IMG/VR virus record: IMGVR_UViG_3300020048_000021
Span: 105,848 to 169,847 of that record
Strand: one strand, 5' to 3'
Length of the DNA stretch: 64,000 bases
Source of the DNA: a virus
Lineage: Duplodnaviria; Heunggongvirae; Uroviricota; Caudoviricetes
Shown: one piece after another, positions 1-64,000 of the stretch
Layout of the letters: the number at the start of each line of letters is the position of its first letter
Position numbering within the stretch: position 1 is the stretch's first letter
The notes under the pieces: model-generated
Told to the model about the DNA's origin: nothing
What the model saw: only the letters and a program-made list of their open reading frames with translations
The model's database searches: none
Program-made: the position numbers and the translations under genes

Positions 1-119
1 GTGAAAGCGGGTAACCCATCTGAGACTTTTAAAATCACACCCGACATTCAACGAGCGATTGAAGTTGTAGCCAAGGCTGAAGTAGAATACGCAAAAACAG
101 TTACATACAAGGAGAAAAA

Positions 120-374
120 ATGATTACAGTGTATACAAAAGATAATTGTCAATTTTGCGATATGGCAAAAGCATTACTAGAAAGTCGTGGCGTTGAATTC
201 ACGACAGTTAATGTTAGTGAAAAATCTGAGGCTCGTGACTATCTTATTGAGAACGGTCATCGCTCAGTGCCACAAATCTTTAGAGGCACTACGCACATTC
301 CAGGTGGATGGCAAGGCTTAGCCGGCATGACAGAAGAAGATTTTAATATTAAAGTTAAAGGAGAAGTAAAATGA
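120..374 (+). CDS. glutaredoxin (NrdC-like thiol-disulfide oxidoreductase)
   Basis: CQFC active-site motif near N-terminus, VPQIF glutaredoxin motif, 84 aa; RBS AAGGAGAAAAAATG. Confidence 0.75.
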   Translation: MITVYTKDNCQFCDMAKALLESRGVEFTTVNVSEKSEARDYLIENGHRSVPQIFRGTTHIPGGWQGLAGMTEEDFNIKVKGEVK

Positions 375-562
375 CAAAGAGCGTAGAATTTCAGGTAATA
401 CCAAAATTGCAAGCAGGTGAAACCCTAGTAGTAAATGTAGAGGTAGGCAATCTTCCTCAGAGGCTTGCAGAGGAATATGTGGCAAATTTTAAAGAAAGTT
501 TTATGAAAACTCGTGATGACGCAGATTCCGTACAGTACTTTTTTGTACCACAGCGTAATTAA
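371..562 (+). CDS. hypothetical protein
   Basis: ORF with ATGA overlap to upstream gene, same-strand operon context. Confidence 0.4.
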   Translation: MTKSVEFQVIPKLQAGETLVVNVEVGNLPQRLAEEYVANFKESFMKTRDDADSVQYFFVPQRN

Positions 563-571
563 AGGACATTA

Positions 572-838
572 ATGAACGAACAACAAACTACTAAATTTGA
601 TTTTTTTACTCCGATAGAAGTAATGTACGCACATTTTGATAATCCAGATTGTGGTCGTGATTCTTGGGATATAGCAGCGGATATCGTAAACGTATTAGTT
701 ACTAGAGAACAATTTACTTCAGACGCTGGATATTATTATCATGTGTATGAAGTAGTTAGAATGGTAATGGAATACGTAGCATCAACTCATCTTCCAATTA
801 TTGAAGCCAGCACTAAAACACAAAATAGACCATATTAA
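572..838 (+). CDS. hypothetical protein
   Basis: ORF, RBS AAGGACATTAATG. Confidence 0.4.
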   Translation: MNEQQTTKFDFFTPIEVMYAHFDNPDCGRDSWDIAADIVNVLVTREQFTSDAGYYYHVYEVVRMVMEYVASTHLPIIEASTKTQNRPY

Positions 839-846
839 GGATAATA

Positions 847-1149
847 ATGACATATAAAACAAACGAAATTTACACAATTAAAGTACTAAGTGGCGAAGAA
901 CTAATCACTAAAGTATTAGACGAAAATGTCGATACGATTACTGTAAGCGAACCATTATCGATTGCACCAAATCAGCAGGGAATGGGCTTAATCCCATCAT
1001 TGTTTTCAGCAGAAATGGACAAACCAGTGACGATAAATAAGAGTGGAATTACAATGTATGCTATTACAGCAGAACAGATTAGAGTGAAATACATTGAAGT
1101 TACTACTGGTATCTCAACACCACCAGCAAAGAAGATCGTACTAGGATAA
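847..1149 (+). CDS. hypothetical protein
   Basis: ORF, RBS AAGGATAATAATG. Confidence 0.4.
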   Translation: MTYKTNEIYTIKVLSGEELITKVLDENVDTITVSEPLSIAPNQQGMGLIPSLFSAEMDKPVTINKSGITMYAITAEQIRVKYIEVTTGISTPPAKKIVLG

Positions 1150-1153
1150 TTAT

Positions 1154-1432
1154 ATGGCAAAGTTAAGTAGAGTTGGAGATAAGAATGGCGGTGGCGGACA
1201 AATTGTTCGTGGTAGCAGCACGGTCTTCTGTAATGGAAAGCCTGTTGGATTACACGTTAGTGCTATTACTCCACACTCTCCTAAGCCAAAGAAAAAGCCA
1301 CATAATACAGCTAAAACTACAGACGGTAGTCCAACTGTATTTTGCGATGGAGTAGCGGTACTCAGAGTTGGTAGTGGTAATAGTTGTGGTCATAAAATAA
1401 TAGAAGGTAGTCCGGACGTTAACGTATCATGA
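1154..1432 (+). CDS. PAAR-repeat protein (T4 gp5.4-like spike tip)
   Basis: 92 aa, repeated motif STVFCNGKPVGL / PTVFCDGVAVLRVGS / CGHKIIEGSP typical of PAAR domains. Confidence 0.6.
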   Translation: MAKLSRVGDKNGGGGQIVRGSSTVFCNGKPVGLHVSAITPHSPKPKKKPHNTAKTTDGSPTVFCDGVAVLRVGSGNSCGHKIIEGSPDVNVS

Positions 1433-3972
1433 GTCAAAATGGAAGTTACACACCTCTTCAATTAAATGTATTGTCAGAATTAAAATCTGATAGAGGATTT
1501 GCTATTAACGCTACTGCTCAAGCATTAATGGGCGTATGGAATCCAGCAGGGTATCATCAGGGGAGTGTCAGCTCCAATACAGTGTTGAGTAAATTAACAT
1601 CTAGTATACCTAATTACTATCAATTAACAATTGTAGTTCCTATTCCTGACCCGCCACCTGATCCACCTGAACCAGTAACTAATATTTCAGTTCAAACCTA
1701 TCGTAAGTTGTTATCGTTGGGAGCAGGAATTTGCCCAGCACTAGGTAATAGTTTACCATCAACATTCAAGCCAAGTTATCCTGGATATGGAAGCTGGCAG
1801 GGTGCTACGCTAGCAAGTGATAATTATCCTCCAAAGAATTATCCCAGTAGCGGAGAATACAGTTACGTGTACACTGATTACAATCAGTATTGTTATATTA
1901 CTGGATGGCCTGGAAAAAATAGTTGGCAGAAAGACACTGATACTTATATAGCGGCATTGCCACCTAGTGTAGATGATGTAATACCCACTAGCTATGATGA
2001 ATATTTTAGCAACGGGTTTATTTCTCTGTTGGCTAGACAAGCATATTATGAATTATGGTCGGGACAGTTTAATCAGTATAATGACATTACCAGTTCATTT
2101 TCCACTACTGACAGTAACAAGTCACAAAATAATCAAGAGATATCTAGTTTGATCAATAGTCAAACAATGTCTACCAACTTTAGTAATATCAATGACTTGA
2201 CAACTAATGATGTTAGTGGTGTTAATCTAGCATTTAGATCATGGGGCACTGACTTAGTTAACAGCGGAAAAGTAATTGATTTATCAAATATATCACGATT
2301 TGGAACTCCAAGCGTGTTGTTAATCACGCTACAAAAATACAATGCTCTTACACCAGCGGTTGGTCTAGCATTACAGTATGCTGGATTAACTAGTCAAGAA
2401 TTAGCTAAGATATGTGATCCAACTTATATTCCTACACCAGATCAAGAAAAGAAAATCTATGATTCGTTTAAGCTAATATCAGGTGATGATCTATATAGTT
2501 TGAATGGCGGTATTACATTACAATTAAATTGTAGAATACCAAATCTTCGAACATTGGCAGATTTATTAGATCCATTATATTTATTTCCTAATAGTTATGG
2601 TAGCTTAACTGTACCACAGTACAGACCAGAAACATTAAGCAGCAAGATTTATTATTTAATATATACTAAAGATGCTCTTAATCCTCAAATAACTTCTATA
2701 GTTCAATCAGCATTAAGTCAGCTTATTGGAATATTACCAACTGACGTGGCTACAGCTTGTGCAGCATTTTCTACTAGCATGCAGCAAATTCAGAATATTT
2801 CACAAGGAACTATAGAAAAATTTGGAGTAGCAGTTACCAATTTAGAATTAACTAATAAAGATTTGCCGTTGATTAATCAAGCAACTGGTACTCCTGGAAG
2901 TGTTTCATCTGCTAATCAATTGTTAAACAATACAGCATTGGGTAGTGGTAATTCTGGTGTATATCGTCAGTGTGATTACTTTGGTGCTGCTAGTGGCTAT
3001 CCATATTCAGATTGGATGACAGAGATAACATCAATAATAAATTCACTACCCACTACTGCACTACAGCAAACGTATAAGAATATTTTCAATCTAAGTGTTA
3101 GTCCAACTGCCACAGTAGACGCTGACTTAACTGCTCTATTAGCAACTGCTACTGCTCAAATAACAGCAATTAAGAACAGTAATACTGGACAAGTTAATAG
3201 ATTGAATGATTTGTGGAACAAAATGGGTAATCAATTGTTTATTGAGCAAAGAGCTATCCCATATGCTATTCCAAGAACCACTGATATTACTTCTAATGTT
3301 GATAGTAATAACATCAGTAGTTTTGTAAAGAGCTTAGAGACTTATGCTCAAGACATTGGAGATGGTGAAGCAGCCAAGACATTAGAAGCCATTAGTAATA
3401 TTACTAATTTCGGTGGTCAAAGTGTAGTAGCTGCTATGCGTGAAGCAAGAAATGCTCAACAACTTAACAATGCTGGTATACCACCTAACAACGACGTTTC
3501 AAACGCAATTGACCCGTGTGCTGCCAGCGCAACAGTAGTATTAGGACCAACTGGTAGTATACAGTCAGTGACTATGACTAATCAAAGTACAGGATACAGT
3601 TTGTCGTCACCACCGCAAGTTAACATATATCCATTTGGATACGGAGGATTATTAGTTCCAGTAATAGAAAACGATGGGTCTATTAGTAGATTAATTATAG
3701 CCAATGCTGGTTTAGGATATCAGTATGCTACAGTAACTATAGATAGCCCCCCACAATGTTTGCCAACTACCATTGGTAGTGATACTGCTATTCCTGCTTA
3801 TGCAGCTACAGTTACTAACCCACAAACATTTCCGGGACCAGGACCATTTACAACCTTTAGTTATAATCCATATTTACCAGTGCCATCATTGCCATCACCG
3901 ACTTCTAGTCCCACAGTAGACCAAGCTATCGTAGATGTAATACTTTGCAACTGCGATTGTTGGAACTTGTAG
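1429..3972 (+). CDS. large S/T/N-rich protein, possible virion/adhesin-type structural protein
   Basis: 847 aa ORF translationally coupled (ATGA) to the PAAR gene; proline-rich PDPPPDPPEP linker; no recognisable catalytic motif. Confidence 0.45.
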   Translation: MSQNGSYTPLQLNVLSELKSDRGFAINATAQALMGVWNPAGYHQGSVSSNTVLSKLTSSIPNYYQLTIVVPIPDPPPDPPEPVTNISVQTYRKLLSLGAGICPALGNSLPSTFKPSYPGYGSWQGATLASDNYPPKNYPSSGEYSYVYTDYNQYCYITGWPGKNSWQKDTDTYIAALPPSVDDVIPTSYDEYFSNGFISLLARQAYYELWSGQFNQYNDITSSFSTTDSNKSQNNQEISSLINSQTMSTNFSNINDLTTNDVSGVNLAFRSWGTDLVNSGKVIDLSNISRFGTPSVLLITLQKYNALTPAVGLALQYAGLTSQELAKICDPTYIPTPDQEKKIYDSFKLISGDDLYSLNGGITLQLNCRIPNLRTLADLLDPLYLFPNSYGSLTVPQYRPETLSSKIYYLIYTKDALNPQITSIVQSALSQLIGILPTDVATACAAFSTSMQQIQNISQGTIEKFGVAVTNLELTNKDLPLINQATGTPGSVSSANQLLNNTALGSGNSGVYRQCDYFGAASGYPYSDWMTEITSIINSLPTTALQQTYKNIFNLSVSPTATVDADLTALLATATAQITAIKNSNTGQVNRLNDLWNKMGNQLFIEQRAIPYAIPRTTDITSNVDSNNISSFVKSLETYAQDIGDGEAAKTLEAISNITNFGGQSVVAAMREARNAQQLNNAGIPPNNDVSNAIDPCAASATVVLGPTGSIQSVTMTNQSTGYSLSSPPQVNIYPFGYGGLLVPVIENDGSISRLIIANAGLGYQYATVTIDSPPQCLPTTIGSDTAIPAYAATVTNPQTFPGPGPFTTFSYNPYLPVPSLPSPTSSPTVDQAIVDVILCNCDCWNL

Positions 3973-4007
3973 ATACTATCTACTTGTTATAATCAAAGGA
4001 GAATTAT

Positions 4008-4700
4008 ATGCTTAGTATAAGCAAACTAAAATCATTGACATTATGTGCGACTATCTCAATTATAGTATTACTACTTGGGACAATGTCCTTAAATAATACT
4101 GATTATTTAAAACAGTACGAAGAAAAAAAGAGTGTATTACTAGTCACAGCCGCTCCAAGTTTTATAAGTGAAATGAAACCAATTAAGTTTCCGGACTTAA
4201 CTGAATTTATTATTCAGCCTGTTGAAATTAAATCTGAATTTGTTATCAAAACAGATATTATCAAATTGACCAAACGTGATCAGATCAAGTGTATGGCTCA
4301 TAACATATACTACGAAGCAGGCGGCGAGTCTTATATGGGACAAATCGCAGTTGCTAGAGTAGTGATGAATCGCGTATTACACGGCTTTGCTGAGAATCCA
4401 TGTAAAGTGATTTATCAGACCACGAGAAAAGTAAATGTAGAAACAGAACGAGCTACTATACACTGTCAGTTCTCTTGGGTATGTCATGGAAAGCTTCAGC
4501 CTGATACTACTAGTAACAAATATAAAACAGCAGAAGAAATAGCTGAGCAAGTTATTCACGAAGATAAGTGGAATGATGAAATACCGAACAATGTATTATT
4601 CTTTCACAATAAAAGTGTTAATCCATCATGGCCATACAAAACCGCAATGGTAATCGGCAATCATGTATTTTATTCTTATGGAAAAGAAAAGAAAAATTAA
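4008..4700 (+). CDS. SleB-like cell wall hydrolase with N-terminal membrane anchor
   Basis: N-terminal TM helix; motif MAHNIYYEAGGESYMGQIAVARVVMNRV matches the SleB/CwlJ hydrolase signature. Confidence 0.6.
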   Translation: MLSISKLKSLTLCATISIIVLLLGTMSLNNTDYLKQYEEKKSVLLVTAAPSFISEMKPIKFPDLTEFIIQPVEIKSEFVIKTDIIKLTKRDQIKCMAHNIYYEAGGESYMGQIAVARVVMNRVLHGFAENPCKVIYQTTRKVNVETERATIHCQFSWVCHGKLQPDTTSNKYKTAEEIAEQVIHEDKWNDEIPNNVLFFHNKSVNPSWPYKTAMVIGNHVFYSYGKEKKN

Positions 4701-4702
4701 CA

Positions 4703-5560
4703 CTAGGTTAATTTATTATTTATTTTATCTGTTCTTGCTTTATAAATCGACTCACGACTTTCTACAGTAGCAACAAAAGGCAACAGTAATAAAGCAGGAT
4801 CATATTCTTTGGGATTTCCACTAATGGTTGTCCCAAAGTCATATGATTTTGAGTTAGCATGATGATTGTTATGATATCCTTGACCCCAGTTAGTATATGC
4901 CATTACTGTAATGTTTCTGCTATGATCATTAGTGTCAAAATTACGATATCCCCAGTTTGGAGAATGACACAGTGTATTGACAAAGCTTTCTTGATATAAT
5001 CCAATCACAGCTGGTAGCATTAATCCAAATAGCAGTACTTGCCAGCTAATTAGTCCTACGATAATATATGTACACAATATTATTACTCCATAGTTTTTTG
5101 CAAACCACACATGAGTGGGATTTCTTAATAAGTCTATTACTGAACGAGCATTGAAATAAGAATTCCAGTCCCACATCCATCCATGCCATGAATACCACGT
5201 ACCATGTACTGGACTATGAGCATCTTTTAAGGTGTCACAGTACTTATGATGACTGCCCCGATGTACTGATGCCCAGCCAAGTGGGCTTCCCTGTATTGCT
5301 AAACATGCTATATATAATAATATAGGCTCTAATCCTTTTTTTGCTATGAATGTCATATGACTTACATAACGATGTAATACAACATGAACTCCAATACCGT
5401 ATATCAATGTCCATCCAATTACAAAACTTAATACGTTAATCAATGATATTCCTATCATGACAGTATAACAAATTAATCCTAGCAATGTTACAGCATGAAT
5501 TGGATATAGTATATAAAACAGAAAATCTGTTCCGGTTTTTTCTGTAACAGTATTACTCAT
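4703..5560 (-). CDS. membrane fatty acid desaturase (delta-9 acyl-CoA/acyl-lipid desaturase family)
   Basis: Three histidine boxes HRYVSH, HRGSHHKY(x)DAHSP and HNNHH closely resembling stearoyl-CoA desaturase boxes HRLWSH/HRAHHKF/HNYHH; multiple TM segments. Confidence 0.8.
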   Translation of the reverse strand: MSNTVTEKTGTDFLFYILYPIHAVTLLGLICYTVMIGISLINVLSFVIGWTLIYGIGVHVVLHRYVSHMTFIAKKGLEPILLYIACLAIQGSPLGWASVHRGSHHKYCDTLKDAHSPVHGTWYSWHGWMWDWNSYFNARSVIDLLRNPTHVWFAKNYGVIILCTYIIVGLISWQVLLFGLMLPAVIGLYQESFVNTLCHSPNWGYRNFDTNDHSRNITVMAYTNWGQGYHNNHHANSKSYDFGTTISGNPKEYDPALLLLPFVATVESRESIYKARTDKINNKLT

Positions 5561-6141
5561 GATTGATTCCTTTTGTATTCGGCTACGTACTGATCAGTAA
5601 AATTCACGCTTCTAATACCAATCGGTAAAAAATTACTATATATTTTATCCCAAGCGTTTTTGAGACCAGTGCTTTTGCCCTGTTGAATTCTAGTAAATGC
5701 TTTATATATTGCTTTGTTATACTCGTTACATGTGATCCATAATCTATTATATGATTCGGAATCTTTAATTATAAGAGGTAATATATGATTAGCTATTAAA
5801 TTACGCTGCCTATATTCTGAAAGTACATATGTTCTAGTCAATGCCAATGCAATGTCATCTTTATACCAATTCCAACCAGAACTACATATATAATTATTAT
5901 CTTCTTCTACTATATAATAGTTTCCTATTTTAAATCTATCATGACGTAAGATATAAAATAAATTAGAGTTTTCGTTTTTATAATCTGGGTGATAATTTTT
6001 AATCAGTTCAGATTCAGTGACTTTTTGTAAACCCTTTTCTAAAAGTTTAATCACTTTTGTGTTTGATAAATTCTGTATCTGATGTATTAACATATTACGA
6101 ATATTTATATAATATAGCTGAACTATATTAATTTCGTTCAA
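5557..6141 (-). CDS. hypothetical protein
   Basis: ORF overlapping the desaturase stop by 4 nt, same-strand cassette. Confidence 0.4.
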   Translation of the reverse strand: MNEINIVQLYYINIRNMLIHQIQNLSNTKVIKLLEKGLQKVTESELIKNYHPDYKNENSNLFYILRHDRFKIGNYYIVEEDNNYICSSGWNWYKDDIALALTRTYVLSEYRQRNLIANHILPLIIKDSESYNRLWITCNEYNKAIYKAFTRIQQGKSTGLKNAWDKIYSNFLPIGIRSVNFTDQYVAEYKRNQS

Positions 6142-6721
6142 TAAGTAAATTTTTCGATTTTAAGTGAATTATTAATTCTTCCCAAGTATATGACAGTGAT
6201 CGTTTGATGCTAATACACCATCTCGGAACCTTTCCCATTGTTATGCTATGAGGAATATCAGTTCTGACCAGAGTAGAAACATTTTTAATTTCACGTTGTT
6301 CAATTTCTGTAAGATCATTGATCTTCCATGAAACATATGGAGTATTAGCCATTGTTCTCTCAACACAATTATCTTTTGACAAATCGTAATGATCTTTTGG
6401 AAAATTGTACCATACCATTTTGCTATCATCACCTCCAATTACCCAATTTATTGCCCACGGAACAGCTCCAGTGACTGTTTTGTTTATATCTATGTGTGCA
6501 TAAGGTCTTGTATTGTCGCTTGGATATCGATAAAATAATACGGCACGATATATAGGAATTTCAATTGATTCCATATAGTCTAGCCATTCAGTATTAAAAA
6601 TACTAGAATCGACCACTTGAATATTCATACTATTATTTAATTCACTTACGTCCCAAACCCAGTCTTTTCTTAGTGCATTTGACGTATCTATTTTGAGTTC
6701 ATACCAACAATTGTTATTCAT
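6128..6721 (-). CDS. hypothetical protein
   Basis: ORF in minus-strand cassette 4703-6721. Confidence 0.4.
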   Translation of the reverse strand: MNNNCWYELKIDTSNALRKDWVWDVSELNNSMNIQVVDSSIFNTEWLDYMESIEIPIYRAVLFYRYPSDNTRPYAHIDINKTVTGAVPWAINWVIGGDDSKMVWYNFPKDHYDLSKDNCVERTMANTPYVSWKINDLTEIEQREIKNVSTLVRTDIPHSITMGKVPRWCISIKRSLSYTWEELIIHLKSKNLLIERN

Positions 6722-6735
6722 AATACTATTTATGC

Positions 6736-6790
6736 TGTTGTATTTTTACAACACTAATTATTTGACAATAAATCTGCTTTCCTCTATAAT
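6736..6790 (+). promoter_or_regulatory. PeSL-type cassette: palindrome TGTTGTA-N5-TACAACA followed by sigma70 promoter (TTGACA 6762-6767, TATAAT 6785-6790, 17 bp spacer)
   Basis: exact consensus boxes and 17-bp spacer read from sequence. Confidence 0.7.
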
Positions 6791-6819
6791 GGTTGTATTG
6801 TCTAAACAAGGAAGCAAAA

Positions 6820-7038
6820 ATGTCTAAAAAATACGTAGTTATTAGCCCTGATTCAAGCTCACTGAGCTATCGTGTCTATGAATTAGACATTATCGCTGGC
6901 ACTGAAGTTTGTGTGGGTAACTGTGTTGGTAGCTTTGATACTGACGAATACGCTCAAGCGTATGCCAGCGACATGCAAATGGTTCACGACTGGGAATCTG
7001 CCAATATTCAACTTGAAGTTGGCTGTGAATTTGACTAA
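6820..7038 (+). CDS. hypothetical protein
   Basis: ATG 6820 with RBS AAGGAAGCAAAAATG (ORF-track start 6793 lies in the promoter). Confidence 0.45.
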   Translation: MSKKYVVISPDSSSLSYRVYELDIIAGTEVCVGNCVGSFDTDEYAQAYASDMQMVHDWESANIQLEVGCEFD

Positions 7039-7040
7039 AG

Positions 7041-7093
7041 TGTTGTATTTTTACAACACTTTAGTTGACAGTAATTATAGTATTTGCTATAAT
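7041..7093 (+). promoter_or_regulatory. PeSL-type cassette: palindrome TGTTGTA-N5-TACAACA + promoter TTGACA(7065-7070)-17-TATAAT(7088-7093)
   Basis: sequence read. Confidence 0.7.
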
Positions 7094-7124
7094 TCACACT
7101 TACATTGATAAACAGGAATACAAA

Positions 7125-7472
7125 ATGAACGTAAATTTGAATGAACTCATTGAGGGACTCAATCAAGCAGAAAATCTGGTTGATCAAGTTTATCATTATG
7201 CCATGGAATCTGGCAATGCTGAATTACAAAGCATTATGAATAGTGCTGGCACTGGCATCAATGATGGTCGTAATATCTTGGACAATATCAAAAAGAACAA
7301 TGAAAAGAAATTACGTAACAATGAGTTATTGCAAAAATTGCAATTAGCTCAACAACTTCTTTCTGATGTTTATTACGATGCTTGTGAAAATAAAAATTCT
7401 GAAATCGAAAGCAATATGTCGGTTGCTGATGACTGTATTAATGACTCAATTGGTATGTTGGAGACAAAATAA
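7125..7472 (+). CDS. hypothetical protein
   Basis: ATG 7125 after RBS CAGGAATACAAAATG; ORF-track start 7065 lies in the promoter so is rejected. Confidence 0.45.
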   Translation: MNVNLNELIEGLNQAENLVDQVYHYAMESGNAELQSIMNSAGTGINDGRNILDNIKKNNEKKLRNNELLQKLQLAQQLLSDVYYDACENKNSEIESNMSVADDCINDSIGMLETK

Positions 7473-7879
7473 TGGCTTATGTATCTCAAGAAATGAAAGC
7501 TAAATTAGCACCCACAATTAAAGCTGTGCTGAAAAAGTACGGCGTTAAGGGTACGATTTCGGTTCAAAATCATATGTCGTTGGTAGTCAATATCAAGTCT
7601 GGCAGCATTGATTTTATCAAGAATTATAACGATACTGTATCGAAACAACCGGGTGGATTTCGCAATGGCGGACCCGCGGAGAAATATTTACAAGTAAATC
7701 ATTACTGGTATCATGAGCATTATTCTGGCGTTGTCAAGAAGTTCTTGGGTGAGTTGATTCAGGCAATGAAGGGTCCTGATTTCTTCGATCATACTGATGC
7801 TCAAATTGATTACTTTCATGTATCACATTACTTTGATATTAATATTGGTCGTTGGAATAAACCATACGAGTTAGTATGA
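7472..7879 (+). CDS. hypothetical protein
   Basis: ORF with ATGG overlap coupling. Confidence 0.45.
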   Translation: MAYVSQEMKAKLAPTIKAVLKKYGVKGTISVQNHMSLVVNIKSGSIDFIKNYNDTVSKQPGGFRNGGPAEKYLQVNHYWYHEHYSGVVKKFLGELIQAMKGPDFFDHTDAQIDYFHVSHYFDINIGRWNKPYELV

Positions 7880-8079
7880 TCTTATTTTCTATCAATTTCT
7901 TTTTTGCCATACTCTTTACAGTATTGGCATTTGATGCTAGTAAATGGACAGGTCGGACCGGAGCTGTGATATTCTATCTAGTGATAGCTGGTATGTGCTT
8001 GTTCTCATGTGTATACTCTATCATGAATCATGATTCAGAACCAGTCAAGCCAGTAGTTAATAAGTTTTTACTTGTATGA
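7876..8079 (+). CDS. small membrane protein
   Basis: 67 aa, two hydrophobic helices. Confidence 0.4.
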   Translation: MILFSINFFFAILFTVLAFDASKWTGRTGAVIFYLVIAGMCLFSCVYSIMNHDSEPVKPVVNKFLLV

Positions 8080-8158
8080 GTTACTTTGACGTAGTTGTAG
8101 TATTAATTGGAATCGTGTTATATTTAATCTCTCGTTATATTTAAATTGGAAAATTGAA

Positions 8159-8401
8159 ATGCTTATTAAACTTACAGCAGCATTATTAACAGCATTAATA
8201 TTAGCTGCCATTCCCGGTATAATCTATGGAGTAGTCGAACTATTGCAGCATTTAGAACCGACGCCGTGGCAAGTCTTGGCGTTTGTAATTGGAATGGCAT
8301 TGGTGCCATTTGTTTCGCTAGTGACAAGTTTAATTTATAACGCTGTTCAGAGCAACTTACTTGACTTAGAAGCTCGTCGCTTTTGGAAGAAAAAATTATG
8401 A
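8159..8401 (+). CDS. small membrane protein
   Basis: 80 aa, hydrophobic helices, RBS. Confidence 0.4.
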   Translation: MLIKLTAALLTALILAAIPGIIYGVVELLQHLEPTPWQVLAFVIGMALVPFVSLVTSLIYNAVQSNLLDLEARRFWKKKL

Positions 8402-8688
8402 AACATATACATTGTGATTTAATTATAGCTTGGGCGAATGGCGCAGAAATTCAAGTTTATTTTGAACTTAAAAATACTTGGTTGGATGTTAAAACGCCAA
8501 TGTGGGATAACGATGAAGAATATAGAATTAAGCCTAAACCACCATGCGATATTGTTAGACAAATTGTCGCCGAAATCAGCGGGGCGGCCGCAGTATATGT
8601 GGTAGGGAGTGCTGTACCTCCCAATTTGCGGCTAACTTTTGACGGGAAAACCGGTAAATTAAAATCAGCAGAGGTGCTGAAATGGTAA
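8398..8688 (+). CDS. hypothetical protein, AWANGAxIQVY paralog family member 1
   Basis: motif IIAWANGAEIQVY...YRIKPKP shared with 8682-8960 and 13276-13701. Confidence 0.45.
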   Translation: MKHIHCDLIIAWANGAEIQVYFELKNTWLDVKTPMWDNDEEYRIKPKPPCDIVRQIVAEISGAAAVYVVGSAVPPNLRLTFDGKTGKLKSAEVLKW

Positions 8689-8960
8689 AGAATAAACACT
8701 ACAATGAAATTATTGCTTTCGCTGAAGGTATGACGATTCAATATTTTGATCATTATATGGATGAATGGGCAGATTGCTATGGCGCGCCTCAGTGGGGTGA
8801 ACGTACTCTATATCGTGTAAAGCCCGTGCTTAAAGAAAATCATGTTAGAATCGTTGGACTATATGAGCCTGATGGTTACGAGTGGAATTATTTGGGCCAG
8901 TTTCGTGTAATCTCTGACGGCGACACAAACAAAGTAATCAGCATAGAGGTGTTGGAATGA
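8682..8960 (+). CDS. hypothetical protein, AWANGAxIQVY paralog family member 2
   Basis: motif IIAFAEGMTIQYF...YRVKPV. Confidence 0.45.
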   Translation: MVKNKHYNEIIAFAEGMTIQYFDHYMDEWADCYGAPQWGERTLYRVKPVLKENHVRIVGLYEPDGYEWNYLGQFRVISDGDTNKVISIEVLE

Positions 8961-8995
8961 ATCAATTACGAGATATGTACATTGATAAATAAAGT

Positions 8996-9778
8996 ATGAA
9001 AAATTATCTATTTAAAAGTCTATTTCAAGTTACTGATACTAATTGGTATTTTAAAGATAGAAAAAATGAGCAGAATCTATATAATAAATATGTAGAAATG
9101 CATCAACTTAGTGTAGACAGTTATAATAAATATCTTAAAGGTGACTGGGAATTAAAATTTATACAGGGATCAGTAGAAAATATCAATGATGCTTTTAAAA
9201 AAACATTTATTGAAATCTATAAATTATGGAAACAAGGCGACACTAATATATTATATACCGATCCAGATACACTGGCTATTAATGATATGGATCCTTGGGA
9301 AATATCTGATAAGTTCATGATGTTTAATTTTACTAGTATGAAATCTCTGAGAACAAGTTGTCATTATAAAAGAAATTTTCCTTGGTACTTTAATGCCGGA
9401 GTAAGATATTTTCCAGCAAACATGACTCAACGTATCTGGGATATCGGCTTTAAAATGTACGATAACTGGGAAGAAAATTCATATAATACAGAACAGATTA
9501 TATTAAATTCAATGTTGTGGGATCAAGGTCTTACACTAGAACAAGCATTAAAACCTCAATTCGCATATCAAGCACACTGGCTTCCCAAGAAAGCATTGTT
9601 ATTAGAACAAGATATATGGAATGGTATGGATATTAATAAAGCATTTATAATTCATACTCATAGCAGCAGAGGCGTAGCAGAAAAGCTTAGTTTTATGAAA
9701 AGAATTTCAAATCGTACAGGTTTGATTAATCAAGAAACTTGTTTGAATGAAAATATTAACTTATTAATTGAAGAGTGA
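8996..9778 (+). CDS. hypothetical protein
   Basis: 260 aa ORF. Confidence 0.45.
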   Translation: MKNYLFKSLFQVTDTNWYFKDRKNEQNLYNKYVEMHQLSVDSYNKYLKGDWELKFIQGSVENINDAFKKTFIEIYKLWKQGDTNILYTDPDTLAINDMDPWEISDKFMMFNFTSMKSLRTSCHYKRNFPWYFNAGVRYFPANMTQRIWDIGFKMYDNWEENSYNTEQIILNSMLWDQGLTLEQALKPQFAYQAHWLPKKALLLEQDIWNGMDINKAFIIHTHSSRGVAEKLSFMKRISNRTGLINQETCLNENINLLIEE

Positions 9779-9785
9779 CATTATA

Positions 9786-10487
9786 ATGACTGATCGTGAA
9801 TTATTACAGCAAGCATTTAAATACCTGAAAGTTCTTAGCAGATTTTTAGGTGGGCATAGAAGTGAAAAAATGGATCAACTTATGATGGCGATTGAGATTG
9901 AGTTATCCAAGCCTGAGCAAGAGCCTGAGATTGTGCGGCGAGTAAGAAGATACACAGGTAAGCGGCGTGAATCTGTTGGCAGTCCTCATATCACTGCAAA
10001 AGAGTGTATTGCATTGGCAAACTGGATTGACTCCATACTTGCCGCACCACAAGAGCTGGCCAAACAGGAGTTTTATCCGGACTGGGACATGATAAAACCT
10101 TTTTACGAACGCATTGCGGAACTTGAGGCGCAGCTTGCACAGCCTGAGCAAGAACCTTTAATTGACGGAGACACATCAGATGGTTATCATACGTTCAATG
10201 AACTGTACGACTTTCGCAAGGCATACAACGCAGCATTGTTTAATGAATGGGCGACTAGTGGCAAGTATTCAGTACACAAGTCAAAGTGTCATTATAATGG
10301 AGAAACATGTTTTGGTGGTGGATGGTTTATCGTGATTGCACAATTACCAAATGGTCAAATTTCAAATCATTATGAGATGAAAGATTGGCAATTGTTTCAA
10401 TTGCCCGAAACCGAAAAAGCCTTGTTTGAGTATGATAACCATACTAGTGCAGATGTTTTAAAAAGATTATATTCTTTACACGATTGA
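9786..10487 (+). CDS. hypothetical protein with PEQEP repeats
   Basis: ATG 9786 after upstream stop 9776-9778; repeated PEQEPEI / AQPEQEPL segments. Confidence 0.4.
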   Translation: MTDRELLQQAFKYLKVLSRFLGGHRSEKMDQLMMAIEIELSKPEQEPEIVRRVRRYTGKRRESVGSPHITAKECIALANWIDSILAAPQELAKQEFYPDWDMIKPFYERIAELEAQLAQPEQEPLIDGDTSDGYHTFNELYDFRKAYNAALFNEWATSGKYSVHKSKCHYNGETCFGGGWFIVIAQLPNGQISNHYEMKDWQLFQLPETEKALFEYDNHTSADVLKRLYSLHD

Positions 10488-10569
10488 ATAGATATAGAAG
10501 AAAAACACTGAAAAATAGCACTTATTATATCATTTGGTAAACAAAAGATAAATAAACATAAGAAAGTGC

Positions 10570-10598
10570 TTGACAATTAACCTAACTTAATATATAAT
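10570..10598 (+). promoter_or_regulatory. sigma70-type promoter TTGACA-17-TATAAT
   Basis: TTGACA 10570-10575, TATAAT 10593-10598. Confidence 0.6.
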
Positions 10599-10604
10599 AC
10601 TAAC

Positions 10605-10808
10605 ATGAACTCGAAACTTACTCAGACAATTAATTCTTCCTCGATGCTACAACTAGCGTCAGCGGGATCATATTGGCTCGGGCATGATGCGAGTTTAGCC
10701 ACAATCGTCCCGACAATACGCCAAATTAATAATTCAGCGAATTTTATGGGCACAGTATGTGGTAATGAGTATAAGAGTATTGAGGTTTTTGAAGGGCAAG
10801 ATAGTTAG
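10605..10808 (+). CDS. hypothetical small protein
   Basis: ORF between consensus promoter and terminator. Confidence 0.4.
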   Translation: MNSKLTQTINSSSMLQLASAGSYWLGHDASLATIVPTIRQINNSANFMGTVCGNEYKSIEVFEGQDS

Positions 10809-10837
10809 AAGTATAACTTTCTAATCAATTCAAAAAA

Positions 10838-10871
10838 CCTCAGACCCAAAAGCTCTGAGGTTTTTCTTTTT
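10838..10871 (+). terminator. rho-independent terminator
   Basis: stem CCTCAGA...TCTGAGG followed by TTTTTCTTTTT. Confidence 0.7.
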
Positions 10872-11010
10872 GTAGTAAGTGGATGTAGGCAACGCGAGTC
10901 GTGTGACCACTATAAAATAAGCACTTAATGGGCGGACAGAATACATGAATGTGTGGCGATAACATACATAGTAAGACTTCTGGTATGGGTTAAACCCATA
11001 TAGAAAAGAA

Positions 11011-11394
11011 TTAGTTTCTTTTCTTATATTTACTATATTTTTTACCGTAATACCAATCGTTGATCAAATAATCATCTATATTATATTTAGATACATATTT
11101 GGTTTCTTTAAGATCATCATTTGATATCCATTTGTGATATGTTGCTGGATTTATGGCACGACCGGATTTTATTGCTGCTTTCATATCTCTAGATCGATTA
11201 TCGCTAAATTGTTTTTTAAATTCTATATCAGCTTCTAATTTATGTTTAAATGCTAAATTTCCTGCTTCTGATATGTCTTTTTGTTGATTTAAACGATGAC
11301 CTTGATTTGGTAAAGAGTTAATATAAGAAAATGAACCACCCCCACCCCCGCATTCAATCACCTTATTTATCATTTTTAAGCGCATTGTTGTCAA
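11011..11394 (-). CDS. hypothetical protein (isolated minus-strand gene)
   Basis: 127 aa ORF, GGGGG glycine run, basic C-terminus. Confidence 0.35.
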   Translation of the reverse strand: MTTMRLKMINKVIECGGGGGSFSYINSLPNQGHRLNQQKDISEAGNLAFKHKLEADIEFKKQFSDNRSRDMKAAIKSGRAINPATYHKWISNDDLKETKYVSKYNIDDYLINDWYYGKKYSKYKKRN

Positions 11395-11446
11395 AGATCG
11401 ACCACGAGTTTATCGATGTTATAGTGTGTTTAAAAATTGTAAATAT

Positions 11447-11521
11447 GCTCGGTTAGCTGAAATGGATTAGCAGCGTCTTGATAAGGCGCAGATATTGGAT
11501 CGTTACCAATACCGAGTACCA
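11447..11521 (+). tRNA. tRNA-Ile (anticodon GAU)
   Basis: hand-folded cloverleaf: acceptor GCTCGGT/ACCGAGT, D GCTG/TAGC, anticodon loop TTGATAA, T-loop ATCGTTA, CCA encoded. Confidence 0.7.
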
Positions 11522-11522
11522 A

Positions 11523-11600
11523 GCCCTGTTGGACAAATTGGCAAAGTCGTCTCTCTCAAAAGGAGAAATTCTCTCAGTTCAAATCTGAGACAGGGTACCA
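11523..11600 (+). tRNA. tRNA with anticodon CAA (Leu-type anticodon) but short variable arm
   Basis: acceptor GCCCTGT/ACAGGGT, anticodon stem TCTCT/GGAGA loop CTCAAAA, T-arm CTCAG-TTCAAAT-CTGAG, A73, CCA; variable region only 6 nt. Confidence 0.55.
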
Positions 11601-11606
11601 AATAAT

Positions 11607-11682
11607 GCGGGATTAGCTCAGTTGGTAGAGCGTCTGCTTGCCAAGCAGAAGGTCGTCGGTTCGAGCCCGATATCCCGCTCCA
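11607..11682 (+). tRNA. tRNA-Gly (GCC)
   Basis: canonical cloverleaf GCGGGAT...TTGCCAA...GGTTCGAGCC...ATCCCGC-T-CCA. Confidence 0.85.
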
Positions 11683-11754
11683 GAGTACTCTTTATTGTCT
11701 ACTGTTCATTGACGATAGGGGAAGGGAGAAAGAACAGTTCTCCCGAGAGTTTAT

Positions 11755-11830
11755 GGGCTGTGATTGAGCTGGGGTTCTTGGCTGCTTTGCAAGCAGTTAT
11801 CGTAGGGTTCGATTCCCTAACGGTCCACCA
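11755..11830 (+). tRNA. tRNA-Ala (UGC)
   Basis: acceptor GGGCTGT/ACGGTCC with G3-U70 Ala identity pair, anticodon loop TTTGCAA, T-arm TAGGG-TTCGATT-CCCTA; weak D-stem. Confidence 0.65.
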
Positions 11831-11897
11831 AATTAGTTGACATTTAATTCATCATGAGTTATAATGTGTAAATAGTAGTAGAAATAAAAAGTTTAAT

Positions 11898-11973
11898 TGC
11901 TTAGTAGCTCAGTTGGTAGAGTAGATGACTGTTAATCATTTGGTCCGTGGTTCGAGCCCACGCTAGGCAGCCA
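11898..11973 (+). tRNA. tRNA-Asn (GUU)
   Basis: acceptor TGCTTAG/CTAGGCA, anticodon loop CTGTTAA, T-arm CGTGG-TTCGAGC-CCACG, CCA. Confidence 0.8.
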
Positions 11974-12011
11974 GTTTAAGTAATAGTGTAGTTAACATAC
12001 AAAAGACAAAT

Positions 12012-12206
12012 ATGAAAACAATTCTAGTAAATAATGATGGTTTTAACACTAAAGTAGAATTACGAGAAGTTCTTAGTCCAAAAGGCTCAGTACAACTTCG
12101 TTTTCTTACTGAATGGGATGAAGCAAAACGAGATGTAGGTGATCATGTTCAATATGAAGTTGTATTGACTGCCAATCAACTCAAAAATCTGAAAGATTTA
12201 CTGTAA
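12012..12206 (+). CDS. hypothetical small protein inside tRNA cluster
   Basis: 64 aa ORF between tRNA genes. Confidence 0.35.
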   Translation: MKTILVNNDGFNTKVELREVLSPKGSVQLRFLTEWDEAKRDVGDHVQYEVVLTANQLKNLKDLL

Positions 12207-12213
12207 GGTCTGA

Positions 12214-12293
12214 TGCGGAGTAGGGGAGTCTGGTCGTCCCCGCTAGTCTCATAAGCTAGAGATCGTGTGGTTCGAATCCCACTTCCGCTTCCA
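12214..12293 (+). tRNA. tRNA with CAU anticodon (Met or Ile2), atypical T-arm
   Basis: acceptor TGCGGAG, U8-A9, D GGGG/CCCC with 11-nt loop, anticodon stem CTAGT/GCTAG loop CTCATAA; T-arm only 4 bp with 8-nt loop; 1-72 mismatch. Confidence 0.5.
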
Positions 12294-12315
12294 AAATATA
12301 TGACAAGGAGTCATT

Positions 12316-12552
12316 ATGAAAGCAGCATTGGCAATTATCGTAGCAACAGCGGCACTTAGTGGATGTGTAGTAGCTGATCCATATTATGTTCAGACTAGAC
12401 CAGTGTATGTTCAATCGGCGCCTGTTTATGTACAGCCTCCTGTGTATATACAGCCTAGACCTGTTTATGTAGTTCCATATGTTCGTTGTGGTTATGTACA
12501 ACAATGGAATAATTATTACAGAACATATCAAAGTGTAAGAGTCTGTCGTTAA
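12316..12552 (+). CDS. small lipoprotein with PVYVQ repeats
   Basis: signal peptide with lipobox LSGC; repeats RPVYVQ / APVYVQ / PVYIQ / RPVYVV; RBS AAGGAGTCATTATG. Confidence 0.55.
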   Translation: MKAALAIIVATAALSGCVVADPYYVQTRPVYVQSAPVYVQPPVYIQPRPVYVVPYVRCGYVQQWNNYYRTYQSVRVCR

Positions 12553-12562
12553 AAGTTTAATT

Positions 12563-12639
<77 letters not shown>

Positions 12640-12647
12640 TTTTTTAT

Positions 12648-12724
12648 ATCCGCGTAGCTCAATTGGATAGAGCAACAGTTTACGAAACTGTAGGTTGGGG
12701 GCTCGTATCCCTCCGTGGGTACCA
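12648..12724 (+). tRNA. tRNA-Arg (ACG)
   Basis: acceptor ATCCGCG/CGTGGGT, anticodon stem ACAGT/ACTGT loop TTACGAA, T-loop CTCGTAT (non-canonical), CCA. Confidence 0.7.
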
Positions 12725-12725
12725 A

Positions 12726-12802
12726 GTCGCCTTAACTCAACTGGATAGAGTGTCAGTCTTCGAAACTGAAAGTTGTGGGTTCAAGTCCCTCAGGCGGCAC
12801 CA
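12726..12802 (+). tRNA. tRNA-Arg (UCG)
   Basis: acceptor GTCGCCT/AGGCGGC, anticodon stem TCAGT/ACTGA loop CTTCGAA, T-loop TTCAAGT, CCA. Confidence 0.7.
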
Positions 12803-12818
12803 TTAGAGAAACCTAACT

Positions 12819-13319
12819 ATGAAAAAAATATTTCTAGACACTGAATTTACAGATTTTATTGACTGTGAGTTGATTAGTATCGGCGCAGTTGATGAATCTG
12901 GCTTTGAATTTTATGCTGAAGTTACTGACTTTAGACGAGAAGCCTGTAGTTCATTTGTTAAAGAAACGGTTATTCCATTATTGGGACAATATCCCAAATC
13001 GTATGTGAACACAAAACAACGAGTAGCTGAAGTATTTTATGAATGGTTGCAATCATATCGTCACGATGGGTGTATACTATGTGTTGACTATCATGCTGAT
13101 TGGGATTTAACCTTAGATTTACTAAGTTTAGTGCCTGATGCTGATATTAGTTTTATTCAAGGTCGAATGATATGGACTGATCTAGATCATCAGAAAATTG
13201 AACAGTATTGGGTCGATAGTCAACTACCACGACACATGGCGTTATATGATGCTCGTGCTAATCGTATAGGCTACGATGAAGAGAATGGTTACCGAGAAGA
13301 TAATGAAGAATCGTTATAA
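12819..13319 (+). CDS. DEDD-family 3'-5' exonuclease (DnaQ/oligoribonuclease-like)
   Basis: N-terminal motif FLDTEFTD (Exo I), later HxxxD-type residues; 166 aa. Confidence 0.55.
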   Translation: MKKIFLDTEFTDFIDCELISIGAVDESGFEFYAEVTDFRREACSSFVKETVIPLLGQYPKSYVNTKQRVAEVFYEWLQSYRHDGCILCVDYHADWDLTLDLLSLVPDADISFIQGRMIWTDLDHQKIEQYWVDSQLPRHMALYDARANRIGYDEENGYREDNEESL

Positions 13320-13701
13320 GAAAATATCGCCTGTTACTGCGTGGTGTATGTATGATAAGAAACAAGATACGTATATTCATCATCATATTGAAGACGGGCA
13401 TTGCGAGAATGATATTCCTACACCGAAAGAATCAATTCATTCGTCGTGGGAAAATCAAAAATGGGTAAAAGAATTCAAATGGATTCGTTCTGATTATGTA
13501 GTACAAGATGATAGAAAGCACAAGTATGCCGAATTGATACACGCATGGGCAAATGGTGCTACAATACAAGTATATTGGACCGGTAGTGGTATGACTCAAT
13601 ACGATTGGATCGATGTTGAATACCCTATTTGGAACATGGACGACTGTAAGACTCTCGAAGGCGAGAACATTACATGGCGATTTAGAATTAAACCCGAATA
13701 A
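13276..13701 (+). CDS. hypothetical protein, AWANGAxIQVY paralog family member 3
   Basis: motif LIHAWANGATIQVYW...WRFRIKPE; start uncertain (alternative ATG 13306). Confidence 0.4.
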   Translation: MKRMVTEKIMKNRYKKISPVTAWCMYDKKQDTYIHHHIEDGHCENDIPTPKESIHSSWENQKWVKEFKWIRSDYVVQDDRKHKYAELIHAWANGATIQVYWTGSGMTQYDWIDVEYPIWNMDDCKTLEGENITWRFRIKPE

Positions 13702-13720
13702 TAGAAAAAAAAGAAAATAG

Positions 13721-13948
13721 ATGTATAAAGTATATTGGACTTCAGAAGATGGAGTAGCTAGAAGTGAAGATTATTTAGAAATGGTAACAGCATTGACTGA
13801 AGCCAATCGTCTTCGTTCCGTAGGTTTTGCTTACGTTGCAATGGTAGGCGAGAATCCAAACCAAGTCGGTAAGATGGGCGTGGATAGTGTAGTAGATGGT
13901 AAATTGCCAAGTGGAGAAGAGTACACTTGGAAGATGCGAAGAATTTAA
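13721..13948 (+). CDS. hypothetical protein
   Basis: 75 aa ORF. Confidence 0.4.
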   Translation: MYKVYWTSEDGVARSEDYLEMVTALTEANRLRSVGFAYVAMVGENPNQVGKMGVDSVVDGKLPSGEEYTWKMRRI

Positions 13949-13981
13949 ATTTTCCATGATCTCTTTAATATAAATAATTTT

Positions 13982-14662
13982 ATGAAATCAATATTATTAT
14001 ATTCTTTGCCAAGAGCAAAAAGCACTGCTGTTTTATATTCATGTAAGAGTAAATTTAAATTAAATGAACCATTTGGGCTTACTAATATATATAAACATAT
14101 AACTTCTAATGAGTCGTGGATAAAACGAGCTGAGCTTAATAGTAAATTTGTTGATTCCGGACAATGGGACGAATTACTAGATCAGATGAATAGTGACAAT
14201 ACGGTAACGAAAATCGTTAGCACTGATATTTATAATTTTAATCCAGCAAGATCATGGTTTGAATATTCAATTGAGAATCAAACTCATGACATTTTTATTA
14301 TTGAAAGAGAAAATAGAGAAGAGACGTTAATATCATATATTATTGCCAGACATTTTGGATGGCATAAATCTACAGAAGTAGAGCCGTATGAATTTAAAGC
14401 AGACAATAATTTATTACCGTTTTTAAATTCAATGATAGATAGTTATCTTAGATTTTATCCTAAGAAGGGTAAAATAATAACACTTAATAATTTACCAGAA
14501 AGTCATTTTGATAAAACATTAAATCATACAGTTGATCAAGAATCATTATCTAAATATAGATATTTTAAAAATTTAGATGAATTTAGAGTTCATATTAAAT
14601 ATATTCTTGATTATTATAAAGATGAGTGGGATTTCAAAATAAGAAATTTAGATCAATCATAG
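13982..14662 (+). CDS. hypothetical protein (possible sulfotransferase-like fold)
   Basis: N-terminal LYSLPRAKSTAV resembles the PAPS-binding 5'-PSB loop; weak. Confidence 0.35.
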   Translation: MKSILLYSLPRAKSTAVLYSCKSKFKLNEPFGLTNIYKHITSNESWIKRAELNSKFVDSGQWDELLDQMNSDNTVTKIVSTDIYNFNPARSWFEYSIENQTHDIFIIERENREETLISYIIARHFGWHKSTEVEPYEFKADNNLLPFLNSMIDSYLRFYPKKGKIITLNNLPESHFDKTLNHTVDQESLSKYRYFKNLDEFRVHIKYILDYYKDEWDFKIRNLDQS

Positions 14663-14703
14663 TTACAAATTGACAATGTTCAATTTAAACAAAAATTTTT
14701 TAT

Positions 14704-14779
14704 CTCCGTGTGGCGTAATCTGGTAGCGTAGTCGGTCTGGAGCCGAGCGGTCCAAGTTCAAATCTTGGCATGGAGACCA
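14704..14779 (+). tRNA. tRNA-like gene, anticodon loop TCTGGAG (UGG reading, C at position 33)
   Basis: 76 nt, acceptor CTCCGTG/CATGGAG, D GCGT/GCGT via G-U pairs, T-arm CCAAG-TTCAAAT-CTTGG, CCA; anticodon stem has outer mismatch. Confidence 0.5.
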
Positions 14780-14784
14780 TTTTT

Positions 14785-14862
14785 GCAGGGTGAGCTAGTT
14801 TGGTAATTCAGCGACGGTTTGAAGAACCGTAGAACCCAGTTCGATTCTGGGACCCTGTACCA
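14785..14862 (+). tRNA. tRNA-Phe (GAA)
   Basis: acceptor GCAGGGT/ACCCTGT, anticodon stem ACGGT/ACCGT loop TTGAAGA, T-arm CCCAG-TTCGATT-CTGGG, CCA. Confidence 0.75.
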
Positions 14863-14871
14863 AAGTTTTAT

Positions 14872-14947
14872 GGGTAAGTAGTTCAATTGGCAGAATAGCG
14901 GTCTCCAAAACCGTTGGTTGTAGGTTCGAGTCCTACCTTGCCCGCCA
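14872..14947 (+). tRNA. tRNA-Trp (CCA)
   Basis: acceptor GGGTAAG/CTTGCCC, anticodon loop CTCCAAA, T-arm GTAGG-TTCGAGT-CCTAC, CCA. Confidence 0.8.
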
Positions 14948-14956
14948 AATAGCAAT

Positions 14957-15031
14957 GCTGATATAGCGTAGTGGTAGCGCACTCCCTTGGTAAGGGAGAG
15001 GTCATGAGTTCAATCCTCATTATCAGCACCA
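14957..15031 (+). tRNA. tRNA-Thr (GGU)
   Basis: acceptor GCTGATA/TATCAGC, anticodon stem CTCCC/GGGAG loop TTGGTAA, T-arm ATGAG-TTCAATC-CTCAT, CCA. Confidence 0.85.
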
Positions 15032-15060
15032 ATGAGTAACACAATTTAAAGGAGACGTAA

Positions 15061-15276
15061 ATGAGTATCAAGGATATGGTTGCTGGAAAAACTGTAAAGT
15101 TTGTCAAGTACCAACGTAGTGAACTGTGGTATGTGACTGAGTGCGGATTTGAATTTCCTGTTCCTCTAGATGAAACAGGTGACGCTGCATTTCTTGATAC
15201 TGATAAGGCTATGATGTTTATGAGATGGATTCGCAAGTACATGGAATTTCTAGAAACAGCAAAGCAAGAAAGTTAA
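15061..15276 (+). CDS. hypothetical small protein inside tRNA cluster
   Basis: 71 aa ORF with RBS AAGGAGACGTAAATG. Confidence 0.45.
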   Translation: MSIKDMVAGKTVKFVKYQRSELWYVTECGFEFPVPLDETGDAAFLDTDKAMMFMRWIRKYMEFLETAKQES

Positions 15277-15282
15277 TTTAAT

Positions 15283-15367
15283 GCCCCGATGGTGGAATCG
15301 GCAGACACGCTGGTCTTAGAAGCCAGTACCGAAAGGTGTGAGAGTTCAAGTCTCTCTTGGGGCACCA
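15283..15367 (+). tRNA. tRNA-Leu (UAG), type II
   Basis: acceptor GCCCCGA/TTGGGGC, anticodon stem CTGGT/GCCAG loop CTTAGAA, long variable arm, T-arm GAGAG-TTCAAGT-CTCTC, CCA. Confidence 0.75.
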
Positions 15368-15374
15368 AATATTT

Positions 15375-15449
15375 AGATGATTAGAGCAGCGGTAGCTCAT
15401 CGCCTCGACATGGCGCAGGTCATTGGTTCAAATCCAATATCATCTACCA
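15375..15449 (+). tRNA. tRNA, probable Val (GAC), C at position 33
   Basis: acceptor AGATGAT/ATCATCT perfect, D GAGC/GCTC, anticodon loop TCGACAT with 27-43 mismatch, T-arm ATTGG-TTCAAAT-CCAAT, CCA. Confidence 0.55.
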
Positions 15450-15456
15450 AAACAAT

Positions 15457-15549
15457 GGGTAGTAATGCAGCGGGGTTGGTCCTGCGACTGGCCTTGAAAA
15501 CCAGGTTCTCTGTAATGGGGATGGGGTTCGACTCCTCTGCTACCCGCCA
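15457..15549 (+). tRNA. tRNA-Ser (UGA), type II
   Basis: acceptor GGGTAGT/GCTACCC, anticodon loop CTTGAAA, variable arm stem TCTC/GGGA, T-loop TTCGACT, CCA; 93 nt. Confidence 0.65.
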
Positions 15550-15630
15550 ATTTTTTTAGGAGCAATTATGTTTAAATTTACAGAAAGATACTTTTTCCGA
15601 ATGCGTTAGGTTACGCAAAAGGAGAAAGAC

Positions 15631-15948
15631 ATGAGTAGAACATATCGTTTTAAGCACGACGAGTACATGATACAAGATGAACTTTATAAATGGGTAAAAG
15701 TAGAAAATAATCGATACGCTTATAATAAAGTTAAATTAGATTCAAAGAGTAAAGAAGGTCAACGTAAAATTGCAGTTACTCGCTCAGGAAAGCATATTAT
15801 GCAACACAATGGGCCAAGTTGGTTTAGACGTGAATTTTCACAAGTTCCATATCGAAGACGTGCAAAAAGATTGATTCATCAATATATTCGTGGTGAAATA
15901 GAAGATGTATTGTTAGAATCCAAACCACACAGAGAGTATTGGTATTAA
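15631..15948 (+). CDS. hypothetical basic protein
   Basis: 105 aa ORF, RBS AAAGGAGAAAGACATG, followed by terminator. Confidence 0.5.
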   Translation: MSRTYRFKHDEYMIQDELYKWVKVENNRYAYNKVKLDSKSKEGQRKIAVTRSGKHIMQHNGPSWFRREFSQVPYRRRAKRLIHQYIRGEIEDVLLESKPHREYWY

Positions 15949-15951
15949 AAT

Positions 15952-15977
15952 ATCACGCCTTTGGGCGTGATATTTTA
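15952..15977 (+). terminator. rho-independent terminator
   Basis: stem ATCACGCC/GGCGTGAT with TTTG loop then ATTTTA. Confidence 0.65.
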
Positions 15978-15999
15978 TGAACATTAAAGAGAAAATAAA

Positions 16000-16365
16000 A
16001 TGAGAAATTATAATTCAAAGATAGAAGATATGGTAGGAAAAGTATTTACTTCAGTTACATCAGATCATGACACTATGGTATTCAAAAATGACACAGAATC
16101 GTTTACATTTTTTCATAGTCAAAGTTGCTGTGAGAATGTAGAGATCAATGACATTGTTGGTGATTTATCTGACTTGGTCGGAACTCCATTATTAATGGCA
16201 GAAGAAGTATCGGGTAGTGGTCCAGATTCAGAAGATTCGTGGACGTCACGTACTTGGACATTCTATAAATTTGCCACTATTCACGGATACGTAGATGTAC
16301 GCTGGCTGGGTGAGTCAAATGGCTACTATAGCGAGAGTGTCGATTTAGATCATCAAATGTTGTAA
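16000..16365 (+). CDS. hypothetical protein
   Basis: 121 aa ORF, RBS. Confidence 0.45.
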   Translation: MRNYNSKIEDMVGKVFTSVTSDHDTMVFKNDTESFTFFHSQSCCENVEINDIVGDLSDLVGTPLLMAEEVSGSGPDSEDSWTSRTWTFYKFATIHGYVDVRWLGESNGYYSESVDLDHQML

Positions 16366-16411
16366 AAATACAACACTATTATTTGACGATAATTCGGTTT
16401 TAGTGTATAAT
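16358..16411 (+). promoter_or_regulatory. PeSL cassette: palindrome + promoter TTGACG(16383-16388)-17-TATAAT(16406-16411) with conserved leader ATACACATACACTAGAGAAAAGGA
   Basis: sequence read; leader repeated at 16710, 17285, 63977. Confidence 0.7.
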
Positions 16412-16441
16412 ATACACATACACTAGAGAAAAGGATAGAAA

Positions 16442-16654
16442 ATGAGCGAATTAACAGCGTGTTCTAAAGAGGCAAAAGCCGTAGTAGAATTCGAGAATCG
16501 TATTAAATATATGATTATTATGAGCAATGGCTATCATGATCGGTTAAGTGCCATTCGCTGGATCGCTAAACGAGAAGGCGCTGTTAAAAACCCAGAATCT
16601 CTGTGTCTTTTGTTGGGTCTCCCACGCGATTACTTTGCCGGTGATTTTTTCTAA
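16442..16654 (+). CDS. hypothetical protein
   Basis: 70 aa ORF downstream of PeSL with RBS AAAAGGATAGAAAATG. Confidence 0.45.
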   Translation: MSELTACSKEAKAVVEFENRIKYMIIMSNGYHDRLSAIRWIAKREGAVKNPESLCLLLGLPRDYFAGDFF

Positions 16655-16709
16655 TGTTGTAAAAATACAACACTATTTGATTGACAGTAAATCCTGTTTA
16701 CTGTACAAT
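16655..16709 (+). promoter_or_regulatory. PeSL cassette: palindrome + promoter TTGACA(16681-16686)-17-TACAAT(16704-16709)
   Basis: sequence read. Confidence 0.7.
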
Positions 16710-16739
16710 ACACACATACACTAGAGAAAAGGAAGTACA

Positions 16740-17009
16740 ATGTCTAAAAAGAATGTCGCAGTTGTTCGTATGAAAACCCACGGGTCGCACGGCGGAACTG
16801 ATGTCAATTTCTTTGTCACTAAGAATTCTCAGATTAACATTCACGAGTATGCACACCCAAGTCATAGACGAAATGACGAGTCGCTACGCTATATTTGTGT
16901 AGATGATGGTCGTCATGGCAACGGTGGGTGGCTATTTGAAACAGATCGAGACTATAAACTCGCTGACGTATTAAAAGTGTTTGAAGATGCTTTCAACAGT
17001 TTGGACTAA
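16740..17009 (+). CDS. hypothetical protein
   Basis: 89 aa ORF after conserved leader AAAAGGAAGTACAATG. Confidence 0.45.
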   Translation: MSKKNVAVVRMKTHGSHGGTDVNFFVTKNSQINIHEYAHPSHRRNDESLRYICVDDGRHGNGGWLFETDRDYKLADVLKVFEDAFNSLD

Positions 17010-17010
17010 T

Positions 17011-17229
17011 ATGAAAATTACAATTGACGTTGAGGAAATTGCTCGATTGGCAGAAAAACATCAAGAAATTAGTTATAATTTCGATGTTCCGTTTATGGAT
17101 GCTTTACGAGAATTACATCCAGAGTTGTGGGAGCCAGTTGACAGAATTATGACTGAGCAGTTGAAAAACAAATACAAGTGGCAGCGAGTTGGGAATGTAA
17201 TGTTTATCGATCATACTCAATCAGAATAA
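17011..17229 (+). CDS. hypothetical protein
   Basis: ATG 17011 immediately after upstream TAA; ORF-track start 16981 overlaps upstream gene. Confidence 0.4.
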   Translation: MKITIDVEEIARLAEKHQEISYNFDVPFMDALRELHPELWEPVDRIMTEQLKNKYKWQRVGNVMFIDHTQSE

Positions 17230-17283
17230 TGTTGTAACAATACAACAAAATAACTTGACAGTAAATCGATATTCCTGTATAAT
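17230..17283 (+). promoter_or_regulatory. PeSL cassette: palindrome TGTTGTA-N4-TACAACA + promoter TTGACA(17255-17260)-17-TATAAT(17278-17283)
   Basis: sequence read. Confidence 0.7.
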
Positions 17284-17314
17284 ATACACATACACTAGAG
17301 AAAAGGAAGTAAAC

Positions 17315-17506
17315 ATGAATTTACTAAATCAAATGGAACAGGCTGAAGAAAAATTTTGTGATAAATTAGATGCCGAAGGTCCCGTTGTTATTCACGGCAT
17401 GAAGTTTGATCGTAGTTTGATCATGCGAGTAATGGCAGAAAATTATTATTCCGATGCTCTTGACGCTTATATGATTTCACTCGGAATCGATATTGATGGC
17501 GAATAA
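17315..17506 (+). CDS. hypothetical acidic protein
   Basis: ATG 17315 after leader AAAAGGAAGTAAACATG; ORF-track start lies in promoter. Confidence 0.45.
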   Translation: MNLLNQMEQAEEKFCDKLDAEGPVVIHGMKFDRSLIMRVMAENYYSDALDAYMISLGIDIDGE

Positions 17507-17507
17507 T

Positions 17508-17735
17508 ATGAGCATCGACAAAGTTATCGAAATTGTCGAACAGGCAGCAATTTATTCCCCAGTAACGGGCGAGTCAATTCGTATCGACTATTGGGATACT
17601 CCAGATGAGGATCCACAAGAAATGTTTTATGGGACTGGCGAAGAATCAGGCGAAGAATATGGAATTCGTTTTGATGAAGTCGATCTAGAATTAGATTTGT
17701 TTTACAAATTAGTTTTAATTAATCCTAAGGATTAA
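17508..17735 (+). CDS. hypothetical acidic protein
   Basis: 75 aa ORF, acidic DE-rich. Confidence 0.4.
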   Translation: MSIDKVIEIVEQAAIYSPVTGESIRIDYWDTPDEDPQEMFYGTGEESGEEYGIRFDEVDLELDLFYKLVLINPKD

Positions 17736-17753
17736 TCAGAAAAAGGAAAAGCA

Positions 17754-17945
17754 ATGACCGTAACCGTGGCTAAAATGAACAACAAGATTGTTGAAGTTCT
17801 TAGAGTAGCGGAAACAGTTGGCTTCTCTGACGAACGTGGTTGGGTCTGTATTTGCTATCATGTAGGCGATGTTAATAGCAACGCCGTTAAGTGGGTAAAA
17901 ATAGACAAAAATCATTTTTCTTGGATAAGAGAATTTAATTTTTAA
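17754..17945 (+). CDS. hypothetical protein
   Basis: 63 aa, RBS AAAAGGAAAAGCAATG. Confidence 0.4.
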   Translation: MTVTVAKMNNKIVEVLRVAETVGFSDERGWVCICYHVGDVNSNAVKWVKIDKNHFSWIREFNF

Positions 17946-17961
17946 AAGTAGTTAAATTCTC

Positions 17962-17990
17962 TTGACAATAAATCAGTAGTACGCTATAAT
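17962..17990 (+). promoter_or_regulatory. sigma70-type promoter TTGACAATAAATC-17-TATAAT driving the third tRNA/structured-RNA cluster
   Basis: TTGACA 17962-17967, TATAAT 17985-17990. Confidence 0.65.
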
Positions 17991-18029
17991 AGAAGTTCAG
18001 TAAGTAAATCGTTCTTTAAAAATCAGACG

Positions 18030-18110
18030 CAATATTGAAGTACTCTTAAACATTGGTCTTGGTCGTTACCAGCCTAAGGCGAAAACGGCGACGAGAGTAT
18101 TTCAATATTG
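18030..18110 (+). repeat. inverted-repeat hairpin element (arms CAATATTGAAGTACT / AGTATTTCAATATTG) enclosing about 50 nt
   Basis: arms read from sequence, 14 of 15 complementary. Confidence 0.6.
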
Positions 18111-18184
18111 TGTTAATCACAATAGTAGTACGTTGACTCTATGATACTGGGAAGTATCGACCTGCTGGGAAGCACTTCTGAGAG

Positions 18185-18268
18185 TCATCATTATGAAGTA
18201 CATTTGCACTCCTTTTCTCAAAGATCCGATTGGCGCATAATCAGAGCGAGTGTACTTCATTATGATGA
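18185..18268 (+). repeat. inverted-repeat hairpin element (arms TCATCATTATGAAGTACAT / GTGTACTTCATTATGATGA) enclosing about 47 nt
   Basis: 19-nt arms with one mismatch and one G-U pair. Confidence 0.6.
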
Positions 18269-18281
18269 TTAATAGTACAAT

Positions 18282-18356
18282 ACAGCTATCGTCTATCGGT
18301 TAGGACGCTAGGTTTTCATCCTAGTAAGCGGGGTTCGATTCCCCGTAGCTGTACCA
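18282..18356 (+). tRNA. tRNA-Glu (UUC)
   Basis: acceptor ACAGCTA/TAGCTGT, D GTCT/GGAC, anticodon stem CTAGG/CCTAG loop TTTTCAT, T-arm CGGGG-TTCGATT-CCCCG, CCA. Confidence 0.8.
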
Positions 18357-18451
18357 ATAATAGTACATTTTAGGCTGATGACGGCAATCGTCAGAAGGTC
18401 TGTATTTTACCATCATGATTCGAGTATCTTGCCGGAGAAACAAATTGTGAT

Positions 18452-18522
18452 GAAGCATTCGTATAGCCGGAAGTACGCCGTCAATTGAGACGGAAACGTG
18501 GGTTCGACTCCTACATGCTTGT
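18452..18522 (+). pseudogene. aberrant tRNA-like element (6-nt or 8-nt anticodon loop, 1-72 G-G mismatch, no CCA)
   Basis: acceptor GAAGCAT/ATGCTTG, D GTAT/GTAC with AGCCGGAA loop, T-arm GTGGG-TTCGACT-CCTAC; anticodon region CCGTC-AATTGA-GACGG; flanked by long-range pairing AGGCTGATGACG (18375) with CGTCAGCCT (18528). Confidence 0.45.
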
Positions 18523-18554
18523 TACGTAAACGTCAGCCTAAAGTGTATTATAAT

Positions 18555-18629
18555 GCTGCATTCGACTTCTGGTGAGGTCATCACCCTTTCAAGGTGACCA
18601 GACGGGATCGTAACCCGTATGCAGTACCA
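18555..18629 (+). tRNA. tRNA-Glu (UUC), second copy with non-canonical T-loop ATCGTAA
   Basis: acceptor GCTGCAT/ATGCAGT, D GACT/GGTC loop TCTGGTGA, anticodon stem TCACC/GGTGA loop CTTTCAA, T-arm ACGGG-ATCGTAA-CCCGT, CCA. Confidence 0.65.
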
Positions 18630-18638
18630 AGTTTCAAT

Positions 18639-18715
18639 GGTGTAGATAGCTTAATTGGTAAAGCCCCGGATTGTGAAGCCGGCGGATGCGGATTCAAATT
18701 CCGTTCTACACCCCA
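18639..18715 (+). tRNA. tRNA-His (GUG) with encoded G-1
   Basis: extra 5' G pairing with discriminator C73, acceptor GTGTAGA/TCTACAC, anticodon loop TTGTGAA, T-arm GCGGA-TTCAAAT-TCCGT, CCA. Confidence 0.75.
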
Positions 18716-18900
18716 AAGTACATAAGATAGCGACCAGTAAGGCACGTGACTGAAAAATCGCCGTAAAGTCGAGGTGGGGCCGGTAGATAACCTCGTGAAA
18801 CACCGGCCAGAAATTTAGTAACCATAGTCGGCATGTGTTCCCACCGTGCATCAACCGACTTAAAATAAAGCTAGGACGCATGCTGTCGTTAACGGTGGGG
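18716..18900 (+). ncRNA. structured non-coding region with nested and interleaved helices (candidate ncRNA)
   Basis: GAGGT(18764)/ACCTC(18790) interleaved with GGCCGGT(18772)/ACCGGCC(18810), giving pseudoknot topology; long-range CCCACCGT(18851)/ACGGTGGG(18888); no ORF. Confidence 0.35.
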
Positions 18901-18998
18901 CCATATTGAAGTACATTACATACACAATCGGGTAGACATGACAGTATTGCTTGAGATACAGCAGTGTAACATCATGGTAGTGTATTTCAATATGGTAA
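18901..18998 (+). repeat. inverted-repeat hairpin element (CCATATTGAAGTACA / TGTATTTCAATATGG) enclosing about 62 nt
   Basis: 15-bp stem with one G-U wobble. Confidence 0.6.
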
Positions 18999-19166
18999 TC
19001 ACATAATGGTGAGACAGGAGACAAGGTGAGATTAACTTCTCAGTGAGCGTATCTCTCTATCCAACGCAGATAGGTCGGTTGAGTTCGATTCTCAGCAGTG
19101 ATTACTATATTGAAACACATTTGCGGGTATTCTGAAAGGACTAGTCCCTAACAATGTGACGACCAA

Positions 19167-19346
19167 GTGTATTTCAATATGGTATCGCTACTTAGTTGCA
19201 ATGGTCACACGCCCTTGACTGAGTAGAATGTTACCATATTGAAGTACATTGATGCCTGACTGAAACGGGCATATAGAGTAACTGGCACTAAGAGAGGTTC
19301 GATTCCTCTGACTCTTATTTCAGATCAGTGTATTTCAATATGGTAA
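19167..19346 (+). repeat. three alternating copies of the 19-nt repeat (R 19167-19184, R' 19231-19249, R 19327-19346) enclosing a T-arm-like hairpin AGAGG-TTCGATT-CCTCT
   Basis: sequence read; the central R' can pair with either flanking R. Confidence 0.6.
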
Positions 19347-19391
19347 TTGACTAATTTATGAATAACTACATATATACAATGTGAAATTTAT

Positions 19392-19399
19392 TATAAATA
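19392..19399 (+). promoter_or_regulatory. T4-type late promoter-like box TATAAATA upstream of lipoprotein gene
   Basis: exact TATAAATA about 31 nt upstream of ATG 19431. Confidence 0.35.
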
Positions 19400-19430
19400 C
19401 ATGGCAGGTCTTTCATAAAGGAAAATAATC

Positions 19431-19544
19431 ATGAAGAAAATAGCAGCAGTTTTAGCAATCGTATTGTTGAGCGCATTGGGTTTATCAGCTTGTGACAACA
19501 AGGGAATAACAGCACCAACGTACAACAGCAACACAGCTAACTAA
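19431..19544 (+). CDS. small lipoprotein (37 aa)
   Basis: MKKIAAVLAIVLLSALGLSACDNKG..., lipobox LSAC, RBS AAGGAAAATAATCATG; below ORF-track length cutoff. Confidence 0.55.
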   Translation: MKKIAAVLAIVLLSALGLSACDNKGITAPTYNSNTAN

Positions 19545-19562
19545 GTTTTTGTTTACATTGTA

Positions 19563-19588
19563 GTATAACTTGAGGGAACATTGTTCCC
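19563..19588 (+). terminator. rho-independent terminator
   Basis: GAGGGAAC-ATT-GTTCCCTC hairpin followed by ATTTTATT. Confidence 0.65.
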
Positions 19589-19641
19589 TCATTTTATTAG
19601 ACACTAGCTTAGTATTTAAAATAATACAAGGAACAAAGTAA

Positions 19642-21033
19642 TTGGCTAATTTAATTTTATGGAACTGTCTCAATGTAGATCATGCATCGATTCGACCTGC
19701 TGGGCCACATCAATTGGCTCATTGGTTACAATTGAACGGTTATACCGTTAAAGTTATAGATTTTTGTCACTCAATGAGTACCGATAATCTGGTCAATATT
19801 ACATTAAAGCATATTGATCTTAATACAATCGGAATAGGAGTTAGTACTACATTTTGGAATAATACCAATAATATTGATCCTAAATCTTTATCAGTAACAA
19901 TGGAACCAGAATGGGTAATAAATGCTAGAGATAGATTAAGTCATTTAAATGTAAAATGGATATTGGGCGGAGCTAATAGTACAAATGTATTCAGTTACGA
20001 TTGGAAAATATTACATGGTCACGCAGAAGATTCATTATTACAATTTATGGATGAACATTCGTCTAAAATTAGCGTAAGACCTCAATTTGATATTAAAAAT
20101 CTAGAAAATTGTTTTTACGATGATTTAGCTATACAAAGTACAGAAGTATTACCAATAGAATTAAGTAGAGGATGTCAGTTCAAATGTAAATTTTGTCGAT
20201 ATCCATTATTGGGAAAGAAAAAGAATACATATATACGAAATTATAAACTTATAGAAACTGAGTTTGTTGAAAATTATGAACGTTATGGAATCACAAAGTA
20301 TTTTTTCTTAGATGATACCGTAAATGAAAGTATTGAAAAGATAGAGGCGTTGGCCGAAATGGCACAACGATTGCCATTCAAACTTAATTGGTTTGGATAT
20401 AATAGATTAGACTTGATAGGCACACGACCATCTACTATTGAGTTATTGAAACATAGTGGATTAAAAAGTGCTTTTTTTGGAATAGAAAGCTTTCATTCTA
20501 AGGCCAGCAAGATTGTGGGCAAAGGATGGAATGGAGTTCATGGTAAAGAATTTTTATTAGAGTTACGTCAGAAATGGGGTAATGACATAAGTTTTCATCT
20601 GGCGTTTATAGCTGGACTTACTGGCGAAACATCTGAAAATTTAGATGATACTCAACGTTGGTGTATAGATAATAATATTGCTAGTTGGAGATTTTCTGGA
20701 TTGCATATTAGCAAAAGTGAAAATCTTGTTTGGAAAAGTGAATTCGATTTAAATCACGGATTATATGGGTATAAATTTCCATACGATGATAAACCAGAAT
20801 TCTGGACTAATAGTTTATGGACTTCTCAGTCTGCGGCTAGTAAAGCAATTCAATTACTAAAAGATTCACAGAAACATATTAAGCCAGCAGTTTGGTTATT
20901 GGGCGAGTTATCGTCATTGGGATATGATTTAGATCATTTAATGAGTAAGTACAAACATGAACTTGACTGGGACGATATTAAAAATCGTAATAAGATATTT
21001 GTTGAAAAATACGTAACAACTCAATTGAAATAA
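19642..21033 (+). CDS. radical SAM enzyme with N-terminal B12-binding-like domain
   Basis: CxxxCxxC motif in GCQFKCKFCRY; N-terminal Rossmann-like segment typical of class B radical SAM; TTG start with RBS AAGGAACAAAGTAATTG. Confidence 0.65.
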   Translation: MANLILWNCLNVDHASIRPAGPHQLAHWLQLNGYTVKVIDFCHSMSTDNLVNITLKHIDLNTIGIGVSTTFWNNTNNIDPKSLSVTMEPEWVINARDRLSHLNVKWILGGANSTNVFSYDWKILHGHAEDSLLQFMDEHSSKISVRPQFDIKNLENCFYDDLAIQSTEVLPIELSRGCQFKCKFCRYPLLGKKKNTYIRNYKLIETEFVENYERYGITKYFFLDDTVNESIEKIEALAEMAQRLPFKLNWFGYNRLDLIGTRPSTIELLKHSGLKSAFFGIESFHSKASKIVGKGWNGVHGKEFLLELRQKWGNDISFHLAFIAGLTGETSENLDDTQRWCIDNNIASWRFSGLHISKSENLVWKSEFDLNHGLYGYKFPYDDKPEFWTNSLWTSQSAASKAIQLLKDSQKHIKPAVWLLGELSSLGYDLDHLMSKYKHELDWDDIKNRNKIFVEKYVTTQLK

Positions 21034-21041
21034 ATATTATT

Positions 21042-21614
21042 ATGAAAAATATACTATGGTGTCCAATAGATTTGCCCAAGTGTCCGGTTATTCCTAAATT
21101 ACAGCCATCTGTAAAGTGGCACTTTTGGGAATTTGCAAAACTTATTGATAGTCATGAAAATCCTTACGCTATTACTGACTTTACTAAAGAAATAAAAACA
21201 GAATATCCTGAATTAGTAGAATGGTTTAAATTATTTCCGTATACTAGTATACGTAATATTAAATTGAATCATCAACTTACAGCAGTTAAAGCTCATATTG
21301 ACTTTACAAAGCCCGATTTAGATCCTAAGTTACATAAAAACAACGTTGAAAATGAACCATGTGGTTACAGAATTCTTCTTAGTGGTTCGAGAAATAACAA
21401 ACTATATGTAGTTCATAACGGAGAAAAGATATACTGTGAAATGCCAGATGATACCGATACGTATGTGTTAGGTCATACTTGTACATTACACGGAGTAGAT
21501 GATGATATTGATCGATGGACTCTATTCACTCATTTTGAAATAGATTCAGAAAACCATAAATCATTGTTAAATACGTCTTTACAAAAATATTCTAATTATG
21601 CTATAATTCGTTAA
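21042..21614 (+). CDS. hypothetical protein, possible cupin/2OG-Fe(II) oxygenase-like partner of the radical SAM gene
   Basis: 190 aa, HxD (AHIDF) and downstream His plus Asp-rich VDDDID segment; 8-nt gap to upstream gene. Confidence 0.35.
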   Translation: MKNILWCPIDLPKCPVIPKLQPSVKWHFWEFAKLIDSHENPYAITDFTKEIKTEYPELVEWFKLFPYTSIRNIKLNHQLTAVKAHIDFTKPDLDPKLHKNNVENEPCGYRILLSGSRNNKLYVVHNGEKIYCEMPDDTDTYVLGHTCTLHGVDDDIDRWTLFTHFEIDSENHKSLLNTSLQKYSNYAIIR

Positions 21615-21642
21615 GTTTTATTGAATTTGGATAACAATGTAG

Positions 21643-21671
21643 TTGACAGTAAATCATAATTCAGTTATAAT
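21643..21671 (+). promoter_or_regulatory. sigma70-type promoter TTGACAGTAAATC-17-TATAAT upstream of tRNA-Asp
   Basis: TTGACA 21643-21648, TATAAT 21666-21671. Confidence 0.65.
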
Positions 21672-21688
21672 AGATTTATAAAGAATTT

Positions 21689-21764
21689 GGATTGGTAGTT
21701 CAATGGTTAGAGCACCGCCCTGTCACGGCGGAAGTTGCGAGTTCGAGTCTCGTCCAGTCCGCCA
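21689..21764 (+). tRNA. tRNA-Asp (GUC)
   Basis: acceptor GGATTGG/CCAGTCC, anticodon stem CCGCC/GGCGG loop CTGTCAC, T-arm GCGAG-TTCGAGT-CTCGT, G73, CCA. Confidence 0.8.
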
Positions 21765-22005
21765 AGTTTTGTTGTAAGTAGATGTTGAGAAAGCAAAGCC
21801 TCGAAAACTTTGTGAAAGGGTTCTCTCCGCGATGAGGCTAAACTAGAAACCCCGTTATCGACTAAATCTATGTACCTCTAACCCAGCCGGCCTAGTATAA
21901 ATGGGTAAAATGGTTCCAAATGAAGGAGGTGGAACGTTACAACAAATTCATTTTATTAAGACACTGTTACAAGACAGTAAATACATATTCATATAAGGAA
22001 TTACA

Positions 22006-22203
22006 ATGTCAGACACTATTAAATTAATCAATGATCAGATCGAAGCATGGCAAACTGAAGATACAAAGTTTATCTCTGGAAATTCGTCTGCTGGTACTCG
22101 CTCACGTAAAGCGTTGGGTGAACTATCTAAATTGATTAAGATTCGTCGTAATGAAATTACTGCAGAAAAAAACGCTCGTAAAGAAGCTAAAGCAGCAAAG
22201 TAA
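22006..22203 (+). CDS. hypothetical small basic protein
   Basis: 65 aa, lysine/arginine-rich C-terminus, RBS AAGGAATTACAATG. Confidence 0.45.
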   Translation: MSDTIKLINDQIEAWQTEDTKFISGNSSAGTRSRKALGELSKLIKIRRNEITAEKNARKEAKAAK

Positions 22204-22209
22204 AGTTTT

Positions 22210-22295
22210 GGAGTAGAAGCATCAATGGTGATGCAGTGGACTGTAAATCCGCCGCCCTTCGGGCACGACTGGTTCGATCCCAGTATACTCCACCA
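22210..22295 (+). tRNA. tRNA-Tyr (GUA), type II
   Basis: acceptor GGAGTAG/ATACTCC (one mismatch), D GCAT/ATGC, anticodon loop CTGTAAA, variable arm GCCC-TTCG-GGGC, T-arm ACTGG-TTCGATC-CCAGT, CCA. Confidence 0.7.
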
Positions 22296-22390
22296 TAATT
22301 CGCCCGTAATGGATTAGCCTAACTCGCCACTTTCTCTCATAGGAAATTGGAAGTGACTCAAGGAGTAAGGCACAGATTAATTTTTAAAAT

Positions 22391-22485
22391 GCTAGATAGC
22401 ACTGGTGTGCGGCTGAATCTTATAAGTTCGGGAGAGTGGTCAGATGGGCTGCAACGGATAGGTTCGAATCCTATATCTAGTACCA
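22391..22485 (+). tRNA. 95-nt tRNA-like gene with Sec-like architecture, anticodon apparently UAU
   Basis: 8-bp acceptor GCTAGATA/TATCTAGT, D-stem GCAC/GTGC with 4-nt loop, GGCTGAA motif, 6-bp anticodon stem CTGAAT/GTTCGG loop CTTATAA, about 26-nt variable region, 4-bp T-stem TAGG/CCTA loop TTCGAAT, CCA. Confidence 0.45.
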
Positions 22486-22491
22486 AACAAC

Positions 22492-22569
22492 GGTGGGATG
22501 GCCGAGTGACCAAAGGCAAGTGACTGCAAATCTCTACAATCGTCGGTTTGAATCCGACTCCCACTTCCA
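22492..22569 (+). tRNA. tRNA-Cys (GCA)
   Basis: acceptor GGTGGGA/TCCCACT, anticodon loop CTGCAAA (stem with one U-U mismatch), T-arm GTCGG-TTTGAAT-CCGAC, CCA. Confidence 0.65.
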
Positions 22570-22578
22570 ATAAATTAC

Positions 22579-22607
22579 TTGACATTAAATCAAGTTTGCG
22601 CTATAAT
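22579..22607 (+). promoter_or_regulatory. sigma70-type promoter TTGACATTAAATC-17-TATAAT
   Basis: TTGACA 22579-22584, TATAAT 22602-22607. Confidence 0.65.
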
Positions 22608-22748
22608 GTTTTATCAATAGGAGAAGTACAATGAAGTCTAAGATGACCGTACCCAAACGTAACCCCTTCGTTTGTTTGGTACTAAAAAAGACAGGGGCAG
22701 GTAGTCATCGTAAGTCTAACAAGGCTACGAGAAAGCAAGACAAGCAAC

Positions 22749-22822
22749 GGGGGTATAGCTCAATGGTAGAGCATCCGGCTTTTAACCGGTCGACCACGGA
22801 TCGTTACCGTGTGCCCCCACCA
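22749..22822 (+). tRNA. tRNA-Lys (UUU)
   Basis: acceptor GGGGGTA/TGCCCCC, D GCTC/GAGC, anticodon loop CTTTTAA, T-arm CACGG-ATCGTTA-CCGTG (non-canonical T-loop), CCA. Confidence 0.75.
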
Positions 22823-22825
22823 ATG

Positions 22826-22939
22826 TTATCATATTGAAATACATTCAAAGGCTATGTACAAGCCCAGTGGTGGATTCATAGCATCGTGCCAACGATGTTC
22901 ACAGGTTCGATTCCTGTAGAGTGTATTTCAATATGATAA
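22826..22939 (+). repeat. inverted-repeat hairpin element (TTATCATATTGAAATACA / TGTATTTCAATATGATAA) enclosing a 77-nt tRNA-like insert
   Basis: 18-bp stem with a U-G wobble; insert has hairpins GCTATG...CATAGC, CATCGT-GCCA-ACGATG and T-arm ACAGG-TTCGATT-CCTGT; sits exactly between tRNA-Lys and the next tRNA. Confidence 0.6.
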
Positions 22940-22940
22940 T

Positions 22941-23017
22941 GGTGATGTAGCTCAGTTGGTTAGAGCAGGTGCTTCATACGCACAAGGTCAGTGGTTCGAA
23001 TCCACTCTTCACTACCA
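22941..23017 (+). tRNA. tRNA with CAU anticodon (Met or Ile2)
   Basis: acceptor GGTGATG/CTTCACT (one mismatch), D GCTC/GAGC, anticodon loop TTCATAC, T-arm AGTGG-TTCGAAT-CCACT, CCA. Confidence 0.7.
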
Positions 23018-23027
23018 GAAGTTCAGT

Positions 23028-23104
23028 TGGGATATCGCCTAGTTGGTCTAAGGCACTGGTCTTTGAAATCAGTATCGTTGGTTCGAATCCAACTATCCCT
23101 GCCA
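23028..23104 (+). tRNA. tRNA-Gln (UUG)
   Basis: acceptor TGGGATA/TATCCCT (1-72 mismatch), D GCCT/AGGC, anticodon stem CTGGT/ATCAG loop CTTTGAA, T-arm GTTGG-TTCGAAT-CCAAC, CCA. Confidence 0.7.
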
Positions 23105-23124
23105 AAATATAAAAGGAAAATAAA

Positions 23125-23673
23125 ATGAATACTTGGATTACATCTGATCTTCATTTTAGTCACGCGAACATTATGAAATTTTGCCCAGAATCACGGGCAC
23201 GATTTGTGTATGACGGCGTAGACTATATGAACGAAACGATGATTAAAGAATGGAATGAACTGATTGACCCAAATGACTTGACGTATATACTGGGCGATTT
23301 TGCGTTTTGTAACGCTCAAAAAGCAACCGAGATTGCTCGTAGACTAAATGGCACTAAGATTTTGGTAGAAGGAAATCATGATCGTAAATCACTAAACGAT
23401 CCTACATTTCGTAAATGTTTTAAAGAAGTTCACAAATATCTAGATATCAATTATAATGGTACTAAGATTGTGATGCTTCATTATCCAATTGCCGAATGGG
23501 ATCAGATGCATCGTGGAAGTGTTCATTTTCACGGTCATCTTCACGGTAACGTTAGCGGAATGGAAAAGTATCGTTGTCGTGATATGGGAATGGATGCAAC
23601 GGGTCGTATTGCCATTAGCATGGAAGAAGCTATTACAGACGCATTGACTGGTGAAATTAAAAGTCATCACTAG
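23125..23673 (+). CDS. calcineurin-like metallophosphoesterase
   Basis: N-terminal DLHFSH, GDFAF, GNHD motifs of the metallophosphatase fold. Confidence 0.65.
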   Translation: MNTWITSDLHFSHANIMKFCPESRARFVYDGVDYMNETMIKEWNELIDPNDLTYILGDFAFCNAQKATEIARRLNGTKILVEGNHDRKSLNDPTFRKCFKEVHKYLDINYNGTKIVMLHYPIAEWDQMHRGSVHFHGHLHGNVSGMEKYRCRDMGMDATGRIAISMEEAITDALTGEIKSHH

Positions 23674-23728
23674 ACATTAATTAATAATTCTGTTATAATT
23701 AACTCTTTTACACATACTGAGAAAAGAA

Positions 23729-24106
23729 ATGGGCTTTGTAATTAAACTTGATAAACTAGAATGGATAGAATCCATTAGAGCGGCTATTCGTGCAGAAGGG
23801 TGGACTGGTACTTCTGGTTGTAAAGAGTGGGCCAAAAAGACCTATGATGCCACTCTGAATTACAATTGCTATGGTAATATGTCTAGCATTAAGTTTAAGA
23901 CAGAAGAGATATGTCAGAAATTTGCTAAAGTATATGAAATTCCATACTTGACCAATGTACAGAAATTACAGGAAGATCACATGTACAAATTGTTGATGAG
24001 TGTGACTGAACTGTTAGAACGACCATCCTCGAATAGTATTGAGATTATTAAATCTGATATACTCAGTGCCATTAACAATATTAAAGCAACCTACGGAGTT
24101 AAATAA
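23729..24106 (+). CDS. hypothetical protein
   Basis: 125 aa ORF. Confidence 0.4.
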   Translation: MGFVIKLDKLEWIESIRAAIRAEGWTGTSGCKEWAKKTYDATLNYNCYGNMSSIKFKTEEICQKFAKVYEIPYLTNVQKLQEDHMYKLLMSVTELLERPSSNSIEIIKSDILSAINNIKATYGVK

Positions 24107-25014
24107 TGAATTCGTTAGAATTAAAAACCTTCGTTGAAGAAAATCCAAAATTGGTTTCTAAGAAGGTAGCAGGAGATGGAATCTACGTACTGAAATACAA
24201 ACGTCGAGTATTCTATGACAAATTGTGGAATGAATTTCTAGAAGAATGTCGTGGTACTATTGTCGATGAAGATTTTAATGTCGTTGCTCGTCCTTTTACA
24301 AAGATATATAATTTTCGAATCGAAGATAAGTCTCCTGTTTTGTCAGATGATACACTTGTTACCGCTTATCGCAAGGTAAATGGTTTCATGGTCGCAGTGA
24401 CTTGGTACAATGATGACATCTTGGTGTCTACCACTGGGTCTACTGATTCGCCCTATGTTGATATGGCACGTGAAATGATGGTGAAAGAACAGCCATGGGT
24501 CAACTGGGTATCTGCTATCAGCATGAATCAGGGTTACACCATGATGTTTGAGTGTGTACATCCCGACGATCCACACATTATCCCAGAACAAACAGGAATG
24601 TATTTTCTGGGTTGGCGTGAGAACACATGGGACTCTAAGGTCGAGGGATTTGGCGGAACAATTCAAGATCACTGGCAAAAGTATGCGGTGAGTTTCTTGC
24701 GTTGTAAGTGCGCTGAATCTTTTCAGACTTCTATCGATGAACTGGTAGAAATGTCTAAGACTGTTAAGCACGAGGGTTTCGTTTTCTATACAAAAGATGA
24801 AGTGTCGGCAAAGATCAAGTCGCCGTACTATTTGATCAAGAAGTTTGTAGCTCGTAACCCACGTACTGACAAGTTGATGAGAGCAGATATCAAACAATCA
24901 ATAGATGAAGAATACTATCCATTGATTGATCATATTCAAGCAAACATTGTTGAGTATACTGCCCTAGACGAGCAAGCTCGATTGTCATGGGTTCGTGAAT
25001 TTTTGGAGCGATAG
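24106..25014 (+). CDS. rnlA: RNA ligase 1 (T4 gp63 / RnlA-like)
   Basis: segment ECRGTIVDEDFNVVARPFTKIYNF aligns with T4 Rnl1 [28 protein letters not shown]; adjacent to other RNA-repair genes. Confidence 0.65.
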   Translation: MNSLELKTFVEENPKLVSKKVAGDGIYVLKYKRRVFYDKLWNEFLEECRGTIVDEDFNVVARPFTKIYNFRIEDKSPVLSDDTLVTAYRKVNGFMVAVTWYNDDILVSTTGSTDSPYVDMAREMMVKEQPWVNWVSAISMNQGYTMMFECVHPDDPHIIPEQTGMYFLGWRENTWDSKVEGFGGTIQDHWQKYAVSFLRCKCAESFQTSIDELVEMSKTVKHEGFVFYTKDEVSAKIKSPYYLIKKFVARNPRTDKLMRADIKQSIDEEYYPLIDHIQANIVEYTALDEQARLSWVREFLER

Positions 25015-25254
25015 ATGAAAAAGAATAAGGCTAATATCGAACATCAAATTCAATTAAAAAAGGATGAGATCATTAAATATGAAGAGGTAATTAAAAATTA
25101 TCCCCCAGATCGTATGAAAAAATACGGTCAGCCCTATCTTCAACAGTTACATAATGATCTTCAGATTCTACACAATGAATTAGAAGATCGAGAAGGTCGA
25201 CGTGAGATTAAAACAAAATTAGACTATAGTAGAATCGGATTGAACAATATATGA
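25015..25254 (+). CDS. hypothetical protein
   Basis: 79 aa, coiled-coil-like. Confidence 0.4.
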   Translation: MKKNKANIEHQIQLKKDEIIKYEEVIKNYPPDRMKKYGQPYLQQLHNDLQILHNELEDREGRREIKTKLDYSRIGLNNI

Positions 25255-25937
25255 AAATAAAAAGTAACTTTAAAGATTACTATGATCATGTAGCTCATGT
25301 ATACGGTGGAGGAGACCCCAAATTCGTATACGCTCGTTTACCTATTCAGTCAGAACGTTGTACATTAGAACTTAATGACAATCAAATGACTGAACTACGA
25401 ATGAATAGATTGTATAATCATGACTTTGATCATCAATATAACTATCAATATAAGTATTTGGTTATTGCTGGTCGTCGTTATCTCACGGCTTGTAAATGGG
25501 CAAAGAACGAATTGATGCCAATTGATTACAAGTTATGGACAGAAAAGAATTTTCCAGAAGAATATGAACATGCTCGTAATGGACGTAGTTTTTGGTCCCG
25601 TCGCATTAACTATGAAACAGAACTCGGAGGAGAATTCCCAGTTTTAACTGAGATTGCTCATATGATCAATGCTCCGGTATATTCCGTAAATATGGTAAAT
25701 CACAATGTTGGTAGAAACAAAAATCTAATTACAATCGATAGCAATATACCAGTATTAGCTAATTATGAAATACCTACTATCATTACAGCAGAACAATTGT
25801 ATCAAGATTTGTCTTACTACGTATCAAACAAGATGCACACTTCTCCTGATTTGGTAGTCAATGACAATCAAACTAACAAAGAAAAAATTGCTGGACATGG
25901 TTTCGATGTTAAGCAAAGTTTTAGACATAGGAAATAA
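25251..25937 (+). CDS. hypothetical protein
   Basis: 228 aa ORF, ATGA coupling. Confidence 0.45.
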   Translation: MKIKSNFKDYYDHVAHVYGGGDPKFVYARLPIQSERCTLELNDNQMTELRMNRLYNHDFDHQYNYQYKYLVIAGRRYLTACKWAKNELMPIDYKLWTEKNFPEEYEHARNGRSFWSRRINYETELGGEFPVLTEIAHMINAPVYSVNMVNHNVGRNKNLITIDSNIPVLANYEIPTIITAEQLYQDLSYYVSNKMHTSPDLVVNDNQTNKEKIAGHGFDVKQSFRHRK

Positions 25938-25938
25938 T

Positions 25939-26184
25939 ATGAACGAAGAAGATTTAGAATATCGCTTGAGAAAACGTGCTGAGATTCGTAGACAAATACT
26001 GACTCGCAAGAGTGTCATGGAAAATACTCCGGATCGAATAGCGGATCTACTTGAAGAAGCGGCTGCTGAACTTAATCGCTTAAAGATAGAGATCGAACGA
26101 CTTGGTAATCCGACTGATGAAGTTAAACGTTTGACTGAAGAAGTTGAACGATTAAATAACCTTCCAGGTCCAGCCTTTGCATAG
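25939..26184 (+). CDS. hypothetical coiled-coil protein
   Basis: ATG 25939 two nt after upstream TAA. Confidence 0.4.
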   Translation: MNEEDLEYRLRKRAEIRRQILTRKSVMENTPDRIADLLEEAAAELNRLKIEIERLGNPTDEVKRLTEEVERLNNLPGPAFA

Positions 26185-26209
26185 ATAAATACATGACAAA
26201 GGAACTATC

Positions 26210-26551
26210 ATGGAATCAAACTTTCTAAGAAAATATTCAGACATCATCACTGAGATGGAAAATTCAGTAGACGAAGGAATCTTTAGATCAACTAAAGTGT
26301 TTAATAACAAGAAAGGAGAATTGGAACCAGTTGGCGTTGCAACCAAAACTCTTCCGTATTGTAAAAAAATAGTAGCAATGTTGGGCAAATATGGAATTGA
26401 TAGTCAAGTTGAACAAGTAGGTCATGAATTGAATTCACGATACGTAGTTCAATTGGCTAATCCACAAGAAATACAGACCGTAACTGAGTTATTCAATGCC
26501 GGTAAAATCAAGGGATTTGAATTAACTGATGTATGGCCCTCAATGTATTAA
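26210..26551 (+). CDS. hypothetical protein
   Basis: 113 aa ORF. Confidence 0.4.
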   Translation: MESNFLRKYSDIITEMENSVDEGIFRSTKVFNNKKGELEPVGVATKTLPYCKKIVAMLGKYGIDSQVEQVGHELNSRYVVQLANPQEIQTVTELFNAGKIKGFELTDVWPSMY

Positions 26552-26573
26552 CATTTAATTTTGGACAAGTAGT

Positions 26574-27350
26574 ATGAAATTCTTAGTGCAGTTTAATTTA
26601 ATTCATGAAATGGGTCTTGCTCAAGTTCGTGAAGCTATTAGTTCTTACCCACATCAATACGTAAGCGTCATTCCATTCTCTAACGAGATTATCTCTGATG
26701 AGTCGGTTGAAGGCACTGACTATCTTGCTTATGGTAGTACATTGTTTATCAAACTTGGACACGAACGTGGATGGCAGGGTGTTTATTTTGACTATGAGAA
26801 TTTCAATTACGAAACCGCAGTTAAACATCGCACAGATATGCTCAATAATGAAGTTATACTGTCTGCAATCGACGTAATTCCGTTTCTTGAAGAATCTAAA
26901 ACAGATACGTGGTTCATTCGTCCTTCGCTTGATTTAAAGCATTTTAACGGTCAAGTTATCGACAGAGTAGAGTGTATTACATGGCTGAAAGACGCTATGC
27001 AATGTGCTTCTAGTGGGTCATATCAGATATCCGAGGACTTAAAGATTGTATTGGCACAACCAAAAAATATCCAAGCCGAATGGCGATGGTTCATTGTCAA
27101 TGGAAAAGTAGTATCTGGCGCAATGTATCGCTGTCGTGGTCAATTAGTTAAGATTCGTGAGCTAGACAAAGAAGTAATCGACGAAGCACAGAAATTGGCT
27201 GATGGATGGTTACCACATCGTAATTGCGTTATGGATACTGCATTGGTAGATGATAAGTTATCGGTGATTGAGTTCAATTGCATAAACGGTAGCGGATTTT
27301 ATGGACATGATGTTAAAATTATTTTCAAAGAATTGTACGAAAACGCTTGA
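26574..27350 (+). CDS. hypothetical protein (possible ATP-grasp-like fold)
   Basis: 258 aa; weak resemblance only. Confidence 0.3.
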   Translation: MKFLVQFNLIHEMGLAQVREAISSYPHQYVSVIPFSNEIISDESVEGTDYLAYGSTLFIKLGHERGWQGVYFDYENFNYETAVKHRTDMLNNEVILSAIDVIPFLEESKTDTWFIRPSLDLKHFNGQVIDRVECITWLKDAMQCASSGSYQISEDLKIVLAQPKNIQAEWRWFIVNGKVVSGAMYRCRGQLVKIRELDKEVIDEAQKLADGWLPHRNCVMDTALVDDKLSVIEFNCINGSGFYGHDVKIIFKELYENA

Positions 27351-27375
27351 CTTTTATTTCAACGTCATGTATAAT
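27347..27375 (+). promoter_or_regulatory. sigma70-type promoter TTGACT-17-TATAAT upstream of tRNA-Ser
   Basis: TTGACT 27347-27352, TATAAT 27370-27375. Confidence 0.6.
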
Positions 27376-27400
27376 AGTTAAATAGTAGAGTAAGTAATAC

Positions 27401-27488
27401 GGGTAGTTGCCTGAGTGGTTAAAGGAGCAGTTTGCTAAACTGTCGTCCCGAAAGGGGCGCATAGGTTCGAATCCTATACTACCCGCCA
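27401..27488 (+). tRNA. tRNA-Ser (GCU), type II
   Basis: acceptor GGGTAGT/ACTACCC, anticodon stem GCAGT/ACTGT loop TTGCTAA, variable arm GTCCC-GAAA-GGGGC, T-arm ATAGG-TTCGAAT-CCTAT, G73, CCA. Confidence 0.75.
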
Positions 27489-27505
27489 CTAATTTGTAGT
27501 ACACC

Positions 27506-27579
27506 GCAGGATTGGCATATTGGTTGTGTCCTAGCCTTCCAAGCTAGTCAAAGGAGTTCGATTCTCCTATCCTGCTCCA
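27506..27579 (+). tRNA. tRNA-Gly (UCC)
   Basis: acceptor GCAGGAT/ATCCTGC, anticodon stem CTAGC/GCTAG loop CTTCCAA, T-arm AGGAG-TTCGATT-CTCCT, CCA. Confidence 0.75.
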
Positions 27580-27596
27580 ATTTTTATAGGAAGTGC

Positions 27597-27854
27597 ATGG
27601 CTGTAATAACTGAGGATCGTTTAAAACAATTAATGATTGAGGCTGGTGGATCCATTGATGAGAAATCGTGGGCAATTGCTAGAAAGTTTGCCAGTTTAGT
27701 ATTACAAGATAATGCAAGTCTAAATCCGACAGTTAAAAATTTAACAGAAGATGAAATACTAGAATTATGGGATTGGAATAGTGGTGAAATTTTAGCCACT
27801 GACATTTTAGATTTTGCCAATGCTCATTGGCGAGTTTTATCAGGACGTATTTAG
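27597..27854 (+). CDS. hypothetical protein
   Basis: 85 aa ORF. Confidence 0.4.
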   Translation: MAVITEDRLKQLMIEAGGSIDEKSWAIARKFASLVLQDNASLNPTVKNLTEDEILELWDWNSGEILATDILDFANAHWRVLSGRI

Positions 27855-27863
27855 GAGAAGTAA

Positions 27864-28073
27864 ATGGCACAACGTAATCAAGTTAAAGATCCAAACAAAA
27901 CCAAAACTGGTAAACCCAAGTTAGGTGGATTAACAGTAAGTCAACTCACTACTATGGTTGAAAAAGAAGGTAAGAAGAAAATTAAGGCAAAAATTCTTAA
28001 TCGTATTCGTATTGTAACTAGTCGTAAAGGCTATGTAGCACCAGTTATTGTAGTAGAACCTACAGTAGTATAA
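27864..28073 (+). CDS. hypothetical basic protein
   Basis: 69 aa, lysine-rich, RBS AGGAGAAGTAAATG. Confidence 0.45.
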   Translation: MAQRNQVKDPNKTKTGKPKLGGLTVSQLTTMVEKEGKKKIKAKILNRIRIVTSRKGYVAPVIVVEPTVV

Positions 28074-28084
28074 ATAGTATCAAT

Positions 28085-28160
28085 GCCCGGTTAGCTCAGT
28101 TGGTAGAGCAGCTCACTTGTAATGAGAAGGTCGAGGGTTCGACTCCTTTACTGGGCACCA
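28085..28160 (+). tRNA. tRNA-Thr (UGU)
   Basis: acceptor GCCCGGT/ACTGGGC, D GCTC/GAGC, anticodon loop CTTGTAA, T-arm GAGGG-TTCGACT-CCTTT, CCA. Confidence 0.75.
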
Positions 28161-28164
28161 AATA

Positions 28165-29316
28165 TCAAAGCTTGAATAACTTCAAGTGTTCGTGAATACG
28201 GTTCAATGGTTCATCCCAATCGCCAATAGTTGGCTGTCTAAAAATACGACACGATGGATACCACGGACTGTCTTCACGATGTAGTAACCATCTCCAACAA
28301 TTTCCGAATTGATTCAACGGTAGTAACAATGGTTGACCCATTGCACCAGTTAAATGTGCAACAGCAGTATCAATCGATACGACTACATCTAAATTATGAA
28401 TCAATCCCGCAGTATCATTCCAATTTGTAATCGAAAGTGGATACGTGTTTAATCCTAGTTCAATTAATTTATCAGATTGTTCTTGATCGCAGTCAGCTTG
28501 TAAGCTTATCCATTCATAGTTTGGATTACGTTTAACTAATTCAAGCATCTTTTCAAATGGAATAGACTTGTGTTGATTGATCCAACTGTCACGACGACCA
28601 GACCAACAAAACCCAACTCTAAGTTTAGTTTTGGTACCTAATTTTGTTTGCCAATTCTGAATTGATTGTGGGCCAGCACTGATGTATTTTATTTCAGTTG
28701 GAAGATTCTCATACGTAATTTTTAGTACGCCGGGAATACTCATCATTGAAATCCAGTAATCAAATTCTGGTAATATTTCTTCATAAGAGTATACTTGTAT
28801 TGAATCTTTGAACGACATTTTAAACAGTACTTTAAGCACACTTTCACATTGAATAATGACATCTGTGCCTAATAATTTTAATTGTGTAATGAATCGAGAG
28901 AATTGAATATTGTCACCATGACCCTGTTCACACACAATAAGCAATCGTTTATTGTTTAAATCTTCTCCTGACCATCGTGGTTGTTCAAATCGTGGACTTA
29001 ATCCATTCAAGTGTTCGAATTGCCAACGCTTTTCGTATTGCTCCCATCCACGAGTTAAGTCTCCTGATAGTAAATAAGCAACTGCTAAATTGAATTGAGC
29101 TATGCTGTCAGTTGGATCAATGTCAATGGCACATTGCAAGAATCTGATTGCTCTTTCTGGATGTCCCATTTCTCTAATCACATTACCGTAATTGGTATAT
29201 GCAGAACCTAAGTCAGGAAATTGAGCAAATGCTTGGGCATATAAATCAATTGCATCTTTTGGTCGTGAAGTGGCTCTAAAATGAGCGGCTTGTTCAAATA
29301 GTTCTATTAATGTCAT
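28165..29316 (-). CDS. TPR-repeat protein fused to glycosyltransferase family 9 (heptosyltransferase-like) domain
   Basis: N-terminal TPR-like helices; C-terminal EQGHGDNIQFSRF and DTAVAHLTGAMGQPLLLPL resemble GT9 motifs. Confidence 0.55.
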   Translation of the reverse strand: MTLIELFEQAAHFRATSRPKDAIDLYAQAFAQFPDLGSAYTNYGNVIREMGHPERAIRFLQCAIDIDPTDSIAQFNLAVAYLLSGDLTRGWEQYEKRWQFEHLNGLSPRFEQPRWSGEDLNNKRLLIVCEQGHGDNIQFSRFITQLKLLGTDVIIQCESVLKVLFKMSFKDSIQVYSYEEILPEFDYWISMMSIPGVLKITYENLPTEIKYISAGPQSIQNWQTKLGTKTKLRVGFCWSGRRDSWINQHKSIPFEKMLELVKRNPNYEWISLQADCDQEQSDKLIELGLNTYPLSITNWNDTAGLIHNLDVVVSIDTAVAHLTGAMGQPLLLPLNQFGNCWRWLLHREDSPWYPSCRIFRQPTIGDWDEPLNRIHEHLKLFKL

Positions 29317-29671
29317 GCTAATATTTACTATTATTTCATTCGTTAATTATTTTTATCAGTTTGTCCGAATTTCATTGACTTTATAACAGTTATAAAGTAT
29401 AATAGTTTTATTGATTGAGAAGCAATTCTTAAATCAATCGTGAAGTAAAAGGTAGACGAGGGTAGGCACACAAGTCTCTTGAAAAGACTCATCCTAAGCT
29501 TAGCGTCATGTGTCATGATCTGGATCGCTGATCCACCAAATTGTTTATTGTTGATCATGAATATATGAACCACTGTTTATTGTACTTTGAGCATTGTATT
29601 ATGTTTATTGTCCGGTCTATTACTTGACCTTTTGCCACGTTAAATTTACCAATCACCCAAAGAGAGAAAAT

Positions 29672-30250
29672 ATGAATATTACCCTACGTAAAGCATCAGC
29701 ACTACAAAATCGTATCAACGAAACAATCGCTGATATCAGAATGAACCCATACGTAACTCTGAATGAGTTTCAAGATCCATCGACAATGTTACTTAACGCA
29801 AAAACTACATTGTTTGAAAACGATACTCGTCGTCAACGACTGTTATTGACCATGTATACCATTCGTAGTTTAGTAGCAGCAGCTAATTCTGCTTCGGGCG
29901 TAGACTTAAAGCTGGCAACCGCTGCGTACATCGACAAACGAATTGTACAATTAAACGAGTTGGCTGTATTACAACCACAAGAACCACTAAGTGTCATTGA
30001 GGGTCAGCTTGCTAAGCTCAAAGCTCAAGATACGACTAAGAATCAGCGTAGTATGTACGGTTATGATGACGGTGGAGTAAAGACTTCTGTTATTGAGAAT
30101 GAGCAAATCAAAAGATTTAAACAGGAAATTTTGAATTTGAAAAAGCAAAAGCAAGGCATCAATGATGAAGTTCTTGCACTGAATATCAAAACCGAGATTC
30201 CATTGAGTGAAGAATCGGTGGGTATTTTAACAGAAGAAGGTTTGCTATAA
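29672..30250 (+). CDS. hypothetical protein
   Basis: ATG 29672 after RBS AGAGAGAAAATATG; ORF-track start 29594 is upstream of the RBS. Confidence 0.4.
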   Translation: MNITLRKASALQNRINETIADIRMNPYVTLNEFQDPSTMLLNAKTTLFENDTRRQRLLLTMYTIRSLVAAANSASGVDLKLATAAYIDKRIVQLNELAVLQPQEPLSVIEGQLAKLKAQDTTKNQRSMYGYDDGGVKTSVIENEQIKRFKQEILNLKKQKQGINDEVLALNIKTEIPLSEESVGILTEEGLL

Positions 30251-30257
30251 ATAGATA

Positions 30258-30806
30258 ATGACGCCCGATAACATAAATTCAACATTAATTCAGATTGTAG
30301 ACTCGATTGATGTTGAATCTATTGTAGAATGCTTTCAATCTATGAAAGATATTATTCAATTCACTGAGTCTGGTCACAAGGGCAGTCAATCCGGACTTCA
30401 ATATTTATCAGAAGAAGATCCACATACTAGCGCCGTAGGTCGAGGCAAGGGTCGAGATCATGAATACACATCATTAAATCCCTTATTTGTAGGAACCATT
30501 TTCGAAACCATCATTAATAAATATAAGTTCACACGAACCAGATTAATGTGGGTTAATCATATGTCGTGCTATAGTATGCATAGAGATCCTAGTCCACGAG
30601 TACATATTCCTCTTATCACCAACGAACAATGTTATTTTATATTCAAACATGGATTAATACAGCATTTTCCAGTAGGTTATGTGTATTATACTGACACCAG
30701 ACACGATCATACATTTGCAAACTGTTCAGAAGAAAGACGATTACATTTAGTTGGCGCAGTTGATGATAATTGGATAACTGATAGATTGACAATAAATAAG
30801 AATTAA
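30258..30806 (+). CDS. hypothetical protein, possible cupin/2OG-Fe(II) oxygenase-like
   Basis: MHRDPSPRVH and HDH segments. Confidence 0.3.
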   Translation: MTPDNINSTLIQIVDSIDVESIVECFQSMKDIIQFTESGHKGSQSGLQYLSEEDPHTSAVGRGKGRDHEYTSLNPLFVGTIFETIINKYKFTRTRLMWVNHMSCYSMHRDPSPRVHIPLITNEQCYFIFKHGLIQHFPVGYVYYTDTRHDHTFANCSEERRLHLVGAVDDNWITDRLTINKN

Positions 30807-30814
30807 GTTATAAT
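30786..30814 (+). promoter_or_regulatory. sigma70-type promoter TTGACAATAAATA-17-TATAAT upstream of tRNA cluster, overlapping the end of the previous gene
   Basis: TTGACA 30786-30791, TATAAT 30809-30814. Confidence 0.6.
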
Positions 30815-30833
30815 AGTTTTATAGTAAAGAAAT

Positions 30834-30909
30834 GCTCCTCTAGCTCATCGGTTAGAGCAGGAAACTCATAATTTCTTGGTACCGTGTTCGATTCACGGGG
30901 GGAGTACCA
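30834..30909 (+). tRNA. tRNA with CAU anticodon (Met or Ile2)
   Basis: acceptor GCTCCTC/GGGGAGT, D GCTC/GAGC, anticodon stem GGAAA/TTTCT loop CTCATAA, T-arm CCGTG-TTCGATT-CACGG, CCA. Confidence 0.7.
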
Positions 30910-30914
30910 AATAT

Positions 30915-30989
30915 TCGCGCGTAGTTCAACGGATAGAACAGGGGATTTCTACTCCTCTGATGTGGGTTCGATTCCTGCCGCGCGAACCA
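30915..30989 (+). tRNA. tRNA-Arg (UCU)
   Basis: acceptor TCGCGCG/CGCGCGA, D GTTC/GAAC, anticodon loop TTTCTAC, T-loop TTCGATT, CCA. Confidence 0.7.
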
Positions 30990-31013
30990 GAATTCGTAGT
31001 AAATAGAAATAAT

Positions 31014-31098
31014 GCGAGAGTGGTGGAATTGGTATACACAAGGCGCTTAAAACGCCTCGCCGTAAGGATTATGGGTTCAAGTCCCGTCTCTCGTACCA
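31014..31098 (+). tRNA. tRNA-Leu (UAA), type II
   Basis: acceptor GCGAGAG/CTCTCGT, D GTG/CAC with GAATTGGTATA loop, anticodon stem AGGCG/CGCCT loop CTTAAAA, long variable arm, T-loop TTCAAGT, CCA. Confidence 0.75.
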
Positions 31099-31099
31099 T

Positions 31100-31175
31100 G
31101 GATCGTTAGCTCAGCGGTAGCAGCGGCGCCTTTACACGGCGTAGGTCGTAGGTTCGATCCCTACACGATCCACCA
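31100..31175 (+). tRNA. tRNA-Val (UAC)
   Basis: acceptor GGATCGT/ACGATCC, anticodon stem GCGCC/GGCGT loop TTTACAC, T-arm GTAGG-TTCGATC-CCTAC, CCA. Confidence 0.75.
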
Positions 31176-31196
31176 GATTTAGTTAAAAGGAGATTT

Positions 31197-31451
31197 ATGA
31201 AACGAGAACTAATTAATATTTATGAGCGAGTATTGGCCACATCAGCCCGAGTTAGAGAAATCAAAGAAGTTCGAGCGGCTGCCATTGAGATTGGACATTA
31301 CGAACTTAATCAGTATAAAAAACACGACACACCCGCTCAAATGGTAGACAAAGAAATTGAAGCTGGCGTGATTGGTCGAGATTACCTAATGAAAGCTATA
31401 TCAAAAACCAATAAGAGAAATAAGGATTACAACAAAACTAAACGAAGGTAG
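31197..31451 (+). CDS. hypothetical protein
   Basis: 84 aa, RBS AAAGGAGATTTATG. Confidence 0.45.
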   Translation: MKRELINIYERVLATSARVREIKEVRAAAIEIGHYELNQYKKHDTPAQMVDKEIEAGVIGRDYLMKAISKTNKRNKDYNKTKRR

Positions 31452-31457
31452 TTAATC

Positions 31458-31952
31458 ATGTATAAGAAACAAATCAACACAGATGACGTAGTAAAATTTC
31501 TAGAAACTTGCGATGACACGACTAAAGTGTACATCGGTTGTGACTCAGAACGATTTCAAATAAATTCAGTCTGGTATGCAGACTATATTACCGCGGTTGT
31601 GGTACATATTAATGGAAATCAAGGATGTAAGATTTTTGGCGCAGTTGATCGTGAACGAGATTATGAACAAAATGTCAACAAGCCTCGTCATCGTCTTATG
31701 TCGGAAGTTTATCGTGTGGCGGATTTGTATCTTAGATTAAGTGAAGTTGTAGCTCACGATATTGAAGTTCATTTGGACTTAAATCCAAGTGAAATCCATA
31801 ATAGTTCTATTGTGGTTAATGAGGCAGTTGGTTATATTAAGGGAATGTGTGGAGTGGTTCCTTTCGTTAAACCAGAGGCTTTTGCTGCTAGTTATGCTGC
31901 TGATCGATACAAGTCTTTGACAGAATATCAGCGTCATATGACTGGAACGTAA
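31458..31952 (+). CDS. hypothetical protein
   Basis: 164 aa ORF. Confidence 0.45.
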   Translation: MYKKQINTDDVVKFLETCDDTTKVYIGCDSERFQINSVWYADYITAVVVHINGNQGCKIFGAVDRERDYEQNVNKPRHRLMSEVYRVADLYLRLSEVVAHDIEVHLDLNPSEIHNSSIVVNEAVGYIKGMCGVVPFVKPEAFAASYAADRYKSLTEYQRHMTGT

Positions 31953-32057
31953 TGTTGTAAAAAAACAACACTTTTGCCCCCTTAGTCTTTAGAGACTTTG
32001 GGGGTTTTTTATTGCTCCGAAAATGCTTGACATTAAATCAAAAACAGTCTATAATGT
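31953..32057 (+). promoter_or_regulatory. PeSL-like cassette: palindrome TGTTGTA-N5-ACAACA, rho-independent terminator (31977-32010) and promoter TTGACA(32029-32034)-17-TATAAT(32052-32057)
   Basis: CCCCC...GGGGG hairpin followed by TTTTTT; exact promoter boxes. Confidence 0.65.
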
Positions 32058-32085
32058 ATCATAAACTGAAAAAACGGAAGAAAAG

Positions 32086-32355
32086 ATGATTACAGCAGAA
32101 AAATTAGAGCAGTTGCAGAATATCAATGCCGATCAAATGACTAACTTAATGTCTGATTGTGGGTATGATGTTACTTCTGAGCCGTATCTCAACACTTATT
32201 TCGAGGGTGTTACTACTTCTACTGAGAATAAAGTTAACTTCATTTATCAGGGCATGTATTACGATATTCATGTTACACACGCTATTCAGTACGCTCATTT
32301 GATCGTGTCGTTCGATTTGGTGACTGGCAAAACTTCAGTAGACTACTCAGCTTAA
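32086..32355 (+). CDS. hypothetical protein
   Basis: 89 aa, RBS AACGGAAGAAAAGATG. Confidence 0.4.
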   Translation: MITAEKLEQLQNINADQMTNLMSDCGYDVTSEPYLNTYFEGVTTSTENKVNFIYQGMYYDIHVTHAIQYAHLIVSFDLVTGKTSVDYSA

Positions 32356-32368
32356 AAAGGAAAAAATT

Positions 32369-33238
32369 ATGATCACGGTACGCGGCTTTGAAGATAAATT
32401 CTGGACATTTCCCGGTGGGGAACGTTCAGTCAAATTAACCCCGAATGAAAAACAAATTGCTACACAACGAGTTTTTGATGCCACGCCCGCTGGCGAATGG
32501 CCTGTATTTGAAATGCGTATGGACTTTCGTGGTTCAGACGATTTAGTGGATATGATGCTGGCAGTAAACGCTCTACGCAATGCGTATGGGCATGAAATTG
32601 AGTTAACATTGAATGTGCCATATTTCCCATTCTCTCGTCAAGATCGTGTGATGACTGGTGGAGAGTCGTTTGGACTTCAAGTGGTTGCTGATATGATTAA
32701 ACTGTGCAATTTCAAACGTGTTACTACGCTTGATATTCACAGTGATGTAGCTCGCGCAATGTTCCCAGCAGGCGTGTTTGGGAATGTATCGCAAGACACA
32801 GTGTGGGCTACTCGCATCAAAGACTTGACACACTTGGCAGAGTTGGAACTCAACGGAAAAACCGTTATTGTATCGCCTGATGCCGGCGCACTCAAGAAAA
32901 TTTACAAAGTAGCCGCTGCTACAGGATTGCCAGTAGTAGAGGCTAAAAAGATTCGTGACGTTGCCACAGGGCACATTGTCAAGACTGAAATTGATGGCTC
33001 ACAACTTAGTGAGTTTGAACAAGTAGTTATCGTTGACGATATTTGTGACGGTGGACGTACATTCGTAGAACTTGGTAAAGTCATTCGTGATAGCGGGTTT
33101 CGGGGTAGATTAGTACTGTGTGTAACTCACGGTATTTTCTCGAAAGGTCTGGATGTGTTTACTGAGTACTTTGATGAAATTCACACAGTAAACAATATCG
33201 GTGGGGTTGATCTGGTCGCATTTAATAGTGTAAAGTAG
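32369..33238 (+). CDS. ribose-phosphate pyrophosphokinase (PRPP synthetase)-like enzyme; candidate ADP-ribose pyrophosphate synthetase (Adps) of NARP1
   Basis: PRPP-synthetase/PRTase-type architecture including VVIVDDICDGGRTF PRPP-binding loop; directly upstream of NAMPT-like gene. Confidence 0.6.
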   Translation: MITVRGFEDKFWTFPGGERSVKLTPNEKQIATQRVFDATPAGEWPVFEMRMDFRGSDDLVDMMLAVNALRNAYGHEIELTLNVPYFPFSRQDRVMTGGESFGLQVVADMIKLCNFKRVTTLDIHSDVARAMFPAGVFGNVSQDTVWATRIKDLTHLAELELNGKTVIVSPDAGALKKIYKVAAATGLPVVEAKKIRDVATGHIVKTEIDGSQLSEFEQVVIVDDICDGGRTFVELGKVIRDSGFRGRLVLCVTHGIFSKGLDVFTEYFDEIHTVNNIGGVDLVAFNSVK

Positions 33239-33267
33239 TTGACAATAAATCAGTATTTTGATATAAT
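33239..33267 (+). promoter_or_regulatory. sigma70-type promoter TTGACAATAAATC-17-TATAAT in front of the NAMPT-like gene
   Basis: TTGACA 33239-33244, TATAAT 33262-33267. Confidence 0.6.
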
Positions 33268-33298
33268 ATTTACATAGACTAAAGAAAAGGAAAAGAAA

Positions 33299-34798
33299 AT
33301 GAAAATTACAGCACTCACTTCAATGGACTCGTACAAACTGGGTCACGGGGAAATGTACCCCGAAGGCACTACTAAAGTTTACTCAAACTTTACTCCACGT
33401 TCGCTCAAGCATTTGAACATGCCTGATCACTGGAAAGCAGATAACAAAATTGTTTGGTTTGGATTGCAAGGTTTTCTGCACGAACTCAACACAGTTTGGA
33501 AAGAGACATTTTTCGATTTACCCGAAGATGAAATTTGTGACGAGTTTCTTGAATTCGTAGCACCATTTGTCGGGCCCAACGGTTTCAATATTGAACGTAT
33601 TCGTGAATTACATCGTATTGGATACTTGCCACTTGAAATCAAATCTCTGCCAGAAGGATCACGAGTGCCGATTGGTGTGCCAGTATTGACGGTTACTAAC
33701 ACTGTAGCATCAGCATTTTGGTTGCCTAACTTTCTTGAAACATGGCTCTCTGCTGAGTTGTGGAAATCATCGACTTCTGCCACAATGGCACGAGTATATC
33801 GTAAAATTATCGACTCATACGCTGATGCTACAGGCGGCAGCAAAGAGTTTGTCGTATGGCAAGGTCATGACTTCTCAATGCGTGGCATGTCCGGTATTGC
33901 CGATGGTGCAAAATCGGGTGCTGGTCATTTGTTGAGTTTTCTTGGAACTGACGTACTATCAGCAGTCAAGTATGTCAACGACTACTACCATGGTAAATCA
34001 ACCTTTGTTGGTGGTTCGGTGCCTGCTAGTGAGCATAGCGTAATGAGTTCTTCTAGCCGTGATGCTGAGTTGGATACATATCGCTACATCTTGAGCAAAT
34101 ACCCAAGTGGTGTTGTCTCACTTGTATCAGATACATACGACTTTTTCCAAGTGATCACAACATACGCCACGATTCTCAAAGATGATATTCTGAATCGTAC
34201 TCCTGACTCACTTGGCTTGGCTAAAGTTGTGTTTCGTCCTGATTCGGGTGATCCAGTCAAGATTATCACTGGCGATCCAGAGGCACCAGCGGGTTCACCT
34301 GAACATAAAGGTGCTGTTGAATGTTTGTGGGAAATCTTTGGTGGCACAGTAAACAATAAAGGGTACAAAACTCTGAATCAACGTGTTGGTCTTATCTACG
34401 GAGATTCGATTACCATTGAGCGTTGCAAAGATATCCTGTTTATGTTGGCCGCTAAAGGATTCGCAAGTGACAACATTGTATTTGGTATCGGTTCGTACAC
34501 GTATCAGTTTGCTACTCGTGACTCGCTTGGGTTTGCTATGAAAGCTACTCATCGTGTTACTAACGGCGAAGGTGTTGCTATCTTTAAGGATCCTAAGACT
34601 GATTCTGGTACTAAGAAATCTGCTCGTGGCTTACTGTGTGTACATCGTAGCCCACTCTCAGGTGACTATGTATTAGTTGATGGTGTCACAGTAGAAGCCG
34701 AACGTTGTGGTGAGTTGAAGACTGTGTTTCTTGACGGTCAGATTCTTGTTGACGAGACATTTGAAACTATTCGTAAAAGGTTGACAGATAATGCTTAA
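33299..34798 (+). CDS. nicotinamide phosphoribosyltransferase family protein (NadV/NAMPT-like; candidate Namat of NARP1)
   Basis: 499 aa with N-terminal TSMDSYKLGH-type NAMPT motif and overall NAPRTase/NAMPT family length and layout. Confidence 0.7.
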   Translation: MKITALTSMDSYKLGHGEMYPEGTTKVYSNFTPRSLKHLNMPDHWKADNKIVWFGLQGFLHELNTVWKETFFDLPEDEICDEFLEFVAPFVGPNGFNIERIRELHRIGYLPLEIKSLPEGSRVPIGVPVLTVTNTVASAFWLPNFLETWLSAELWKSSTSATMARVYRKIIDSYADATGGSKEFVVWQGHDFSMRGMSGIADGAKSGAGHLLSFLGTDVLSAVKYVNDYYHGKSTFVGGSVPASEHSVMSSSSRDAELDTYRYILSKYPSGVVSLVSDTYDFFQVITTYATILKDDILNRTPDSLGLAKVVFRPDSGDPVKIITGDPEAPAGSPEHKGAVECLWEIFGGTVNNKGYKTLNQRVGLIYGDSITIERCKDILFMLAAKGFASDNIVFGIGSYTYQFATRDSLGFAMKATHRVTNGEGVAIFKDPKTDSGTKKSARGLLCVHRSPLSGDYVLVDGVTVEAERCGELKTVFLDGQILVDETFETIRKRLTDNA

Positions 34799-34976
34799 AG
34801 CACTACTATCATTTATAGCATTATTTTGGGTATTTTATTATGGTATTATCGGACTCAGGTTTGTTACCAAAAAGCAAGCATGGGAGTGGACTAAAGTTTT
34901 AACAATTAGCGCAGTATGTTCTGCATTATCCATCGTAGTATTAACAACTTTCGTTATTTTATTCTAAGGAAATTAT

Positions 34977-35774
34977 ATGAAACAAATTTTTAAATTAGCA
35001 ATCGTAGCAGGTCTAATCGCAACCACAGTTGGTTGTACCCGTATTGAAACCGGCGAAGTCGGTGTACGAGTTGGCTTTGATAAACAGGTAAAACCAGGTG
35101 AATTGATGCCAGGTTCATTCAATCAAACCTTAATCGGTGATGTACTTACATTTCCTATCCGTGATGTGTCAGTTAAGATTGATAACATGACTCCCTTGGC
35201 TCAAGACAACAGCACCATGAAAGACATGGATGTCACTGTTATCTACAACATCACTCCCGCACAGGTTAGTGAATTGTATGTGAGCAAGAACCGTAGCTTC
35301 CACGTTGTCCACAACGGCGATACTTATTTGATGTACAACTACATATTCAATGCCGCACGAAATGCTGCCTACAAAGCTGCTCGTAAGTATGACGCATTGA
35401 CCATGAACGACAGTCGTGCCCAAATGGAACAGGACATGAAAGAAATCATTGCCAAGACATTGGCTGATGAAAATCTTGCGGGATCAATTACCGTGAGTCA
35501 AGTTCTTATTCGTGCCCTTACACCGGCGGATTCTGTTGTGGCAAGTGCCAACGAATTGGTTCGCTCCAAGAATGAATTGCTGCAAAAAGAAGTTGAAGTT
35601 AAGACCGCCGAAGCAGAATCTCGTCGTATGGCAGCACTTACCAACCAAAGCTCAGCCAGCATTGCTTACATGAACGCTCAGGCTGCGTTGAACATCTCTG
35701 AAGGTGTTAAGAACGGCAAAGTCCAGACTATTATTGTTCCAAGCAATATGACTGGTTTGATGATTGGAAAATAA
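34977..35774 (+). CDS. SPFH/band-7-like lipoprotein
   Basis: signal peptide with lipobox VGC, then TGEVGVRVGF... pattern typical of SPFH domains. Confidence 0.45.
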   Translation: MKQIFKLAIVAGLIATTVGCTRIETGEVGVRVGFDKQVKPGELMPGSFNQTLIGDVLTFPIRDVSVKIDNMTPLAQDNSTMKDMDVTVIYNITPAQVSELYVSKNRSFHVVHNGDTYLMYNYIFNAARNAAYKAARKYDALTMNDSRAQMEQDMKEIIAKTLADENLAGSITVSQVLIRALTPADSVVASANELVRSKNELLQKEVEVKTAEAESRRMAALTNQSSASIAYMNAQAALNISEGVKNGKVQTIIVPSNMTGLMIGK

Positions 35775-35775
35775 A

Positions 35776-36375
35776 ATGGAAGAAATAATTGCGCTATCAA
35801 TTATCGCAATTCTTCTCATTGTTACCATCATCGGTGCTATTCTACTGCGAAGACGTTTTGTTCGCAGTAGAGAGAAGAAATTAACTCAAATAAAAGAGCA
35901 ATGGGAACAAGCTGAATCTCAAGAACGGCAGCGTTTTAAAAAACAGACCGAGTTATTGGCTCAGGCTCGTTCAGAAGAAGAAATACAGTTACGAGATCGT
36001 GCCGAACGACTGCGTATTAAAGGAATGCAAAATGTAACTCCAACATATCCAAATCTTGGTAATGCTGGAGCACAGAGATATGACACTAAGACTGGTACTA
36101 TCCAAACTGTGGTTTATGATAATAAAACTAACGACACTCAATGGAGAACGATTGGTGGCAGCGGTGGGACTACATCAGCGCAACCTGTTACTAATTCCAG
36201 TACCGATTTGTTTACAGGAATGGCTATAGGGAGTTTGGTAAATAGTCTTTTCAGTACACCATCATATTCAAGACCTAGTTCAGATGATAGTGATAGTCAA
36301 AAGTCGGTATCTAGTAGTTCTAGTTCTAGTAGTTGGAGTGATAGCTCAGACAGTGGTCCTAGTTCGGATTGGTAG
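35776..36375 (+). CDS. membrane-anchored protein with serine-rich C-terminus
   Basis: ATG 35776 after upstream TAA; N-terminal TM helix; SSSSSSSSWSDSSDSGPSSDW tail. Confidence 0.45.
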   Translation: MEEIIALSIIAILLIVTIIGAILLRRRFVRSREKKLTQIKEQWEQAESQERQRFKKQTELLAQARSEEEIQLRDRAERLRIKGMQNVTPTYPNLGNAGAQRYDTKTGTIQTVVYDNKTNDTQWRTIGGSGGTTSAQPVTNSSTDLFTGMAIGSLVNSLFSTPSYSRPSSDDSDSQKSVSSSSSSSSWSDSSDSGPSSDW

Positions 36376-36400
36376 TATAAAACAAATACAGGAAAATAAA

Positions 36401-36631
36401 ATGGATAATACAATTAGAGAATCAAAATATAAAGTTGGTGACATTGTTAATATTTTATATTACAAAGATATGACTGAGAAAGTACTATCCCCTGATTCCT
36501 TTACAATAACAGAGGTAGTATATGATCTTAATAAACATACTAGTGATACTCATATGTATGTTGCTAAAAACGACCACGAATTCGGATTTTGGTTTGAATC
36601 GGAGCTAGTTCTTTGTAATCAAGGAGAATAA
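36401..36631 (+). CDS. hypothetical protein
   Basis: ATG 36401 with RBS CAGGAAAATAAAATG; ORF-track start overlaps upstream gene. Confidence 0.4.
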   Translation: MDNTIRESKYKVGDIVNILYYKDMTEKVLSPDSFTITEVVYDLNKHTSDTHMYVAKNDHEFGFWFESELVLCNQGE

Positions 36632-36632
36632 A

Positions 36633-36824
36633 ATGAACAATAAAATTTCAGTGCAGTACAATGGACAGTTAGTGGGTTCAATTGATACAAACTCAACAAT
36701 GACTACTCAAGAAATTGAGAATATGGCTATTCAGCATTTGAGTATTGCTGATCAGCTAAATGGTTTATCAGCTACTAGATTTATTCACGTACCTGAAAAA
36801 CTTATCAATGTAATTGGAGCATAA
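36633..36824 (+). CDS. hypothetical protein
   Basis: 63 aa ORF, RBS. Confidence 0.4.
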   Translation: MNNKISVQYNGQLVGSIDTNSTMTTQEIENMAIQHLSIADQLNGLSATRFIHVPEKLINVIGA

Positions 36825-36825
36825 A

Positions 36826-36978
36826 ATGGAAACACAACAGCTATTAAACGAAGGTATTCTCAGATTTGGAATTGAATCACGAGATGTCTCAGTGGATGGA
36901 CACTGGGTGGGTGTAATTTGGAATGAAGTATGGCGACTCGCCGGAATTATTGTCGATGGAGAAACTAATGACAACACG
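36826..36978 (+). CDS. hypothetical small protein (50 aa)
   Basis: ATG 36826 after upstream TAA; below ORF-track cutoff. Confidence 0.3.
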
Positions 36979-37411
36979 TAGAGGATTTTTACAAACAATG
37001 GGGGCAGTATTCGGGTCAACAGTGCTGCCAGCAGGGGCAGTCGCGTCTGTAGCGTCAGCAGCACCCGTAGCAGAAGTAGCGGTTGGAGTAATGGCAGCGG
37101 CCGCAGTTGTTCGACAGTTCAAAACATCAATGGTACTTGACCCACAAACACTTGAGCCAAAAATTGCTGTTTCCGTTACAGAAAATGGAGAGAGACACGC
37201 TCTAGCTGGTTGTACATATTTAAATGAGGTCAAGATTGATGGCAAAACCCCATTGGAATTTATCGATAATTCAACACCTGAGAAACGTCAAGAATCACAA
37301 AATCTATTAGATGTGGTTGTTATTCGTGAGCAACTTGAACGTCAGGGTTTACCGCCATTGACCGACTTTGAGGCCGCGCTGCTCATGGCACGAGAAGGAG
37401 AAACAGCATGA
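36968..37411 (+). CDS. exported protein with twin-arginine (Tat) signal peptide
   Basis: N-terminus MTTRRGFLQTMGAVFGSTVLPAGAVASVASAAP fits the S/T-RRxFLK Tat motif with AxA-like cleavage region. Confidence 0.5.
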   Translation: MTTRRGFLQTMGAVFGSTVLPAGAVASVASAAPVAEVAVGVMAAAAVVRQFKTSMVLDPQTLEPKIAVSVTENGERHALAGCTYLNEVKIDGKTPLEFIDNSTPEKRQESQNLLDVVVIREQLERQGLPPLTDFEAALLMAREGETA

Positions 37412-37878
37412 GTCAATATAAATTCTTTTGGAGTGGACCATTCAGTCAATGGTTCAAGAGTTCATTCGTTATTGATGGAAAAACATTCAATACGTGTGAA
37501 CAGTGGATGATGTGGAACAAAGCTATGTTATTTCAAGATACTGAAATTGCAGATGCTATTCTTGCAACGTCTGATTCTAAAAAACAAAAAGCATTGGGTC
37601 GTCAAGTTAAAAACTTTGTAGATTCAGTTTGGATGAACGTCGCATATGACATCGTTGTCCGAGGCAATCGTGCCAAGTTTGAACAGAATCCAGAACTATA
37701 TAGCGAATTAGAAAAGACCAAAGGTCTGACTCTAGTTGAAGCTAGCCCACTTGACAAACGATGGGGAATTGGAATGGCTGAAGATGAAGAAGGAGTCGAA
37801 GACTCTGCAAATTGGAAAGGTGAGAATTTGCTAGGTAAAGCAATTACTCAAGTTCGTATGGACATGTTTCAAAGTTAA
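37408..37878 (+). CDS. NADAR (YbiA-like) domain protein
   Basis: FFWSGPFSQWF... CEQWMM... VVRGNRAKFEQNPEL... LVEASPLDKRWGIG matches conserved NADAR/DUF1768 blocks. Confidence 0.65.
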   Translation: MSQYKFFWSGPFSQWFKSSFVIDGKTFNTCEQWMMWNKAMLFQDTEIADAILATSDSKKQKALGRQVKNFVDSVWMNVAYDIVVRGNRAKFEQNPELYSELEKTKGLTLVEASPLDKRWGIGMAEDEEGVEDSANWKGENLLGKAITQVRMDMFQS

Positions 37879-38447
37879 TGAACTACGAAGCTATTTGGAA
37901 AAAGTGGTCTGAACGCTTTGGGTGGCAGCCGTTAGAGATTAAATTCACTAACAATTGGCGTGATTGTGTTCACATTCAAGACGTGACTCTAACTGATAAT
38001 AAGATATGGTATATGTCATTTATGTCTGAAGATGGCAAAGCCAGTAGCAGTTATCGATTAAGTCTTCAAAGTTCTCGACTTGAATGTACTTTAACCGAAT
38101 ATGAAGTAGAATGGAGATTACGTAATTTATTCATGCAATTTGAGACTCTTGATCGTGCCAATTTAGTATCTCATGTTGCGAAATCATACAGTGAGTATCA
38201 CTATAAAATTCAAGAATACTATAGTGATAAAGTGGATTTTCATAGATTAGTAAGTGCCGGCAGCAGAGTAGCACACGTTAGTAGACGAGGTCGTGGCAAT
38301 GTGTTTTTCAAGAATAACATCTTGTTGTATGTGGGTAAAAACAAGTATGATGCTGGTATTATTGTTGGTCAAAAACATGATAAATTTGGTATCTTCACGT
38401 TGGACGATAAACATACATGGAAAGATTACGGGATTAGAATGATATGA
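37878..38447 (+). CDS. hypothetical protein
   Basis: 189 aa, ATGA coupling. Confidence 0.4.
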   Translation: MNYEAIWKKWSERFGWQPLEIKFTNNWRDCVHIQDVTLTDNKIWYMSFMSEDGKASSSYRLSLQSSRLECTLTEYEVEWRLRNLFMQFETLDRANLVSHVAKSYSEYHYKIQEYYSDKVDFHRLVSAGSRVAHVSRRGRGNVFFKNNILLYVGKNKYDAGIIVGQKHDKFGIFTLDDKHTWKDYGIRMI

Positions 38448-38833
38448 AAGTTACAAAAATTTTAGTTAGTGAAATAGGTCGTCCAAACCCTAATGGCAGA
38501 GTATATACTGCTACTGAAATTCAACGAGCAATCAACGAAATTAAAAATAAGATTGACGGTAGAAAATTACTAGGGGAAATCGGTGTCGCTTTATATGGTC
38601 ACGTTAATCTTGATCAAGTATCACACATAATTGACAGACTGTGGATCGAAAATTATAAACTTTATGCCGATGCTACATTACTAGATACGCCAAGAGGTCT
38701 AGTGGCACAACATCTATTTTCTCAAGTATCACCAAGTGTCAAATTTGGAATTAGAGGAACTGGAATAATCAATGAATCTTTTTTGGTGTCAGACTTGACA
38801 ATAATTGCAATAGATGTTATACTGAAAGCATAA
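38444..38833 (+). CDS. hypothetical protein
   Basis: 129 aa, ATGA coupling. Confidence 0.4.
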   Translation: MKVTKILVSEIGRPNPNGRVYTATEIQRAINEIKNKIDGRKLLGEIGVALYGHVNLDQVSHIIDRLWIENYKLYADATLLDTPRGLVAQHLFSQVSPSVKFGIRGTGIINESFLVSDLTIIAIDVILKA

Positions 38834-38847
38834 ACTTAATATAGAAG

Positions 38848-39144
38848 ATGAAAATGAAAACATATACTATGAAACAAATTGTAATTTTTTTAAATTATAC
38901 TCAGTTGGCGGGTGACGAACGAATTAAATTTGCAGAAACGTTGTCAGACGAAGAAGCCAAGGAATTATTTCAGTTTGTGTTAGACTATATGATTCATATT
39001 ACTGTGTCTCGATTTGTAAATCCACAAGTAAATGAAGTCAGTGAAGTTGAAGAAACTGATAGTCTTTCAGATTTATTTAAAGATGAACTTGATAATTATC
39101 CTGAAGCAAACGAAATTATCAACAAAATAAAGAACATGAAGTAA
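38848..39144 (+). CDS. hypothetical acidic protein
   Basis: 98 aa ORF. Confidence 0.4.
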   Translation: MKMKTYTMKQIVIFLNYTQLAGDERIKFAETLSDEEAKELFQFVLDYMIHITVSRFVNPQVNEVSEVEETDSLSDLFKDELDNYPEANEIINKIKNMK

Positions 39145-39162
39145 ATTAGAAAAGGAAATAGT

Positions 39163-39525
39163 ATGAACGAACAGACTAGAATTAAACAACTAATTGAACA
39201 GTGTGAACAAGATACTCAGTATCTTGTTCAGGATCTTTCCAGTGATAGCTTTCTATACAGACTTGTCGAATTAACTATTGAAGATTGTGTTAATAAGATT
39301 GAGAATTTAAAAGATATTACTAATGATGCTTTAAAAACCAATAATTTTCAATGGAATACTTACAAAGAAACATTGAATCTTGTTGTTAAGGTGATAAAAA
39401 GAACAACTACTACTGATGAAGAATTACAGAAATATCGTTCAAAGATTATCGATGATGAAGGATATTGTCTAGTATGTGGCGAAACGTGGAATAGTGATTG
39501 CGGTTGTGCTTTGGAGTTAAAATAA
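39163..39525 (+). CDS. hypothetical protein with C-terminal Cys cluster
   Basis: CLVCGETWNSDCGC motif, 120 aa. Confidence 0.4.
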   Translation: MNEQTRIKQLIEQCEQDTQYLVQDLSSDSFLYRLVELTIEDCVNKIENLKDITNDALKTNNFQWNTYKETLNLVVKVIKRTTTTDEELQKYRSKIIDDEGYCLVCGETWNSDCGCALELK

Positions 39526-39983
39526 TGAATATTGTAAAAGGTAATTTATTAACGTTAGCAGTTAACGGTAAGTTTGATGTTATTGTACAGGGCTGTAATT
39601 GCTTTTGTGCAATGGGTGGTGGTATTGCTCGTGAAATTGCTGAACGTTTTCCAGAAGCTGTACTAGAAGATAATAAAACTACCAAAGGTGACTACAACAA
39701 ATTAGGTAATTACACACAAGTCGAAATTGACGATACGTTTATCCTGATTAACGCTTACACTCAATATGCATTGAGTAATGGAAATGATGTATTTGAATAC
39801 GATGCTTTCAAATTGATTCTACAGAAATTAGCACGAGAATACCCAACCGCTCGTTTTGGTTTTCCATTAATTGGCATGGGTTTGGCTAATGGAAATAAGA
39901 CTCGTATCATGGGAATGTTGGCTGAATTTTCAGAGAAAATTGCTGAGTTTGGTGGGACGTTCACACTCGTAGAATTTGAATAA
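39525..39983 (+). CDS. macro domain protein (ADP-ribose binding / deacylase family)
   Basis: GNLL...DVIVQGCNCFCAMGGGIAREI matches the macro domain signature (compare E. coli YmdB VNAAN...GGGGVDGAI); TAATG overlap. Confidence 0.65.
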   Translation: MNIVKGNLLTLAVNGKFDVIVQGCNCFCAMGGGIAREIAERFPEAVLEDNKTTKGDYNKLGNYTQVEIDDTFILINAYTQYALSNGNDVFEYDAFKLILQKLAREYPTARFGFPLIGMGLANGNKTRIMGMLAEFSEKIAEFGGTFTLVEFE

Positions 39984-39986
39984 AAG

Positions 39987-40041
39987 TGTTGTTTTTATAC
40001 AACAGTCATAAGTTGACAATAAATCGATAATCGATTATAAT
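39987..40041 (+). promoter_or_regulatory. PeSL cassette: palindrome TGTTGT-N-ACAACA + promoter TTGACA(40013-40018)-17-TATAAT(40036-40041); ATG only 6 nt downstream
   Basis: sequence read. Confidence 0.65.
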
Positions 40042-40047
40042 GTAGTT

Positions 40048-40266
40048 ATGATGAATTCAATACTTAAATGGTCAGCAACGCTTCTCACGATTCTGGGAGC
40101 GTTAGCTATTACTTATGGGCTGGACCCGCTCAATATCTACTTGCTAAATGTAGCTAGTATTCTATGGATTATTTGGGCACTAAGAATAGGTGAGCGTTCT
40201 ATTATCGTTGTAAATGCGGCAATGCTAGTAATTTACGGCTATGGTCTGATTATCAGACTGTTGTAA
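40048..40266 (+). CDS. small membrane protein (two TM helices), probably leaderless mRNA
   Basis: ATGATG begins 7 nt after the -10 box; hydrophobic 72 aa. Confidence 0.4.
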   Translation: MMNSILKWSATLLTILGALAITYGLDPLNIYLLNVASILWIIWALRIGERSIIVVNAAMLVIYGYGLIIRLL

Positions 40267-40311
40267 AAATACAACAAATCTATTGACAATAAATCAAAAA
40301 TCGTCTATAAT
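40259..40311 (+). promoter_or_regulatory. PeSL cassette: palindrome + promoter TTGACA(40283-40288)-17-TATAAT(40306-40311); ATG 7 nt downstream
   Basis: sequence read. Confidence 0.65.
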
Positions 40312-40317
40312 AGTTAC

Positions 40318-40638
40318 ATGATGACAAAACGCAAACGCCGTAACGACTGTACCCATCTAATCTACGTGATTAATAACACTGTCACGGGCGATCAATACGT
40401 GGGTCTAACTGTCAAGAATGTAGGCGGTGTTCAAAAAACTCTCAAGCGTCGCATTCAAAAACACGTTCAACGTGCTTTGGCAGAAGACAAAGGCTGGGCA
40501 TTATCTGAGTCGATTCGTAAACACGGCTCTGAGGCATTTACTTATGGTTTGCTTGAATCTGTACGTGGTCGTTTAGCTGCTCATTCTCGTGAGCGTGAAT
40601 TGATCAATACTTATCAGCCTACTTTGAACACATTTTAA
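40318..40638 (+). CDS. GIY-YIG domain nuclease (small homing-endonuclease-like)
   Basis: LIYVINNTVTGDQYVGLT motif. Confidence 0.55.
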   Translation: MMTKRKRRNDCTHLIYVINNTVTGDQYVGLTVKNVGGVQKTLKRRIQKHVQRALAEDKGWALSESIRKHGSEAFTYGLLESVRGRLAAHSRERELINTYQPTLNTF

Positions 40639-40647
40639 GGGTATACA

Positions 40648-40869
40648 ATGAACGAGCTGATTGAACGACTTGCCGAACAAGCTACTATAAAAGAAGAATA
40701 TTATCCTGCTGGTTGTAACGGATATCCTGAGTATCGTTACGACTTTGATAAAGAAAAGTTCGCCCGATTGATTGCGGCAGAGTGTGCCAGTATCTGTTAC
40801 GACGAAGATTTTGTCTCAGGCAGCGGATATGCTCGGGAAATTACAAAACGGTTTGGAGTTGAAGAATGA
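40648..40869 (+). CDS. MNExIxxLA...GVEE paralog family protein
   Basis: MNELIERLAEQ... ends KRFGVEE; GAATGA stop-start overlap with next paralog. Confidence 0.5.
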   Translation: MNELIERLAEQATIKEEYYPAGCNGYPEYRYDFDKEKFARLIAAECASICYDEDFVSGSGYAREITKRFGVEE

Positions 40870-41084
40870 ACGACAAAATTAAGGAACTAGCCGAAAAGTG
40901 TGGTTCTTGGGATCATTGTGATTGTGGTAACATTCGATTTGATTGGGAAGAATTCTATGAGTTGATTGTCAAAGAATCTGTCAAGGCACTGTGGACTGAG
41001 GATTGTCATGTAAGTGATCTGGCAATTATCGATTTTAACGAAAAGAAACGTAAAATTTTTAAACATATGGGAGTCACAGAATGA
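40866..41084 (+). CDS. MNExIxxLA...GVEE paralog family protein
   Basis: MNDKIKELAEKCG... ends KHMGVTE. Confidence 0.5.
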   Translation: MNDKIKELAEKCGSWDHCDCGNIRFDWEEFYELIVKESVKALWTEDCHVSDLAIIDFNEKKRKIFKHMGVTE

Positions 41085-41518
41085 TTTGTATGAAATGTGG
41101 ATATAATGATAATAGCTATCATACTTTTTATTCTCATGCTTGTTTTAAAAAACTGCAGCGTGAATTCAATCAACGCTTAATTGATAAACATAACGAAAAG
41201 GAAAGTAAAATGATTAGCGCAAAAATCGCAAGAGAAATCACTGATTCCAATAACACAGTAATGAATGATCGTTTAGAACGAATCGGCAAAATGATTGAGC
41301 ATGAAGCCAAAAACGGCAAGAGTGAATTATTACTTGATGCAGCTACGGATGTAGACTCTTTCTTTGAAGTCAATAGCGAATCCTTTAACTATACTTCTGA
41401 TCAAATGTTGCTTAAAGGGCAACTTGAGAAAATTGGATATAAAGTAGCAATCACCGGCGGACACGTACGGGGAACTCAAACGTCTGTCACAACTTACTAC
41501 ATTGTAGTACGGTGGTAA
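41081..41518 (+). CDS. hypothetical protein
   Basis: 145 aa, ATGA coupling. Confidence 0.4.
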   Translation: MICMKCGYNDNSYHTFYSHACFKKLQREFNQRLIDKHNEKESKMISAKIAREITDSNNTVMNDRLERIGKMIEHEAKNGKSELLLDAATDVDSFFEVNSESFNYTSDQMLLKGQLEKIGYKVAITGGHVRGTQTSVTTYYIVVRW

Positions 41519-41570
41519 ATCAATCATGATTAACAATAAAGTTAACTGACCCAACAGAAAAGGAATCAAA

Positions 41571-41747
41571 ATGACAGAACGTGAAGAAATTCAAACATAC
41601 TACAGCGGAGTGTCAGAGGGCATTTGCAAGTACGCACATTGGAAAGACGGCGTACAGTATGTGGGCACTACTGGTAAAACCTTGAAACAGGCACTTGAAG
41701 ACCTTAAAGCCGAACGTAAGTATCAATTGGCAGGAGCATTCAATTGA
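41571..41747 (+). CDS. hypothetical small protein (58 aa)
   Basis: RBS AAAAGGAATCAAAATG; below ORF-track cutoff. Confidence 0.35.
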   Translation: MTEREEIQTYYSGVSEGICKYAHWKDGVQYVGTTGKTLKQALEDLKAERKYQLAGAFN

Positions 41748-41804
41748 AATATATTGTAACTATCAGATAGTTACTATGATGGTTAATTAAATTAAGGAAA
41801 TATT

Positions 41805-42836
41805 ATGAGAAAGATGGCAACAATTCGTCGTATTGACGAACTAAACCCTATTGAGGGTGCTGATAAAATTGAAGTGGCTACCGTTGGTGGATGGAAAGTC
41901 GTGTGTCAGAAAGGATTGTATGTAGTTGGCGATCTAGCGGTATATTGTGAGATTGATAGTTTCATTCCCACTGCCATTGCTCCATTCCTGACTCGCGACG
42001 GGCATTACCCCAAGACGTATGAAGGTATTGAAGGTGAACGTCTTCGCACTATCAAGTTGCGTGGGCAAATCTCTCAAGGATTGTTACTGCCCTTGAGTGT
42101 TCTTGCTGTTAATACTTCTTCAGGTGATTATCTTGGTGACTGGGAACAGTTTGAGAATGAAGATGTAAGTGAGAATCTTGGCATCGTCAAATACGAACCG
42201 CCAATGTCAGCACAACTTGCTGGTGTCGCTCGTGGTAATTTCCCAAGTCAGATTCCAAAGACTGATCAAGAACGTTGTCAGAATCTGAAGCGTGAGATTT
42301 CTCAAGCTGGTGATACTACGTTCGAGGTTACTGAAAAGTTAGACGGTTCATCAATGACTGTATATCTGATTGATGGTGTCTTTGGTGTATGTTCACGCAA
42401 TCTTGATCTGAAAGAAAGTGAAGGAAATACTTTTTGGAAAGTTGCTCGTGAGTTGGATCTTGAAACTAAGATGCGGACTATGGGTGATAACTTTGCTATT
42501 CAAGGTGAACTAATTGGCGAAGGAATTCAAAAGAATATCTACGAAATCAAAGGTCATAAATTCATGGTATTCGATATCTATGATATTGTCGTGGGTGATT
42601 ATATGATTCCAGACATGGTTCGTACTATCTGCAAAATGCAGAACTTGAACCACTGTCCTGTTATTCTGCCTCACGGTTCAGTAAATCATACTATCGATGA
42701 ACTGCTTGAATTAGCAGAAGGAAAGTCTGAGCTGAATGTCAAGACTGAGCGTGAAGGTTTAGTATTCAAGGCAGTGAATGGTAGTTTTACATTCAAGGCT
42801 ATCTCAAATAAATTCTTATTAAAGCACGGGGATTAA
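41805..42836 (+). CDS. ATP-dependent RNA ligase (KxDG nucleotidyltransferase superfamily, Rnl2-like)
   Basis: motif I EKLDGSSMTVY; N-terminal OB-like region; RBS AAGGAAATATTATG. Confidence 0.55.
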   Translation: MRKMATIRRIDELNPIEGADKIEVATVGGWKVVCQKGLYVVGDLAVYCEIDSFIPTAIAPFLTRDGHYPKTYEGIEGERLRTIKLRGQISQGLLLPLSVLAVNTSSGDYLGDWEQFENEDVSENLGIVKYEPPMSAQLAGVARGNFPSQIPKTDQERCQNLKREISQAGDTTFEVTEKLDGSSMTVYLIDGVFGVCSRNLDLKESEGNTFWKVARELDLETKMRTMGDNFAIQGELIGEGIQKNIYEIKGHKFMVFDIYDIVVGDYMIPDMVRTICKMQNLNHCPVILPHGSVNHTIDELLELAEGKSELNVKTEREGLVFKAVNGSFTFKAISNKFLLKHGD

Positions 42837-42837
42837 A

Positions 42838-43002
42838 ATGAACGAAGCAACTTATACCATGATTAGAAAAAAATTCGATAAGTCGATGATGAAGATTGGC
42901 TGGATTGAAGATCGTAAAACAAGACACGCACTTGAATCACTACAAATTCAAATGAATGAAATTTTGCTTAAACATTTTGAAAGTAATAGAGGCGAAGAAT
43001 GA
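42838..43002 (+). CDS. hypothetical small protein (54 aa)
   Basis: ATG 2 nt after upstream TAA; first of four coupled small ORFs. Confidence 0.35.
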   Translation: MNEATYTMIRKKFDKSMMKIGWIEDRKTRHALESLQIQMNEILLKHFESNRGEE

Positions 43003-43169
43003 TTATATTTAAAAAAGAATATGATGATGAATCTCTCTATGATTTGGACAGAGATGTTTCAGAAGCAATTGATAGCGATTTCAATCCCAAGTTGGAAGCA
43101 ATTTCAACAGATGAACATGGTTTTCGATTGGGTAAATTCACAATAACTATTGAATGGAGTGAAGAATGA
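42999..43169 (+). CDS. hypothetical small acidic protein (56 aa)
   Basis: ATGA coupling. Confidence 0.35.
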   Translation: MIIFKKEYDDESLYDLDRDVSEAIDSDFNPKLEAISTDEHGFRLGKFTITIEWSEE

Positions 43170-43339
43170 ACTGGATACTAATTATTTTTGTGTGGGGCAC
43201 TGGTATGCAATCGGCGCCTGCATTGACTAGCATAGCTGTAGATACAGAGGCAGCGTGTCAATCAGCAGGCGTAAAATCCGTGCAAGACCTATCTACAAAA
43301 TATCATGTAGTTAAATTTTCTTGCTCAAAGAAGAATTAA
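43166..43339 (+). CDS. hypothetical small protein with N-terminal hydrophobic helix (57 aa)
   Basis: ATGA coupling. Confidence 0.35.
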   Translation: MNWILIIFVWGTGMQSAPALTSIAVDTEAACQSAGVKSVQDLSTKYHVVKFSCSKKN

Positions 43340-43510
43340 ATGACACGTAAAATTATACACATTGATGTTAGTAAAATGTCAGAAAAAGAAATTTGTGAAG
43401 CTATTGGCAGAAAATATATTCCTTGGTACAAAGACCTTGTATTTTGGTCGATTATTCTCTTGACTTTAAGTCAATCTTATGCTATAATTACTTTTATGAA
43501 AGGAATTTAA
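43340..43510 (+). CDS. hypothetical small protein (56 aa)
   Basis: TAAATG coupling; contains an internal promoter. Confidence 0.3.
   Translation: MTRKIIHIDVSKMSEKEICEAIGRKYIPWYKDLVFWSIILLTLSQSYAIITFMKGI
43460..43488 (+). promoter_or_regulatory. sigma70-type promoter TTGACT-17-TATAAT upstream of the kinase gene
   Basis: TTGACT 43460-43465, TATAAT 43483-43488. Confidence 0.55.
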
Positions 43511-43511
43511 A

Positions 43512-43943
43512 ATGAGACTAATCTTGATTCGTGGATTGCCGGGAAGTGGCAAGTCTACTCTTGCTCTTCAATTGATGTCATCAAATGGATTAACTTGCGC
43601 TCAACATTTTGAAGCAGATCAATATTTTATGGAAGATGGCGAATATAATTTCAACGTCGACCATTTACATTTGGCTCATAAATGGTGTCAAGATAAGACT
43701 CGTGATGCACTACAAGCTAACTGCGATGTGATCGTGTCTAACACATTCACAACCGCAAAAGAACTAAAATCGTATTTTAAAATTGCAGCAGAATACGATA
43801 TAGTACCTCAAGTAATTCTATGTCAGGGTTCTTGGGAAAGTGTACATAATGTACCAACTGAGGTTTTAGTCAAAATGAAAAATCGTTTTGATTATGATAT
43901 CACACGTTTATTTGAAACGTTAATTAACGATAAAGGAAAATAA
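43512..43943 (+). CDS. P-loop polynucleotide 5'-kinase-like protein (kinase domain only)
   Basis: LILIRGLPGSGKSTLA Walker A resembling T4 Pnk ILTIGCPGSGKSTWA; only 143 aa, no phosphatase domain. Confidence 0.55.
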   Translation: MRLILIRGLPGSGKSTLALQLMSSNGLTCAQHFEADQYFMEDGEYNFNVDHLHLAHKWCQDKTRDALQANCDVIVSNTFTTAKELKSYFKIAAEYDIVPQVILCQGSWESVHNVPTEVLVKMKNRFDYDITRLFETLINDKGK

Positions 43944-43950
43944 GTAAATC

Positions 43951-44439
43951 ATGAACAAGCATTATTATTTCGCATACGGAATGAATACTAATATCGGGGG
44001 GATGAAGTCAAGATGTCCCGCTGCTATCAGTATTGGTTCCTCTATGTTGGCAAATTACGAGTTTCGTTTTGCCTGTCACGCAGATGTAGTACCAAAATTA
44101 GGAGCCAAAACGGTTGGAGTATTATGGGAATTAACTGATAAATGTCTAGCTAGTCTAGATCGTTTAGAAAGCTATCCTGTATACTATGATCGTGTAATTG
44201 TTCCTATTATACACAGAGATCGTGTATATAACGGTTGGGTATACGTTATGCAACCGGGACATCCAAAAAGCCCTCCAGGAAATGGATATTGGGATTGCTT
44301 AATGGAAGGCTACAAAGAACACGATGTTAGTCGGCGTCAATTACATATTGCGCTGAATAATAGTCGTGATAGTATTAGAACCGGTGCCTATTCTCATGAT
44401 TGGCACGATTATCATGTTGATCAATACGTTACACATTAA
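43951..44439 (+). CDS. gamma-glutamyl cyclotransferase-like (AIG2/GGCT fold) protein
   Basis: N-terminal YFAYGMNTN resembles the YGSxL GGCT motif. Confidence 0.4.
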   Translation: MNKHYYFAYGMNTNIGGMKSRCPAAISIGSSMLANYEFRFACHADVVPKLGAKTVGVLWELTDKCLASLDRLESYPVYYDRVIVPIIHRDRVYNGWVYVMQPGHPKSPPGNGYWDCLMEGYKEHDVSRRQLHIALNNSRDSIRTGAYSHDWHDYHVDQYVTH

Positions 44440-44448
44440 GGATTTAAA

Positions 44449-44850
44449 ATGATTAATTACAAAGATTTTCCAGTGGTATCAATGGATGAATACGAGGGTA
44501 TTGTAATCGATGCTCATCAAAACAAAGATGGTTATACTCCTAGTATTCACTTTGTCAAACAATTTTGGAATCCAGACGCCAAGAAAAAAAGTAAGCGTAG
44601 AGCAGAGGGTTTTGTCATGGTTACTTATATGACATGCAAAACTCTAGAAGAATTACACGCTAAAATTAGTATGATGATCGAAATTGGGTTTTTCAATAAT
44701 ACCCAAGTGTCGGCATACGGTAATTTATGGAACGAATCTGACGAAATTGTGTCTCAAATTGACTGGCAGAAAATCGGTGATAACATTGAATGGGAAGAAG
44801 AAGATATTACCGATTCTATTCTCAACCGTGTAAGTAGAACATTACACTAG
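44449..44850 (+). CDS. hypothetical protein
   Basis: 133 aa ORF. Confidence 0.4.
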   Translation: MINYKDFPVVSMDEYEGIVIDAHQNKDGYTPSIHFVKQFWNPDAKKKSKRRAEGFVMVTYMTCKTLEELHAKISMMIEIGFFNNTQVSAYGNLWNESDEIVSQIDWQKIGDNIEWEEEDITDSILNRVSRTLH

Positions 44851-44854
44851 AATG

Positions 44855-45115
44855 TTATTTTACACTGTCAAAAATCTTTTTCTGATCTTCGTACCATTGA
44901 ATCCAGCTATCTAACTTAATGCTACATTCGTTATATTGACCGTAATTTTGTGTTACGGTCAATAGAACATCACTCAACTTATCAGTCTTTTTGACATCTA
45001 GCAATTCAGGACATTTTTCTTTTAAAATAGCAGGAACATCAGGGAAATTTCGTTTCACTGGCGTAACACATCCGCTGAGCGATAATATAACGAGTATTAG
45101 TATTAACGTTTTCAT
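44855..45115 (-). CDS. outer-membrane spanin (Rz1-like lipoprotein)
   Basis: signal peptide with lipobox LSGC, 86 aa, 4-nt overlap with the i-spanin gene. Confidence 0.55.
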   Translation of the reverse strand: MKTLILILVILSLSGCVTPVKRNFPDVPAILKEKCPELLDVKKTDKLSDVLLTVTQNYGQYNECSIKLDSWIQWYEDQKKIFDSVK

Positions 45116-45549
45116 TTCTTCACTCCTGAATGTGCAGCTTGATTAAGTATTTCAATAGCTTCTGGATCTATCTTACAAGTTCTGTCTAGTTTATCAGCAT
45201 CTTTATTGATACGAGTTTGATTAACGTATTGTATTTCTTTTACTACTTTAACTCGATCTACATATACAGTTTCAATTTTGCCATTAGCTTCGGCTGCAGC
45301 TTTCTCTGCTTTAGCAACTTTAATTTCAAGTTCAGCAACTCTTGCTTTCCATTTGGCTTCATTAACGATGCCACCTTCCATCCAAACTGAAAATATCATT
45401 ACTACTATACTAATGATACGAATAATTTCTACGTTGGTTGAAATAAACGGTATCATTTTAAGAACATAACAAGCTCCAAATGCAATCACACTGGCTAATA
45501 GTAACAAGTGATACACGAAATCAGGAATAAACGACAGTAGCCACATCAT
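45112..45549 (-). CDS. inner-membrane spanin (Rz-like)
   Basis: N-terminal TM helices then coiled coil AKWKARVAELEIKVAKAEKAAAEANGKIE. Confidence 0.55.
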   Translation of the reverse strand: MMWLLSFIPDFVYHLLLLASVIAFGACYVLKMIPFISTNVEIIRIISIVVMIFSVWMEGGIVNEAKWKARVAELEIKVAKAEKAAAEANGKIETVYVDRVKVVKEIQYVNQTRINKDADKLDRTCKIDPEAIEILNQAAHSGVKK

Positions 45550-45551
45550 GA

Positions 45552-46181
45552 TTAAGCTCCAAGTACGCGCATTGCGTGTTGATAATTATGAGTTCGTTCT
45601 TCTAGACCATTTTCTCCGCCATTGATAGCACGAGTGAGTCCGAGTACGTCTCCTACGTCGGCAAATCGATTTAATCGTTTATCTTCCCAAAACCAACAAG
45701 CACTTTGTACCGCTCCTTCAAATGTAGCTAGATAATCTGGCAGTTGTTCTACTGGAGTTTCTATACTTTCGGCAAAACGTGTATAATTATCTTTGCCAGT
45801 TAGCTGTATAAGACCTTTTCCAGCATATCGCCATCCATCTCCACTTGCTTCATTGCCATTTCCCATACGATCAGCATATGCTCTGTTTGCAATTTTCTCT
45901 TGATTGTGTGCATATTGATCTGCCATGTCTGGAGTGAATCTACTTGGCCATACTCGACATAATGAAGCAGCAGTGTAATTCAAATTCTCTCTAAGTGCAG
46001 TGAAATTTGCACTTTCGTGAGCGCATTGAGATAGAAAAGCGGCAACTCGTAATACGGTATTGATTTCGTAATCAGGTAATATAAGTGTTAGCGCAGTATA
46101 CCATTCAGTAACAAAAGAGTTACCCGGTATAATTTGTGCTAATTGTGATTCTGTAAAATTAAATGTAAATGATTGACTCAT
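45552..46181 (-). CDS. endolysin, glycoside hydrolase family 19 (chitinase-like lysozyme)
   Basis: CAHESANF... GKGLIQLTGKDNY matches GH19 catalytic blocks. Confidence 0.65.
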   Translation of the reverse strand: MSQSFTFNFTESQLAQIIPGNSFVTEWYTALTLILPDYEINTVLRVAAFLSQCAHESANFTALRENLNYTAASLCRVWPSRFTPDMADQYAHNQEKIANRAYADRMGNGNEASGDGWRYAGKGLIQLTGKDNYTRFAESIETPVEQLPDYLATFEGAVQSACWFWEDKRLNRFADVGDVLGLTRAINGGENGLEERTHNYQHAMRVLGA

Positions 46182-46195
46182 AATAGTTTTTTCCT

Positions 46196-46543
46196 TTATT
46201 TTTTAGGTACAAGATATCCGAATTCTGCTTCTGCTCGTCGTGTTGCTGGACCCGTAATTCCATCGGCTATAATTTTGGCACCTGCTGATATCAATTCCAA
46301 TTGACGTTTTTTCACAACTGAGTCAAATCCATATGGAGTAGGTGTTAACGATTTAGTAGGTACTACGGTTCCTTCATATTTTTTATGAATTGTTATGACT
46401 CGACATGTTTGTTTCGCAACTTCATTAACATCTAATACGACCTGCCCGTTTTTATCTTTGATATCAGTGCAAATTTGTTTGGTTTCTGCTGCATAAACAG
46501 AAGACGATGCTACAATCAATGTAATTAATGCAAGTTTTTTCAT
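46196..46543 (-). CDS. secreted protein with putative peptidoglycan-binding C-terminal domain
   Basis: signal peptide MKKLALITLIVASSSVYA; C-terminal LELISAGAKIIADGITGPATRRAEAEFGYL resembles PG_binding_1 repeats. Confidence 0.45.
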   Translation of the reverse strand: MKKLALITLIVASSSVYAAETKQICTDIKDKNGQVVLDVNEVAKQTCRVITIHKKYEGTVVPTKSLTPTPYGFDSVVKKRQLELISAGAKIIADGITGPATRRAEAEFGYLVPKK

Positions 46544-46553
46544 AATTTAATCC

Positions 46554-47003
46554 TTAAAGTGGTCTATCAACTTGATGCGGTGGCCCTGATCTCGGAGCGT
46601 ACATAGTTCTAGTGGGCGATACTTGTTGAGGCTGGTTGCTAACTTGTGCATTTCCCTGTCCCGGCGGAATGTAAGTAGTTCCGGAACCTTGACCAAATCC
46701 TTCCAATCCACTAATTTCTGCGCCCGCTATTTTTTCTTTAGTTCTACCATAAGCGGCTATACCCAATACCGCACCCATTGCTAGATGAAATAATCCAGCA
46801 CCCTGTAGTGTTAGTGGTTGCCATTGACTGGTCACTTGGCCATCAGCATATGCTTGTAATAAACTCCACAGAATAGGAAATCCTACAAAATCCATGATAC
46901 AAACCAACATATACATCCAGCCCATCATTGGTCGCCATTTGGAATTCATCCAATTTTCTTTTTTTCTTTCGCTATCAATCATTGTGTCATTTGACATTTT
47001 CAA
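46554..47003 (-). CDS. membrane protein, candidate holin
   Basis: hydrophobic helices with WRPMMGW motif and G/P-rich tail; heads the minus-strand lysis cassette. Confidence 0.4.
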   Translation of the reverse strand: MKMSNDTMIDSERKKENWMNSKWRPMMGWMYMLVCIMDFVGFPILWSLLQAYADGQVTSQWQPLTLQGAGLFHLAMGAVLGIAAYGRTKEKIAGAEISGLEGFGQGSGTTYIPPGQGNAQVSNQPQQVSPTRTMYAPRSGPPHQVDRPL

Positions 47004-47071
47004 ACCATTTTAAATATATAGATATTTATCCATTTTTAATTATTATATCTAGATATATTATACCTAAATAG

Positions 47072-47100
47072 TTGACATTAATGTGATATTAACGTATAAT
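47072..47100 (+). promoter_or_regulatory. sigma70-type promoter TTGACATTAATGT-17-TATAAT
   Basis: TTGACA 47072-47077, TATAAT 47095-47100. Confidence 0.6.
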
Positions 47101-47121
47101 CATATAAACAAGGACGAAATC

Positions 47122-47424
47122 ATGAGCACCGAAGAAGATAAGTTCAAGCATAGTCGAAGAATTTTGAAAGATGACAATGCTATATCCAAACAACTAAAGA
47201 TTGCAAAATCTAATAGTGCTATGGGTAAGATGATTGATGAGCCACATCGAATGGCAAAGCATCATGCCATGAATTGTGGTAATTCAAATTGTTTAATGTG
47301 TGGAAATCCTCGTAAGATATTCAACGAAAAGACCATGCAAGAACAACGTATGGAACAAGATATGGATACTATTAGAGATCGTCATAGTAATGGTACTGTA
47401 ATTATTAACGAAGACGACAAATAA
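47122..47424 (+). CDS. hypothetical protein with Cys-rich motif
   Basis: ATG 47122 after RBS CAAGGACGAAATCATG; CGNSNCLMCGNPRK. Confidence 0.45.
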   Translation: MSTEEDKFKHSRRILKDDNAISKQLKIAKSNSAMGKMIDEPHRMAKHHAMNCGNSNCLMCGNPRKIFNEKTMQEQRMEQDMDTIRDRHSNGTVIINEDDK

Positions 47425-47425
47425 A

Positions 47426-47599
47426 ATGGCCCTAATCGCAATCTTAATATTTTTTATATTAGTTATAACAAATTGTGTGTTTTTTGGTCTAGTAAAGATT
47501 GCAGTAGTATTTGCTATTCTTGCTGTACTTGGTGTAATAGCGATATTCGTAGCAATATTAGTTGGTATCATAACATTAGCAATTAAACTCTCGGAGTAA
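47426..47599 (+). CDS. small membrane protein (57 aa)
   Basis: MALIAILIFFILVIT... two TM helices; below ORF-track cutoff. Confidence 0.35.
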   Translation: MALIAILIFFILVITNCVFFGLVKIAVVFAILAVLGVIAIFVAILVGIITLAIKLSE

Positions 47600-47603
47600 T
47601 AAA

Positions 47604-47885
47604 ATGGACAAAATTTTGTCAGAAAGTGAAGTACTAGAAATGTTACGTGAATCAGTTTGTGAAGTAACATTCAAAAAAGTAGATGGCGAACTTAGAGTTA
47701 TGCCGTGTACGTTAAAATCAGATGTGTTGCCAGCAAAACCAGTTTTGTCAGAAAATGAAATTGTCAAAACTCGTACAAAAGCTCCAGGAGTTATCTCTGT
47801 ATGGAGTATGGATCGAAAAGAATGGCGTAGCTTTCGATTAGCAAACATTGTTAGCGTAGTTAAGCTACCAGACTCGGTAGTATAA
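47604..47885 (+). CDS. hypothetical protein
   Basis: 93 aa, RBS. Confidence 0.4.
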   Translation: MDKILSESEVLEMLRESVCEVTFKKVDGELRVMPCTLKSDVLPAKPVLSENEIVKTRTKAPGVISVWSMDRKEWRSFRLANIVSVVKLPDSVV

Positions 47886-48018
47886 GCTCATCTGAGTAGT
47901 ACAAATTTTAAGATAGTGATTATATCATATAAATATACGTTCATTATACCAAAAAATTTGTATAGTAAGTCATTATAGTATATAATGACATTGTTTTATA
48001 ACCTTAAGGAAAATATAA

Positions 48019-49173
48019 ATGCAATTTAATAAAACTTTAGTCGCATCAGCAGTACTCGCAATGGGCACAACTGTAGCGCAAGCAGCAGATTCGTCTGTAA
48101 CGCTTTACGGTGTTATCGACGCTGGATTTCAAGTATCTACTCAGAGTTTGGCCAATGGCTATTCAACGAGCAACGTAGGTATTGCCAGTGGTGTTCAACA
48201 AGGAAACCGATTTGGTATCAAAGGATCGGAAGATTTGGGAAATGGTCTACGTGCCACATTCACTCTTGAGTCTGGATTCAATCTTGGAAATGGCGCAAGT
48301 CAACAAGGTGGAACACTTTTCGGACGTCAATCATGGGTTGGGTTAGAAAGTGACAAATTGGGCTACGCTCGTTTGGGTAAACAATATAACTTTGCCACTG
48401 ACTACGTTGGTGCTATTGATCCATTCTTGTTAGGCTTCGGTCAAGCTAACATTGGTGCTACATTCGGTGCTGCCAACACTACACGTTACAACAACATGAT
48501 CAAATATCAATCACCAACATACTCAGGATTCACTGCTGGTGTCGGTTATTCATTTGCTAGTGGTCTAAGCACAGTCTACGCCGATAATGGTGCTGTAGCT
48601 GCTGCAAACACTTACAATTATGCTACAAACAACAACACTCGTGTACTGACAGTTGGCGGAAAATACGCAAGCGGTCCATTAACAGTGGTTGCTTCGTATG
48701 ACGTAATGTATGGTGCTGACAACGTAGTTGGTTCTAATGCCGCTAATCCAAAACAATGGATCTTCGGTGGAGCGTATGACTTCACAGTTGTAAAAGTTGC
48801 AGCCGCATATAGCCAAACCCGAAATGGTTGGATTAATGGTCAAGCTAGTGTAGACCCAACATTCAGTACTAATGCTTATGGTGGTGGTGCAGGTGGTGTA
48901 TTGTTCGACACTAACTTTGGTGCTAACAGCTACATGTTAGGTGCTACTGTTCCAGTAACAGGCGCTCAAAAAGTATTTGCATCATATCAGTATGCTACTC
49001 CAATTACAACATTGGCTAATGCTACTAACTTGAGCATCTACTCTGTTGGTTATCAATATGACTTCTCTAAGCGTACAAATGCGTATGCCTATGTTAGTCA
49101 GGCTCAGAACTATGCCTTCTTAGACGGTGCTAAAAGCACAGTTTATGGTGTAGGTTTACGTCACCAGTTTTAA
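48019..49173 (+). CDS. Gram-negative general porin (Porin_4 / Neisseria-Burkholderia type)
   Basis: signal peptide MQFNKTLVASAVLAMGTTVAQA, mature start ADSSVTLYGVIDAGF, alternating beta-strand pattern, C-terminal RHQF. Confidence 0.7.
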   Translation: MQFNKTLVASAVLAMGTTVAQAADSSVTLYGVIDAGFQVSTQSLANGYSTSNVGIASGVQQGNRFGIKGSEDLGNGLRATFTLESGFNLGNGASQQGGTLFGRQSWVGLESDKLGYARLGKQYNFATDYVGAIDPFLLGFGQANIGATFGAANTTRYNNMIKYQSPTYSGFTAGVGYSFASGLSTVYADNGAVAAANTYNYATNNNTRVLTVGGKYASGPLTVVASYDVMYGADNVVGSNAANPKQWIFGGAYDFTVVKVAAAYSQTRNGWINGQASVDPTFSTNAYGGGAGGVLFDTNFGANSYMLGATVPVTGAQKVFASYQYATPITTLANATNLSIYSVGYQYDFSKRTNAYAYVSQAQNYAFLDGAKSTVYGVGLRHQF

Positions 49174-49187
49174 TCCAAGGGATAACA

Positions 49188-49736
49188 ATGAAAGCATTAT
49201 TAGCAATCATGTTATCCTTCGTAACCCTCTGGTCGGCCGCTTTTGCGGTTGAGGGTTACGTAACGGATGGTAGTGGTCAAATTGTCAAGACAGGCTCCGG
49301 ACTGTGTCTTCACACTGGATCATTCACAGCAGCAAATGCAGTAGAAAATTGTGATTTGGTAGTTAAAGCTAAGTCAAAGCCAGTAGTATTGAGTTCAGAC
49401 GTACTGTTTGAGTTTGATAGTGCAGTCATTACCACTAAAGGTAAAGTAGCATTAGATCAATTATCAAAACAAATCAAAACAACTGATACTCTAGCTATCG
49501 TGGGTCATGCTGATCGTATTGGAACTGCTGTGTACAATCAACAACTGAGTTCACGTCGTGCTGATGCAGTTGCTATGTACTTAGATAGCAAAGTCAAAGC
49601 ATTGTATGTAACCACAGGAGTTGGCAGTACACAACCAACCGAAGATACTAAACTATGCAATGGCTTGAAGAATCAAGCAAAATTGATCAAGTGTTTATCA
49701 CCTGATCGACGGGTAGTAATTAGTTTTAGTAAATAA
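49188..49736 (+). CDS. OmpA-family protein (OmpA C-terminal peptidoglycan-binding domain)
   Basis: signal peptide; VLFEFDSAVI... AIVGHADRIGTAVYNQQLSSRRADAVAMYL matches the OmpA_C consensus. Confidence 0.65.
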   Translation: MKALLAIMLSFVTLWSAAFAVEGYVTDGSGQIVKTGSGLCLHTGSFTAANAVENCDLVVKAKSKPVVLSSDVLFEFDSAVITTKGKVALDQLSKQIKTTDTLAIVGHADRIGTAVYNQQLSSRRADAVAMYLDSKVKALYVTTGVGSTQPTEDTKLCNGLKNQAKLIKCLSPDRRVVISFSK

Positions 49737-49737
49737 T

Positions 49738-49763
49738 AAAATGCCTCTTCGGAGGCATTTTTA
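49738..49763 (+). terminator. rho-independent terminator
   Basis: ATGCCTC-TTCG-GAGGCAT followed by TTTTTA. Confidence 0.7.
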
Positions 49764-49814
49764 CTTGTAACATAACTGTAATACCATTGAATAGAATAGC
49801 AGATAAATATTTTT

Positions 49815-50603
49815 ATGAACAAAACATACCGTACTATATGTATTTCAGATATTCATCTCGGCACTCGTGATTGTAAAGCAGCTAAGCTAAATAATTTTCT
49901 CAAACACAATACTTGCGAAACATTATATCTCGTGGGTGACATCATTGATGCTTGGAAAATCCAACAGAATAAATGGCAATGGAAGCAAAGTCATAGTAAT
50001 GTAATTCGTAGAATATTAGGACATGCTAAGCGAGACACAAGAGTAGTTTATGTTGCTGGTAATCATGACGAATTTCTAAGACCATTAATGTCATATAAAA
50101 TTGGATTTGGAGATATCGAAATAGTAAACCAAGCAGAACATGTCGGAATAGACGGCAAACGTTACTTGGTCACTCACGGCGATTTATTCGATGGAATCAC
50201 AAGATTAGCACCGTGGATTAGTTTTTTAGGAGATAAAGCGTATGATTGTGTACTTAATTTCAATAGCAAATTTAATTGGATTCGTCACCGTATGGGTTTT
50301 GGTTATTGGAGTCTTAGCCAATATCTTAAACGCCGTGTCAAAAAAGCAGTAGATTTTATTTTCAAATTTGAAAATAATTTAGCAGCGTATTGTAAGAAAC
50401 GTGAATTTGACGGAGTAATTTGCGGTCATATACATCATGCTGAGATCAAAGATATAGACGGTATCACTTACATGAATGATGGTGACTGGGTAGAAAGTTG
50501 CACCGCATTAGTCGAACATCATGACGGGCGTTGGGAAATAATAACTTGGACTCAGGAGATCGATAATGTGGATACTACTACTGATAGCGATACACATCAG
50601 TGA
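49815..50603 (+). CDS. calcineurin-like metallophosphoesterase (LpxH-like layout)
   Basis: DIHLG, GDIIDAW, GNHDEF, HGD, GHIHH motifs; layout resembles UDP-2,3-diacylglucosamine hydrolase. Confidence 0.6.
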   Translation: MNKTYRTICISDIHLGTRDCKAAKLNNFLKHNTCETLYLVGDIIDAWKIQQNKWQWKQSHSNVIRRILGHAKRDTRVVYVAGNHDEFLRPLMSYKIGFGDIEIVNQAEHVGIDGKRYLVTHGDLFDGITRLAPWISFLGDKAYDCVLNFNSKFNWIRHRMGFGYWSLSQYLKRRVKKAVDFIFKFENNLAAYCKKREFDGVICGHIHHAEIKDIDGITYMNDGDWVESCTALVEHHDGRWEIITWTQEIDNVDTTTDSDTHQ

Positions 50604-50720
50604 TTCCAAAGATATACCTGCTAGAGTACAAATTCCATTTGAAAATCAAGCAGCATGTGAGTATGCAAAAGCCAATATGTCGTATTGGATAAAATTCGAG
50701 TCATTTAAAATAGAAGCAAT

Positions 50721-51728
50721 ATGTCAACCAAAAAAATCTTAATAGTAACTGATAATTTACCAAATCAAATTAACGGTGTAGTCACCACATTCAAAAATAT
50801 TGCATCATATGCAGAAAAAGATGGATATGAATTATGTCACATAAATCCTACTTTCTTTCATTATATAGATGCCCCTAGATATCCAGAAGTTAAGTTATCA
50901 TGGCCGTGGGGTATTGCTAAGTTGATCAGAGATCATAATCCCGATTACATACACATTGCCACCGAGGGTCCATTAGGTATTGCTGCTAGTAATTATTGTT
51001 GGAGAAATAATCTTCGTTACAATACTAGCTATCATACGAAATTTCCAGAGTTTTTGAAAAAGATTTACAATATTCCGGAATCTTTAACTTATCGATATGT
51101 TCGATGGTTTCATAAACACAGTGGTAAAGTATTGACCACTACTCAGACTATGGTTAATGAATTAAAAGCAAATGGTTTTATTGGTAAAATTTATGGATGG
51201 ACAAGAGGCGTAGATAAGACAGTGTTCATTGATGGTTTGCGAAATGAAGATATCAAAAATCAATCTATATTACTCAGTGTTGGTCGAGTTAGTAAAGAGA
51301 AAAATCTAGATGCCTTTTGTCAATTGGATATTCCAAATACGATTAAAATAATTGTCGGAGATGGGCCGTATCGAAAAGAATTAGAAATTAAATACCCAAA
51401 TGTAAAATTCGTTGGAGTTAAAACTGGCACAGAACTCGCTAGATATTATGCCAATGCTGACGTTTTTGTTTTTCCGAGTCGAGTAGATACATTTGGAATC
51501 GTCATGATTGAATCTATTAGTATGGGAACACCAGTGGCAGCTTATCCAGTGCCTGGACCGATTGACATCATTGAGAATAATGTAACCGGTATATTGAATG
51601 ATGATCTAGAATTTGCAGTGAAAGAATGTTTGCAATTGAGCAGAGGACAAGTCAAGAAAAATAGTAATAAATGGACTTGGGAAAATTGTTGGGAAATATT
51701 TAGAGACAATCTAGTTACATCAAAATAA
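50721..51728 (+). CDS. glycosyltransferase family 4 (group 1 GT)
   Basis: GRVSKEKNLD... and VFVFPSRVDTFGIVMIESISMGTPVAAY match the GT4 C-terminal EX7E-type block. Confidence 0.65.
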   Translation: MSTKKILIVTDNLPNQINGVVTTFKNIASYAEKDGYELCHINPTFFHYIDAPRYPEVKLSWPWGIAKLIRDHNPDYIHIATEGPLGIAASNYCWRNNLRYNTSYHTKFPEFLKKIYNIPESLTYRYVRWFHKHSGKVLTTTQTMVNELKANGFIGKIYGWTRGVDKTVFIDGLRNEDIKNQSILLSVGRVSKEKNLDAFCQLDIPNTIKIIVGDGPYRKELEIKYPNVKFVGVKTGTELARYYANADVFVFPSRVDTFGIVMIESISMGTPVAAYPVPGPIDIIENNVTGILNDDLEFAVKECLQLSRGQVKKNSNKWTWENCWEIFRDNLVTSK

Positions 51729-51875
51729 TTCATTTATCCACATTAGATTGACATTATAATAGCATATGTTATATACTAGTATACATACACGAATCGTGTA
51801 TTCTAACTTAAAGAAAATTAAAAATGAAATCAGTTCTTACACTTTTGACTATGATCATTAGGCATATTTAATAAA

Positions 51876-52292
51876 ATGAGCTACTTAAATACTCGTGGTA
51901 TTACCATTGACTTTGAAGAATGGATTGTTAAACGTAGAGAAGAAAAAGAAGAGTATAATTGGAGCGTAGATAATTGGGTTAGAGACATACATGGTTTGTA
52001 TTATCTTGATAGAAAATGTAATCTTTCTGGTTTCATGATCGGTCCCGTAGTTACATATCGAGGTAGTTTCTGTAACGCAATTACACGTAAGATTGAATCT
52101 CTTGATGAGTTTATTCTTCATTGTGAAGAAGAATTTGCAGAAAAGCATATATTTCTATACGATCTACACTACAATGTAGGTATGCCAACGTATACCAAAG
52201 AACTAGATCCTACAACATTTGAGCCAGTATATTTAGATCGACCAATAGAACATGAAATTTGTGGCTGGCGTATAAGATACGGCGAAATATAG
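51876..52292 (+). CDS. hypothetical protein
   Basis: 138 aa ORF. Confidence 0.4.
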   Translation: MSYLNTRGITIDFEEWIVKRREEKEEYNWSVDNWVRDIHGLYYLDRKCNLSGFMIGPVVTYRGSFCNAITRKIESLDEFILHCEEEFAEKHIFLYDLHYNVGMPTYTKELDPTTFEPVYLDRPIEHEICGWRIRYGEI

Positions 52293-52345
52293 TGTTGTAT
52301 TTTTACAACACTATAGTTGACAGTAAATCCATAGTATAGTATACT
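52293..52345 (+). promoter_or_regulatory. PeSL cassette: palindrome TGTTGTA-N5-TACAACA + promoter TTGACA(52317-52322)-17-TATACT(52340-52345)
   Basis: sequence read. Confidence 0.65.
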
Positions 52346-52375
52346 ATAAGTGTAAGATAAGAAAAGGAATTAAAT

Positions 52376-52819
52376 ATGAAAAAAGGCGAAATGCTTGACA
52401 GGATGTTAGTTATTGCTACTAATGCTCACTCTGGTCAATTTGATCGTGGGGGTGCTCCATATATTCTTCATCCTCTTAGAGTTATGTCGTTTTTAAAAAC
52501 CTCTGATGAAGAATTACAATGTATTGCTTTGGGACATGATGTTATCGAAGACACCGATGTTACCTATAAGGATTTAGCTGATAGTGGAATCTCTGAACGT
52601 GTTATTATCGGCATTCGTGCTTTGACTAAAGTTCCGGGAGAAACTCTTGATGAATACAAAGCACGAGTTTTTGCCAATATTGATGCCATGCAAGTTAAAC
52701 TTTGTGACTTACGGCACAATACGGATATTCGCCGCTTAAAGGGCGTTACAGAAAAAGATATTGCCCGTATGGCAAAATATCATACTTTTTATTTAGAAAT
52801 TCAAGCACGTTTAGATTGA
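52376..52819 (+). CDS. HD-domain protein of the RelA/SpoT hydrolase type (candidate (p)ppGpp hydrolase)
   Basis: ATNAHSGQFDRGGAPYILHPLRV and IALGHDVIEDTD match the SpoT-type HD hydrolase motif; 147 aa. Confidence 0.55.
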   Translation: MKKGEMLDRMLVIATNAHSGQFDRGGAPYILHPLRVMSFLKTSDEELQCIALGHDVIEDTDVTYKDLADSGISERVIIGIRALTKVPGETLDEYKARVFANIDAMQVKLCDLRHNTDIRRLKGVTEKDIARMAKYHTFYLEIQARLD

Positions 52820-52844
52820 CAGTAAATCAGAATTCTGATACAAT
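52816..52844 (+). promoter_or_regulatory. sigma70-type promoter TTGACAGTAAATC-17-TACAAT upstream of rIIA
   Basis: TTGACA 52816-52821, TACAAT 52839-52844. Confidence 0.6.
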
Positions 52845-52877
52845 TACACTTACACTGACACACAACAAGAGATTTTA

Positions 52878-55079
52878 ATGATTCTTAATAATACCCCAAA
52901 ACACGAAGCAGTTCTTAGCAATGTTGGCGAAATCGGTGAATTCCGAATTCGTAATAGTGCTAAGGCATTCTCGATTCTATCTAGTGGCTTATATGCCAAT
53001 AAAATTCGTGCCATTATTCGTGAATTATCATGTAATGCTGTAGACAGTCATGTGGCGGCTGATTGTCCTGATACGCCATTCGATGTTCATCTGCCTACTA
53101 GTTTAGAACCGTGGTTTTCTATTCGTGATTATGGAACTGGCTTATCTCACGATCAAGTTACACGAATTTACACTACATATTTTGAATCGACCAAAACTGG
53201 ATCAAACGATTTTATCGGAGCATTGGGTCTTGGCTCAAAATCCCCATTCTCTTATACTGACAACTTTACTGTTGCTGCCGTACAAAATGGAGTTCGTGGA
53301 ATTTATTCTGCCTTTATTAACGCTGATGGTGTTCCCAGTATTGCTCTTATGTCTACAGAAACATCAGATCAACCAAATGGCGTTGAGATCAAATTTTCTG
53401 TAAATTCTTCATATGATTATTCAAAGTTTCGTGAAGAAGCCCAAAATGTTTATCTTCATTTCAAATTACGTCCAGTTTTTAATATTGATTTAAAGATCAA
53501 CACTCATGAATATAGCTCGCGAGATATTATTACTGGAGTTCATGAGTACAAGAATCGAACTGTTACTACTGCCATTATGGGTAATATTGCTTATCCAATT
53601 GACGTTCCAAACTCTAGAACTGCGTTAGGGGATTTATCACAACTGCTAAATTCCAATCTTGAAATGCACTTTGATATTGGTGAATTAGACTTTCAGGCAA
53701 GTCGTGAGGGCTTGTCGTATGTTCCACAAACCATTGAGGCTATCAAGAATAAGCTAGCAAAGATCAACTCGGCTCTTACTAAGCGACTGACAACAGAAAT
53801 GGATTTGATCGAAAATCTATGGGATCGTGCCCATATGTTGAGCAAGAAAATGGAACGAAATTTATGGCGCGAAGCAGTAGTAAAATACATTGCTGATACC
53901 AAATTTCCTTTGCTTAAAGCATCCGGTGGATATGGAAATTATTCGGTTTTTGATCTGTTGAGTTTGGAATTACAATCTAAGTATAACATTGTAATTCGTT
54001 CATTTACTGTATCTAGTACTACTGGTAATAAGATAACGTGTTCTATTAATCACGAACGTTCTGTTCGTATTATTGACCCGAAAAATCCGACCGCTCTTCA
54101 TCAACAGGGTTGGCAAATTCCGTCTTCGCCCAGTGTTAGCTTTATCGTTAATGATACAAAAAAGGGAGCGACTGAGCGTTCTAAATTTCATTATCGTTCA
54201 ACCAAAACCAATCACTCAACAGAGACAATTTATGTTATTGAGCCATTTGATCGTAGTAAGAAAATTGAAGTAGATGAATTTTTTAAATTTTTGAAAAATC
54301 CTCCTCGTGTTGTATTGGTCAGCACTTTGTTACAAAAAGAACGTAAGTCAGTAAACAAAGATGTAACCATTATGAGTTTACAACGGCGAGATCCTCGCGG
54401 CTATAATAGTAATAGCAGTGATTTAGTATGGCGAGATGCAGGCAAAAGCGATAGTTTTTGTACAACCACTACTCACTACTACTTACCATTGAATGGATTC
54501 ATTATGACTTCCAAATATGAATGGATTCAATCTGCCAGTGAGTTGGGTAGTATCTTACGAAACATTGAATTCGGTGATTTAAATAAAATTAACGTTTATG
54601 GTGTTCGTAAGGGTGATATTAAGTTTATTGAATCACAGACAAATTGGGTCAATTTAGAAGATCATATTGTTGCCACACTTGTTAAGTTTCGTAGCAATAT
54701 TATTGATACAATGATGTCCAAATCTCTTGACTATTTTGTCTTTGGGAAGTATAATAAGAATACAGCATCAATTTTAAATCAAGTCACTGATTCAACCGGT
54801 AAATACTCAGCATTGATTAATAAGATTAAGCAATTGAATACTATTCCAATGTCTAGTGAAAGTTGTATTAAGCAGTTAGTAAGTGGATATGATAAAGATA
54901 CAATGTCATTGATCACTTCAAGTATTACTAAATTACACTCTGAGTGTAAGGAATGCTACAATCATTATCCATTGTTATCTATGTTGGAACATTCCATTAA
55001 TCAGTTTAGTTTTGATAGCAGTAAATTTGCAGACTACATTAATTTAATTGATAGTAAATCTAATAAAAAGGAAATTTAA
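52878..55079 (+). CDS. rIIA: rIIA protein (membrane-integrity protector)
   Basis: AKAFSILSSGLYANKIRAIIRELSCNAVDSH and NDFIGALGLGSKSPFSYTDNFTVAA align with T4 rIIA; 733 aa. Confidence 0.8.
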   Translation: MILNNTPKHEAVLSNVGEIGEFRIRNSAKAFSILSSGLYANKIRAIIRELSCNAVDSHVAADCPDTPFDVHLPTSLEPWFSIRDYGTGLSHDQVTRIYTTYFESTKTGSNDFIGALGLGSKSPFSYTDNFTVAAVQNGVRGIYSAFINADGVPSIALMSTETSDQPNGVEIKFSVNSSYDYSKFREEAQNVYLHFKLRPVFNIDLKINTHEYSSRDIITGVHEYKNRTVTTAIMGNIAYPIDVPNSRTALGDLSQLLNSNLEMHFDIGELDFQASREGLSYVPQTIEAIKNKLAKINSALTKRLTTEMDLIENLWDRAHMLSKKMERNLWREAVVKYIADTKFPLLKASGGYGNYSVFDLLSLELQSKYNIVIRSFTVSSTTGNKITCSINHERSVRIIDPKNPTALHQQGWQIPSSPSVSFIVNDTKKGATERSKFHYRSTKTNHSTETIYVIEPFDRSKKIEVDEFFKFLKNPPRVVLVSTLLQKERKSVNKDVTIMSLQRRDPRGYNSNSSDLVWRDAGKSDSFCTTTTHYYLPLNGFIMTSKYEWIQSASELGSILRNIEFGDLNKINVYGVRKGDIKFIESQTNWVNLEDHIVATLVKFRSNIIDTMMSKSLDYFVFGKYNKNTASILNQVTDSTGKYSALINKIKQLNTIPMSSESCIKQLVSGYDKDTMSLITSSITKLHSECKECYNHYPLLSMLEHSINQFSFDSSKFADYINLIDSKSNKKEI

Positions 55080-55080
55080 A

Positions 55081-55896
55081 ATGTCTTATCCGTATATTGT
55101 ACAAGGTAATAACATCGTAGTGGTCATTGACAATCAGCCACATACGATTTCTAAAACACACATCACTTATCAAAAAGTGCTGGATGCCATTAAGGCAAAT
55201 GATTGGGATGCAGTTAAAGACGTAATCGAACCAAAGAAAGTAGTTCTGAATTACGGTCAAGGTAACGTTGAAATTCAAGGCGAAACTTTGTTTTGGCGTG
55301 GAACTGAAATGCACAATTCACTCACCACTAGAATGATTTCTATGTTGCAAGAGGGTTTCCCAATTGAACCTTTGGTATTGTTCATGGAAAATCTTATGAG
55401 CAATCCAAGCAAGCGTGCAGTTGATGAACTGTATGGTTTCTTGGAACACAATGTTCTTCCGATTACACCCGATGGTCATTTCTTGGCTTACAAGAAAGTC
55501 CGTGAAGACTATATGGACGTTCATAGCGGAACTTTCAATAACTCAGTCGGTAAGATTTGTGAAATGGAACGTAATCAAGTTGACGATGACAAAGATCGTA
55601 CTTGTTCGACTGGATTGCACTTTTGCTCACAAGAGTATTTGTCTAGCTTTGGTGGTCAACATACGATGATTCTCAAGATCAATCCTCGTGACGTTGTTAG
55701 TATTCCTAGTGATTACAACAACAGCAAGGGTCGTACTTGTCGCTACGAAGTTATCGACGAATTGGCAGTGGATCCAAGTGATGCATTTACTCGTTCGATT
55801 CAAAATTCTGCTAATGGTTCTGATCTTTACGAAGATGAAGACGATTGGATCGATGATGACGAAGACGAGTTCGATACGTCTAAAGGCTGGAATTAA
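55081..55896 (+). CDS. rIIB: rIIB protein
   Basis: ATG 55081; LENLMSNPSKRAVDELYGFL... CSTGLHFCSQEYL... INPRDVVSIPSDYNNSKGRTCRYEVIDEL align with T4 rIIB. Confidence 0.8.
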   Translation: MSYPYIVQGNNIVVVIDNQPHTISKTHITYQKVLDAIKANDWDAVKDVIEPKKVVLNYGQGNVEIQGETLFWRGTEMHNSLTTRMISMLQEGFPIEPLVLFMENLMSNPSKRAVDELYGFLEHNVLPITPDGHFLAYKKVREDYMDVHSGTFNNSVGKICEMERNQVDDDKDRTCSTGLHFCSQEYLSSFGGQHTMILKINPRDVVSIPSDYNNSKGRTCRYEVIDELAVDPSDAFTRSIQNSANGSDLYEDEDDWIDDDEDEFDTSKGWN

Positions 55897-55902
55897 TCAA
55901 TC

Positions 55903-56382
55903 ATGATCGAGATTCAAGCACCTAATAGTGATGAACATATCGATCATGTTCTGCCAAGAATCTTTTTGGCAGGGTCAATCGAAATGGGTGTAGCTGAAAA
56001 TTGGCAAACTCGTGTTACTAAAGATTTGGCTGATTATGACGTGGTGCTATTGAATCCTCGTCGTGATGATTGGGATTCGTCGTGGAAACAATCTATCGAC
56101 GATCCTCAGTTTAATGAACAGGTTTCATGGGAACTGAACGGGTTAGAATCTGCCAGCTTCATTATCTTTTATTTTGATCCTAGTACTAAGTCACCAATTA
56201 CATTAATGGAATTGGGTTTGGAAGCTAGTTCACATGGACACTTAGTAGTATGTTGCCCAGAAGGTTTTTGGCGTAAGGGTAATGTAGAAATGGTATGTGA
56301 TCGATATGCTATTCCATTGTACGATAACTACGATGAGATGATCACTCACGTTAAAGATTATCTTGGCTTGTATGTATGTTAA
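55903..56382 (+). CDS. nucleoside 2-deoxyribosyltransferase-like protein
   Basis: IFLAGSIEMG ... VVLLNPRRDDWD resembles NDT-family blocks. Confidence 0.45.
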   Translation: MIEIQAPNSDEHIDHVLPRIFLAGSIEMGVAENWQTRVTKDLADYDVVLLNPRRDDWDSSWKQSIDDPQFNEQVSWELNGLESASFIIFYFDPSTKSPITLMELGLEASSHGHLVVCCPEGFWRKGNVEMVCDRYAIPLYDNYDEMITHVKDYLGLYVC

Positions 56383-56477
56383 TGTTGGAATAAATTATGA
56401 ACGACGTATTTTTGATTATGATTTTAATTATTTGTATTCTGTTTCTTGTCATCTCATCAAAGTAGGAAAGTAAAATA

Positions 56478-56987
56478 ATGAAACACACAGTTGAATACGA
56501 GTTGATTAATCGTTTCTATGGAGATCGGGTCGCCCGGCGTAGCCAAGTTCCATTGATCAATCATATCAACGAAGGATTAGTTGTTCTCTCTGTTATTGGT
56601 GCCACAGATGCGGTCAAACGAGCATTTTGTATTCATCCTTTGTTACAAGCAGACGAAGATTTACAAGAGAACTATTATATTGCTTCCTTGATTGACCCTC
56701 ATGTGTTAATGTTGGCCATGGAGTATCGTAGTGTGGCAAATGAGTATTTGAGCAACAAAGTAAACACAGAGCAAGAGATTCGGTTAAGCCCATTGAAGGA
56801 AGTCAATCAAATGTTGATTGCCGACAAGGTACAAAACTACAAAGACTTTTTAACATATCACTATGATACTCACGAACTCAGTGCTGAGTTACTTGTATAC
56901 TTTGCAAGATGGTTTAAGAAACTGGATATTGACGATGCGACATATCTTGATCTCTGCAAAGCAATTGACGAAAGGAAAGTAAAATGA
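56478..56987 (+). CDS. hypothetical protein
   Basis: 169 aa ORF. Confidence 0.4.
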   Translation: MKHTVEYELINRFYGDRVARRSQVPLINHINEGLVVLSVIGATDAVKRAFCIHPLLQADEDLQENYYIASLIDPHVLMLAMEYRSVANEYLSNKVNTEQEIRLSPLKEVNQMLIADKVQNYKDFLTYHYDTHELSAELLVYFARWFKKLDIDDATYLDLCKAIDERKVK

Positions 56988-57223
56988 ACAAGATGAATGA
57001 CGCACTTGGCAATGAAATCGTAATCGGTCAACGGTACGGATATTCTACATCGAGTACCGTAGTGATCGGCCGCGCTGTTCGGTTGACTACTTTAAAGGTC
57101 ACCATAGAAAATGAAAAGACTCGTCATTTCTTATACGGCGAAGAAACTGTGAGAGATTGGGTCGGTAATGCAAAGACTGTATCAGTTTTCTCATGGCACC
57201 TATTTCCAATAAAGGACGTGTAA
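56984..57223 (+). CDS. hypothetical protein
   Basis: 79 aa, ATGA coupling. Confidence 0.4.
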   Translation: MNKMNDALGNEIVIGQRYGYSTSSTVVIGRAVRLTTLKVTIENEKTRHFLYGEETVRDWVGNAKTVSVFSWHLFPIKDV

Positions 57224-57435
57224 TGTTAAAAGATCGTAGAATATTAGTAGAGAAAGAACTTAACAAGACAAGAGCAGACGCAGCTATTGTGTACATGGAC
57301 ATGATGCGTAGTGAGATAACAAACTACGACGGCTTTCGGCTCGATGAGACGTATCAAGACCTCAAAGAACGCATTACGGATTTGACCATTGACCTAAGCG
57401 TGATCAATAGTCTGATCGAACAGGGACACGAATAA
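57223..57435 (+). CDS. hypothetical protein
   Basis: ATG 57223 overlapping upstream TAA by 1 nt. Confidence 0.35.
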   Translation: MLKDRRILVEKELNKTRADAAIVYMDMMRSEITNYDGFRLDETYQDLKERITDLTIDLSVINSLIEQGHE

Positions 57436-57680
57436 TGTTCTCAGTCGTAGTTGATGATAAGGTGGAGGACATTCGTTATAAACGTCACACTGAATATTCA
57501 TATCTTGTTTACTTAGGAGACAGATACATTGGACAAGTGTTTCGTCCCGATAAAGGATGGGATTTAGTGTCCACTAATTCGCCAGACATTGCCATGTCGC
57601 TAGGCGCAATGTCTGGATTCAGAACAAGACATAATGCGACAGAAATGTTGCTGAGATTGAATCAAATAGGCGGTAGATAA
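57435..57680 (+). CDS. hypothetical protein
   Basis: 81 aa, TAATG coupling. Confidence 0.4.
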   Translation: MFSVVVDDKVEDIRYKRHTEYSYLVYLGDRYIGQVFRPDKGWDLVSTNSPDIAMSLGAMSGFRTRHNATEMLLRLNQIGGR

Positions 57681-57928
57681 TGGACTGGGATAAAGAACCT
57701 AAACTAAAAGAATTTGCAGAGGCATTCGCTGACTATCTCAACGATGTAGGCTGTATGGACAATCCAGATGGTTGGATGGGTTCACACAAAATTGTATCCC
57801 GAATCAATATCCTATGCGAAGATTCGGATGAAGATATTGAGTATGAAGTATGCGGACTAGAATATGATCAGCTAATGGGCTGTGGTTGCCCCGCAGATAT
57901 TACAATTAAAATACGGAAAGTAAAATAA
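57680..57928 (+). CDS. hypothetical acidic protein
   Basis: 82 aa, TAATG coupling. Confidence 0.4.
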   Translation: MDWDKEPKLKEFAEAFADYLNDVGCMDNPDGWMGSHKIVSRINILCEDSDEDIEYEVCGLEYDQLMGCGCPADITIKIRKVK

Positions 57929-57960
57929 AAGAAATTAATTTAAAATCAATAAATAGTAAT

Positions 57961-58668
57961 ATGAGAACAGTAGAAGAAATTTCTAAAATTAAATCTAGAA
58001 TGACTGATCCGTATGCTATTCAAGATTTTTTGTCTATTGACGAAATAAATCATCTAATTGATTTATTTGAATCTCAAGAAATCGAACCAAATAAAGTATA
58101 TAAAAATACAGGTCCGATAACTCTAGATATTAAATTTCATTTAACTGATTCAGTAATATCTAAAATTATCGATAAACTAGTTAAAGAAATTGGACCATTT
58201 GAAATAACTGCTGGATTTTTCTTTACAACAAATTATCCACATATTATACATAATGATGATACATTTGAATTACCGAGCACCGTATATAAGGGAATAACTA
58301 TACCATTAAAAACGTATGGATCGAATAATATACCCAAACTTTGTTTTTTCGATCAATGTTACTTTCATGGTCCCGCTAAATTTTTTAATGAGGATAGTAA
58401 TATTCCAACATACTACAACAAGCAAATATATGAGTACTCGGACGTAGACGGAATTCAGAATGAAATGCTTATTGATGAATCCACAAGAGTTAAACATTTA
58501 ACACATTTAAAAACAATGTGGTTAAAGGGCTTAACACTGTGGGGAACATTAGATTGGAAACCCACCAGTGCATTAATTTTCGATAGTGTGAAATTACATT
58601 GCGCCAGCGATTTTAGAACTCAAGGAATTGAGCGTAAATTAGGTATAAGTATTTTTACAAAATTATAA
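57961..58668 (+). CDS. hypothetical protein
   Basis: 235 aa ORF in the local AT-rich stretch. Confidence 0.4.
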   Translation: MRTVEEISKIKSRMTDPYAIQDFLSIDEINHLIDLFESQEIEPNKVYKNTGPITLDIKFHLTDSVISKIIDKLVKEIGPFEITAGFFFTTNYPHIIHNDDTFELPSTVYKGITIPLKTYGSNNIPKLCFFDQCYFHGPAKFFNEDSNIPTYYNKQIYEYSDVDGIQNEMLIDESTRVKHLTHLKTMWLKGLTLWGTLDWKPTSALIFDSVKLHCASDFRTQGIERKLGISIFTKL

Positions 58669-58749
58669 GTTACTATCTCAGATAGTATCAAGTTTCAAAG
58701 TTGAAGTATATTAATATTGAACTTCAATGAAGCGAAAAATTATTTTAAG

Positions 58750-59442
58750 TCAATGAGTGTGTGCTAAACTTGCAATTACTTTTGATACATTAGATGTTGT
58801 AAACGGAACATTAATAATTAAGTGTTGACTATTATCAACCCAGCTAATAGTACGATGTGTCATACGTGTATTAACATAGTATACTTGACCCATTTGTATG
58901 TTCATTTTTCTATCATCCATTAACCAATCATACTGTAATGGCCCACAATTGTTTAAGAATACTATTAAACGAAAACATTCTCGTGGCATACTAGGATGAT
59001 CTCGATGAGGAACAAAGTATCCTCCTATATTAGATTGTACGATGAATGTTCGACCCAACGGTGACCACGAATTTAAAAATGAATGTAAACTAGTACACGC
59101 TCTATACACATCAGTTGGCTCGGTAAATTCTGTCTCACTTACTCTTCGACCAGCCTCGTAACTGGCTTGTGCGTTACTAGGAGAATCAATGTGAGTTTTC
59201 CCGGGAAGATTGGTAAGAGTTAACGCTCGTCTATTATTATGACGATCGGTACGAGGCAAATAATCTACCCAATCATTATTAAATTGACTTATTTCATTCA
59301 TATATTGACCAGTATTAATCCATATATTCAATGGTTCAAATGATCCGAGACTGAGTAACGAGAGTTCATTTGACAATGTTTCATTGTCAACATTTCCCGT
59401 ATACTCAGCAGATCGTCCACTTATTCCTGGTGGTACTTTCAT
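58750..59442 (-). CDS. hypothetical protein, possible cupin/2OG-Fe(II) oxygenase-like
   Basis: VPHRDH (HxD) and downstream MTHRT His. Confidence 0.3.
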   Translation of the reverse strand: MKVPPGISGRSAEYTGNVDNETLSNELSLLSLGSFEPLNIWINTGQYMNEISQFNNDWVDYLPRTDRHNNRRALTLTNLPGKTHIDSPSNAQASYEAGRRVSETEFTEPTDVYRACTSLHSFLNSWSPLGRTFIVQSNIGGYFVPHRDHPSMPRECFRLIVFLNNCGPLQYDWLMDDRKMNIQMGQVYYVNTRMTHRTISWVDNSQHLIINVPFTTSNVSKVIASLAHTH

Positions 59443-60092
59443 ATGTAACTTACCATTGAGTTTATGTCAGATCTTTTTATTCTAGTAGGGATGTCTCTGA
59501 TAGAGGAATGATGATTAGCAAGATCAAACCCCATTTCAACATTGTCATTATAAACTTTCATAGTTTGGCTTATATCATGACTAGTAGCATATCCAAATCC
59601 CATACTAACTATCGCAGTTGACTTAGGCTTGTTTAATCTATCAGCTATTTCTCGACCACCGATACATCCGCAAAATCCTGTATTAACACCTAGTTCTTCT
59701 GCTTGACACATGGCCATTGTAGCACTAATAATACAATCGTTATTAGTTCGTAAGAACTCGTTTTCATTATAATCGTTAACTGCCTGATCAAATTGTTTTG
59801 CTAGCCAAATCATTACAACAGGCGCCAGTACTTGTCCATTATATCTTCGTAGTCCTTCTCCTGGTTTATCTCGTACTTTATCCAAACACGAAGTATTGTC
59901 CCAATACAACCATTGTTTAAATTCTTTGCCGGTAGGACTATCTGTAAGTACAACTATTTCAAAATCATAGTTACCTTGTTTACTTGGCGCCAAATATGCA
60001 CACTCAATTATGGTTTTGATTTTTTCATCTTCGAGTGATCGGTCTTGCCACCATTTGGTTGTGTAACGATTTCTTAAATGATCTAATAACAT
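59439..60092 (-). CDS. hypothetical protein (possible nitroreductase-like fold)
   Basis: 217 aa, 4-nt overlap with downstream minus-strand gene; weak resemblance only. Confidence 0.3.
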   Translation of the reverse strand: MLLDHLRNRYTTKWWQDRSLEDEKIKTIIECAYLAPSKQGNYDFEIVVLTDSPTGKEFKQWLYWDNTSCLDKVRDKPGEGLRRYNGQVLAPVVMIWLAKQFDQAVNDYNENEFLRTNNDCIISATMAMCQAEELGVNTGFCGCIGGREIADRLNKPKSTAIVSMGFGYATSHDISQTMKVYNDNVEMGFDLANHHSSIRDIPTRIKRSDINSMVSYI

Positions 60093-60159
60093 ATTTATCC
60101 TAATAATATATATTTATCGTGTTATTCTATCATAACAAAAATATGTTTGTCCTAATTTA

Positions 60160-60188
60160 TTGACAAAATTCATTTAATATTATATAAT
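60160..60188 (+). promoter_or_regulatory. sigma70-type promoter TTGACA-17-TATAAT
   Basis: TTGACA 60160-60165, TATAAT 60183-60188. Confidence 0.55.
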
Positions 60189-60229
60189 ATTAAATCAAGT
60201 GATATTACAATTAAAATACGGAAAATAAA

Positions 60230-60499
60230 ATGATTATTAAAGATGCTACGCCTCATCAACAAGCATTGGCTGATTTACTAAACAAAAAACTTGACGAATA
60301 TTATATTGAATATGGGTCAGAACATGTTGCTGATAAATTCTTAGAATTTATTATGACTCATGATGAGCATACTCAGAAACAAATGAAGGCGGTATCATTA
60401 ATGACAATTCAGCAATTGGCAAATAATATTGGCACTCTTGAAGTTCAGCAAGAAGCACAAGAGAGCATAACAAGAATTTTAAAGAAACATTTGCCATGA
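60230..60499 (+). CDS. hypothetical protein
   Basis: 89 aa, RBS ACGGAAAATAAAATG. Confidence 0.4.
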   Translation: MIIKDATPHQQALADLLNKKLDEYYIEYGSEHVADKFLEFIMTHDEHTQKQMKAVSLMTIQQLANNIGTLEVQQEAQESITRILKKHLP

Positions 60500-61023
60500 A
60501 CAAAGAATTGATTAAAGAACTTGCTACGCTATCTGAAATGAATCCAAAAGTAGTAAGTTTAATCTTAGCCACTTGGGCACCTTTACCAGAAGCTAATCTT
60601 ATCTTGTCTAAGTTAATGATTAACGATATTCAATCTCGTCTAGATGCTGATGATGATACATGGTCAGACATGGATACATATCATTATGGCTTTAAACAGT
60701 TGCTACTTGAATGCGCTCGTGGACGTGCGGCTGGTGTATTAGATGCACGACAAATCAAAAAGATTATTGATGATTGTTGGTCATATCCGTATGTTGGATA
60801 TGATCTAATTCAATATGTAATCAAGTCAAAACTGTTTGATGGTGAAGTCGCAGGTGATGAGTTAACCGCTATCATTAAGAAAGCAATGGAAGCTAATCCC
60901 AAGGCTGTAGCAGAGCTTAAACAGGGCAAAGACAAGGCAATTGGTGCATTGGTTGGTGCTGTTATGAAACAACAAAAGGCAAGCCCACAAGAAGTACAGG
61001 CTATTATTAGATCGTTACTATAG
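60496..61023 (+). CDS. GatB/YqeY-domain protein
   Basis: C-terminal AMEANPKAVAELKQGKDKAIGALVGAVMKQQKASPQEVQAIIRSLL matches the YqeY/GatB C-terminal consensus. Confidence 0.5.
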   Translation: MNKELIKELATLSEMNPKVVSLILATWAPLPEANLILSKLMINDIQSRLDADDDTWSDMDTYHYGFKQLLLECARGRAAGVLDARQIKKIIDDCWSYPYVGYDLIQYVIKSKLFDGEVAGDELTAIIKKAMEANPKAVAELKQGKDKAIGALVGAVMKQQKASPQEVQAIIRSLL

Positions 61024-61032
61024 GAATAAATC

Positions 61033-61266
61033 ATGAACGAACGAATCAAAGAACTTGCAGTACAGGCTGGTTTACCGACATATATCACACGAGAGATCGG
61101 TCCAACAATAATTCAAAAGTTTGCCAAATTATTGATCAATGAATGTACCGAACAGATTAGATTAAAAGGTACAGACTGGATGGATTTTGCTCCCAGTCAA
61201 CATGGAATTCGCCCAGAGTATGTGGCAATGGCCCAACACATCAACGAGCATTTCGGAGTTGAATAG
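61033..61266 (+). CDS. MNERIKEL...HFGVE paralog family protein
   Basis: MNERIKELAVQAG... ends EHFGVE. Confidence 0.5.
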   Translation: MNERIKELAVQAGLPTYITREIGPTIIQKFAKLLINECTEQIRLKGTDWMDFAPSQHGIRPEYVAMAQHINEHFGVE

Positions 61267-61503
61267 ATGAAGAAAATTGAATTTACCAAAGAATTGATTA
61301 AAGAAATACAAGATTCTTTTCCTGAAGATGAGAAGCCTACAGTAGAGCAAGTAATTATAACGTTGGCAACTAAAGAATATATCGACAATCATTTAGATCA
61401 TTATAAAAATGATCAGTATTATATGATAGATATACAAGCAGAGCTTGCTAATTTTATTGAAGGATTATTTGATGAAATTATTAAACAAGGAGAAGTAAAA
61501 TGA
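61267..61503 (+). CDS. hypothetical acidic protein
   Basis: 78 aa, coupled. Confidence 0.4.
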   Translation: MKKIEFTKELIKEIQDSFPEDEKPTVEQVIITLATKEYIDNHLDHYKNDQYYMIDIQAELANFIEGLFDEIIKQGEVK

Positions 61504-61874
61504 ATCCATTTAAGGATCAAGAGCAATTTATGAAAGCGTGTGACCAATCAGTTGGTGACTTTAACGAAGCACAGTATAAACTATATTGTGATTTGATTGA
61601 CGAAGAATACAACGATGAATTCAAACATGCGTTGGCTACTAATGATCGAGTAGAGCAGTTAGACGCTCTAATTGACATTCTAGTGGTCACGATTGGTGCT
61701 ATCCATAGCGGTGGGTTTGATGCAGAAGGTGCTTGGAATGAAGTAATGAAAACAAACTTCGCCAAAATCGATCTCGATACAGGTAAAGTACGTAAGCGTG
61801 AAGACGGGAAAGTTTTAAAACCGGATGGTTGGGTCGCACCTAACTTGACACCATTCTTAAAGAAGACGGACTGA
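61500..61874 (+). CDS. MazG-like nucleotide pyrophosphohydrolase
   Basis: EExxE/DxxD pattern in DLIDEEYNDEFKHALATNDRVEQLDALIDILVV. Confidence 0.5.
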   Translation: MNPFKDQEQFMKACDQSVGDFNEAQYKLYCDLIDEEYNDEFKHALATNDRVEQLDALIDILVVTIGAIHSGGFDAEGAWNEVMKTNFAKIDLDTGKVRKREDGKVLKPDGWVAPNLTPFLKKTD

Positions 61875-62065
61875 TGAACGAACGAATCAAAGATTTCTTT
61901 CTACTCGTGTTGGTTCACGGGCTGATTCTGCCAGTATTCTGGTTGATTGTTTGGTACAGTGCCCTACACGAACGAGTCAAGGAGATGTACTATCGTTTGT
62001 TTGGTATTCCTTATTACAAAGGCCGAGACAAGTTTATTGACTATGTTAGAAGGACAGACCGATGA
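61874..62065 (+). CDS. small membrane protein starting MNERIKDF
   Basis: 63 aa, shares N-terminal nucleotide/peptide motif with the MNERI paralogs, then TM helix. Confidence 0.4.
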   Translation: MNERIKDFFLLVLVHGLILPVFWLIVWYSALHERVKEMYYRLFGIPYYKGRDKFIDYVRRTDR

Positions 62066-62256
62066 ACGAACGAATTAGAGAACTTTTAGAACAATCTGGT
62101 GTAAAATATGTCACTATGCCTAAAGACACGGTGTACGAAAAGTTCGCTGAGTTGATTGTTAGAGCGTGTGCGGGTGTTTGTCTTGAACAACGTCAATATC
62201 AACCCAAAGAGGTATATGCTAAGGCAGTGTTATCACATTTCGGAGTTGAAGAATGA
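62062..62256 (+). CDS. MNERIKEL...HFGVEE paralog family protein
   Basis: MNERIRELLEQSGV... ends SHFGVEE; GATGA coupling. Confidence 0.5.
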   Translation: MNERIRELLEQSGVKYVTMPKDTVYEKFAELIVRACAGVCLEQRQYQPKEVYAKAVLSHFGVEE

Positions 62257-62579
62257 ACGAACGAATTAGAGAACTATTGAAACAGAGTACCAATCCTCCC
62301 TGGGATGGTGAGCAGGGTCCAATGAACGAATTTAATCTGGAACGGTTCGCCGAGTTGATTGTGAAAGAAATGTGTGACATGATGGAACAAGCAGAGGATG
62401 ATTCGTATCATTGCTTTGAGCCAAGTGAAAGACCCATGGATTACATTCGATTCCTTTATGATTGGCGTACAAGATTTGAAAAACATTTCGGAGTTGAAGA
62501 ACAGACCATCTCTCAGAAAATGGCAGATGCCGGATATACTCGCAGACCACGTGGTTGGACAAAGGAAGATTCAGAATGA
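62253..62579 (+). CDS. MNERIKEL...HFGVEE paralog family protein (extended C-terminus)
   Basis: MNERIRELLKQS... internal KHFGVEEQ. Confidence 0.5.
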   Translation: MNERIRELLKQSTNPPWDGEQGPMNEFNLERFAELIVKEMCDMMEQAEDDSYHCFEPSERPMDYIRFLYDWRTRFEKHFGVEEQTISQKMADAGYTRRPRGWTKEDSE

Positions 62580-62788
62580 AAGAACGTTGGTATAAATTCT
62601 GGTTGCACGTCAATAATGAGATTGGTTCTTTAATTTTTCTTGTAATATTACTATACGCTGATATATTGGATATGATTGAGACAAAATGCAAGAACTTTCT
62701 ACATCGTATGAAAATAAAAAAAATACATAAAGAGAATCCCGAAATTATAGAACTAACAAAATTAGCAGGCATTAAACAACCTGACTAA
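62576..62788 (+). CDS. small membrane protein
   Basis: ATG 62576 in GAATGA overlap; hydrophobic segment. Confidence 0.35.
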   Translation: MKERWYKFWLHVNNEIGSLIFLVILLYADILDMIETKCKNFLHRMKIKKIHKENPEIIELTKLAGIKQPD

Positions 62789-62878
62789 ATACTTTCACTG
62801 CGTTAAACAATGCGTAGTCCTTAACAGAATTAAAACTATGGGCACTTATTCTGTGTGCCGTTACAAATGGAGAAGTAA

Positions 62879-63886
62879 ATGATGTACTCAAACAAGCTAG
62901 CAGTAGCAATCAAAACTAATGGGCAAGTCCTTCGTGAGTATGGGGATAAAGTCTATGTCAAATTCAATTCCGAATATTCAATTCTAATCAAAAATCTACA
63001 CACCACACGAGCAGTAGTCAACGTGTTCATCGACGGAGTAAATCAAACTCCAAGCGGTCTTGTAATCGATGCTGGTCGTGAGTGTGACTTTGAACGTAGT
63101 CTACTTAATGGAAGTTTAACTGCTGGCAACAAATTCAAATTTATTGAACGTACTGCTGGTATTGAGCAGCATCGTGGCGTACAACTCGAAGATGGATTGG
63201 TAAAAATTGAATATCAATTTGAAGCCGCTATGCAATATCGCACAACCACTAATACATTTTTGGTACACGATCATTACTACAATGGTCTCAAAGTTGGCAC
63301 AAGCAATCACCCACTGAATGTAGATAAAAGTTGGTTATCTGCCAGTGGGTCGTCTGTCAATGCTTACAACTCTAGTATAGCGACATCTCATTCTAGTTTT
63401 CGTGGAATGAGTGGGGGTGGGGGTGGTCAACCTACTGGAGGAATGGGTGGGGGTGGGGGTCCTGCACCTGAGGGAGTTTACAACGTAGGTGGTATCGCTC
63501 GTAGTGCTGATGTGAGCAAGAATGGTCAGTTTACTGGTGCGGTAGCAAGTGCGGCTGTCAATCAATACTGTAAGGACAACGGCATCAATTCATTCACAGG
63601 CGAGGTGCACGAGGGCTGTGCTACTATGGACTTGTACAACGATACTGGCATCACGGTAAGCGGCAGCAAGAGTACCCAGAAGTTCGCTACGACCACAATG
63701 GGCACTATGGATCCAGACAAATTCTCGATGGTCATTAAATTGTTGGGCGAGACGCCAGATAACAAGCCTGTACTTAAGCCTGTTACTGTAAAATCAAAAC
63801 CTAAATGCGTTACTTGTGGAACTCAAAATAAAGCAACTGCTCATTTTTGTACTAAGTGTGGGACAGCATTAGAAATCTTCGCTTAA
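62879..63886 (+). CDS. hypothetical protein with Gly-rich linker and C-terminal zinc ribbon
   Basis: GMSGGGGGQPTGGMGGGGGP and CVTCGTQNKATAHFCTKCGT. Confidence 0.45.
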   Translation: MMYSNKLAVAIKTNGQVLREYGDKVYVKFNSEYSILIKNLHTTRAVVNVFIDGVNQTPSGLVIDAGRECDFERSLLNGSLTAGNKFKFIERTAGIEQHRGVQLEDGLVKIEYQFEAAMQYRTTTNTFLVHDHYYNGLKVGTSNHPLNVDKSWLSASGSSVNAYNSSIATSHSSFRGMSGGGGGQPTGGMGGGGGPAPEGVYNVGGIARSADVSKNGQFTGAVASAAVNQYCKDNGINSFTGEVHEGCATMDLYNDTGITVSGSKSTQKFATTTMGTMDPDKFSMVIKLLGETPDNKPVLKPVTVKSKPKCVTCGTQNKATAHFCTKCGTALEIFA

Positions 63887-63911
63887 ACTGCTCAAAAAGT
63901 AAGCAAAAAGG

Positions 63912-63976
63912 TGTTGTAGAAATACAACACTTTTTTACGGCAAAATATTGACAATAAATCCATATTCCTGTATAAT
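63912..63976 (+). promoter_or_regulatory. PeSL cassette: palindrome TGTTGTA-N4-TACAACA followed by T-run, then promoter TTGACA(63948-63953)-17-TATAAT(63971-63976) and conserved leader
   Basis: sequence read; leader ATACACATACACTAGAGAAAAGGA identical to copies at 16412, 16710 and 17285. Confidence 0.7.
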
Positions 63977-64000
63977 ATACACATACACTAGAGAAAAGGA

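What the first reader, a model, noticed from the sequence alone, without database searches (positions are those of the whole stretch)
18030..19346. Family of long inverted repeats (core GTGTATTTCAATATGGTAA) forming 15-19 bp stems with G-U wobbles in the tRNA region
Six R copies and five R' (reverse-complement) copies occur at 18030/18096, 18185/18250, 18901/18981, 19167, 19231 and 19327, with one more pair at 22826/22921. Paired arms differ at positions that give G-U or U-G pairs rather than mismatches, which argues for selection on RNA secondary structure rather than DNA terminal repeats. Each stem encloses 45-80 nt of small hairpins, several with a canonical T-arm (GGTTCGATTCC). Elements abut tRNA genes: the 22826-22939 element fills the gap between tRNA-Lys and the next tRNA exactly. 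The short sequence AGTACAT recurs just 3' of tRNAs (18363, 18718). One reading is that these are RNase III-type processing hairpins for the polycistronic tRNA precursor. Another is that they are a new family of tRNA-like structured RNAs.
Basis: seen in the sequence. Interest (0 to 1): 0.75.

Follow-up and report, generated by a model that had tools for sequence, protein, structure and literature searches.

The report
Conserved RNA helix family in phage tRNA islands
The repeats are the two strands of a conserved RNA stem of about 20 base pairs that frames many different small RNAs inside a phage's tRNA gene clusters; this family has no match in Rfam and, in related phages, sits directly after the gene for a Ro60-like RNA-binding protein.

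Summary
The arms 5'-(R)CCAUAUUGAAGUACAUU and AGUGUAUUUCAAUAUGGUAA-3' pair into 19-24 bp helices at seven places in the window. A variant helix lies at 18357-18554.

The same helix occurs about 85 times in roughly 45 uncultivated phage contigs. It is always co-oriented with the tRNAs and is absent from isolate bacterial genomes.

It is an RNA structure on the tRNA-sense strand:
- 97% of arm positions pair.
- 14 of 19 pairs show compensatory changes.
- There are 165 G.U against 11 A.C.

The interior is hypervariable, with at least 40 unrelated types of 2-120 nt, and it can be absent. Some interiors are tRNA-like. So the helix is the constant functional part.

No Rfam family matches it, including tRNA, YrlA and Y RNA.

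Related phages encode a DUF2828/vWA protein whose AlphaFold model matches Ro60 over its full length. In 35 of 79 loci, a helix of this family starts 26-84 nt after that gene.

Best reading (about 0.4): Y-RNA-like small RNAs whose conserved helix is the handle for the phage Ro60-like protein. Main rival (about 0.3): RNase III-type processing or punctuation hairpins.

The window's 64 kb holds no Ro-like gene. Function is inferred, not shown.

The parts
17962..17990 (+). Early sigma-70-type promoter (TTGACA-17-TATAAT) driving the non-coding array. Identical copies lie at 21643-21671 and 22579-22607.
   Evidence: (family D4)
18026..18114 (+). Element E1. A 22-bp helix (AAUAUUGAAGUAC variant) closes a 45-nt interior. 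It is the first structure of the transcript. The promoter-plus-E1 cassette recurs in many contigs.
   Evidence: (z -7.1)
18185..18268 (+). Element E2. A variant helix (AUUAUGAAGUACA / UGUACUUCAUUAU) with a 32-nt interior, 13 nt upstream of tRNA-Glu.
   Evidence: I1; z -6.7
18357..18554 (+). Variant long helix (AUAAUAGUACAUUUUAGGCUGA / UCAGCCUAAAGUGUAUUAUAAU). It shares the inner box GUACAUU/AGUGUAU. It encloses a 154-nt tRNA-like RNA, which includes the ARAGORN 'tRNA-???' at 18452-18522 with a T-arm.
   Evidence: (I5)
18900..18996 (+). Element E3. A canonical 20-bp helix with a 57-nt interior. Its 5' arm starts at the GCCA end of the preceding hairpin module.
   Evidence: (z -5.1)
18996..19108 (+). 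tRNA-like RNA lying between an R arm and the next L arm. It has a 7-bp acceptor-like stem UAAUCAC/GUGAUUA, a T-arm at 19080-19096 and the end ACUA. Neither ARAGORN nor Rfam calls it. It is conserved in L006 and L028.
   Evidence: (I4)
19103..19184 (+). Element E4. Its 5' arm is degenerate (3 mismatches) and its interior is 40 nt. The same interior occurs in L028.
   Evidence: I7; z -3.5
19230..19347 (+). Element E5. A canonical 24-bp helix with a 70-nt interior that contains a T-arm (AGAGGUUCGAUUCCUCU). The closest relative has a different interior between the same arms.
   Evidence: I2; z -6.7
22824..22941 (+). Element E7. A 23-bp helix closing a 'type A' tRNA-like interior: hairpin, GUGGUGGA linker, variable hairpin, T-arm. 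It exactly fills the gap between tRNA-Lys and tRNA-Met.
   Evidence: I3; z -7.7
11372..11437 (+). Possible divergent member. A 17-bp AU-rich helix with the inner box GCAUU/AGUGUG, 10 nt upstream of the first tRNA cluster.
   Evidence: Membership not tested further.

Best explanation
Shown:
- The inverted repeats are the 5' and 3' strands of a conserved, AU-rich RNA helix of about 19-24 bp.
- Its consensus is (R)CCAUAUUGAAGUACAUU ... AGUGUAUUUCAAUAUGGUAA, with fixed G.U and U.G wobbles.
- The helix closes a hypervariable interior of 2-120 nt.
- The units lie on the tRNA-sense strand within the tRNA clusters. Their 5' arms often begin at an NCCA end, and their 3' arms often lie 0-13 nt before a tRNA.

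Inferred:
- The units lie downstream of consensus sigma-70-type early promoters and would be co-transcribed with the tRNAs.
- Ordinary tRNA processing (RNase P plus 3' trimming) would release them as small RNAs capped by a long terminal helix.
- The helix is a common handle that docks a phage Ro60-like protein (DUF2828 plus vWA). That makes these RNAs Y-RNA analogues.
- The variable interiors, some of them tRNA mimics, would be the effector or cargo modules. This would operate in the RNA-repair and tRNA context of the phage.

I am about 0.9 confident that the helix family is a selected RNA structure. The Ro-partner step carries the 0.4.
For: Structure:
- On 80 distinct arm pairs, 97.0% of cells pair. 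Shuffles give 89.4%, and slid registers give 28-49%.
- 14 of 19 pairs have changes on both sides. There are 102 compensatory cells against 24.5 in shuffles (0 of 500 shuffles reach this).
- There are 165 G.U against 11 A.C.
- tRNAs are 451 sense against 1 antisense.

The helix is the constant part and the interior is variable or dispensable:
- At least 40 unrelated interior types.
- Plain hairpins with 2-3 nt loops in L141, L145, L146, L152, L153 and L156-L158.
- The helix keeps a preferred sequence and fixed wobble positions, but covaries in distant relatives.

Ro link:
- The commonest large ORF in related loci is DUF2828+DUF7788.
- This is PHROG 850, 'RNA-binding protein'.
- Mycobacteriophage records name it 'Ro-like RNA binding protein'.
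- The AlphaFold model has pLDDT 90.3.
- Its ten best PDB matches are all Ro60/TROVE, full length, with E from 4.5e-8 to 1.4e-6.
- In 35 of 79 loci anchored on that gene, a helix of this family starts 26-84 nt after the end of the protein match (34 of them at 26-40 nt). The expectation per window from the rest of the same loci is 0.003. In the loci examined it is followed after a few nt by a tRNA.
- Canonical elements and the Ro-like gene share a contig in L008, L015 and L032.

Y-RNA parallels (PMC4201824):
- A terminal stem plus variable modules.
- tRNA-like domains. Here 'type A' shows covarying hairpins and a T-arm.
- Several paralogues per genome.
- Genes encoded beside Ro60.

RNA-repair context in the window:
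- Rnl1-like ligase at 24106-25014.
- A second RNA ligase at 41805-42836.
- A P-loop kinase at 43512-43943.
Against: - The window has no Ro-like gene in its 64 kb (tblastn; profile HMM with E up to 10).
- Within 10 kb of the Rnl1-like ligase, the Ro-like gene and family helices are nearly mutually exclusive: 18 loci have the gene only, 8 have helices only, and 1 has both.
- The 35 adjacent cases come from one clade with 69-100% protein identity. They may reflect one ancestral arrangement and not repeated association.
- The known Ro-binding motif (GNCGAAN0-1G or GGUCCGA with a bulge) is absent.
- Rfam YrlA and Y_RNA models do not match.
- Up to about 13 copies per genome is more than for known Y RNAs.
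- No binding or expression data exist.
Confidence: 0.4

Rival explanations
1. The helices are RNase III-type processing or punctuation hairpins. A host dsRNA endonuclease would cut them to separate cistrons (mRNA from tRNA, tRNA from ncRNA) or to excise the interior RNA, as with rRNA processing stalks and T7 early RNase III sites. No dedicated protein partner is involved.
For: - The helices are uninterrupted and 19-24 bp long, placed between cistrons of polycistronic transcripts.
- The interior is dispensable.
- The inner box reads GURYAU on both strands, with G.U at both ends and a central C-G. This is dyad symmetry, as expected for a homodimeric enzyme.
- E. coli RNase III sites have the two base pairs between the cuts paired, usually with at least one G-C (PMC6212723).
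Against: - Most tRNA-tRNA and gene-tRNA junctions in the same phages lack the helix.
- RNase III does not need this degree of sequence or wobble conservation.
- Interiors are themselves conserved and structured across phages.
- The plain-hairpin versions have only 15-17 bp.
- No RNase III signature is encoded in the window or in the loci held (L001-L044).
- The cleavage register could not be scored.
Confidence: 0.3
2. The arms act mainly at the DNA level as about 20-nt homology linkers, analogous to PeSLs. They would promote recombinational shuffling, gain and loss of small RNA modules in a hyperplastic region. The RNA helix would be a tolerated by-product.
For: - Against the closest relative (about 90% identity in genes), the array is heavily rearranged. 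Modules are swapped, moved or missing at arm boundaries.
- Modules are mosaic among contigs.
- PeSL-mediated shuffling in T4-type phages is a precedent (PMC2839356).
Against: - The strand-specific G.U versus A.C bias and the compensatory changes show selection on the transcript's helix.
- L and R arms are in inverted orientation, so L-by-R exchange would invert segments.
- Single isolated copies are conserved at one position across many phages.
Confidence: 0.12
3. The elements are miniature transposable elements (MITE- or Correia-like) with terminal inverted repeats, or decayed tRNA genes with leader-trailer pairing and no present function.
For: - Multicopy inverted repeats of about 20 nt.
- tRNA-like remnants in some interiors.
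- Genuine tRNAs with extended leader-trailer helices occur in related loci.
Against: - No target-site duplications.
- Interiors are unrelated between copies, unlike MITE families.
- No transposase is evident.
- Conservation is strand-asymmetric.
- Interior types are conserved across phages, with covariation.
Confidence: 0.05

Closest known systems
Bacterial and phage Y RNAs (YrlA, and D. radiodurans Yrn1) with Ro60/Rsr
   Same: - Small RNAs closed by a long stem with a conserved sequence.
- Variable internal modules, some mimicking tRNA with a T-arm.
- Type A has the tRNA order with the closing stem in the acceptor position, as described for Yrn1.
- Several paralogues per genome.
- In related phages, a member is encoded immediately 3' of a Ro60-fold protein gene and near RNA-repair genes.
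   Different: - No match to Rfam YrlA or Y_RNA.
- No bulged helix and no GNCGAA or GGUCCGA motif.
- The protein is DUF2828/DUF7788, which resembles Ro60 only at the fold level.
- Far more copies per genome.
- The interior can be absent.
- The RNAs are embedded in tRNA operons.
- No Ro-like gene lies in this window.
RNase III processing stalks (rRNA operons, T7 early mRNA R-sites)
   Same: Long helices formed by sequences flanking an RNA, repeated with similar sequence within one phage transcript and located at cistron boundaries.
   Different: - These are perfect AU-rich helices with fixed wobbles, with no internal loop.
- The interiors are diverse small RNAs.
- The helix is not present at most junctions.
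- Cleavage is not demonstrated.
PeSLs of T4-type phages (promoter-early stem-loops)
   Same: - Short conserved repeated cassettes in hyperplastic regions of T4-like genomes.
- They mark the boundaries of shuffled modules.
- E1 is coupled to an early promoter.
   Different: - PeSL stems are short, GC-rich terminators that flank ORFans.
- Here the helices are about 20 bp, AU-rich, enclose RNA modules, are not terminators, and show RNA-level selection.
T4 stable RNAs species 1 and 2 (rnaC, rnaD)
   Same: Non-tRNA stable RNAs encoded at the end of a phage tRNA cluster. rnaC has a T-arm.
   Different: There is no long conserved closing helix and no sequence similarity.

Membership tests
Y RNA / YrlA (Rfam RF00019, RF02553) | Scores at or above the family covariance-model threshold | tested here: not met
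   Only tRNA hits appear at gathering threshold. One off-register YrlA hit scored 23.5 bits against a threshold of 69. No hit on the element alone.
Y RNA / YrlA (Rfam RF00019, RF02553) | Long stem closing the RNA, with variable internal modules | tested here: met
   The helix is supported by covariation. Interiors are hypervariable. The true 5' and 3' ends are not mapped.
Y RNA / YrlA (Rfam RF00019, RF02553) | Ro60-binding motif (GNCGAAN0-1G, or GGUCCGA with a bulged helix) | tested here: not met
   The arm reads AUAUUGAAG and has no bulge.
Y RNA / YrlA (Rfam RF00019, RF02553) | Encoded next to a Ro60 orthologue | tested here: inconclusive
   Met in 35 of 79 related loci, where the protein has a Ro60 fold. 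Not met in this window. Near the ligase the two are anticorrelated.
Y RNA / YrlA (Rfam RF00019, RF02553) | Physically bound by Ro60 | not testable with these tools
   Needs RIP, CLIP or EMSA.
RNase III substrate | About 20 bp or more of dsRNA | tested here: met
   19-24 bp in the window. The plain-hairpin relatives have only 15-17 bp.
RNase III substrate | Staggered double cleavage leaving a 2-nt 3' overhang, dependent on rnc | not testable with these tools
   Only a compatible dyad-symmetric box with a central C-G pair was seen.
MITE / transposon | Target-site duplication, and an interior shared between copies | tested here: not met
   Flanks show no direct repeats. Interiors are unrelated. 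Conservation is strand-asymmetric.
tRNA | Recognised by the tRNA covariance model or ARAGORN | tested here: not met
   The interiors of E5 and E7 and the segment 18996-19108 are not called. Only the T-arm is canonical.
PeSL | Early promoter plus a short GC-rich terminator stem-loop flanking ORFs | tested here: not met
   Only E1 adjoins a promoter. The stems are AU-rich and long, with no U-tail.

The most novel reading that the evidence does not exclude
These helix-capped RNAs may be the natural RNA partners of the DUF2828 Ro60-like protein family. That family is present in more than 700 cultured phages, including FelixO1-like, KVP40-like, Listeria, Staphylococcus, Campylobacter and jumbo phages. 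Together they would form a phage RNP in which one conserved helix presents a rapidly diversifying set of modules, including tRNA mimics. Such an RNP could serve tRNA or RNA surveillance and repair, or act as a decoy against tRNA-targeting host defences.
Probability: 0.35. Interest if true: 0.85.

Novelty: new variant of a known kind. Interest (0 to 1): 0.72.

Why it matters
Ro60-like genes are common in tRNA-rich phages, but their RNA ligands and role are unknown. A sequence-defined helix family tied to that gene gives a directly testable candidate ligand.

The family also explains much of the 'empty' non-coding DNA in phage tRNA islands. It reveals dozens of conserved small structured RNAs of unknown function.

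Even if the helix is only a processing signal, it is a compact, portable and evolutionarily validated scaffold for expressing small RNAs from tRNA operons. It also marks a hot spot of modular genome shuffling.

Tried and rejected
- Rfam, at gathering and E-value thresholds, on the window, on single elements and on Ro-adjacent regions. Only tRNAs were found.
- GenBank phages by megablast and blastn. No relative of the region.
- T4 rnaC and rnaD. Not similar.
- Literature search for the arm sequences. Nothing.
- Isolate bacterial genomes. Only chance 18-mer hits; the 4 true elements are all on MAG contigs.
- Phage-encoded RNase III, TROVE or dsRBD in the window. None.
- Sequence and profile search of the DUF2828 protein against the PDB. 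No Ro60 hit.
- First AlphaFold run on a shallow alignment. It failed with pLDDT 51; a 101-sequence alignment was needed.
- ArfA-like idea for the ORF at 22632. Not supported by Pfam.
- Extending the window through exact-protein look-ups. Only 7-9 kb contigs were found, or none.
- The RNase III position weight matrix from PMC6212723. It was unavailable because no supplement is held.
- A promoter reading of the arms (TTGAAG ... CAAAAT). Rejected because the spacing is broken by interiors of 30-120 nt.

Full report
**The observation.**
The window carries 32 ARAGORN tRNA calls, all on the + strand. It also carries three identical consensus early promoters at 17962, 21643 and 22579.

Between the first promoter and 19347, and again between tRNA-Lys and tRNA-Met, two 17-20-nt sequences alternate. 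L is (R)CCATATTGAAGTACATT. R is AGTGTATTTCAATATGGTAA.

They pair at six places, plus a variant:
- 18026-18114
- 18185-18268
- 18900-18996
- 19103-19184
- 19230-19347
- 22824-22941
- variant: 18357-18554

Each pair folds as a long helix with a z-score between -3.5 and -7.7. All 11 pattern hits with at most 2 mismatches, and 13 of the 29 hits overall, lie in these two places. Chance predicts 8.2 hits.

**Distribution.**
No GenBank phage resembles the region. The exact 19-mer of R occurs in 29 IMG/VR stretches. In nearly all of them the L partner lies 30-120 nt upstream, and most loci hold several copies.

I collected more than 80 distinct elements. All loci are tRNA-rich, and the elements share the tRNA strand: 451 sense tRNAs against 1 antisense.

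In 185,579 reference genomes the motif with its partner occurs only on four MAG contigs. It is in no isolate genome. An rIIA homologue shows that the window comes from a large T4-like myovirus.

**It is an RNA helix.**
Across 80 distinct arm pairs:

| Measure | Observed | Control |
|---|---|---|
| Cells paired | 97.0% | 89.4% in shuffles; 28-49% in slid registers |
| Pairs with changes on both sides | 14 of 19 | – |
| Compensatory cells | 102 | 24.5 in shuffles (0 of 500 reach this) |

Non-Watson-Crick cells are 165 G.U against 11 A.C. The complementary strand therefore could not form the helix. In the window only one element survives a pairing scan on the - strand.

Two wobbles sit at fixed positions: G.U in GAAG/UUUC and U.G in ACAUU/AGUGU. 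The first 73 elements all came from loci picked through an exact R arm. In that set the eight central pairs looked invariant. In relatives retrieved through a protein anchor they covary:
- CAUAUAAAAAUACA / UGUAUUUUUAUAUG
- CCAUAUCUAAACACAUUA / UAGUGUGUUUAGAUAUGG
- AUUCUAAAGCACAUU / AGUGUGUUUUAGAAU

Selection is therefore on the helix, with a strong sequence preference. The most conserved parts are the outer CCAUAU/AUAUGG and the inner ACAUU/AGUGU. The inner box reads GURYAU on both strands, which is a dyad-symmetric duplex.

**The interior.**
Interiors fall into at least 40 unrelated types of 31-120 nt. Each type is conserved at 75-100% between contigs.

About one in seven is a tRNA-like 'type A', which includes the window element at 22826-22939. 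It consists of a covarying first hairpin, a GUGGUGGA linker, a variable second hairpin, and a canonical T-arm abutting the 3' strand of the helix. No interior is recognised as tRNA, tmRNA or YrlA.

In another clade the same helix closes only 2-3 nt. The interior is therefore dispensable and the helix is the constant functional unit.

**Context of the arms.**
- 56% of 5' arms begin with (A/G/U)CCA.
- In 8 cases that CCA is the 3' end of a called tRNA.
- In others it follows a GC hairpin.
- 17 of 84 3' arms are followed within 20 nt by a tRNA.

RNase P acting on the downstream tRNA and 3' trimming of the upstream tRNA would therefore release a small RNA capped by the helix. This is inferred.

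Arms can also pair with the other neighbour, as in the minimum-free-energy fold of the whole transcript. But pairing extends inward from L-X-R and not outward, so L-X-R is the selected unit.

**Plasticity.**
Against the closest relative, at about 90% identity in genes, the array is rearranged. Modules are swapped, moved or missing, with breakpoints at the arms. A 2.3-kb ORF block is inserted in the window. This resembles PeSL-mediated shuffling. It cannot be the primary function, however, given the strand-specific RNA selection.

**The Ro60-like link.**
Neither the window nor the array-flanking loci held at that point (L001-L044) encode RNase III or TROVE.

The commonest large ORF in related loci is a 470-aa DUF2828+DUF7788 protein. 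Annotation and structure both point to Ro60:
- It is PHROG 850, 'RNA-binding protein'.
- Mycobacteriophage records name it 'Ro-like RNA binding protein', and it is present in 702 cultured phages.
- In FelixO1-like and Synechococcus phages it sits in or at the head of the tRNA cluster.
- Sequence searches do not reach Ro60.
- An AlphaFold model built on 101 sequences has pLDDT 90.3.
- Its ten best PDB matches are all Ro60/TROVE over the full length, with E from 4.5e-8 to 1.4e-6 and TM 0.40-0.61.

In 80 loci anchored on this gene, the usual order is: stop codon, short GC hairpin, a helix of this family, 3-6 nt, then a tRNA. The helix is mostly CAUUUUGAAGUAUAYU / AGUAUAYUUCAAAAUG, with covarying variants.

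A strict detector finds this arrangement in 35 of 79 loci. The helix starts 26-40 nt after the end of the protein match in 34 of them, and 84 nt after it in one. The rest of those loci predict 0.003 per window. Canonical elements and the gene share a contig in L008, L015 and L032. Adjacency to Ro60 is the criterion by which bacterial Y RNAs were found (PMC4201824).

**Caveats.**
- The 35 cases come from one clade, so they may be one ancestral arrangement.
- The window has no Ro-like gene.
- Near the Rnl1-like ligase, the gene and the helices are almost mutually exclusive: 18 loci with the gene only, 8 with helices only, 1 with both.
- The known Ro-binding motif and bulge are absent, and Rfam YrlA does not match even next to the gene.

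**Verdict.**
The finding is a genuine family of phage RNA elements with no match in Rfam.

The best-supported mechanism (about 0.4) is a Y-RNA-like design. A conserved helix acts as handle for a Ro60-like protein and presents variable modules. The RNAs are expressed from tRNA operons, in a genome that also encodes two RNA ligases and a P-loop kinase.

The main rival (about 0.3) is an RNase III-type processing helix. It fits the helix length, the dyad box and the rule that the base pairs between the cuts include a G-C. It does not explain the rarity of the helix at tRNA junctions or the conserved interiors.

DNA-level linker or mobile-element readings are minor.

Noticed in passing
window 22007-22204: A small ORF with an Hc1 histone H1-like domain (Pfam E 1.3e-11) sits inside the tRNA island.
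   Followed up: partly
window 22632-22838: An ORF downstream of the promoter at 22579 has no stop codon before tRNA-Lys (starts 22749). RNase P processing would leave a non-stop mRNA. An ArfA-like idea was not supported by Pfam.
   Followed up: partly
window 18452-18522, 18555-18629, 22391-22485: ARAGORN calls 'tRNA-???', a second 'tRNA-Glu' with T-loop AUCGUAA, and a 95-nt 'tRNA-Ile(tat)'. The Rfam tRNA model does not recognise any of them. The segment 18555-18629 is 98-100% identical in three other contigs.
   Followed up: partly
window 18716-18900 and 19188-19226: Conserved non-tRNA modules. A 108-nt module follows tRNA-His. A hairpin ends in GCCA. A further hairpin has an invariant loop GCAAUGGUCACACGCCCUUG that is found in 7 IMG/VR contigs.
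   Followed up: partly
L001, L005, L016, L017, L018, L025 (for example L016 7364-7578 in sense coordinates): A second long-stem family (GUUGUUAUUAGUUGUAUUGUUUUG / CGAGACAAUACAACUAAUGACAAU, 24 bp) encloses about 167 nt. It is analogous to window 18357-18554.
   Followed up: no
L010/L022 tRNA-Arg, L015 tRNA-His, L021 tRNA-Met: Genuine tRNAs whose 5' leader and 3' trailer pair for 11-14 bp beyond the acceptor stem. In L022 the pairing uses the same GUGUAU/GUACAU box with the strands swapped.
   Followed up: no
window 19432-21614: A lipoprotein-like mini-ORF, a radical-SAM ORF (19642-21033) and an unknown ORF form a 2.3-kb insertion into the RNA array, relative to the closest relative L058.
   Followed up: partly
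L016 8133-8581 (- strand): ARAGORN predicts a permuted tmRNA with a long tag inside the element array. This is unverified and may be a false positive.
   Followed up: no
L125 3920-4281 (Mycobacterium phage Appletree2): The 360-nt non-coding stretch after the 'Ro-like RNA binding protein' gene holds a T-arm-containing tRNA-like RNA and a thrice-repeated CAGCAAUYAACU motif. Rfam YrlA does not call it.
   Followed up: no
L045-L124: Within 10 kb of the Rnl1-like ligase, the Ro-like gene and helix arrays almost never co-occur (18 against 8 against 1). It looks as if they replace each other at this position. Unexplained.
   Followed up: partly

Follow-up and report, generated by a model that had tools for sequence, protein, structure and literature searches.

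A putative two-gene cassette of a radical SAM enzyme and an iron-dependent dioxygenase in the tRNA island of a T4-like phage

A radical SAM protein and an oxygenase-like neighbor are encoded between blocks of tRNA genes in the phage DNA described here, raising the questions of whether the two act together, what they act on, and whether, as the initial annotation proposed, the target is a tRNA or DNA base. We analyzed the whole 64,000-nucleotide stretch (the window), in which ARAGORN finds 32 tRNAs between 11.4 and 31.2 kb; the pair does lie inside this region, between a tRNA-His that ends at 18715 and a tRNA-Asp that starts at 21689. The description of the phage as T4-like is backed by an rIIA homologue (52878–55079) and an Rnl1-type RNA ligase (24106–25014). 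The features of the locus are:

19571–19591, + strand: intrinsic-terminator-like hairpin with a 9-bp stem followed by a T run (scan and sequence)
19598–19625, + strand: sigma-70-like promoter candidate, TAGACA-16-AATAAT, just 5' of the radical SAM gene (consensus match only, 10/12 positions)
19630–19633, + strand: AGGA Shine-Dalgarno sequence for the radical SAM gene, 8 nt 5' of its TTG start
19642–21033, + strand: ORF 1, radical SAM enzyme, 463 aa, TTG start
19642–20061, + strand: Rossmann-like N-terminal domain of the cobalamin-binding-domain type, about residues 1–140
20134–20676, + strand: radical SAM partial TIM-barrel core, about residues 165–345
20173–20196, + strand: CxxxCxxC motif (C178, C182, C185), predicted [4Fe-4S] site for SAM cleavage, at the start of the PF04055 match
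20677–21030, + strand: family-specific C-terminal domain, mostly helical, about residues 346–463
21042–21614, + strand: ORF 2, Fe(II)/2-oxoglutarate (2OG) dioxygenase-fold protein, 190 aa, ATG start
21294–21302, + strand: H85-x-D87, first two ligands of the predicted 2-His-1-carboxylate iron site
21489–21515, + strand: H150, predicted third iron ligand, and R158, predicted to bind the 2OG C5 carboxylate
21643–21671, + strand: perfect sigma-70 consensus, TTGACA-17-TATAAT, between the cassette and tRNA-Asp
21689–21764, + strand: tRNA-Asp(GTC), first tRNA 3' of the cassette (context only)

The stop codon of ORF 1 and the start of ORF 2 are separated by 8 nt, and ORF 2 has no strong Shine-Dalgarno sequence of its own. 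The TTG start of ORF 1 is supported both by the AGGA upstream of it and by the same MANLILW N-terminus in homologues. Strong purifying selection acts on both genes (pN 0.17–0.24 versus pS 0.68–0.83 against orthologues), homologues at E ≤ 1e-3 number 448 for the radical SAM protein and 81 for its partner, and neither ORF is a chance reading frame. The hairpin at 19571–19591 ends an upstream small ORF and sets the upstream boundary of the two-gene cassette, and the separate consensus promoter ahead of tRNA-Asp implies that the downstream tRNA is transcribed from a promoter of its own. From these sequence signals (i.e. the terminator, the promoter-like site at 19598–19625, the short gap and the separate downstream promoter) the pair is predicted to form a single expression unit. 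A B12 riboswitch or other known RNA was sought upstream with Rfam; tRNAs were the sole matches at gathering thresholds, and 18700–19660 contained no credible candidate. The sole nearby small ORF (19432–19545) was considered as a RiPP precursor and rejected; it resembles a lipoprotein signal peptide with a lipobox, the terminator follows it, and it is not kept in related loci.

The CxxxCxxC motif, SRGCQFKCKFCRY, is present as first described, and its cysteines (C178-x3-C182-x2-C185) are invariant in 45 homologues. Residues 172–340 match the Pfam Radical_SAM family (PF04055) at 43.7 bits, above the gathering cut-off of 29.5, and the AF2 model of the 463-residue protein (pLDDT 92.5) has the (beta/alpha)6 partial-barrel fold of the superfamily. 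We conclude that the protein is a radical SAM enzyme, with one predicted site for a [4Fe-4S] cluster and SAM. Classification by HMM, a check recommended in the initial annotation, places it near the class B enzymes and short of any one of them: the top 15 NCBIfam matches are all B12-binding/radical SAM families (among them PhpK at 5e-23, the ladderane-lipid family TIGR04072, HpnJ, BzaD and BchE), and the TIGR04072 alignment spans residues 16–361, but no curated cut-off is reached (81.2 versus 600 bits for PhpK, 59.7 versus 360 for TIGR04072, and 23.3 versus 500 for AprD4). Paralogues yield a similar set of matches. All of the named class B families, including HpnJ, BzaD, BchE and MgmA, score below their NCBIfam cut-offs, and the protein falls in a clade of the B12-binding-domain (class B-type) subgroup that is essentially restricted to viruses. 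Other invariant residues are R18, G66, F71, W72 and G109-G110 in the N-terminal domain, and five aromatics (W349, F368, Y375, W388 and W393) in the C-terminal domain, which is presumed to bind the substrate.

The class B architecture first proposed holds as a fold, and less securely as a function. In the predicted structure the N-terminal domain has the cobalamin-binding-type fold and aligns with those of TsrM, CysS and MgmA, and the N-terminal domains of paralogues align to BzaD, MJ_1487 and BchE. However, AprD4 is as similar as the class B enzymes in the structure comparison, and the N-terminal fold of RimO/MiaB is the same. AprD4 works without cobalamin and does not act as a methylase, so the architecture alone implies neither B12 use nor methylation. 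At the sequence level, a profile of the N-terminal domain alone has no PDB match, the window protein does not match PF02310, and only three of eight relatives do so, with weak scores (best E 0.035); the attempt to establish a B12-binding domain from sequence was accordingly abandoned. The N-terminal Rossmann domain is probably homologous to the class B cobalamin-binding domain, with cobalamin binding itself putative, and we infer that the protein may methylate its substrate.

The partner 8 nt downstream was singled out initially for its His/Asp motifs, and these are real. H85, D87, H150 and R158 are invariant in 43 sequences; in a set of 65 distant members the same holds for D87 and H150, and conservation of H85 is 90% or higher. 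The residues are placed consistently with the strands of the model, H85-x-D87 falling at the end of strand 82–85 and R158 at the start of strand 159–167. The protein has a double-stranded beta-helix (DSBH) fold with an intact HxD...H iron triad and a 2OG-binding arginine, and on the strength of model and motifs it is predicted to use 2OG. It has no sequence-level match in Pfam, NCBIfam, PHROGs or the PDB, even for distant family members; in particular, none of the Pfam 2OG families (2OG-FeII_Oxy, P4H, AspH PF05118, AlkB, TET/JBP) matches the partner, its 43 close members or its 65 distant ones. Three attempts to place it failed: hhalign gives a probability of 0.2% to a relationship with the phage AspH-like family, no profile supports one with a 157-aa protein in a related locus (L107), and distant relatives from an exhaustive search yielded no Pfam assignment. 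The closest structures are amino-acid and small-molecule hydroxylases, with AlkB-type proteins ranked below them. A search of BFVD matched only unnamed proteins of uncultured phages. A conserved N-terminal segment, LWCPIDLP, is specific to the family.

The initial annotation judged such a pair unusual in a T4-like phage, which is correct for deposited genomes and incorrect for environmental phages. Megablast and tblastn searches of 50,697 deposited phage genomes returned no homologue of either protein, and 185,579 species genomes contain no close homologue of either; the best radical SAM match there is 33% identical and lies in a MAG contig, so that no closer cellular homologue with an informative operon is available. 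Both families are essentially confined to viruses. Both genes are nevertheless common in metagenomic contigs of T4-like and jumbo phages, and the partner family comprises 266 clusters (50% identity) in a set of 1.84 billion representative proteins. We found no paper on this family; a study of pelagimyophages does no more than mention radical SAM cassettes and a core AspH gene (PMC7029224).

Are the two genes coupled, or simply neighbors? The 8-nt spacing is the same in the window and in two related loci (L105 and L106), in which the flanking genes have changed, and in a third (L018) the two genes overlap. Across the phage radical SAM superfamily, a same-strand iron oxygenase is directly adjacent in 12 of 45 lineages as against 4.4 expected, although this count takes related lineages as independent and collapses to only about 6–8 independent events. 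The adjacent oxygenases represent five unrelated families, namely the partner family itself, AspH-like proteins (PF05118), family c18, a 2OG-FeII_Oxy_5/methyltransferase fusion, and DUF3050 haem-oxygenase-like di-iron proteins, and several of their genes share a 4-nt overlap with the radical SAM gene (PMC4520260). In L009, L010 and L107, more distant relatives of the radical SAM gene are found 0.6–5 kb from partner homologues. Because the spacing is kept despite changed flanks, and because adjacency is frequent and involves five oxygenase families, we lean slightly toward functional coupling of the two genes.

Co-occurrence across phages, which had also been suggested as a check, is therefore seen as adjacency to iron oxygenases but not as strict pairing, which we rejected as the genes are separable in relatives. 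Direct adjacency with this particular partner family is confined to the closest clade (at least 69% identity; L018, L105 and L106). One slot, from tRNA-Arg(TCG)/HNH to tRNA-Thr(TGT), is occupied in some phages by both genes and in others by the radical SAM gene alone (L019 and L022) or by the partner alone (L007), and near-complete radical SAM-bearing contigs of 383–385 kb have no match to the partner's near-invariant motif patterns; the two are thus not obligate partners. Nine partner loci have no radical SAM relative within flanks of up to 10 kb, and a highly conserved HNH endonuclease adjoins the genes in five or more loci. These observations favor the alternative that the genes are independent residents of a hypervariable tRNA/accessory island, shuffled by homing endonucleases and adjacent by descent in one clade. 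We consider this doubtful, as it sits poorly with the excess and diversity of adjacent oxygenases, their frequent 4-nt overlaps, the proximity of partner homologues to distant radical SAM relatives, and a spacing that has outlasted the flanking genes.

A different relationship would be that of isofunctional alternatives, the radical SAM enzyme carrying out anaerobically the same net reaction that the oxygenase carries out aerobically, by which the phage could act on its target in hosts across oxic–anoxic gradients. BchE/AcsF and HemN/HemF are anaerobic/aerobic enzyme pairs of this kind, and BchE, whose aerobic counterpart is a di-iron oxygenase, is one of the class B families related to the phage protein. 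The replacement of the adjacent oxygenase by unrelated iron oxygenase folds (DSBH families and haem-oxygenase-like di-iron proteins) fits a need for an O2-using route and not a specific protein–protein partnership, and the presence of either gene alone in the same slot of different phages agrees with this. The argument is purely one of analogy, however, and sequential methylation then hydroxylation would account for the adjacency equally well, so that we regard interchangeable enzymes as improbable.

The surroundings bear on the substrate as well. In 11 of 14 orthologue lineages, as in the window, tRNA genes lie within 1.7 kb, some of them 16–50 nt away on the same strand and, in L028, 16–17 nt off on both sides; most of the distant paralogues lack a tRNA in their vicinity. 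Where the partner family occurs on its own, it too has tRNAs close by, at 13–33 nt (L007, L008 and L107), and both patterns are what a translation-related role would predict. The tRNA island of the window further contains the Rnl1-type ligase, a phosphoesterase, an Rv2179c-like exoribonuclease and an R2K ATP-grasp protein, and loci of relatives carry a tmRNA, a suppressor-like tRNA(CTA), an RF-1 fragment and PTH2. Proximity to tRNAs and the presence of these genes speak for a target in the tRNA or translation apparatus: the radical SAM enzyme would C-methylate or otherwise alter a nucleoside of a tRNA (phage or host), a ribosomal protein or an elongation factor, the dioxygenase would hydroxylate it, and the result would be tuned decoding or tRNAs shielded from host anticodon nucleases.

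The proteins themselves, and some of the same loci, argue against a tRNA target. No RNA-binding module (TRAM, THUMP, PUA or other) was found. Both hallmarks of the MTTases are absent: of the N-terminal cysteine triad, only C42 is (nearly) conserved within residues 1–140, and the C-terminal TRAM domain is missing, with no Pfam TRAM match and with residues 346–463 predicted at high confidence to be mostly helical. The pI of both proteins is near 6.2–6.7 (family medians near 6.2), three orthologues (L003, L031 and L032) have no tRNA within 10 kb, and tRNA-Asp in the window has its own perfect promoter-like site. The location is also unspecific, as the island hosts desaturases, glycosyltransferase-like genes, HNH endonucleases and many unrelated ORFs. 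No characterized class B-type enzyme, with its B12-binding domain, is known to act on a nucleic acid. A translation-related target is in our estimation unlikely. Markedly less probable again is that this is the first B12-binding-domain radical SAM enzyme acting on RNA, introducing, with the dioxygenase or as an alternative to it (anaerobic versus aerobic route), a new C-methyl or hydroxy modification on the phage's own tRNAs; if true, this would explain why both families are embedded in large-phage tRNA arrays, with decoding tuned or anticodon nucleases escaped.

Hypermodification of DNA for anti-restriction, with bases of the phage DNA or a nucleotide precursor as the target of the pair, is the least probable of the readings considered. 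Some phage DNA hypermodification pathways do involve 2OG dioxygenases (TET/JBP) and radical SAM enzymes, and one orthologue (L003) lies near thymidylate synthase and DHFR genes. But td and frd belong to the usual nucleotide-metabolism genes of T4-type phages and, in L003, are encoded on the opposite strand. Moreover, the pair is linked to none of the genes characteristic of such pathways (DNA glycosylase-like, DpdA/TGT, kinase or transferase), and no deposited phage with known modified DNA has a homologue. A role in defense or anti-defense was likewise dismissed, PADLOC giving just one weak, core-only match of the radical SAM protein to the candidate PDC-M51A (E 1e-8) and none for the partner. 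Of the base modification proposed initially, the tRNA context is thus borne out, and a direct link is opposed by the missing RNA-binding module, the near-neutral pI, the hydroxylase-like partner and the tRNA-free orthologues.

Recurrent neighbors are DesA-like desaturases, LpxO/AspH-family hydroxylases, twitch radical SAM proteins, a carbamoyltransferase and a phosphomannomutase, and an IscA-like Fe-S carrier recurs near radical SAM superfamily members. In the window the cassette stands alone, with the nearest desaturase-like gene 14 kb off and an AspH-like gene 9 kb off, and no complete pathway is conserved around the pair. These neighbors and the Fe-S carrier, taken with the lack of an RNA-binding module and MTTase triad, the pI and the tRNA-free orthologues, incline us to the view that the substrate is probably, by a modest margin, not a nucleic acid; candidates would then be a protein side chain, a metabolite of the host, or a lipid or glycan of the envelope. 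The position among tRNA genes would then reflect the use of this region as the accessory-gene island of the phage group.

Our preferred interpretation, to which we assign a probability of about 0.4, is that this T4-like phage carries at the locus a self-contained accessory cassette of two genes, encoding two facultatively coupled, iron-dependent enzymes that functionalize unactivated C–H bonds, with a leaning toward non-nucleic-acid substrates. Both genes would be translated from one early-type transcript. The first enzyme would reductively cleave SAM to give a 5'-deoxyadenosyl radical that takes a hydrogen atom from the substrate, followed by methyl transfer as in class B methylases if the protein binds cobalamin, or otherwise by a B12-free radical rearrangement like that of AprD4. 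The second would use Fe(II), 2OG and O2 to hydroxylate or oxidize the same or a closely related substrate. Coupling would be facultative, in keeping with the occurrence of either gene alone in the same slot and with other lineages that pair a radical SAM relative with a different iron oxygenase.

Both proteins represent uncharacterized branches of familiar enzyme superfamilies. The comparative pattern suggests a conserved phage-directed chemistry in infected cells: radical SAM relatives are paired time and again with iron oxygenases that can replace one another, and the accessory islands of T4-like and jumbo phages in which they reside also encode desaturases, additional radical SAM enzymes and an Fe-S carrier. 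Identifying the substrate could add an auxiliary metabolic function (lipid, glycan, metabolite or protein modification) or, less likely and more strikingly, reveal a new tRNA modification, and would also tell whether phages depend on host cobalamin. At 2 kb and self-contained, the cassette is readily testable by heterologous expression.

Compared with known systems, the phage radical SAM protein differs from the class B methylases TsrM (6wte), CysS (9n1b), MgmA (9ccb) and TokK (7kdx) in its unrelated C-terminal domain, in family-profile scores far under the cut-offs, and in the restriction of its clade to viruses. It has the architecture of AprD4 (6fd2), a radical SAM 1,2-diol dehydratase, at an identity of only 16%. 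With RimO (4jc0) and MiaB (7mjv) it has in common the N-terminal fold, which in those enzymes serves an Fe-S cluster; their three auxiliary-cluster cysteines and TRAM domain are missing from the phage protein, and NCBIfam MTTase matches have E ≥ 0.02. The partner is 10–18% identical to small Fe(II)/2OG hydroxylases, i.e. a nucleoside-antibiotic beta-hydroxylase (7v4p), BcmG (8xht), proline hydroxylases (4p7x and 1e5r) and prolyl 4-hydroxylases (4iw3 and 5c5t), and is set apart from them by its compact 190 residues and its LWCPIDLP segment. Class B radical SAM enzymes and non-haem iron oxygenases act on the same substrate scaffold in the pairings PoyB/C–PoyI, ThnK/L/P–ThnG/Q, Fom3–HppE and PhpK–PhpD, and the same two enzyme classes are encoded together in the phage. 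Those pairings are parts of multi-gene bacterial pathways with known substrates, whereas the phage locus consists of two genes with no precursor peptide or scaffold genes, and among its relatives, unlike in the bacterial pathways, the oxygenase families are interchangeable.

Both open reading frames lie where the initial annotation placed them, with the 8-nt gap it reported, and the CxxxCxxC motif it quoted, RGCQFKCKFCRY, is found in the radical SAM protein. The pair and the sites around it are as follows.

19571–19591: terminator-like hairpin ending a small upstream ORF (consensus match only)
19598–19625: promoter-like site 5' of the radical SAM gene (consensus match only)
19642–21033, + strand: radical SAM gene, 463 aa, TTG start
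21042–21614, + strand: partner gene, 190 aa
21643–21671: perfect TTGACA-17-TATAAT 5' of tRNA-Asp (consensus match only)

The TTG start is credible because the homologues share an N-terminal MANLILW peptide and AGGA is positioned 8 nt upstream. Homologues at E ≤ 1e-3 number 448 for the radical SAM protein and 81 for the partner, and comparison of both genes with orthologues in three related phage loci (L018, L019 and L106) gives pN of 0.17–0.24 versus pS of 0.68–0.83; these sequence comparisons indicate that both are real genes under purifying selection. A Shine-Dalgarno sequence precedes the radical SAM gene, the partner has no strong one, and the consensus sites point to one discrete transcript for the two genes and a separate promoter for the tRNA-Asp downstream. 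The small upstream ORF (19432–19545, 37 aa, MKKIAAVLAIVLLSALGLSAC...) bears a lipobox and a signal peptide of the lipoprotein type, is followed by the hairpin, and lacks a conserved counterpart in related loci.

The radical SAM protein matches PF04055 at residues 172–340, above the Pfam cut-off. Its only invariant cysteines are C178, C182 and C185, and we therefore expect a single Fe-S cluster, with SPASM, twitch and methylthiotransferase auxiliary sites all lacking. HMM classification agrees with the proposed class B (cobalamin-dependent) type in that each of the top 15 NCBIfam matches is to a B12-binding-domain radical SAM family (PhpK at 5e-23, TIGR04072 over residues 16–361, HpnJ, BzaD, BchE, ApyD, AprD4, HpnR, MgmA and others), all of them far below the curated cut-offs. 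The AlphaFold model (pLDDT 92.5) has an N-terminal Rossmann-like domain, where the annotation placed a cobalamin-binding-like one, along with the radical SAM barrel and a C-terminal domain made up mainly of helices. This modelled architecture is common to class B enzymes and methylthiotransferases. The methylthiotransferase hallmarks (cysteine triad and TRAM domain) were not found in the protein, and thus the class B-type subgroup remains. Architecture and family matches fit a class B-type enzyme, but sequence searches give no proof of a B12-binding domain: PF02310 has no match in the window protein and only weak matches in three of eight relatives (best E 0.035; one paralogue reaches 3.6e-4), and the N-terminal domain profile found nothing in the PDB. 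Sequence searches retrieved a single solved structure, AprD4, which is not known to use B12.

In the partner, the invariant H85-x-D87, H150 and R158 occupy positions expected for an iron triad and a 2-oxoglutarate (2OG)-binding Arg, so that the His/Asp motifs first noted fit the 2OG-oxygenase alternative. An exhaustive profile search of 1.84 billion representatives yielded only 266 clusters at 50% identity for this family. With either protein as query, tblastn found nothing in 50,697 deposited phage genomes, and the DNA likewise has no match there; the closest cellular radical SAM relative (33% identity) is on a MAG contig in a set of 185,579 species with one genome each. Relatives occur in IMG/VR (62 loci for the radical SAM protein and 12 for the partner, on contigs of up to 385 kb). 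Metagenome contigs from ENA, JGI and Logan, the longest of 169,847 bp, carry verbatim copies of the window proteins, and the closest BFVD structures are unnamed 'COG1032' proteins from uncultured phages. The radical SAM protein represents a branch of class B-type enzymes that is new and restricted to viruses, and the partner belongs to a small, uncatalogued and new double-stranded beta-helix (DSBH) family; the kinds of enzyme are already known, and the two families and their genomic pattern are new.

The placement of the pair within a tRNA region is borne out, with 32 tRNA genes called by ARAGORN between 11.4 and 31.2 kb and the pair flanked by tRNA-His, whose last base is 18715, and tRNA-Asp, whose first is 21689. 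tRNAs lie within 1.7 kb in 11 of 14 distinct orthologue lineages (≥40% identity), and in L028 at 16–17 nt on both sides; no tRNA occurs within 10 kb of the orthologues in L003, L031 and L032, and most of the distant paralogues have none nearby. Loci with the partner only (L007, L008 and L107) have tRNAs at 13–33 nt. The RNA-repair genes mentioned in the annotation are also present, in a set of accessory genes linked to RNA repair and translation.

12819–13319: Rv2179c-like 3'-5' exoribonuclease
23125–23673: metallophosphoesterase-like protein (label from sequence motifs only)
24106–25014: Rnl1-type RNA ligase
26574–27350: R2K-clade ATP-grasp protein
41805–42836: second RNA ligase, with a PHA02142 OB-fold domain

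The Rnl1-type ligase and an rIIA homologue (52878–55079) support the T4-like label. Related loci carry tmRNA genes and CTA-anticodon (amber-reading) tRNAs (L001 3350–3717 and 8302–8378; L029/L034 6717–7097; L107 3027–3415; L104 11323–11478), and in L001 the genes close to the radical SAM gene include a split RF-1-like one and one for PTH2 peptidyl-tRNA hydrolase.

Several further features were seen in this region. Rfam calls a tRNA at 22210–22292 that is absent from the ARAGORN calls; ARAGORN for its part lists a 'tRNA-???' at 18452–18522, whose anticodon has two bases, and a 95-nt tRNA-Ile(TAT) at 22391–22485, which may contain an insertion. Five cassettes at 18027–19347 have arms of about 20 nt, CCATATTGAAGTACATT ... 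AGTGTATTTCAATATGGTAAT, pairing into long stems around 32–95 nt; two of the five inserts carry a tRNA T-arm-like GGTTCGATTCC, and neither ARAGORN nor Rfam calls them. Predicted folds are long stems with branched tRNA-like caps (z −4.2 to −6.4), and the cassettes could be small, stable RNAs or else tRNA-like elements of a Y-RNA-like type. The window yielded no Ro/TROVE-like gene; relatives have a DUF2828/DUF7788 protein. Just downstream of the pair is a 65-aa histone H1-like Hc1 protein (22006–22203; PF07432, E 1e-11), whose position is kept in relatives by a 65-aa ORF with the Pfam label in L109 and none in L105; a 61-aa Hc1 gene is located elsewhere in L104.

Direct adjacency of the partner family is confined to the closest clade (L018, L105 and L106, 69–72% identity), where the order is HNH endonuclease, radical SAM gene, partner. 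The slot from tRNA-Arg(TCG)/HNH to tRNA-Thr(TGT)-Asn-Arg(TCT) is occupied by both genes in L018 and L105/L106, by the radical SAM gene alone in L019 and L022, and by the partner alone in L007. At nine partner loci, flanks of up to 10 kb contain no relative of the radical SAM gene, and the near-invariant partner motifs have no match in radical SAM contigs of 383–385 kb; the two genes are therefore separable. Partner homologues also lie 0.6–5 kb from more distant radical SAM relatives (L009, L010 and L107). Across the wider phage superfamily, which shares 26–72% identity with the window protein and falls into 45 lineages at the 80% identity level, an iron oxygenase directly adjoins on the same strand in 12 lineages versus 4.4 expected from random placement inside the same ±10 kb, perhaps reflecting some 6–8 events because related lineages are not independent.

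Oxygenases adjoining radical SAM genes in related phage loci
Partner family: clade of L018, L105 and L106
AspH-like PF05118: L032, L035 and L078 (overlapping by 4 nt in the latter two)
c18, an HxD...H-motif family: L043
2OG-FeII_Oxy_5-like/methyltransferase fusion: L067–72
DUF3050, a haem-oxygenase-like di-iron family (PMC4520260): L040, L041, L045, L050 and L051

The co-occurrence analysis thus shows an excess of adjacency but not a strict pairing, and we slightly favor facultative functional coupling as its explanation. A highly conserved 186-aa HNH endonuclease directly beside either or both genes in relatives (L018 9404–9964, L019 2788–3348, L022 11581–12141, L007 10604–11164 and L105 2214–2771) may mobilise or shuffle the slot; tblastn finds no copy in the window.

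The tRNA and RNA-gene surroundings of the pair and of the partner-only loci are the strongest argument that the target is tRNA or the translation apparatus, which if true would be of high interest. However, the same islands hold a TPR/GT9-like gene, HNH endonucleases, many unrelated ORFs and the following two genes, whose families turn up repeatedly close to the radical SAM gene or partner in related phages.

4703–5560, − strand: DesA-like membrane desaturase homologue (NCBIfam E 5e-14)
30258–30806: AspH/LpxO-family hydroxylase, a second DSBH protein unrelated to the partner (PF05118 E 2e-5), ending 28 nt upstream of tRNA-Met

Moreover, tRNA-free phages (L031, L032, L035, L048 and L078) keep radical SAM relatives in compact clusters whose other genes encode desaturases, AspH-like proteins, further radical SAM proteins (twitch types among them), carbamoyltransferase or phosphomannomutase; neither protein of the pair has an RNA-binding module and both have near-neutral pI; and every characterised class B-type enzyme, to our knowledge, acts on small molecules, lipids, tetrapyrroles or peptides/proteins. 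The radical SAM and oxygenase assignments and the tRNA setting of the initial annotation hold, but we consider its tRNA modification unlikely and its DNA modification very improbable.

Other genes near these families or in the window include, in tRNA-free L003 (11378–15201), a DUF2201 (CobT/VWA-like) protein, an AAA_5 (CobS/MoxR-like) ATPase and an IscA/HesB-type Fe-S carrier adjoining the orthologue; the carrier family lies near superfamily members in six loci. A Gram-negative porin (48019–49173; Porin_4, E 4e-44), with a GT4 glycosyltransferase (50721–51728) and the TPR/GT9-like protein (28165–29316, − strand), suggests host envelope remodelling, and a PRPP-synthetase-like gene adjoining a NAMPT (nicotinamide phosphoribosyltransferase) gene (32369–34798) is a phage NAD+ salvage module.

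The enzyme classes, catalytic motifs, conservation and genomic linkage of the pair are established, and we favor, with a probability of roughly 0.55–0.6, a non-nucleic-acid target such as a metabolite, an envelope lipid or glycan, or a protein side chain. The radical SAM enzyme would cleave SAM to a 5'-deoxyadenosyl radical and then carry out either cobalamin-mediated methylation of the substrate or a B12-free radical transformation, and the partner would use Fe(II), 2OG and O2 to hydroxylate or oxidise either that substrate or one related to it. A less probable alternative is that the two enzymes are, like BchE and AcsF, anaerobic and aerobic routes to one product, which would fit the interchangeable oxygenases and single-gene variants.

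Follow-up and report, generated by a model that had tools for sequence, protein, structure and literature searches.

The tRNA gene at positions 22391-22485 of the window (the whole stretch of 64,000 nucleotides analysed here) raises the question of which amino acid, if any, a tRNA with a long variable arm brings to the codon AUA. As far as we know, the class II tRNAs of bacteria are thought to be confined to leucine, serine, tyrosine and selenocysteine, and AUA is usually decoded in bacteria by a CAU tRNA which needs lysidine from TilS. The original prediction had drawn the gene with an 8-bp acceptor stem and a 4-bp T stem, i.e. in the 8/4 geometry ascribed to tRNA-Sec, and had suggested that its UAU anticodon either decodes AUA in this AT-rich phage or belongs to a reprogrammed tRNA.

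The gene itself was found where it had been predicted. ARAGORN called a tRNA-Ile(tat) at exactly 22391-22485 on the plus strand, 95 nt long and with an encoded CCA. The sequence of this segment (+) is GCUAGAUAGCACUGGUGUGCGGCUGAAUCUUAUAAGUUCGGGAGAGUGGUCAGAUGGGCUGCAACGGAUAGGUUCGAAUCCUAUAUCUAGUACCA, and its parts are as follows.

22391..22485, +: whole tRNA gene, anticodon UAU, CCA-ended (ARAGORN; 105.9 bits with model R1; identical copy in IMG/VR)
22391..22397, +: 5' strand of the acceptor stem, GCUAGAU, pairing with 22475-22481, with a G1.U72 wobble
22398, +: A8, the single linker between acceptor and D stems, with no eighth acceptor pair (A in 84/92, G in 8/92)
22399..22410, +: D arm, 4-bp stem GCAC/GUGC with a UGGU tetraloop, 100% paired
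22411..22412, +: GG linker from the D stem to the anticodon stem, nearly invariant in alignment A2
22413..22431, +: anticodon arm, 6-bp stem CUGAAU/GUUCGG, loop CUUAUAA with the anticodon UAU at 22421-22423, A37 and A38
22432..22457, +: variable region of 26 nt, with a GAGA linker, 6-bp arm GUGGUC/GGCUGC (22436-22441 with 22447-22452), loop AGAUG and 3' linker AACGG
22458..22474, +: T arm, 5-bp stem AUAGG/CCUAU with the loop UUCGAAU, outermost pair 49:65 in 38/38
22475..22485, +: 3' strand of the acceptor stem, AUCUAGU, discriminator A73 (22482) and CCA (22483-22485), family counts in the text

Much of the predicted anatomy was thus borne out, namely the 4-bp D stem with its 4-nt loop, the 6-bp anticodon stem (two of whose pairs are G.U), the long variable region and the anticodon loop CTTATAA, in which ARAGORN places the same UAU. 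GGCTGAA had been taken for a D-region motif; in the gene, the GG of GGCUGAA is the linker, its only conserved part, and the letters that follow belong to the 5' side of the anticodon stem. One of the outcomes that the original prediction had set against itself was found in part, since the software folds the gene as a 7/5 tRNA with a long variable arm, but the anticodon is still UAU and the gene is no pseudogene.

Homologues of the gene were collected from uncultivated viruses and bacteria. An exact 22-mer of the anticodon arm matched two IMG/VR contigs. In IMG/VR contig 3300032271_000427, the tRNA and its flanks are identical to those of the window; at locus L001, the flanks and gene order are different and the tRNA differs from that of the window by a single compensatory swap of A-U to U-A in the D stem. 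Three degenerate pattern scans of viral contigs gave 62, 108 and 92 matching stretches, which overlap. One pattern scan of species-representative bacterial genomes gave 23 stretches, 21 of which are family members according to the covariance model R1, for which 38 distinct members were used. A stretch in Sphingopyxis proved to be a chance pattern match without a tRNA, and one further bacterial stretch is a non-member on R1. Members score 77.7-110.9 bits with this model (the window gene 105.9), ordinary tRNAs at most 37 and one degenerate half-copy 42. Altogether, the family is represented on 21 bacterial MAG contigs and on over 120 contigs of uncultivated viruses, with one copy per locus in the 100 sources searched with R1.

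Of the bacterial members, 14 lie on MAG contigs of Terriglobia/Acidobacteriota, and the remainder come from Alphaproteobacteria (Rhodobacteraceae, Hyphomicrobiales, Acetobacteraceae, Stellaceae and Rhodospirillaceae) and from one contig labelled only as Pseudomonadota. On the MAG contigs where ARAGORN finds neighbouring genes, they mostly stand inside dense arrays of 20-37 tRNA genes, which in Terriglobia commonly run Trp-Cys-Ile(UAU)-Arg-Arg-Ile(GAU)-Asn-Lys and onward. When a 1.6-kb region was compared by megablast and blastn with 50,697 GenBank phage records, matches occurred only at the neighbouring ordinary tRNAs. The 95-nt gene (the window sequence and the sequence of a typical member, as at L051) gave no blastn match in the same records, nor did the L051-type sequence in the PLSDB plasmids; at that sensitivity, deposited isolates therefore lack the family.

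The predicted 8/4 geometry can be read from the window gene taken alone. Its minimum-free-energy fold draws the acceptor stem with 8 bp, stacked on a D stem of 4 bp, and gives 6 bp each to the anticodon stem and the variable arm and 4 bp to the T stem. However, the energy of this single-sequence fold is no better than that of shuffled sequences (z = -0.54), so it is uninformative on 8/4, and the window gene can be drawn in this way only because A8, A49 and U65 happen to coincide. The 7/5 model, which is also what ARAGORN draws for the window gene, was tested on an alignment of 38 distinct members and then by pair counts over 92 distinct members. In the alignment, 98.0% of the cells are paired and 20 of the 28 pairs are changed on both sides, with compensatory changes in all five helices; none of 500 shuffles attained the observed pairing and covariation values. 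The T-stem pair 49:65 forms in 38/38 sequences and in four types (CG 13, AU 12, UA 12, GC 1), whereas the proposed eighth acceptor pair 8:65 is possible in just 12/38, and the 8/4 model was rejected. The counts over 92 members, indexed from the 3' end, gave the same result: 49:65 forms in 87/92 and 8:65 in 33/92, always alongside 49:65. The remaining 5/92 fail the check for a contiguous 5-bp T stem under this fixed indexing, some members having a one-base insertion in the T stem.

The other helices are similarly supported. All seven acceptor pairs form in 92/92 family members, and six of the seven are changed on both sides. In the D stem, the third pair covaries (AU 30, UA 6, GC 2 in the 38-sequence alignment), and the flanking A8 and G21 never pair in the family alignment, which keeps this stem at 4 bp; besides UGGU, the tetraloop occurs as AGGU, UGGA and UGGUU. 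Five pairs of the anticodon stem are well backed by covariation, and the stem is lengthened by an extra 26:44-type pair, which also covaries (CG 31, GU 4, GC 3 in the same 38 sequences). The loop-closing equivalent of 31:39 is unpaired in 19/38 members. The variable arm is 99% paired, with five of its six pairs changed on both sides, and as a stem-loop of more than 10 nt it places the tRNA in class II. Its loop has the consensus RGAYN, the G-A of the loop and the ACGG of the following linker being invariant across the family. ARAGORN's register for this arm (46:65 etc.) was rejected, as it fails in homologues such as L003. The T loop is either UUCGAAU or AUCGUAA, positions 54 and 58 being swapped jointly, which points to a genuine T-loop fold. 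At the 3' end, 92 distinct members have A73 in 92/92, CCA in 91/92 and U72 in 88/92. The 1:72 pair is mostly G.U and sometimes A-U or G-C. A37 is present in all members and position 38 is A in 84/92.

By covariation, the fold is 7/5; A8 is the only base linking the acceptor and D stems, the D stem has 4 bp, the anticodon stem 5-6 bp and the variable arm 6 bp. The predicted 8-bp acceptor and 4-bp T stems, and with them the tRNA-Sec-type geometry, were not upheld; moreover, position 73 is A and not G, and the match to the tRNA-Sec model is below threshold. This outcome cautions against deducing an odd stem geometry from one sequence. By all comparative criteria, the 22391-22485 element is a real phage tRNA gene and may be regarded as functional.

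Since the first scan for homologues had fixed CUUAUAA, it was repeated with patterns that put no constraint on the anticodon arm. With the variable-arm pattern, UAU stood in a 7-nt loop in 64 of 65 distinct sequences, the exception being the truncated half-copy, and with the D-arm pattern in 57/57 distinct sequences. Judged by these two scans, the UAU anticodon is fixed on the scaffold.

The phage of the window is an uncultivated T4-like myovirus encoding RIIA, a baseplate-wedge-like protein, NAMPT, a radical-SAM enzyme and glycosyltransferases, and no RIIA of a cultured phage shares more than 46% identity with its own. The G+C content of the window is 36.9%. ARAGORN found 32 tRNA genes in it, all on the plus strand between 11.4 and 31.2 kb, and this set covers all 20 amino acids. 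Two further tRNAs of the set bear on the decoding of isoleucine codons.

11447..11521, +: tRNA-Ile(GAU), with G1.U72, C2-G71, U3-A70 and A73 in common with the UAU tRNA
30834..30909, +: CAU tRNA resembling E. coli tRNA-Ile2 (lysidine type, ileX-like), a candidate second AUA decoder

The CAU tRNA has ileX-like D and anticodon arms together with C4-G69 and C5-G68, and ileX is the nearest of three reference tRNAs. According to a crude nearest-reference classification, such an ileX-like CAU tRNA occurs in 21/33 viral loci and in 0/12 bacterial arrays. The arrays have a single CAU tRNA, which its nearest E. coli reference marks, as a rough indication, as initiator-like, so the UAU tRNA appears to be their only AUA reader. 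In many phages, the UAU tRNA is, judged by the genes encoded alongside it, a second AUA decoder.

The codon that it would read is in heavy use. AUA makes up 277 of the 16,413 codons in 88 crude ORFs of the window, i.e. 23% of the isoleucine codons. The radical-SAM gene (19642-21033) contains 16 AUA codons and was aligned with 119 homologues of 46-79% identity. The columns of these codons contain I in 63.8%, L in 10.6%, V in 10.2% and S in 1.5%, although the homologous proteins were predicted under the standard code, so that an I in them may in some cases stem from AUA as well. For comparison, the AUU/AUC columns contain I in 41%, V in 11% and L in 9%, the serine columns S in 34% and the leucine columns L in 59%; the AUA columns of this alignment resemble the AUU/AUC columns and are unlike those of serine or leucine. 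Similarly, when AUA codons of the window were compared with other loci that carry the family, they corresponded most often to AUA (39), AUU (35), hydrophobic codons and AUC (12), and serine codons fell outside the top twelve. On this column and exchange evidence, AUA is isoleucine in this phage. The suggestion that the gene could decode AUA in an AT-rich phage is supported by this usage at positions conserved as Ile/Val/Leu, and the same positions, with their interchange between AUA and AUU/AUC, speak against a reprogrammed tRNA.

The analysis has established how the gene folds, that this fold is conserved, that the anticodon and A73 are fixed and what AUA means, and the reading which we consider probable is that the gene specifies a class II-shaped, mobile tRNA for the lysidine-independent decoding of AUA as isoleucine. 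An elongator tRNA would read AUA through its genomically encoded UAU anticodon; with this anticodon encoded, no modification to lysidine by TilS is needed. We infer that the tRNA is charged by the host isoleucyl-tRNA synthetase, probably through the anticodon loop and A73, and that it is used on the ribosome. The proposed contacts of IleRS are A35, U36, A37 (probably t6A), A38, the discriminator A73 and possibly U34, whose state of modification is likewise a matter of inference. The scaffold is carried by mobile elements, that is by uncultivated large phages and by the dense tRNA arrays of Terriglobia and Alphaproteobacteria. In the AT-rich T4-like phage of the window, the UAU tRNA would supplement the Ile2-like CAU tRNA, so that the abundant AUA codons could be translated whatever the decoding capacity of the host.

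The identity elements are in agreement with this reading. The gene has the UAU anticodon together with the A37, A38 and A73 of an AUA-decoding tRNA-Ile. The three candidate isoleucine tRNAs of the window (GAU, ileX-like CAU and UAU) all have G1.U72, C2-G71, U3-A70 and A73. At loci that carry both genes, tRNA-Ile(GAU) has A73 in 51/51 and U72 in 34/51 (A-U 17, G.U 17), and the UAU family has U72 in 46/51. By contrast, G1-C72 occurs in 90/92 co-resident tRNA-Ser, mostly with G73, in all tRNA-Tyr and in most tRNA-Leu, so that the R1-U72 acceptor end and the UAU anticodon do not fit leucine, serine or tyrosine identity. Isoleucine identity resides mainly in the discriminator and the anticodon loop (PMC9976931), and according to the same paper the IleRS of lactic acid bacteria accepts a tRNA-Ile with UAU present alongside one of the CAU type.

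Several observations stand against the isoleucine reading. The minor isoleucine determinants of E. coli (C4-G69, U12-A23, C29-G41 and G16/D20/D21) are absent or unconserved in the family; at these sites the window gene has A4-U69, A12-U23 and A29-U41, and its D loop is only UGGU. The long variable arm is the main determinant of SerRS. The loop-closing pair 31:39 is mismatched in half of the members, and an unmodified U34 could also read AUG. Moreover, the mean likeness of the 5' acceptor strand is 3.35/7 to co-resident tRNA-Ser and 2.36/7 to tRNA-Ile(GAU). This likeness suggests descent from a Ser- or Sec-like class II tRNA which later may have gained A73, U72 and UAU. Acceptor-stem similarity, which points weakly to tRNA-Ser, was set aside as a test of identity, for which position 73 and the 1:72 pair tell more.

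A tRNA-like RNA acting outside translation is in our view unlikely but is the most serious of the alternatives; it could be regulatory or associated with a mobile element, or it could serve as a sponge or decoy against a defence system of the host or a nuclease that targets its tRNAs. It would account for the conservation of the RGAYN loop and the ACGG linker beyond the needs of the helix, which suggests a specific binding partner, and it would suit the non-canonical core with its often mismatched 31:39. Three protein genes of the phage belong to this context.

23125-23673: phosphoesterase, inside the tRNA cluster, downstream of the UAU tRNA
24106-25014: T4 Rnl1-type RNA ligase, inside the tRNA cluster, downstream of the UAU tRNA
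31458-31952: PF04308 RNaseH-like protein

Homologues of the phosphoesterase and of the PF04308 protein recur at other phage loci with this tRNA family. A look-up of contigs encoding the phosphoesterase returned one contig of 1.2 kb only. The presence of the phosphoesterase and the RNA ligase just downstream in the cluster implies that damage and repair of tRNA matter to the phage, which would also favour a decoy. However, the gene sits in tRNA clusters for all 20 amino acids and is the apparent sole AUA reader of the arrays, and its anticodon, A37, A73, CCA, G18G19-type D loop and T loop are kept as in a working adaptor. Moreover, we know of no anticodon nuclease that targets tRNA-Ile(UAU). 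Allo-tRNA-UAU variants were inactive as amber suppressors and were tied to toxin-antitoxin and transposon loci (PMC5389517). The amber-suppressor result nevertheless fits either reading, since conversion of the anticodon to CUA would abolish an anticodon-dependent isoleucine identity, and it does not discriminate between an isoleucine tRNA and an RNA outside translation.

It is far less probable that the gene specifies a serine acceptor of the 8/4 allo-tRNA type which reads AUA as serine, by missense or recoding. At Rfam gathering thresholds, no family matched 22391-22485; 28 other tRNAs of the window do match. In a permissive search, tRNA-Sec (RF01852) came out best, above the general tRNA model, but its 27.5 bits (E = 0.0023) stay short of the gathering threshold of 47; it was also the best model for two homologues, which reached 33.9 and 32.6 bits, again below 47. 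This match, the long variable arm, the nearness of the 5' acceptor strand to co-resident tRNA-Ser and the possibility of drawing the window sequence alone as 8/4 are what a serine acceptor would lead one to expect. Nevertheless, the eighth acceptor pair is possible in only 33/92 members and the fifth T pair in at least 87/92. Serine identity uses G73 or U73, and A73 is invariant in the family, whereas the co-resident tRNA-Ser has G1-C72 and mostly G73. The AUA columns are occupied by Ile/Val/Leu with 1.5% Ser, and AUA exchanges with AUU/AUC; with AUA at isoleucine positions, a serine-inserting reader would harm the phage's own proteins. Active allo-tRNAs do insert serine at non-serine codons (PMC5389517), but the present scaffold is, unlike them, never found with another anticodon. 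A selenocysteine-type tRNA, or its degenerate pseudogene with an acquired sense anticodon, can be considered effectively refuted by the comparative data, since the UGGU D tetraloop, 6-bp anticodon stem, long variable arm and sub-threshold tRNA-Sec match are outweighed by the 27.5 bits against 47, UAU, A73, a 12-bp 7/5 branch and a D stem of 4 bp instead of 6, and since a pseudogene is excluded by more than 90 distinct, fully paired and covarying homologues.

The isoleucine tRNA proposed here can be placed among known tRNAs as follows. It shares the UGGU D tetraloop, the 6-bp anticodon stem and the long variable arm with tRNA-Sec; however, tRNA-Sec has a 13-bp branch (8/5 in bacteria, 9/4 in archaea and eukaryotes), a 6-bp D stem, the anticodon UCA and G73, and the UAU tRNA has none of these four. 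A Pfam scan that covered 20 ORFs of the window detected no SelA, SelB or SelD among them. Mukai et al. (2017, PMC5389517) gave the name allo-tRNAs to false positives of tRNA-Sec-like appearance with an 8/4 or 9/3 branch. These have mostly G73 or U73, and one scaffold bears anticodons for 35 codons (PMC5389517). Their most abundant anticodon group is UAU, which was described as "slightly different" in structure and was found in acidobacteria, Proteobacteria, phages and soil metagenomes, and in polycistrons of irregular tRNAs (PMC5389517). Six allo-tRNA-UAU species were inactive in E. coli after their anticodon had been changed to CUA, and a non-translational role was suggested (PMC5389517).

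The family described here resembles allo-tRNA-UAU in its anticodon, its similarity to the tRNA-Sec model, the long variable arm, the tetraloop D arm, the lengthened anticodon stem and its occurrence in Terriglobia. It differs from allo-tRNAs in being 7/5, in its invariant A73, in bearing UAU alone, in standing in complete tRNA sets and in a D stem of only 4 bp. The family probably overlaps with or equals the allo-tRNA-UAU of Mukai et al. (2017), a match made by description. By its structure, and by definition, the 22391-22485 element is neither a tRNA-Sec nor an 8/4 or 9/3 allo-tRNA. A term search of PMC8421152, PMC7609411 (an allo-tRNA review) and PMC7590224 (Mukai 2020) returned no passage describing a long-armed UAU tRNA.

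By analogy, the element would work most like the UAU-type tRNA-Ile of a few bacteria placed on a class II body, its charging being predicted. Both would read AUA without lysidine, have A37, A38 and A73 and can coexist with a CAU tRNA-Ile2. The UAU-type tRNA-Ile is a class I cloverleaf some 76 nt long, its D loop being normal and its variable loop 4-5 nt in length, whereas the tRNA studied here has 95 nt, a class II arm, a tetraloop D arm and one linker base. Its core is compact, as in tRNA-Pyl and mammalian mitochondrial tRNA-Ser(UCN), which likewise have a small D loop, a single base from the acceptor stem to the D stem and an anticodon stem lengthened to 6 bp. These two have very short variable loops and other anticodons and identities; the long variable arm is an addition of the UAU tRNA, in which a canonical T loop and a D loop of the G18G19 type are retained. 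The coexistence of redundant CAU and UAU tRNA-Ile in one bacterium is documented (PMC9976931, with its references 44 and 45). The arrays of 20-37 genes that harbour the bacterial homologues are similar to the horizontally spreading tRNA arrays of Tran et al. (2016, PMC4758250) and Santamaria-Gomez et al. (2021, PMC8421152).

In structure, the gene departs in a new way from a kind of tRNA that is already known, and it has probably been seen before in the literature, where it was interpreted differently. We would go further only tentatively, although we regard it as a real possibility that this is the first natural class II isoleucine tRNA, a mobile AUA decoder independent of TilS and disseminated by large phages and tRNA arrays. 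The invariant D tetraloop, RGAYN and ACGG might then form a module for a partner, such as a U34-modifying enzyme, a specialised synthetase contact or protection from tRNA nucleases of the host, and the published allo-tRNA-UAU may have been misread as 8/4 serine-type or non-translational RNA. If the isoleucine reading is true, the conserved and mobile long-armed UAU tRNA would be a new structural class of isoleucine tRNA, and its scaffold may serve as an orthogonal tRNA chassis. It would also show how phages and tRNA arrays can supply AUA decoding which does not depend on the TilS of the host.

Because a CAU tRNA of the window closely resembles tRNA-Ile2 (ileX of Escherichia coli), the phage possesses candidate AUA decoders of both types, i.e. 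a lysidine-type tRNA in addition to the UAU-type tRNA, which would read AUA without lysidine. Two CAU tRNAs of the window are relevant here:

30834-30909, tRNA-Ile2-like CAU tRNA, whose D and anticodon arms are close to those of E. coli ileX, with the pairs C4-G69 and C5-G68
12213-12292, CAU tRNA of 80 nt called by ARAGORN (Rfam 45.3 bits for 12214-12290)

The latter is an odd molecule: no CCA is encoded, the D arm is unusually long and the anticodon lies at position 38. Its nearest class was the initiator, as roughly indicated by a crude comparison with three E. coli reference tRNAs. CAU tRNAs were also found in bacterial tRNA arrays on metagenome-assembled contigs (L133-L155) of Terriglobia and Alphaproteobacteria, in which as many as 37 tRNA genes are packed into a few kilobases. 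Each array contains a single CAU tRNA, which is initiator-like and has an irregular D arm. The gene order is conserved among the arrays, which are probably carried on mobile elements.

Other UAU tRNAs, which combine a long variable arm with a normal D arm, were detected in four viral contigs:

L017, 11306-11393
L052, 4986-5069
L006, 4396-4483
L023, 5872-5974, with two hairpins resembling T arms

The long-armed UAU tRNAs of phages may have more than one origin. A partial copy of the UAU tRNA family was found in the viral contig L099 (5940-6043; 42 bits on the family model). This 3' half, which comprises only the 3' strand of the anticodon stem onward, is joined directly behind the CCA end of another tRNA, and may represent a split gene or a scar left by recombination.

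Two further tRNA genes or candidates lie in the window:

22210-22295, class II tRNA-Tyr(GUA) with CCA, detected by Rfam (34.5 bits) and missed by ARAGORN
18452-18522, "tRNA-???" of ARAGORN with a 2-nt anticodon (6-nt loop), flanked on each side by one tRNA-Glu(UUC) gene

The second is possibly an irregular tRNA or else a degenerate copy of tRNA-Glu. In several isotypes (Ile, Lys, Val, some Leu and Met) of the window cluster and of related phage loci, the acceptor stem frequently starts with a G1.U72 wobble, which is unusual among bacterial tRNAs.

Protein genes lie within the cluster and beyond it:

23125-25014, phosphoesterase (phrog_547) and T4 Rnl1-type RNA ligase, embedded in the cluster
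31458-31952, PF04308 RNaseH-like (YkuK-type) protein, shortly after the last tRNA
41805-42836, another ligase, Rnl2-like and carrying a PHA02142 OB domain, farther along
48019-49173, phage-encoded Gram-negative porin (Porin_4, E = 4e-44)

The phosphoesterase and the two ligases look like a tRNA-repair toolkit. According to tblastn searches of other loci with the UAU tRNA family, the PF04308 protein (48 matches) is the protein most commonly co-occurring with this family.

The porin suggests a Gram-negative host and possibly serves to modify the host outer membrane. The tRNA-Tyr(GUA) is 88% identical to its counterpart in Limnohabitans phage DC31, which is a possible hint of a freshwater betaproteobacterial host range.
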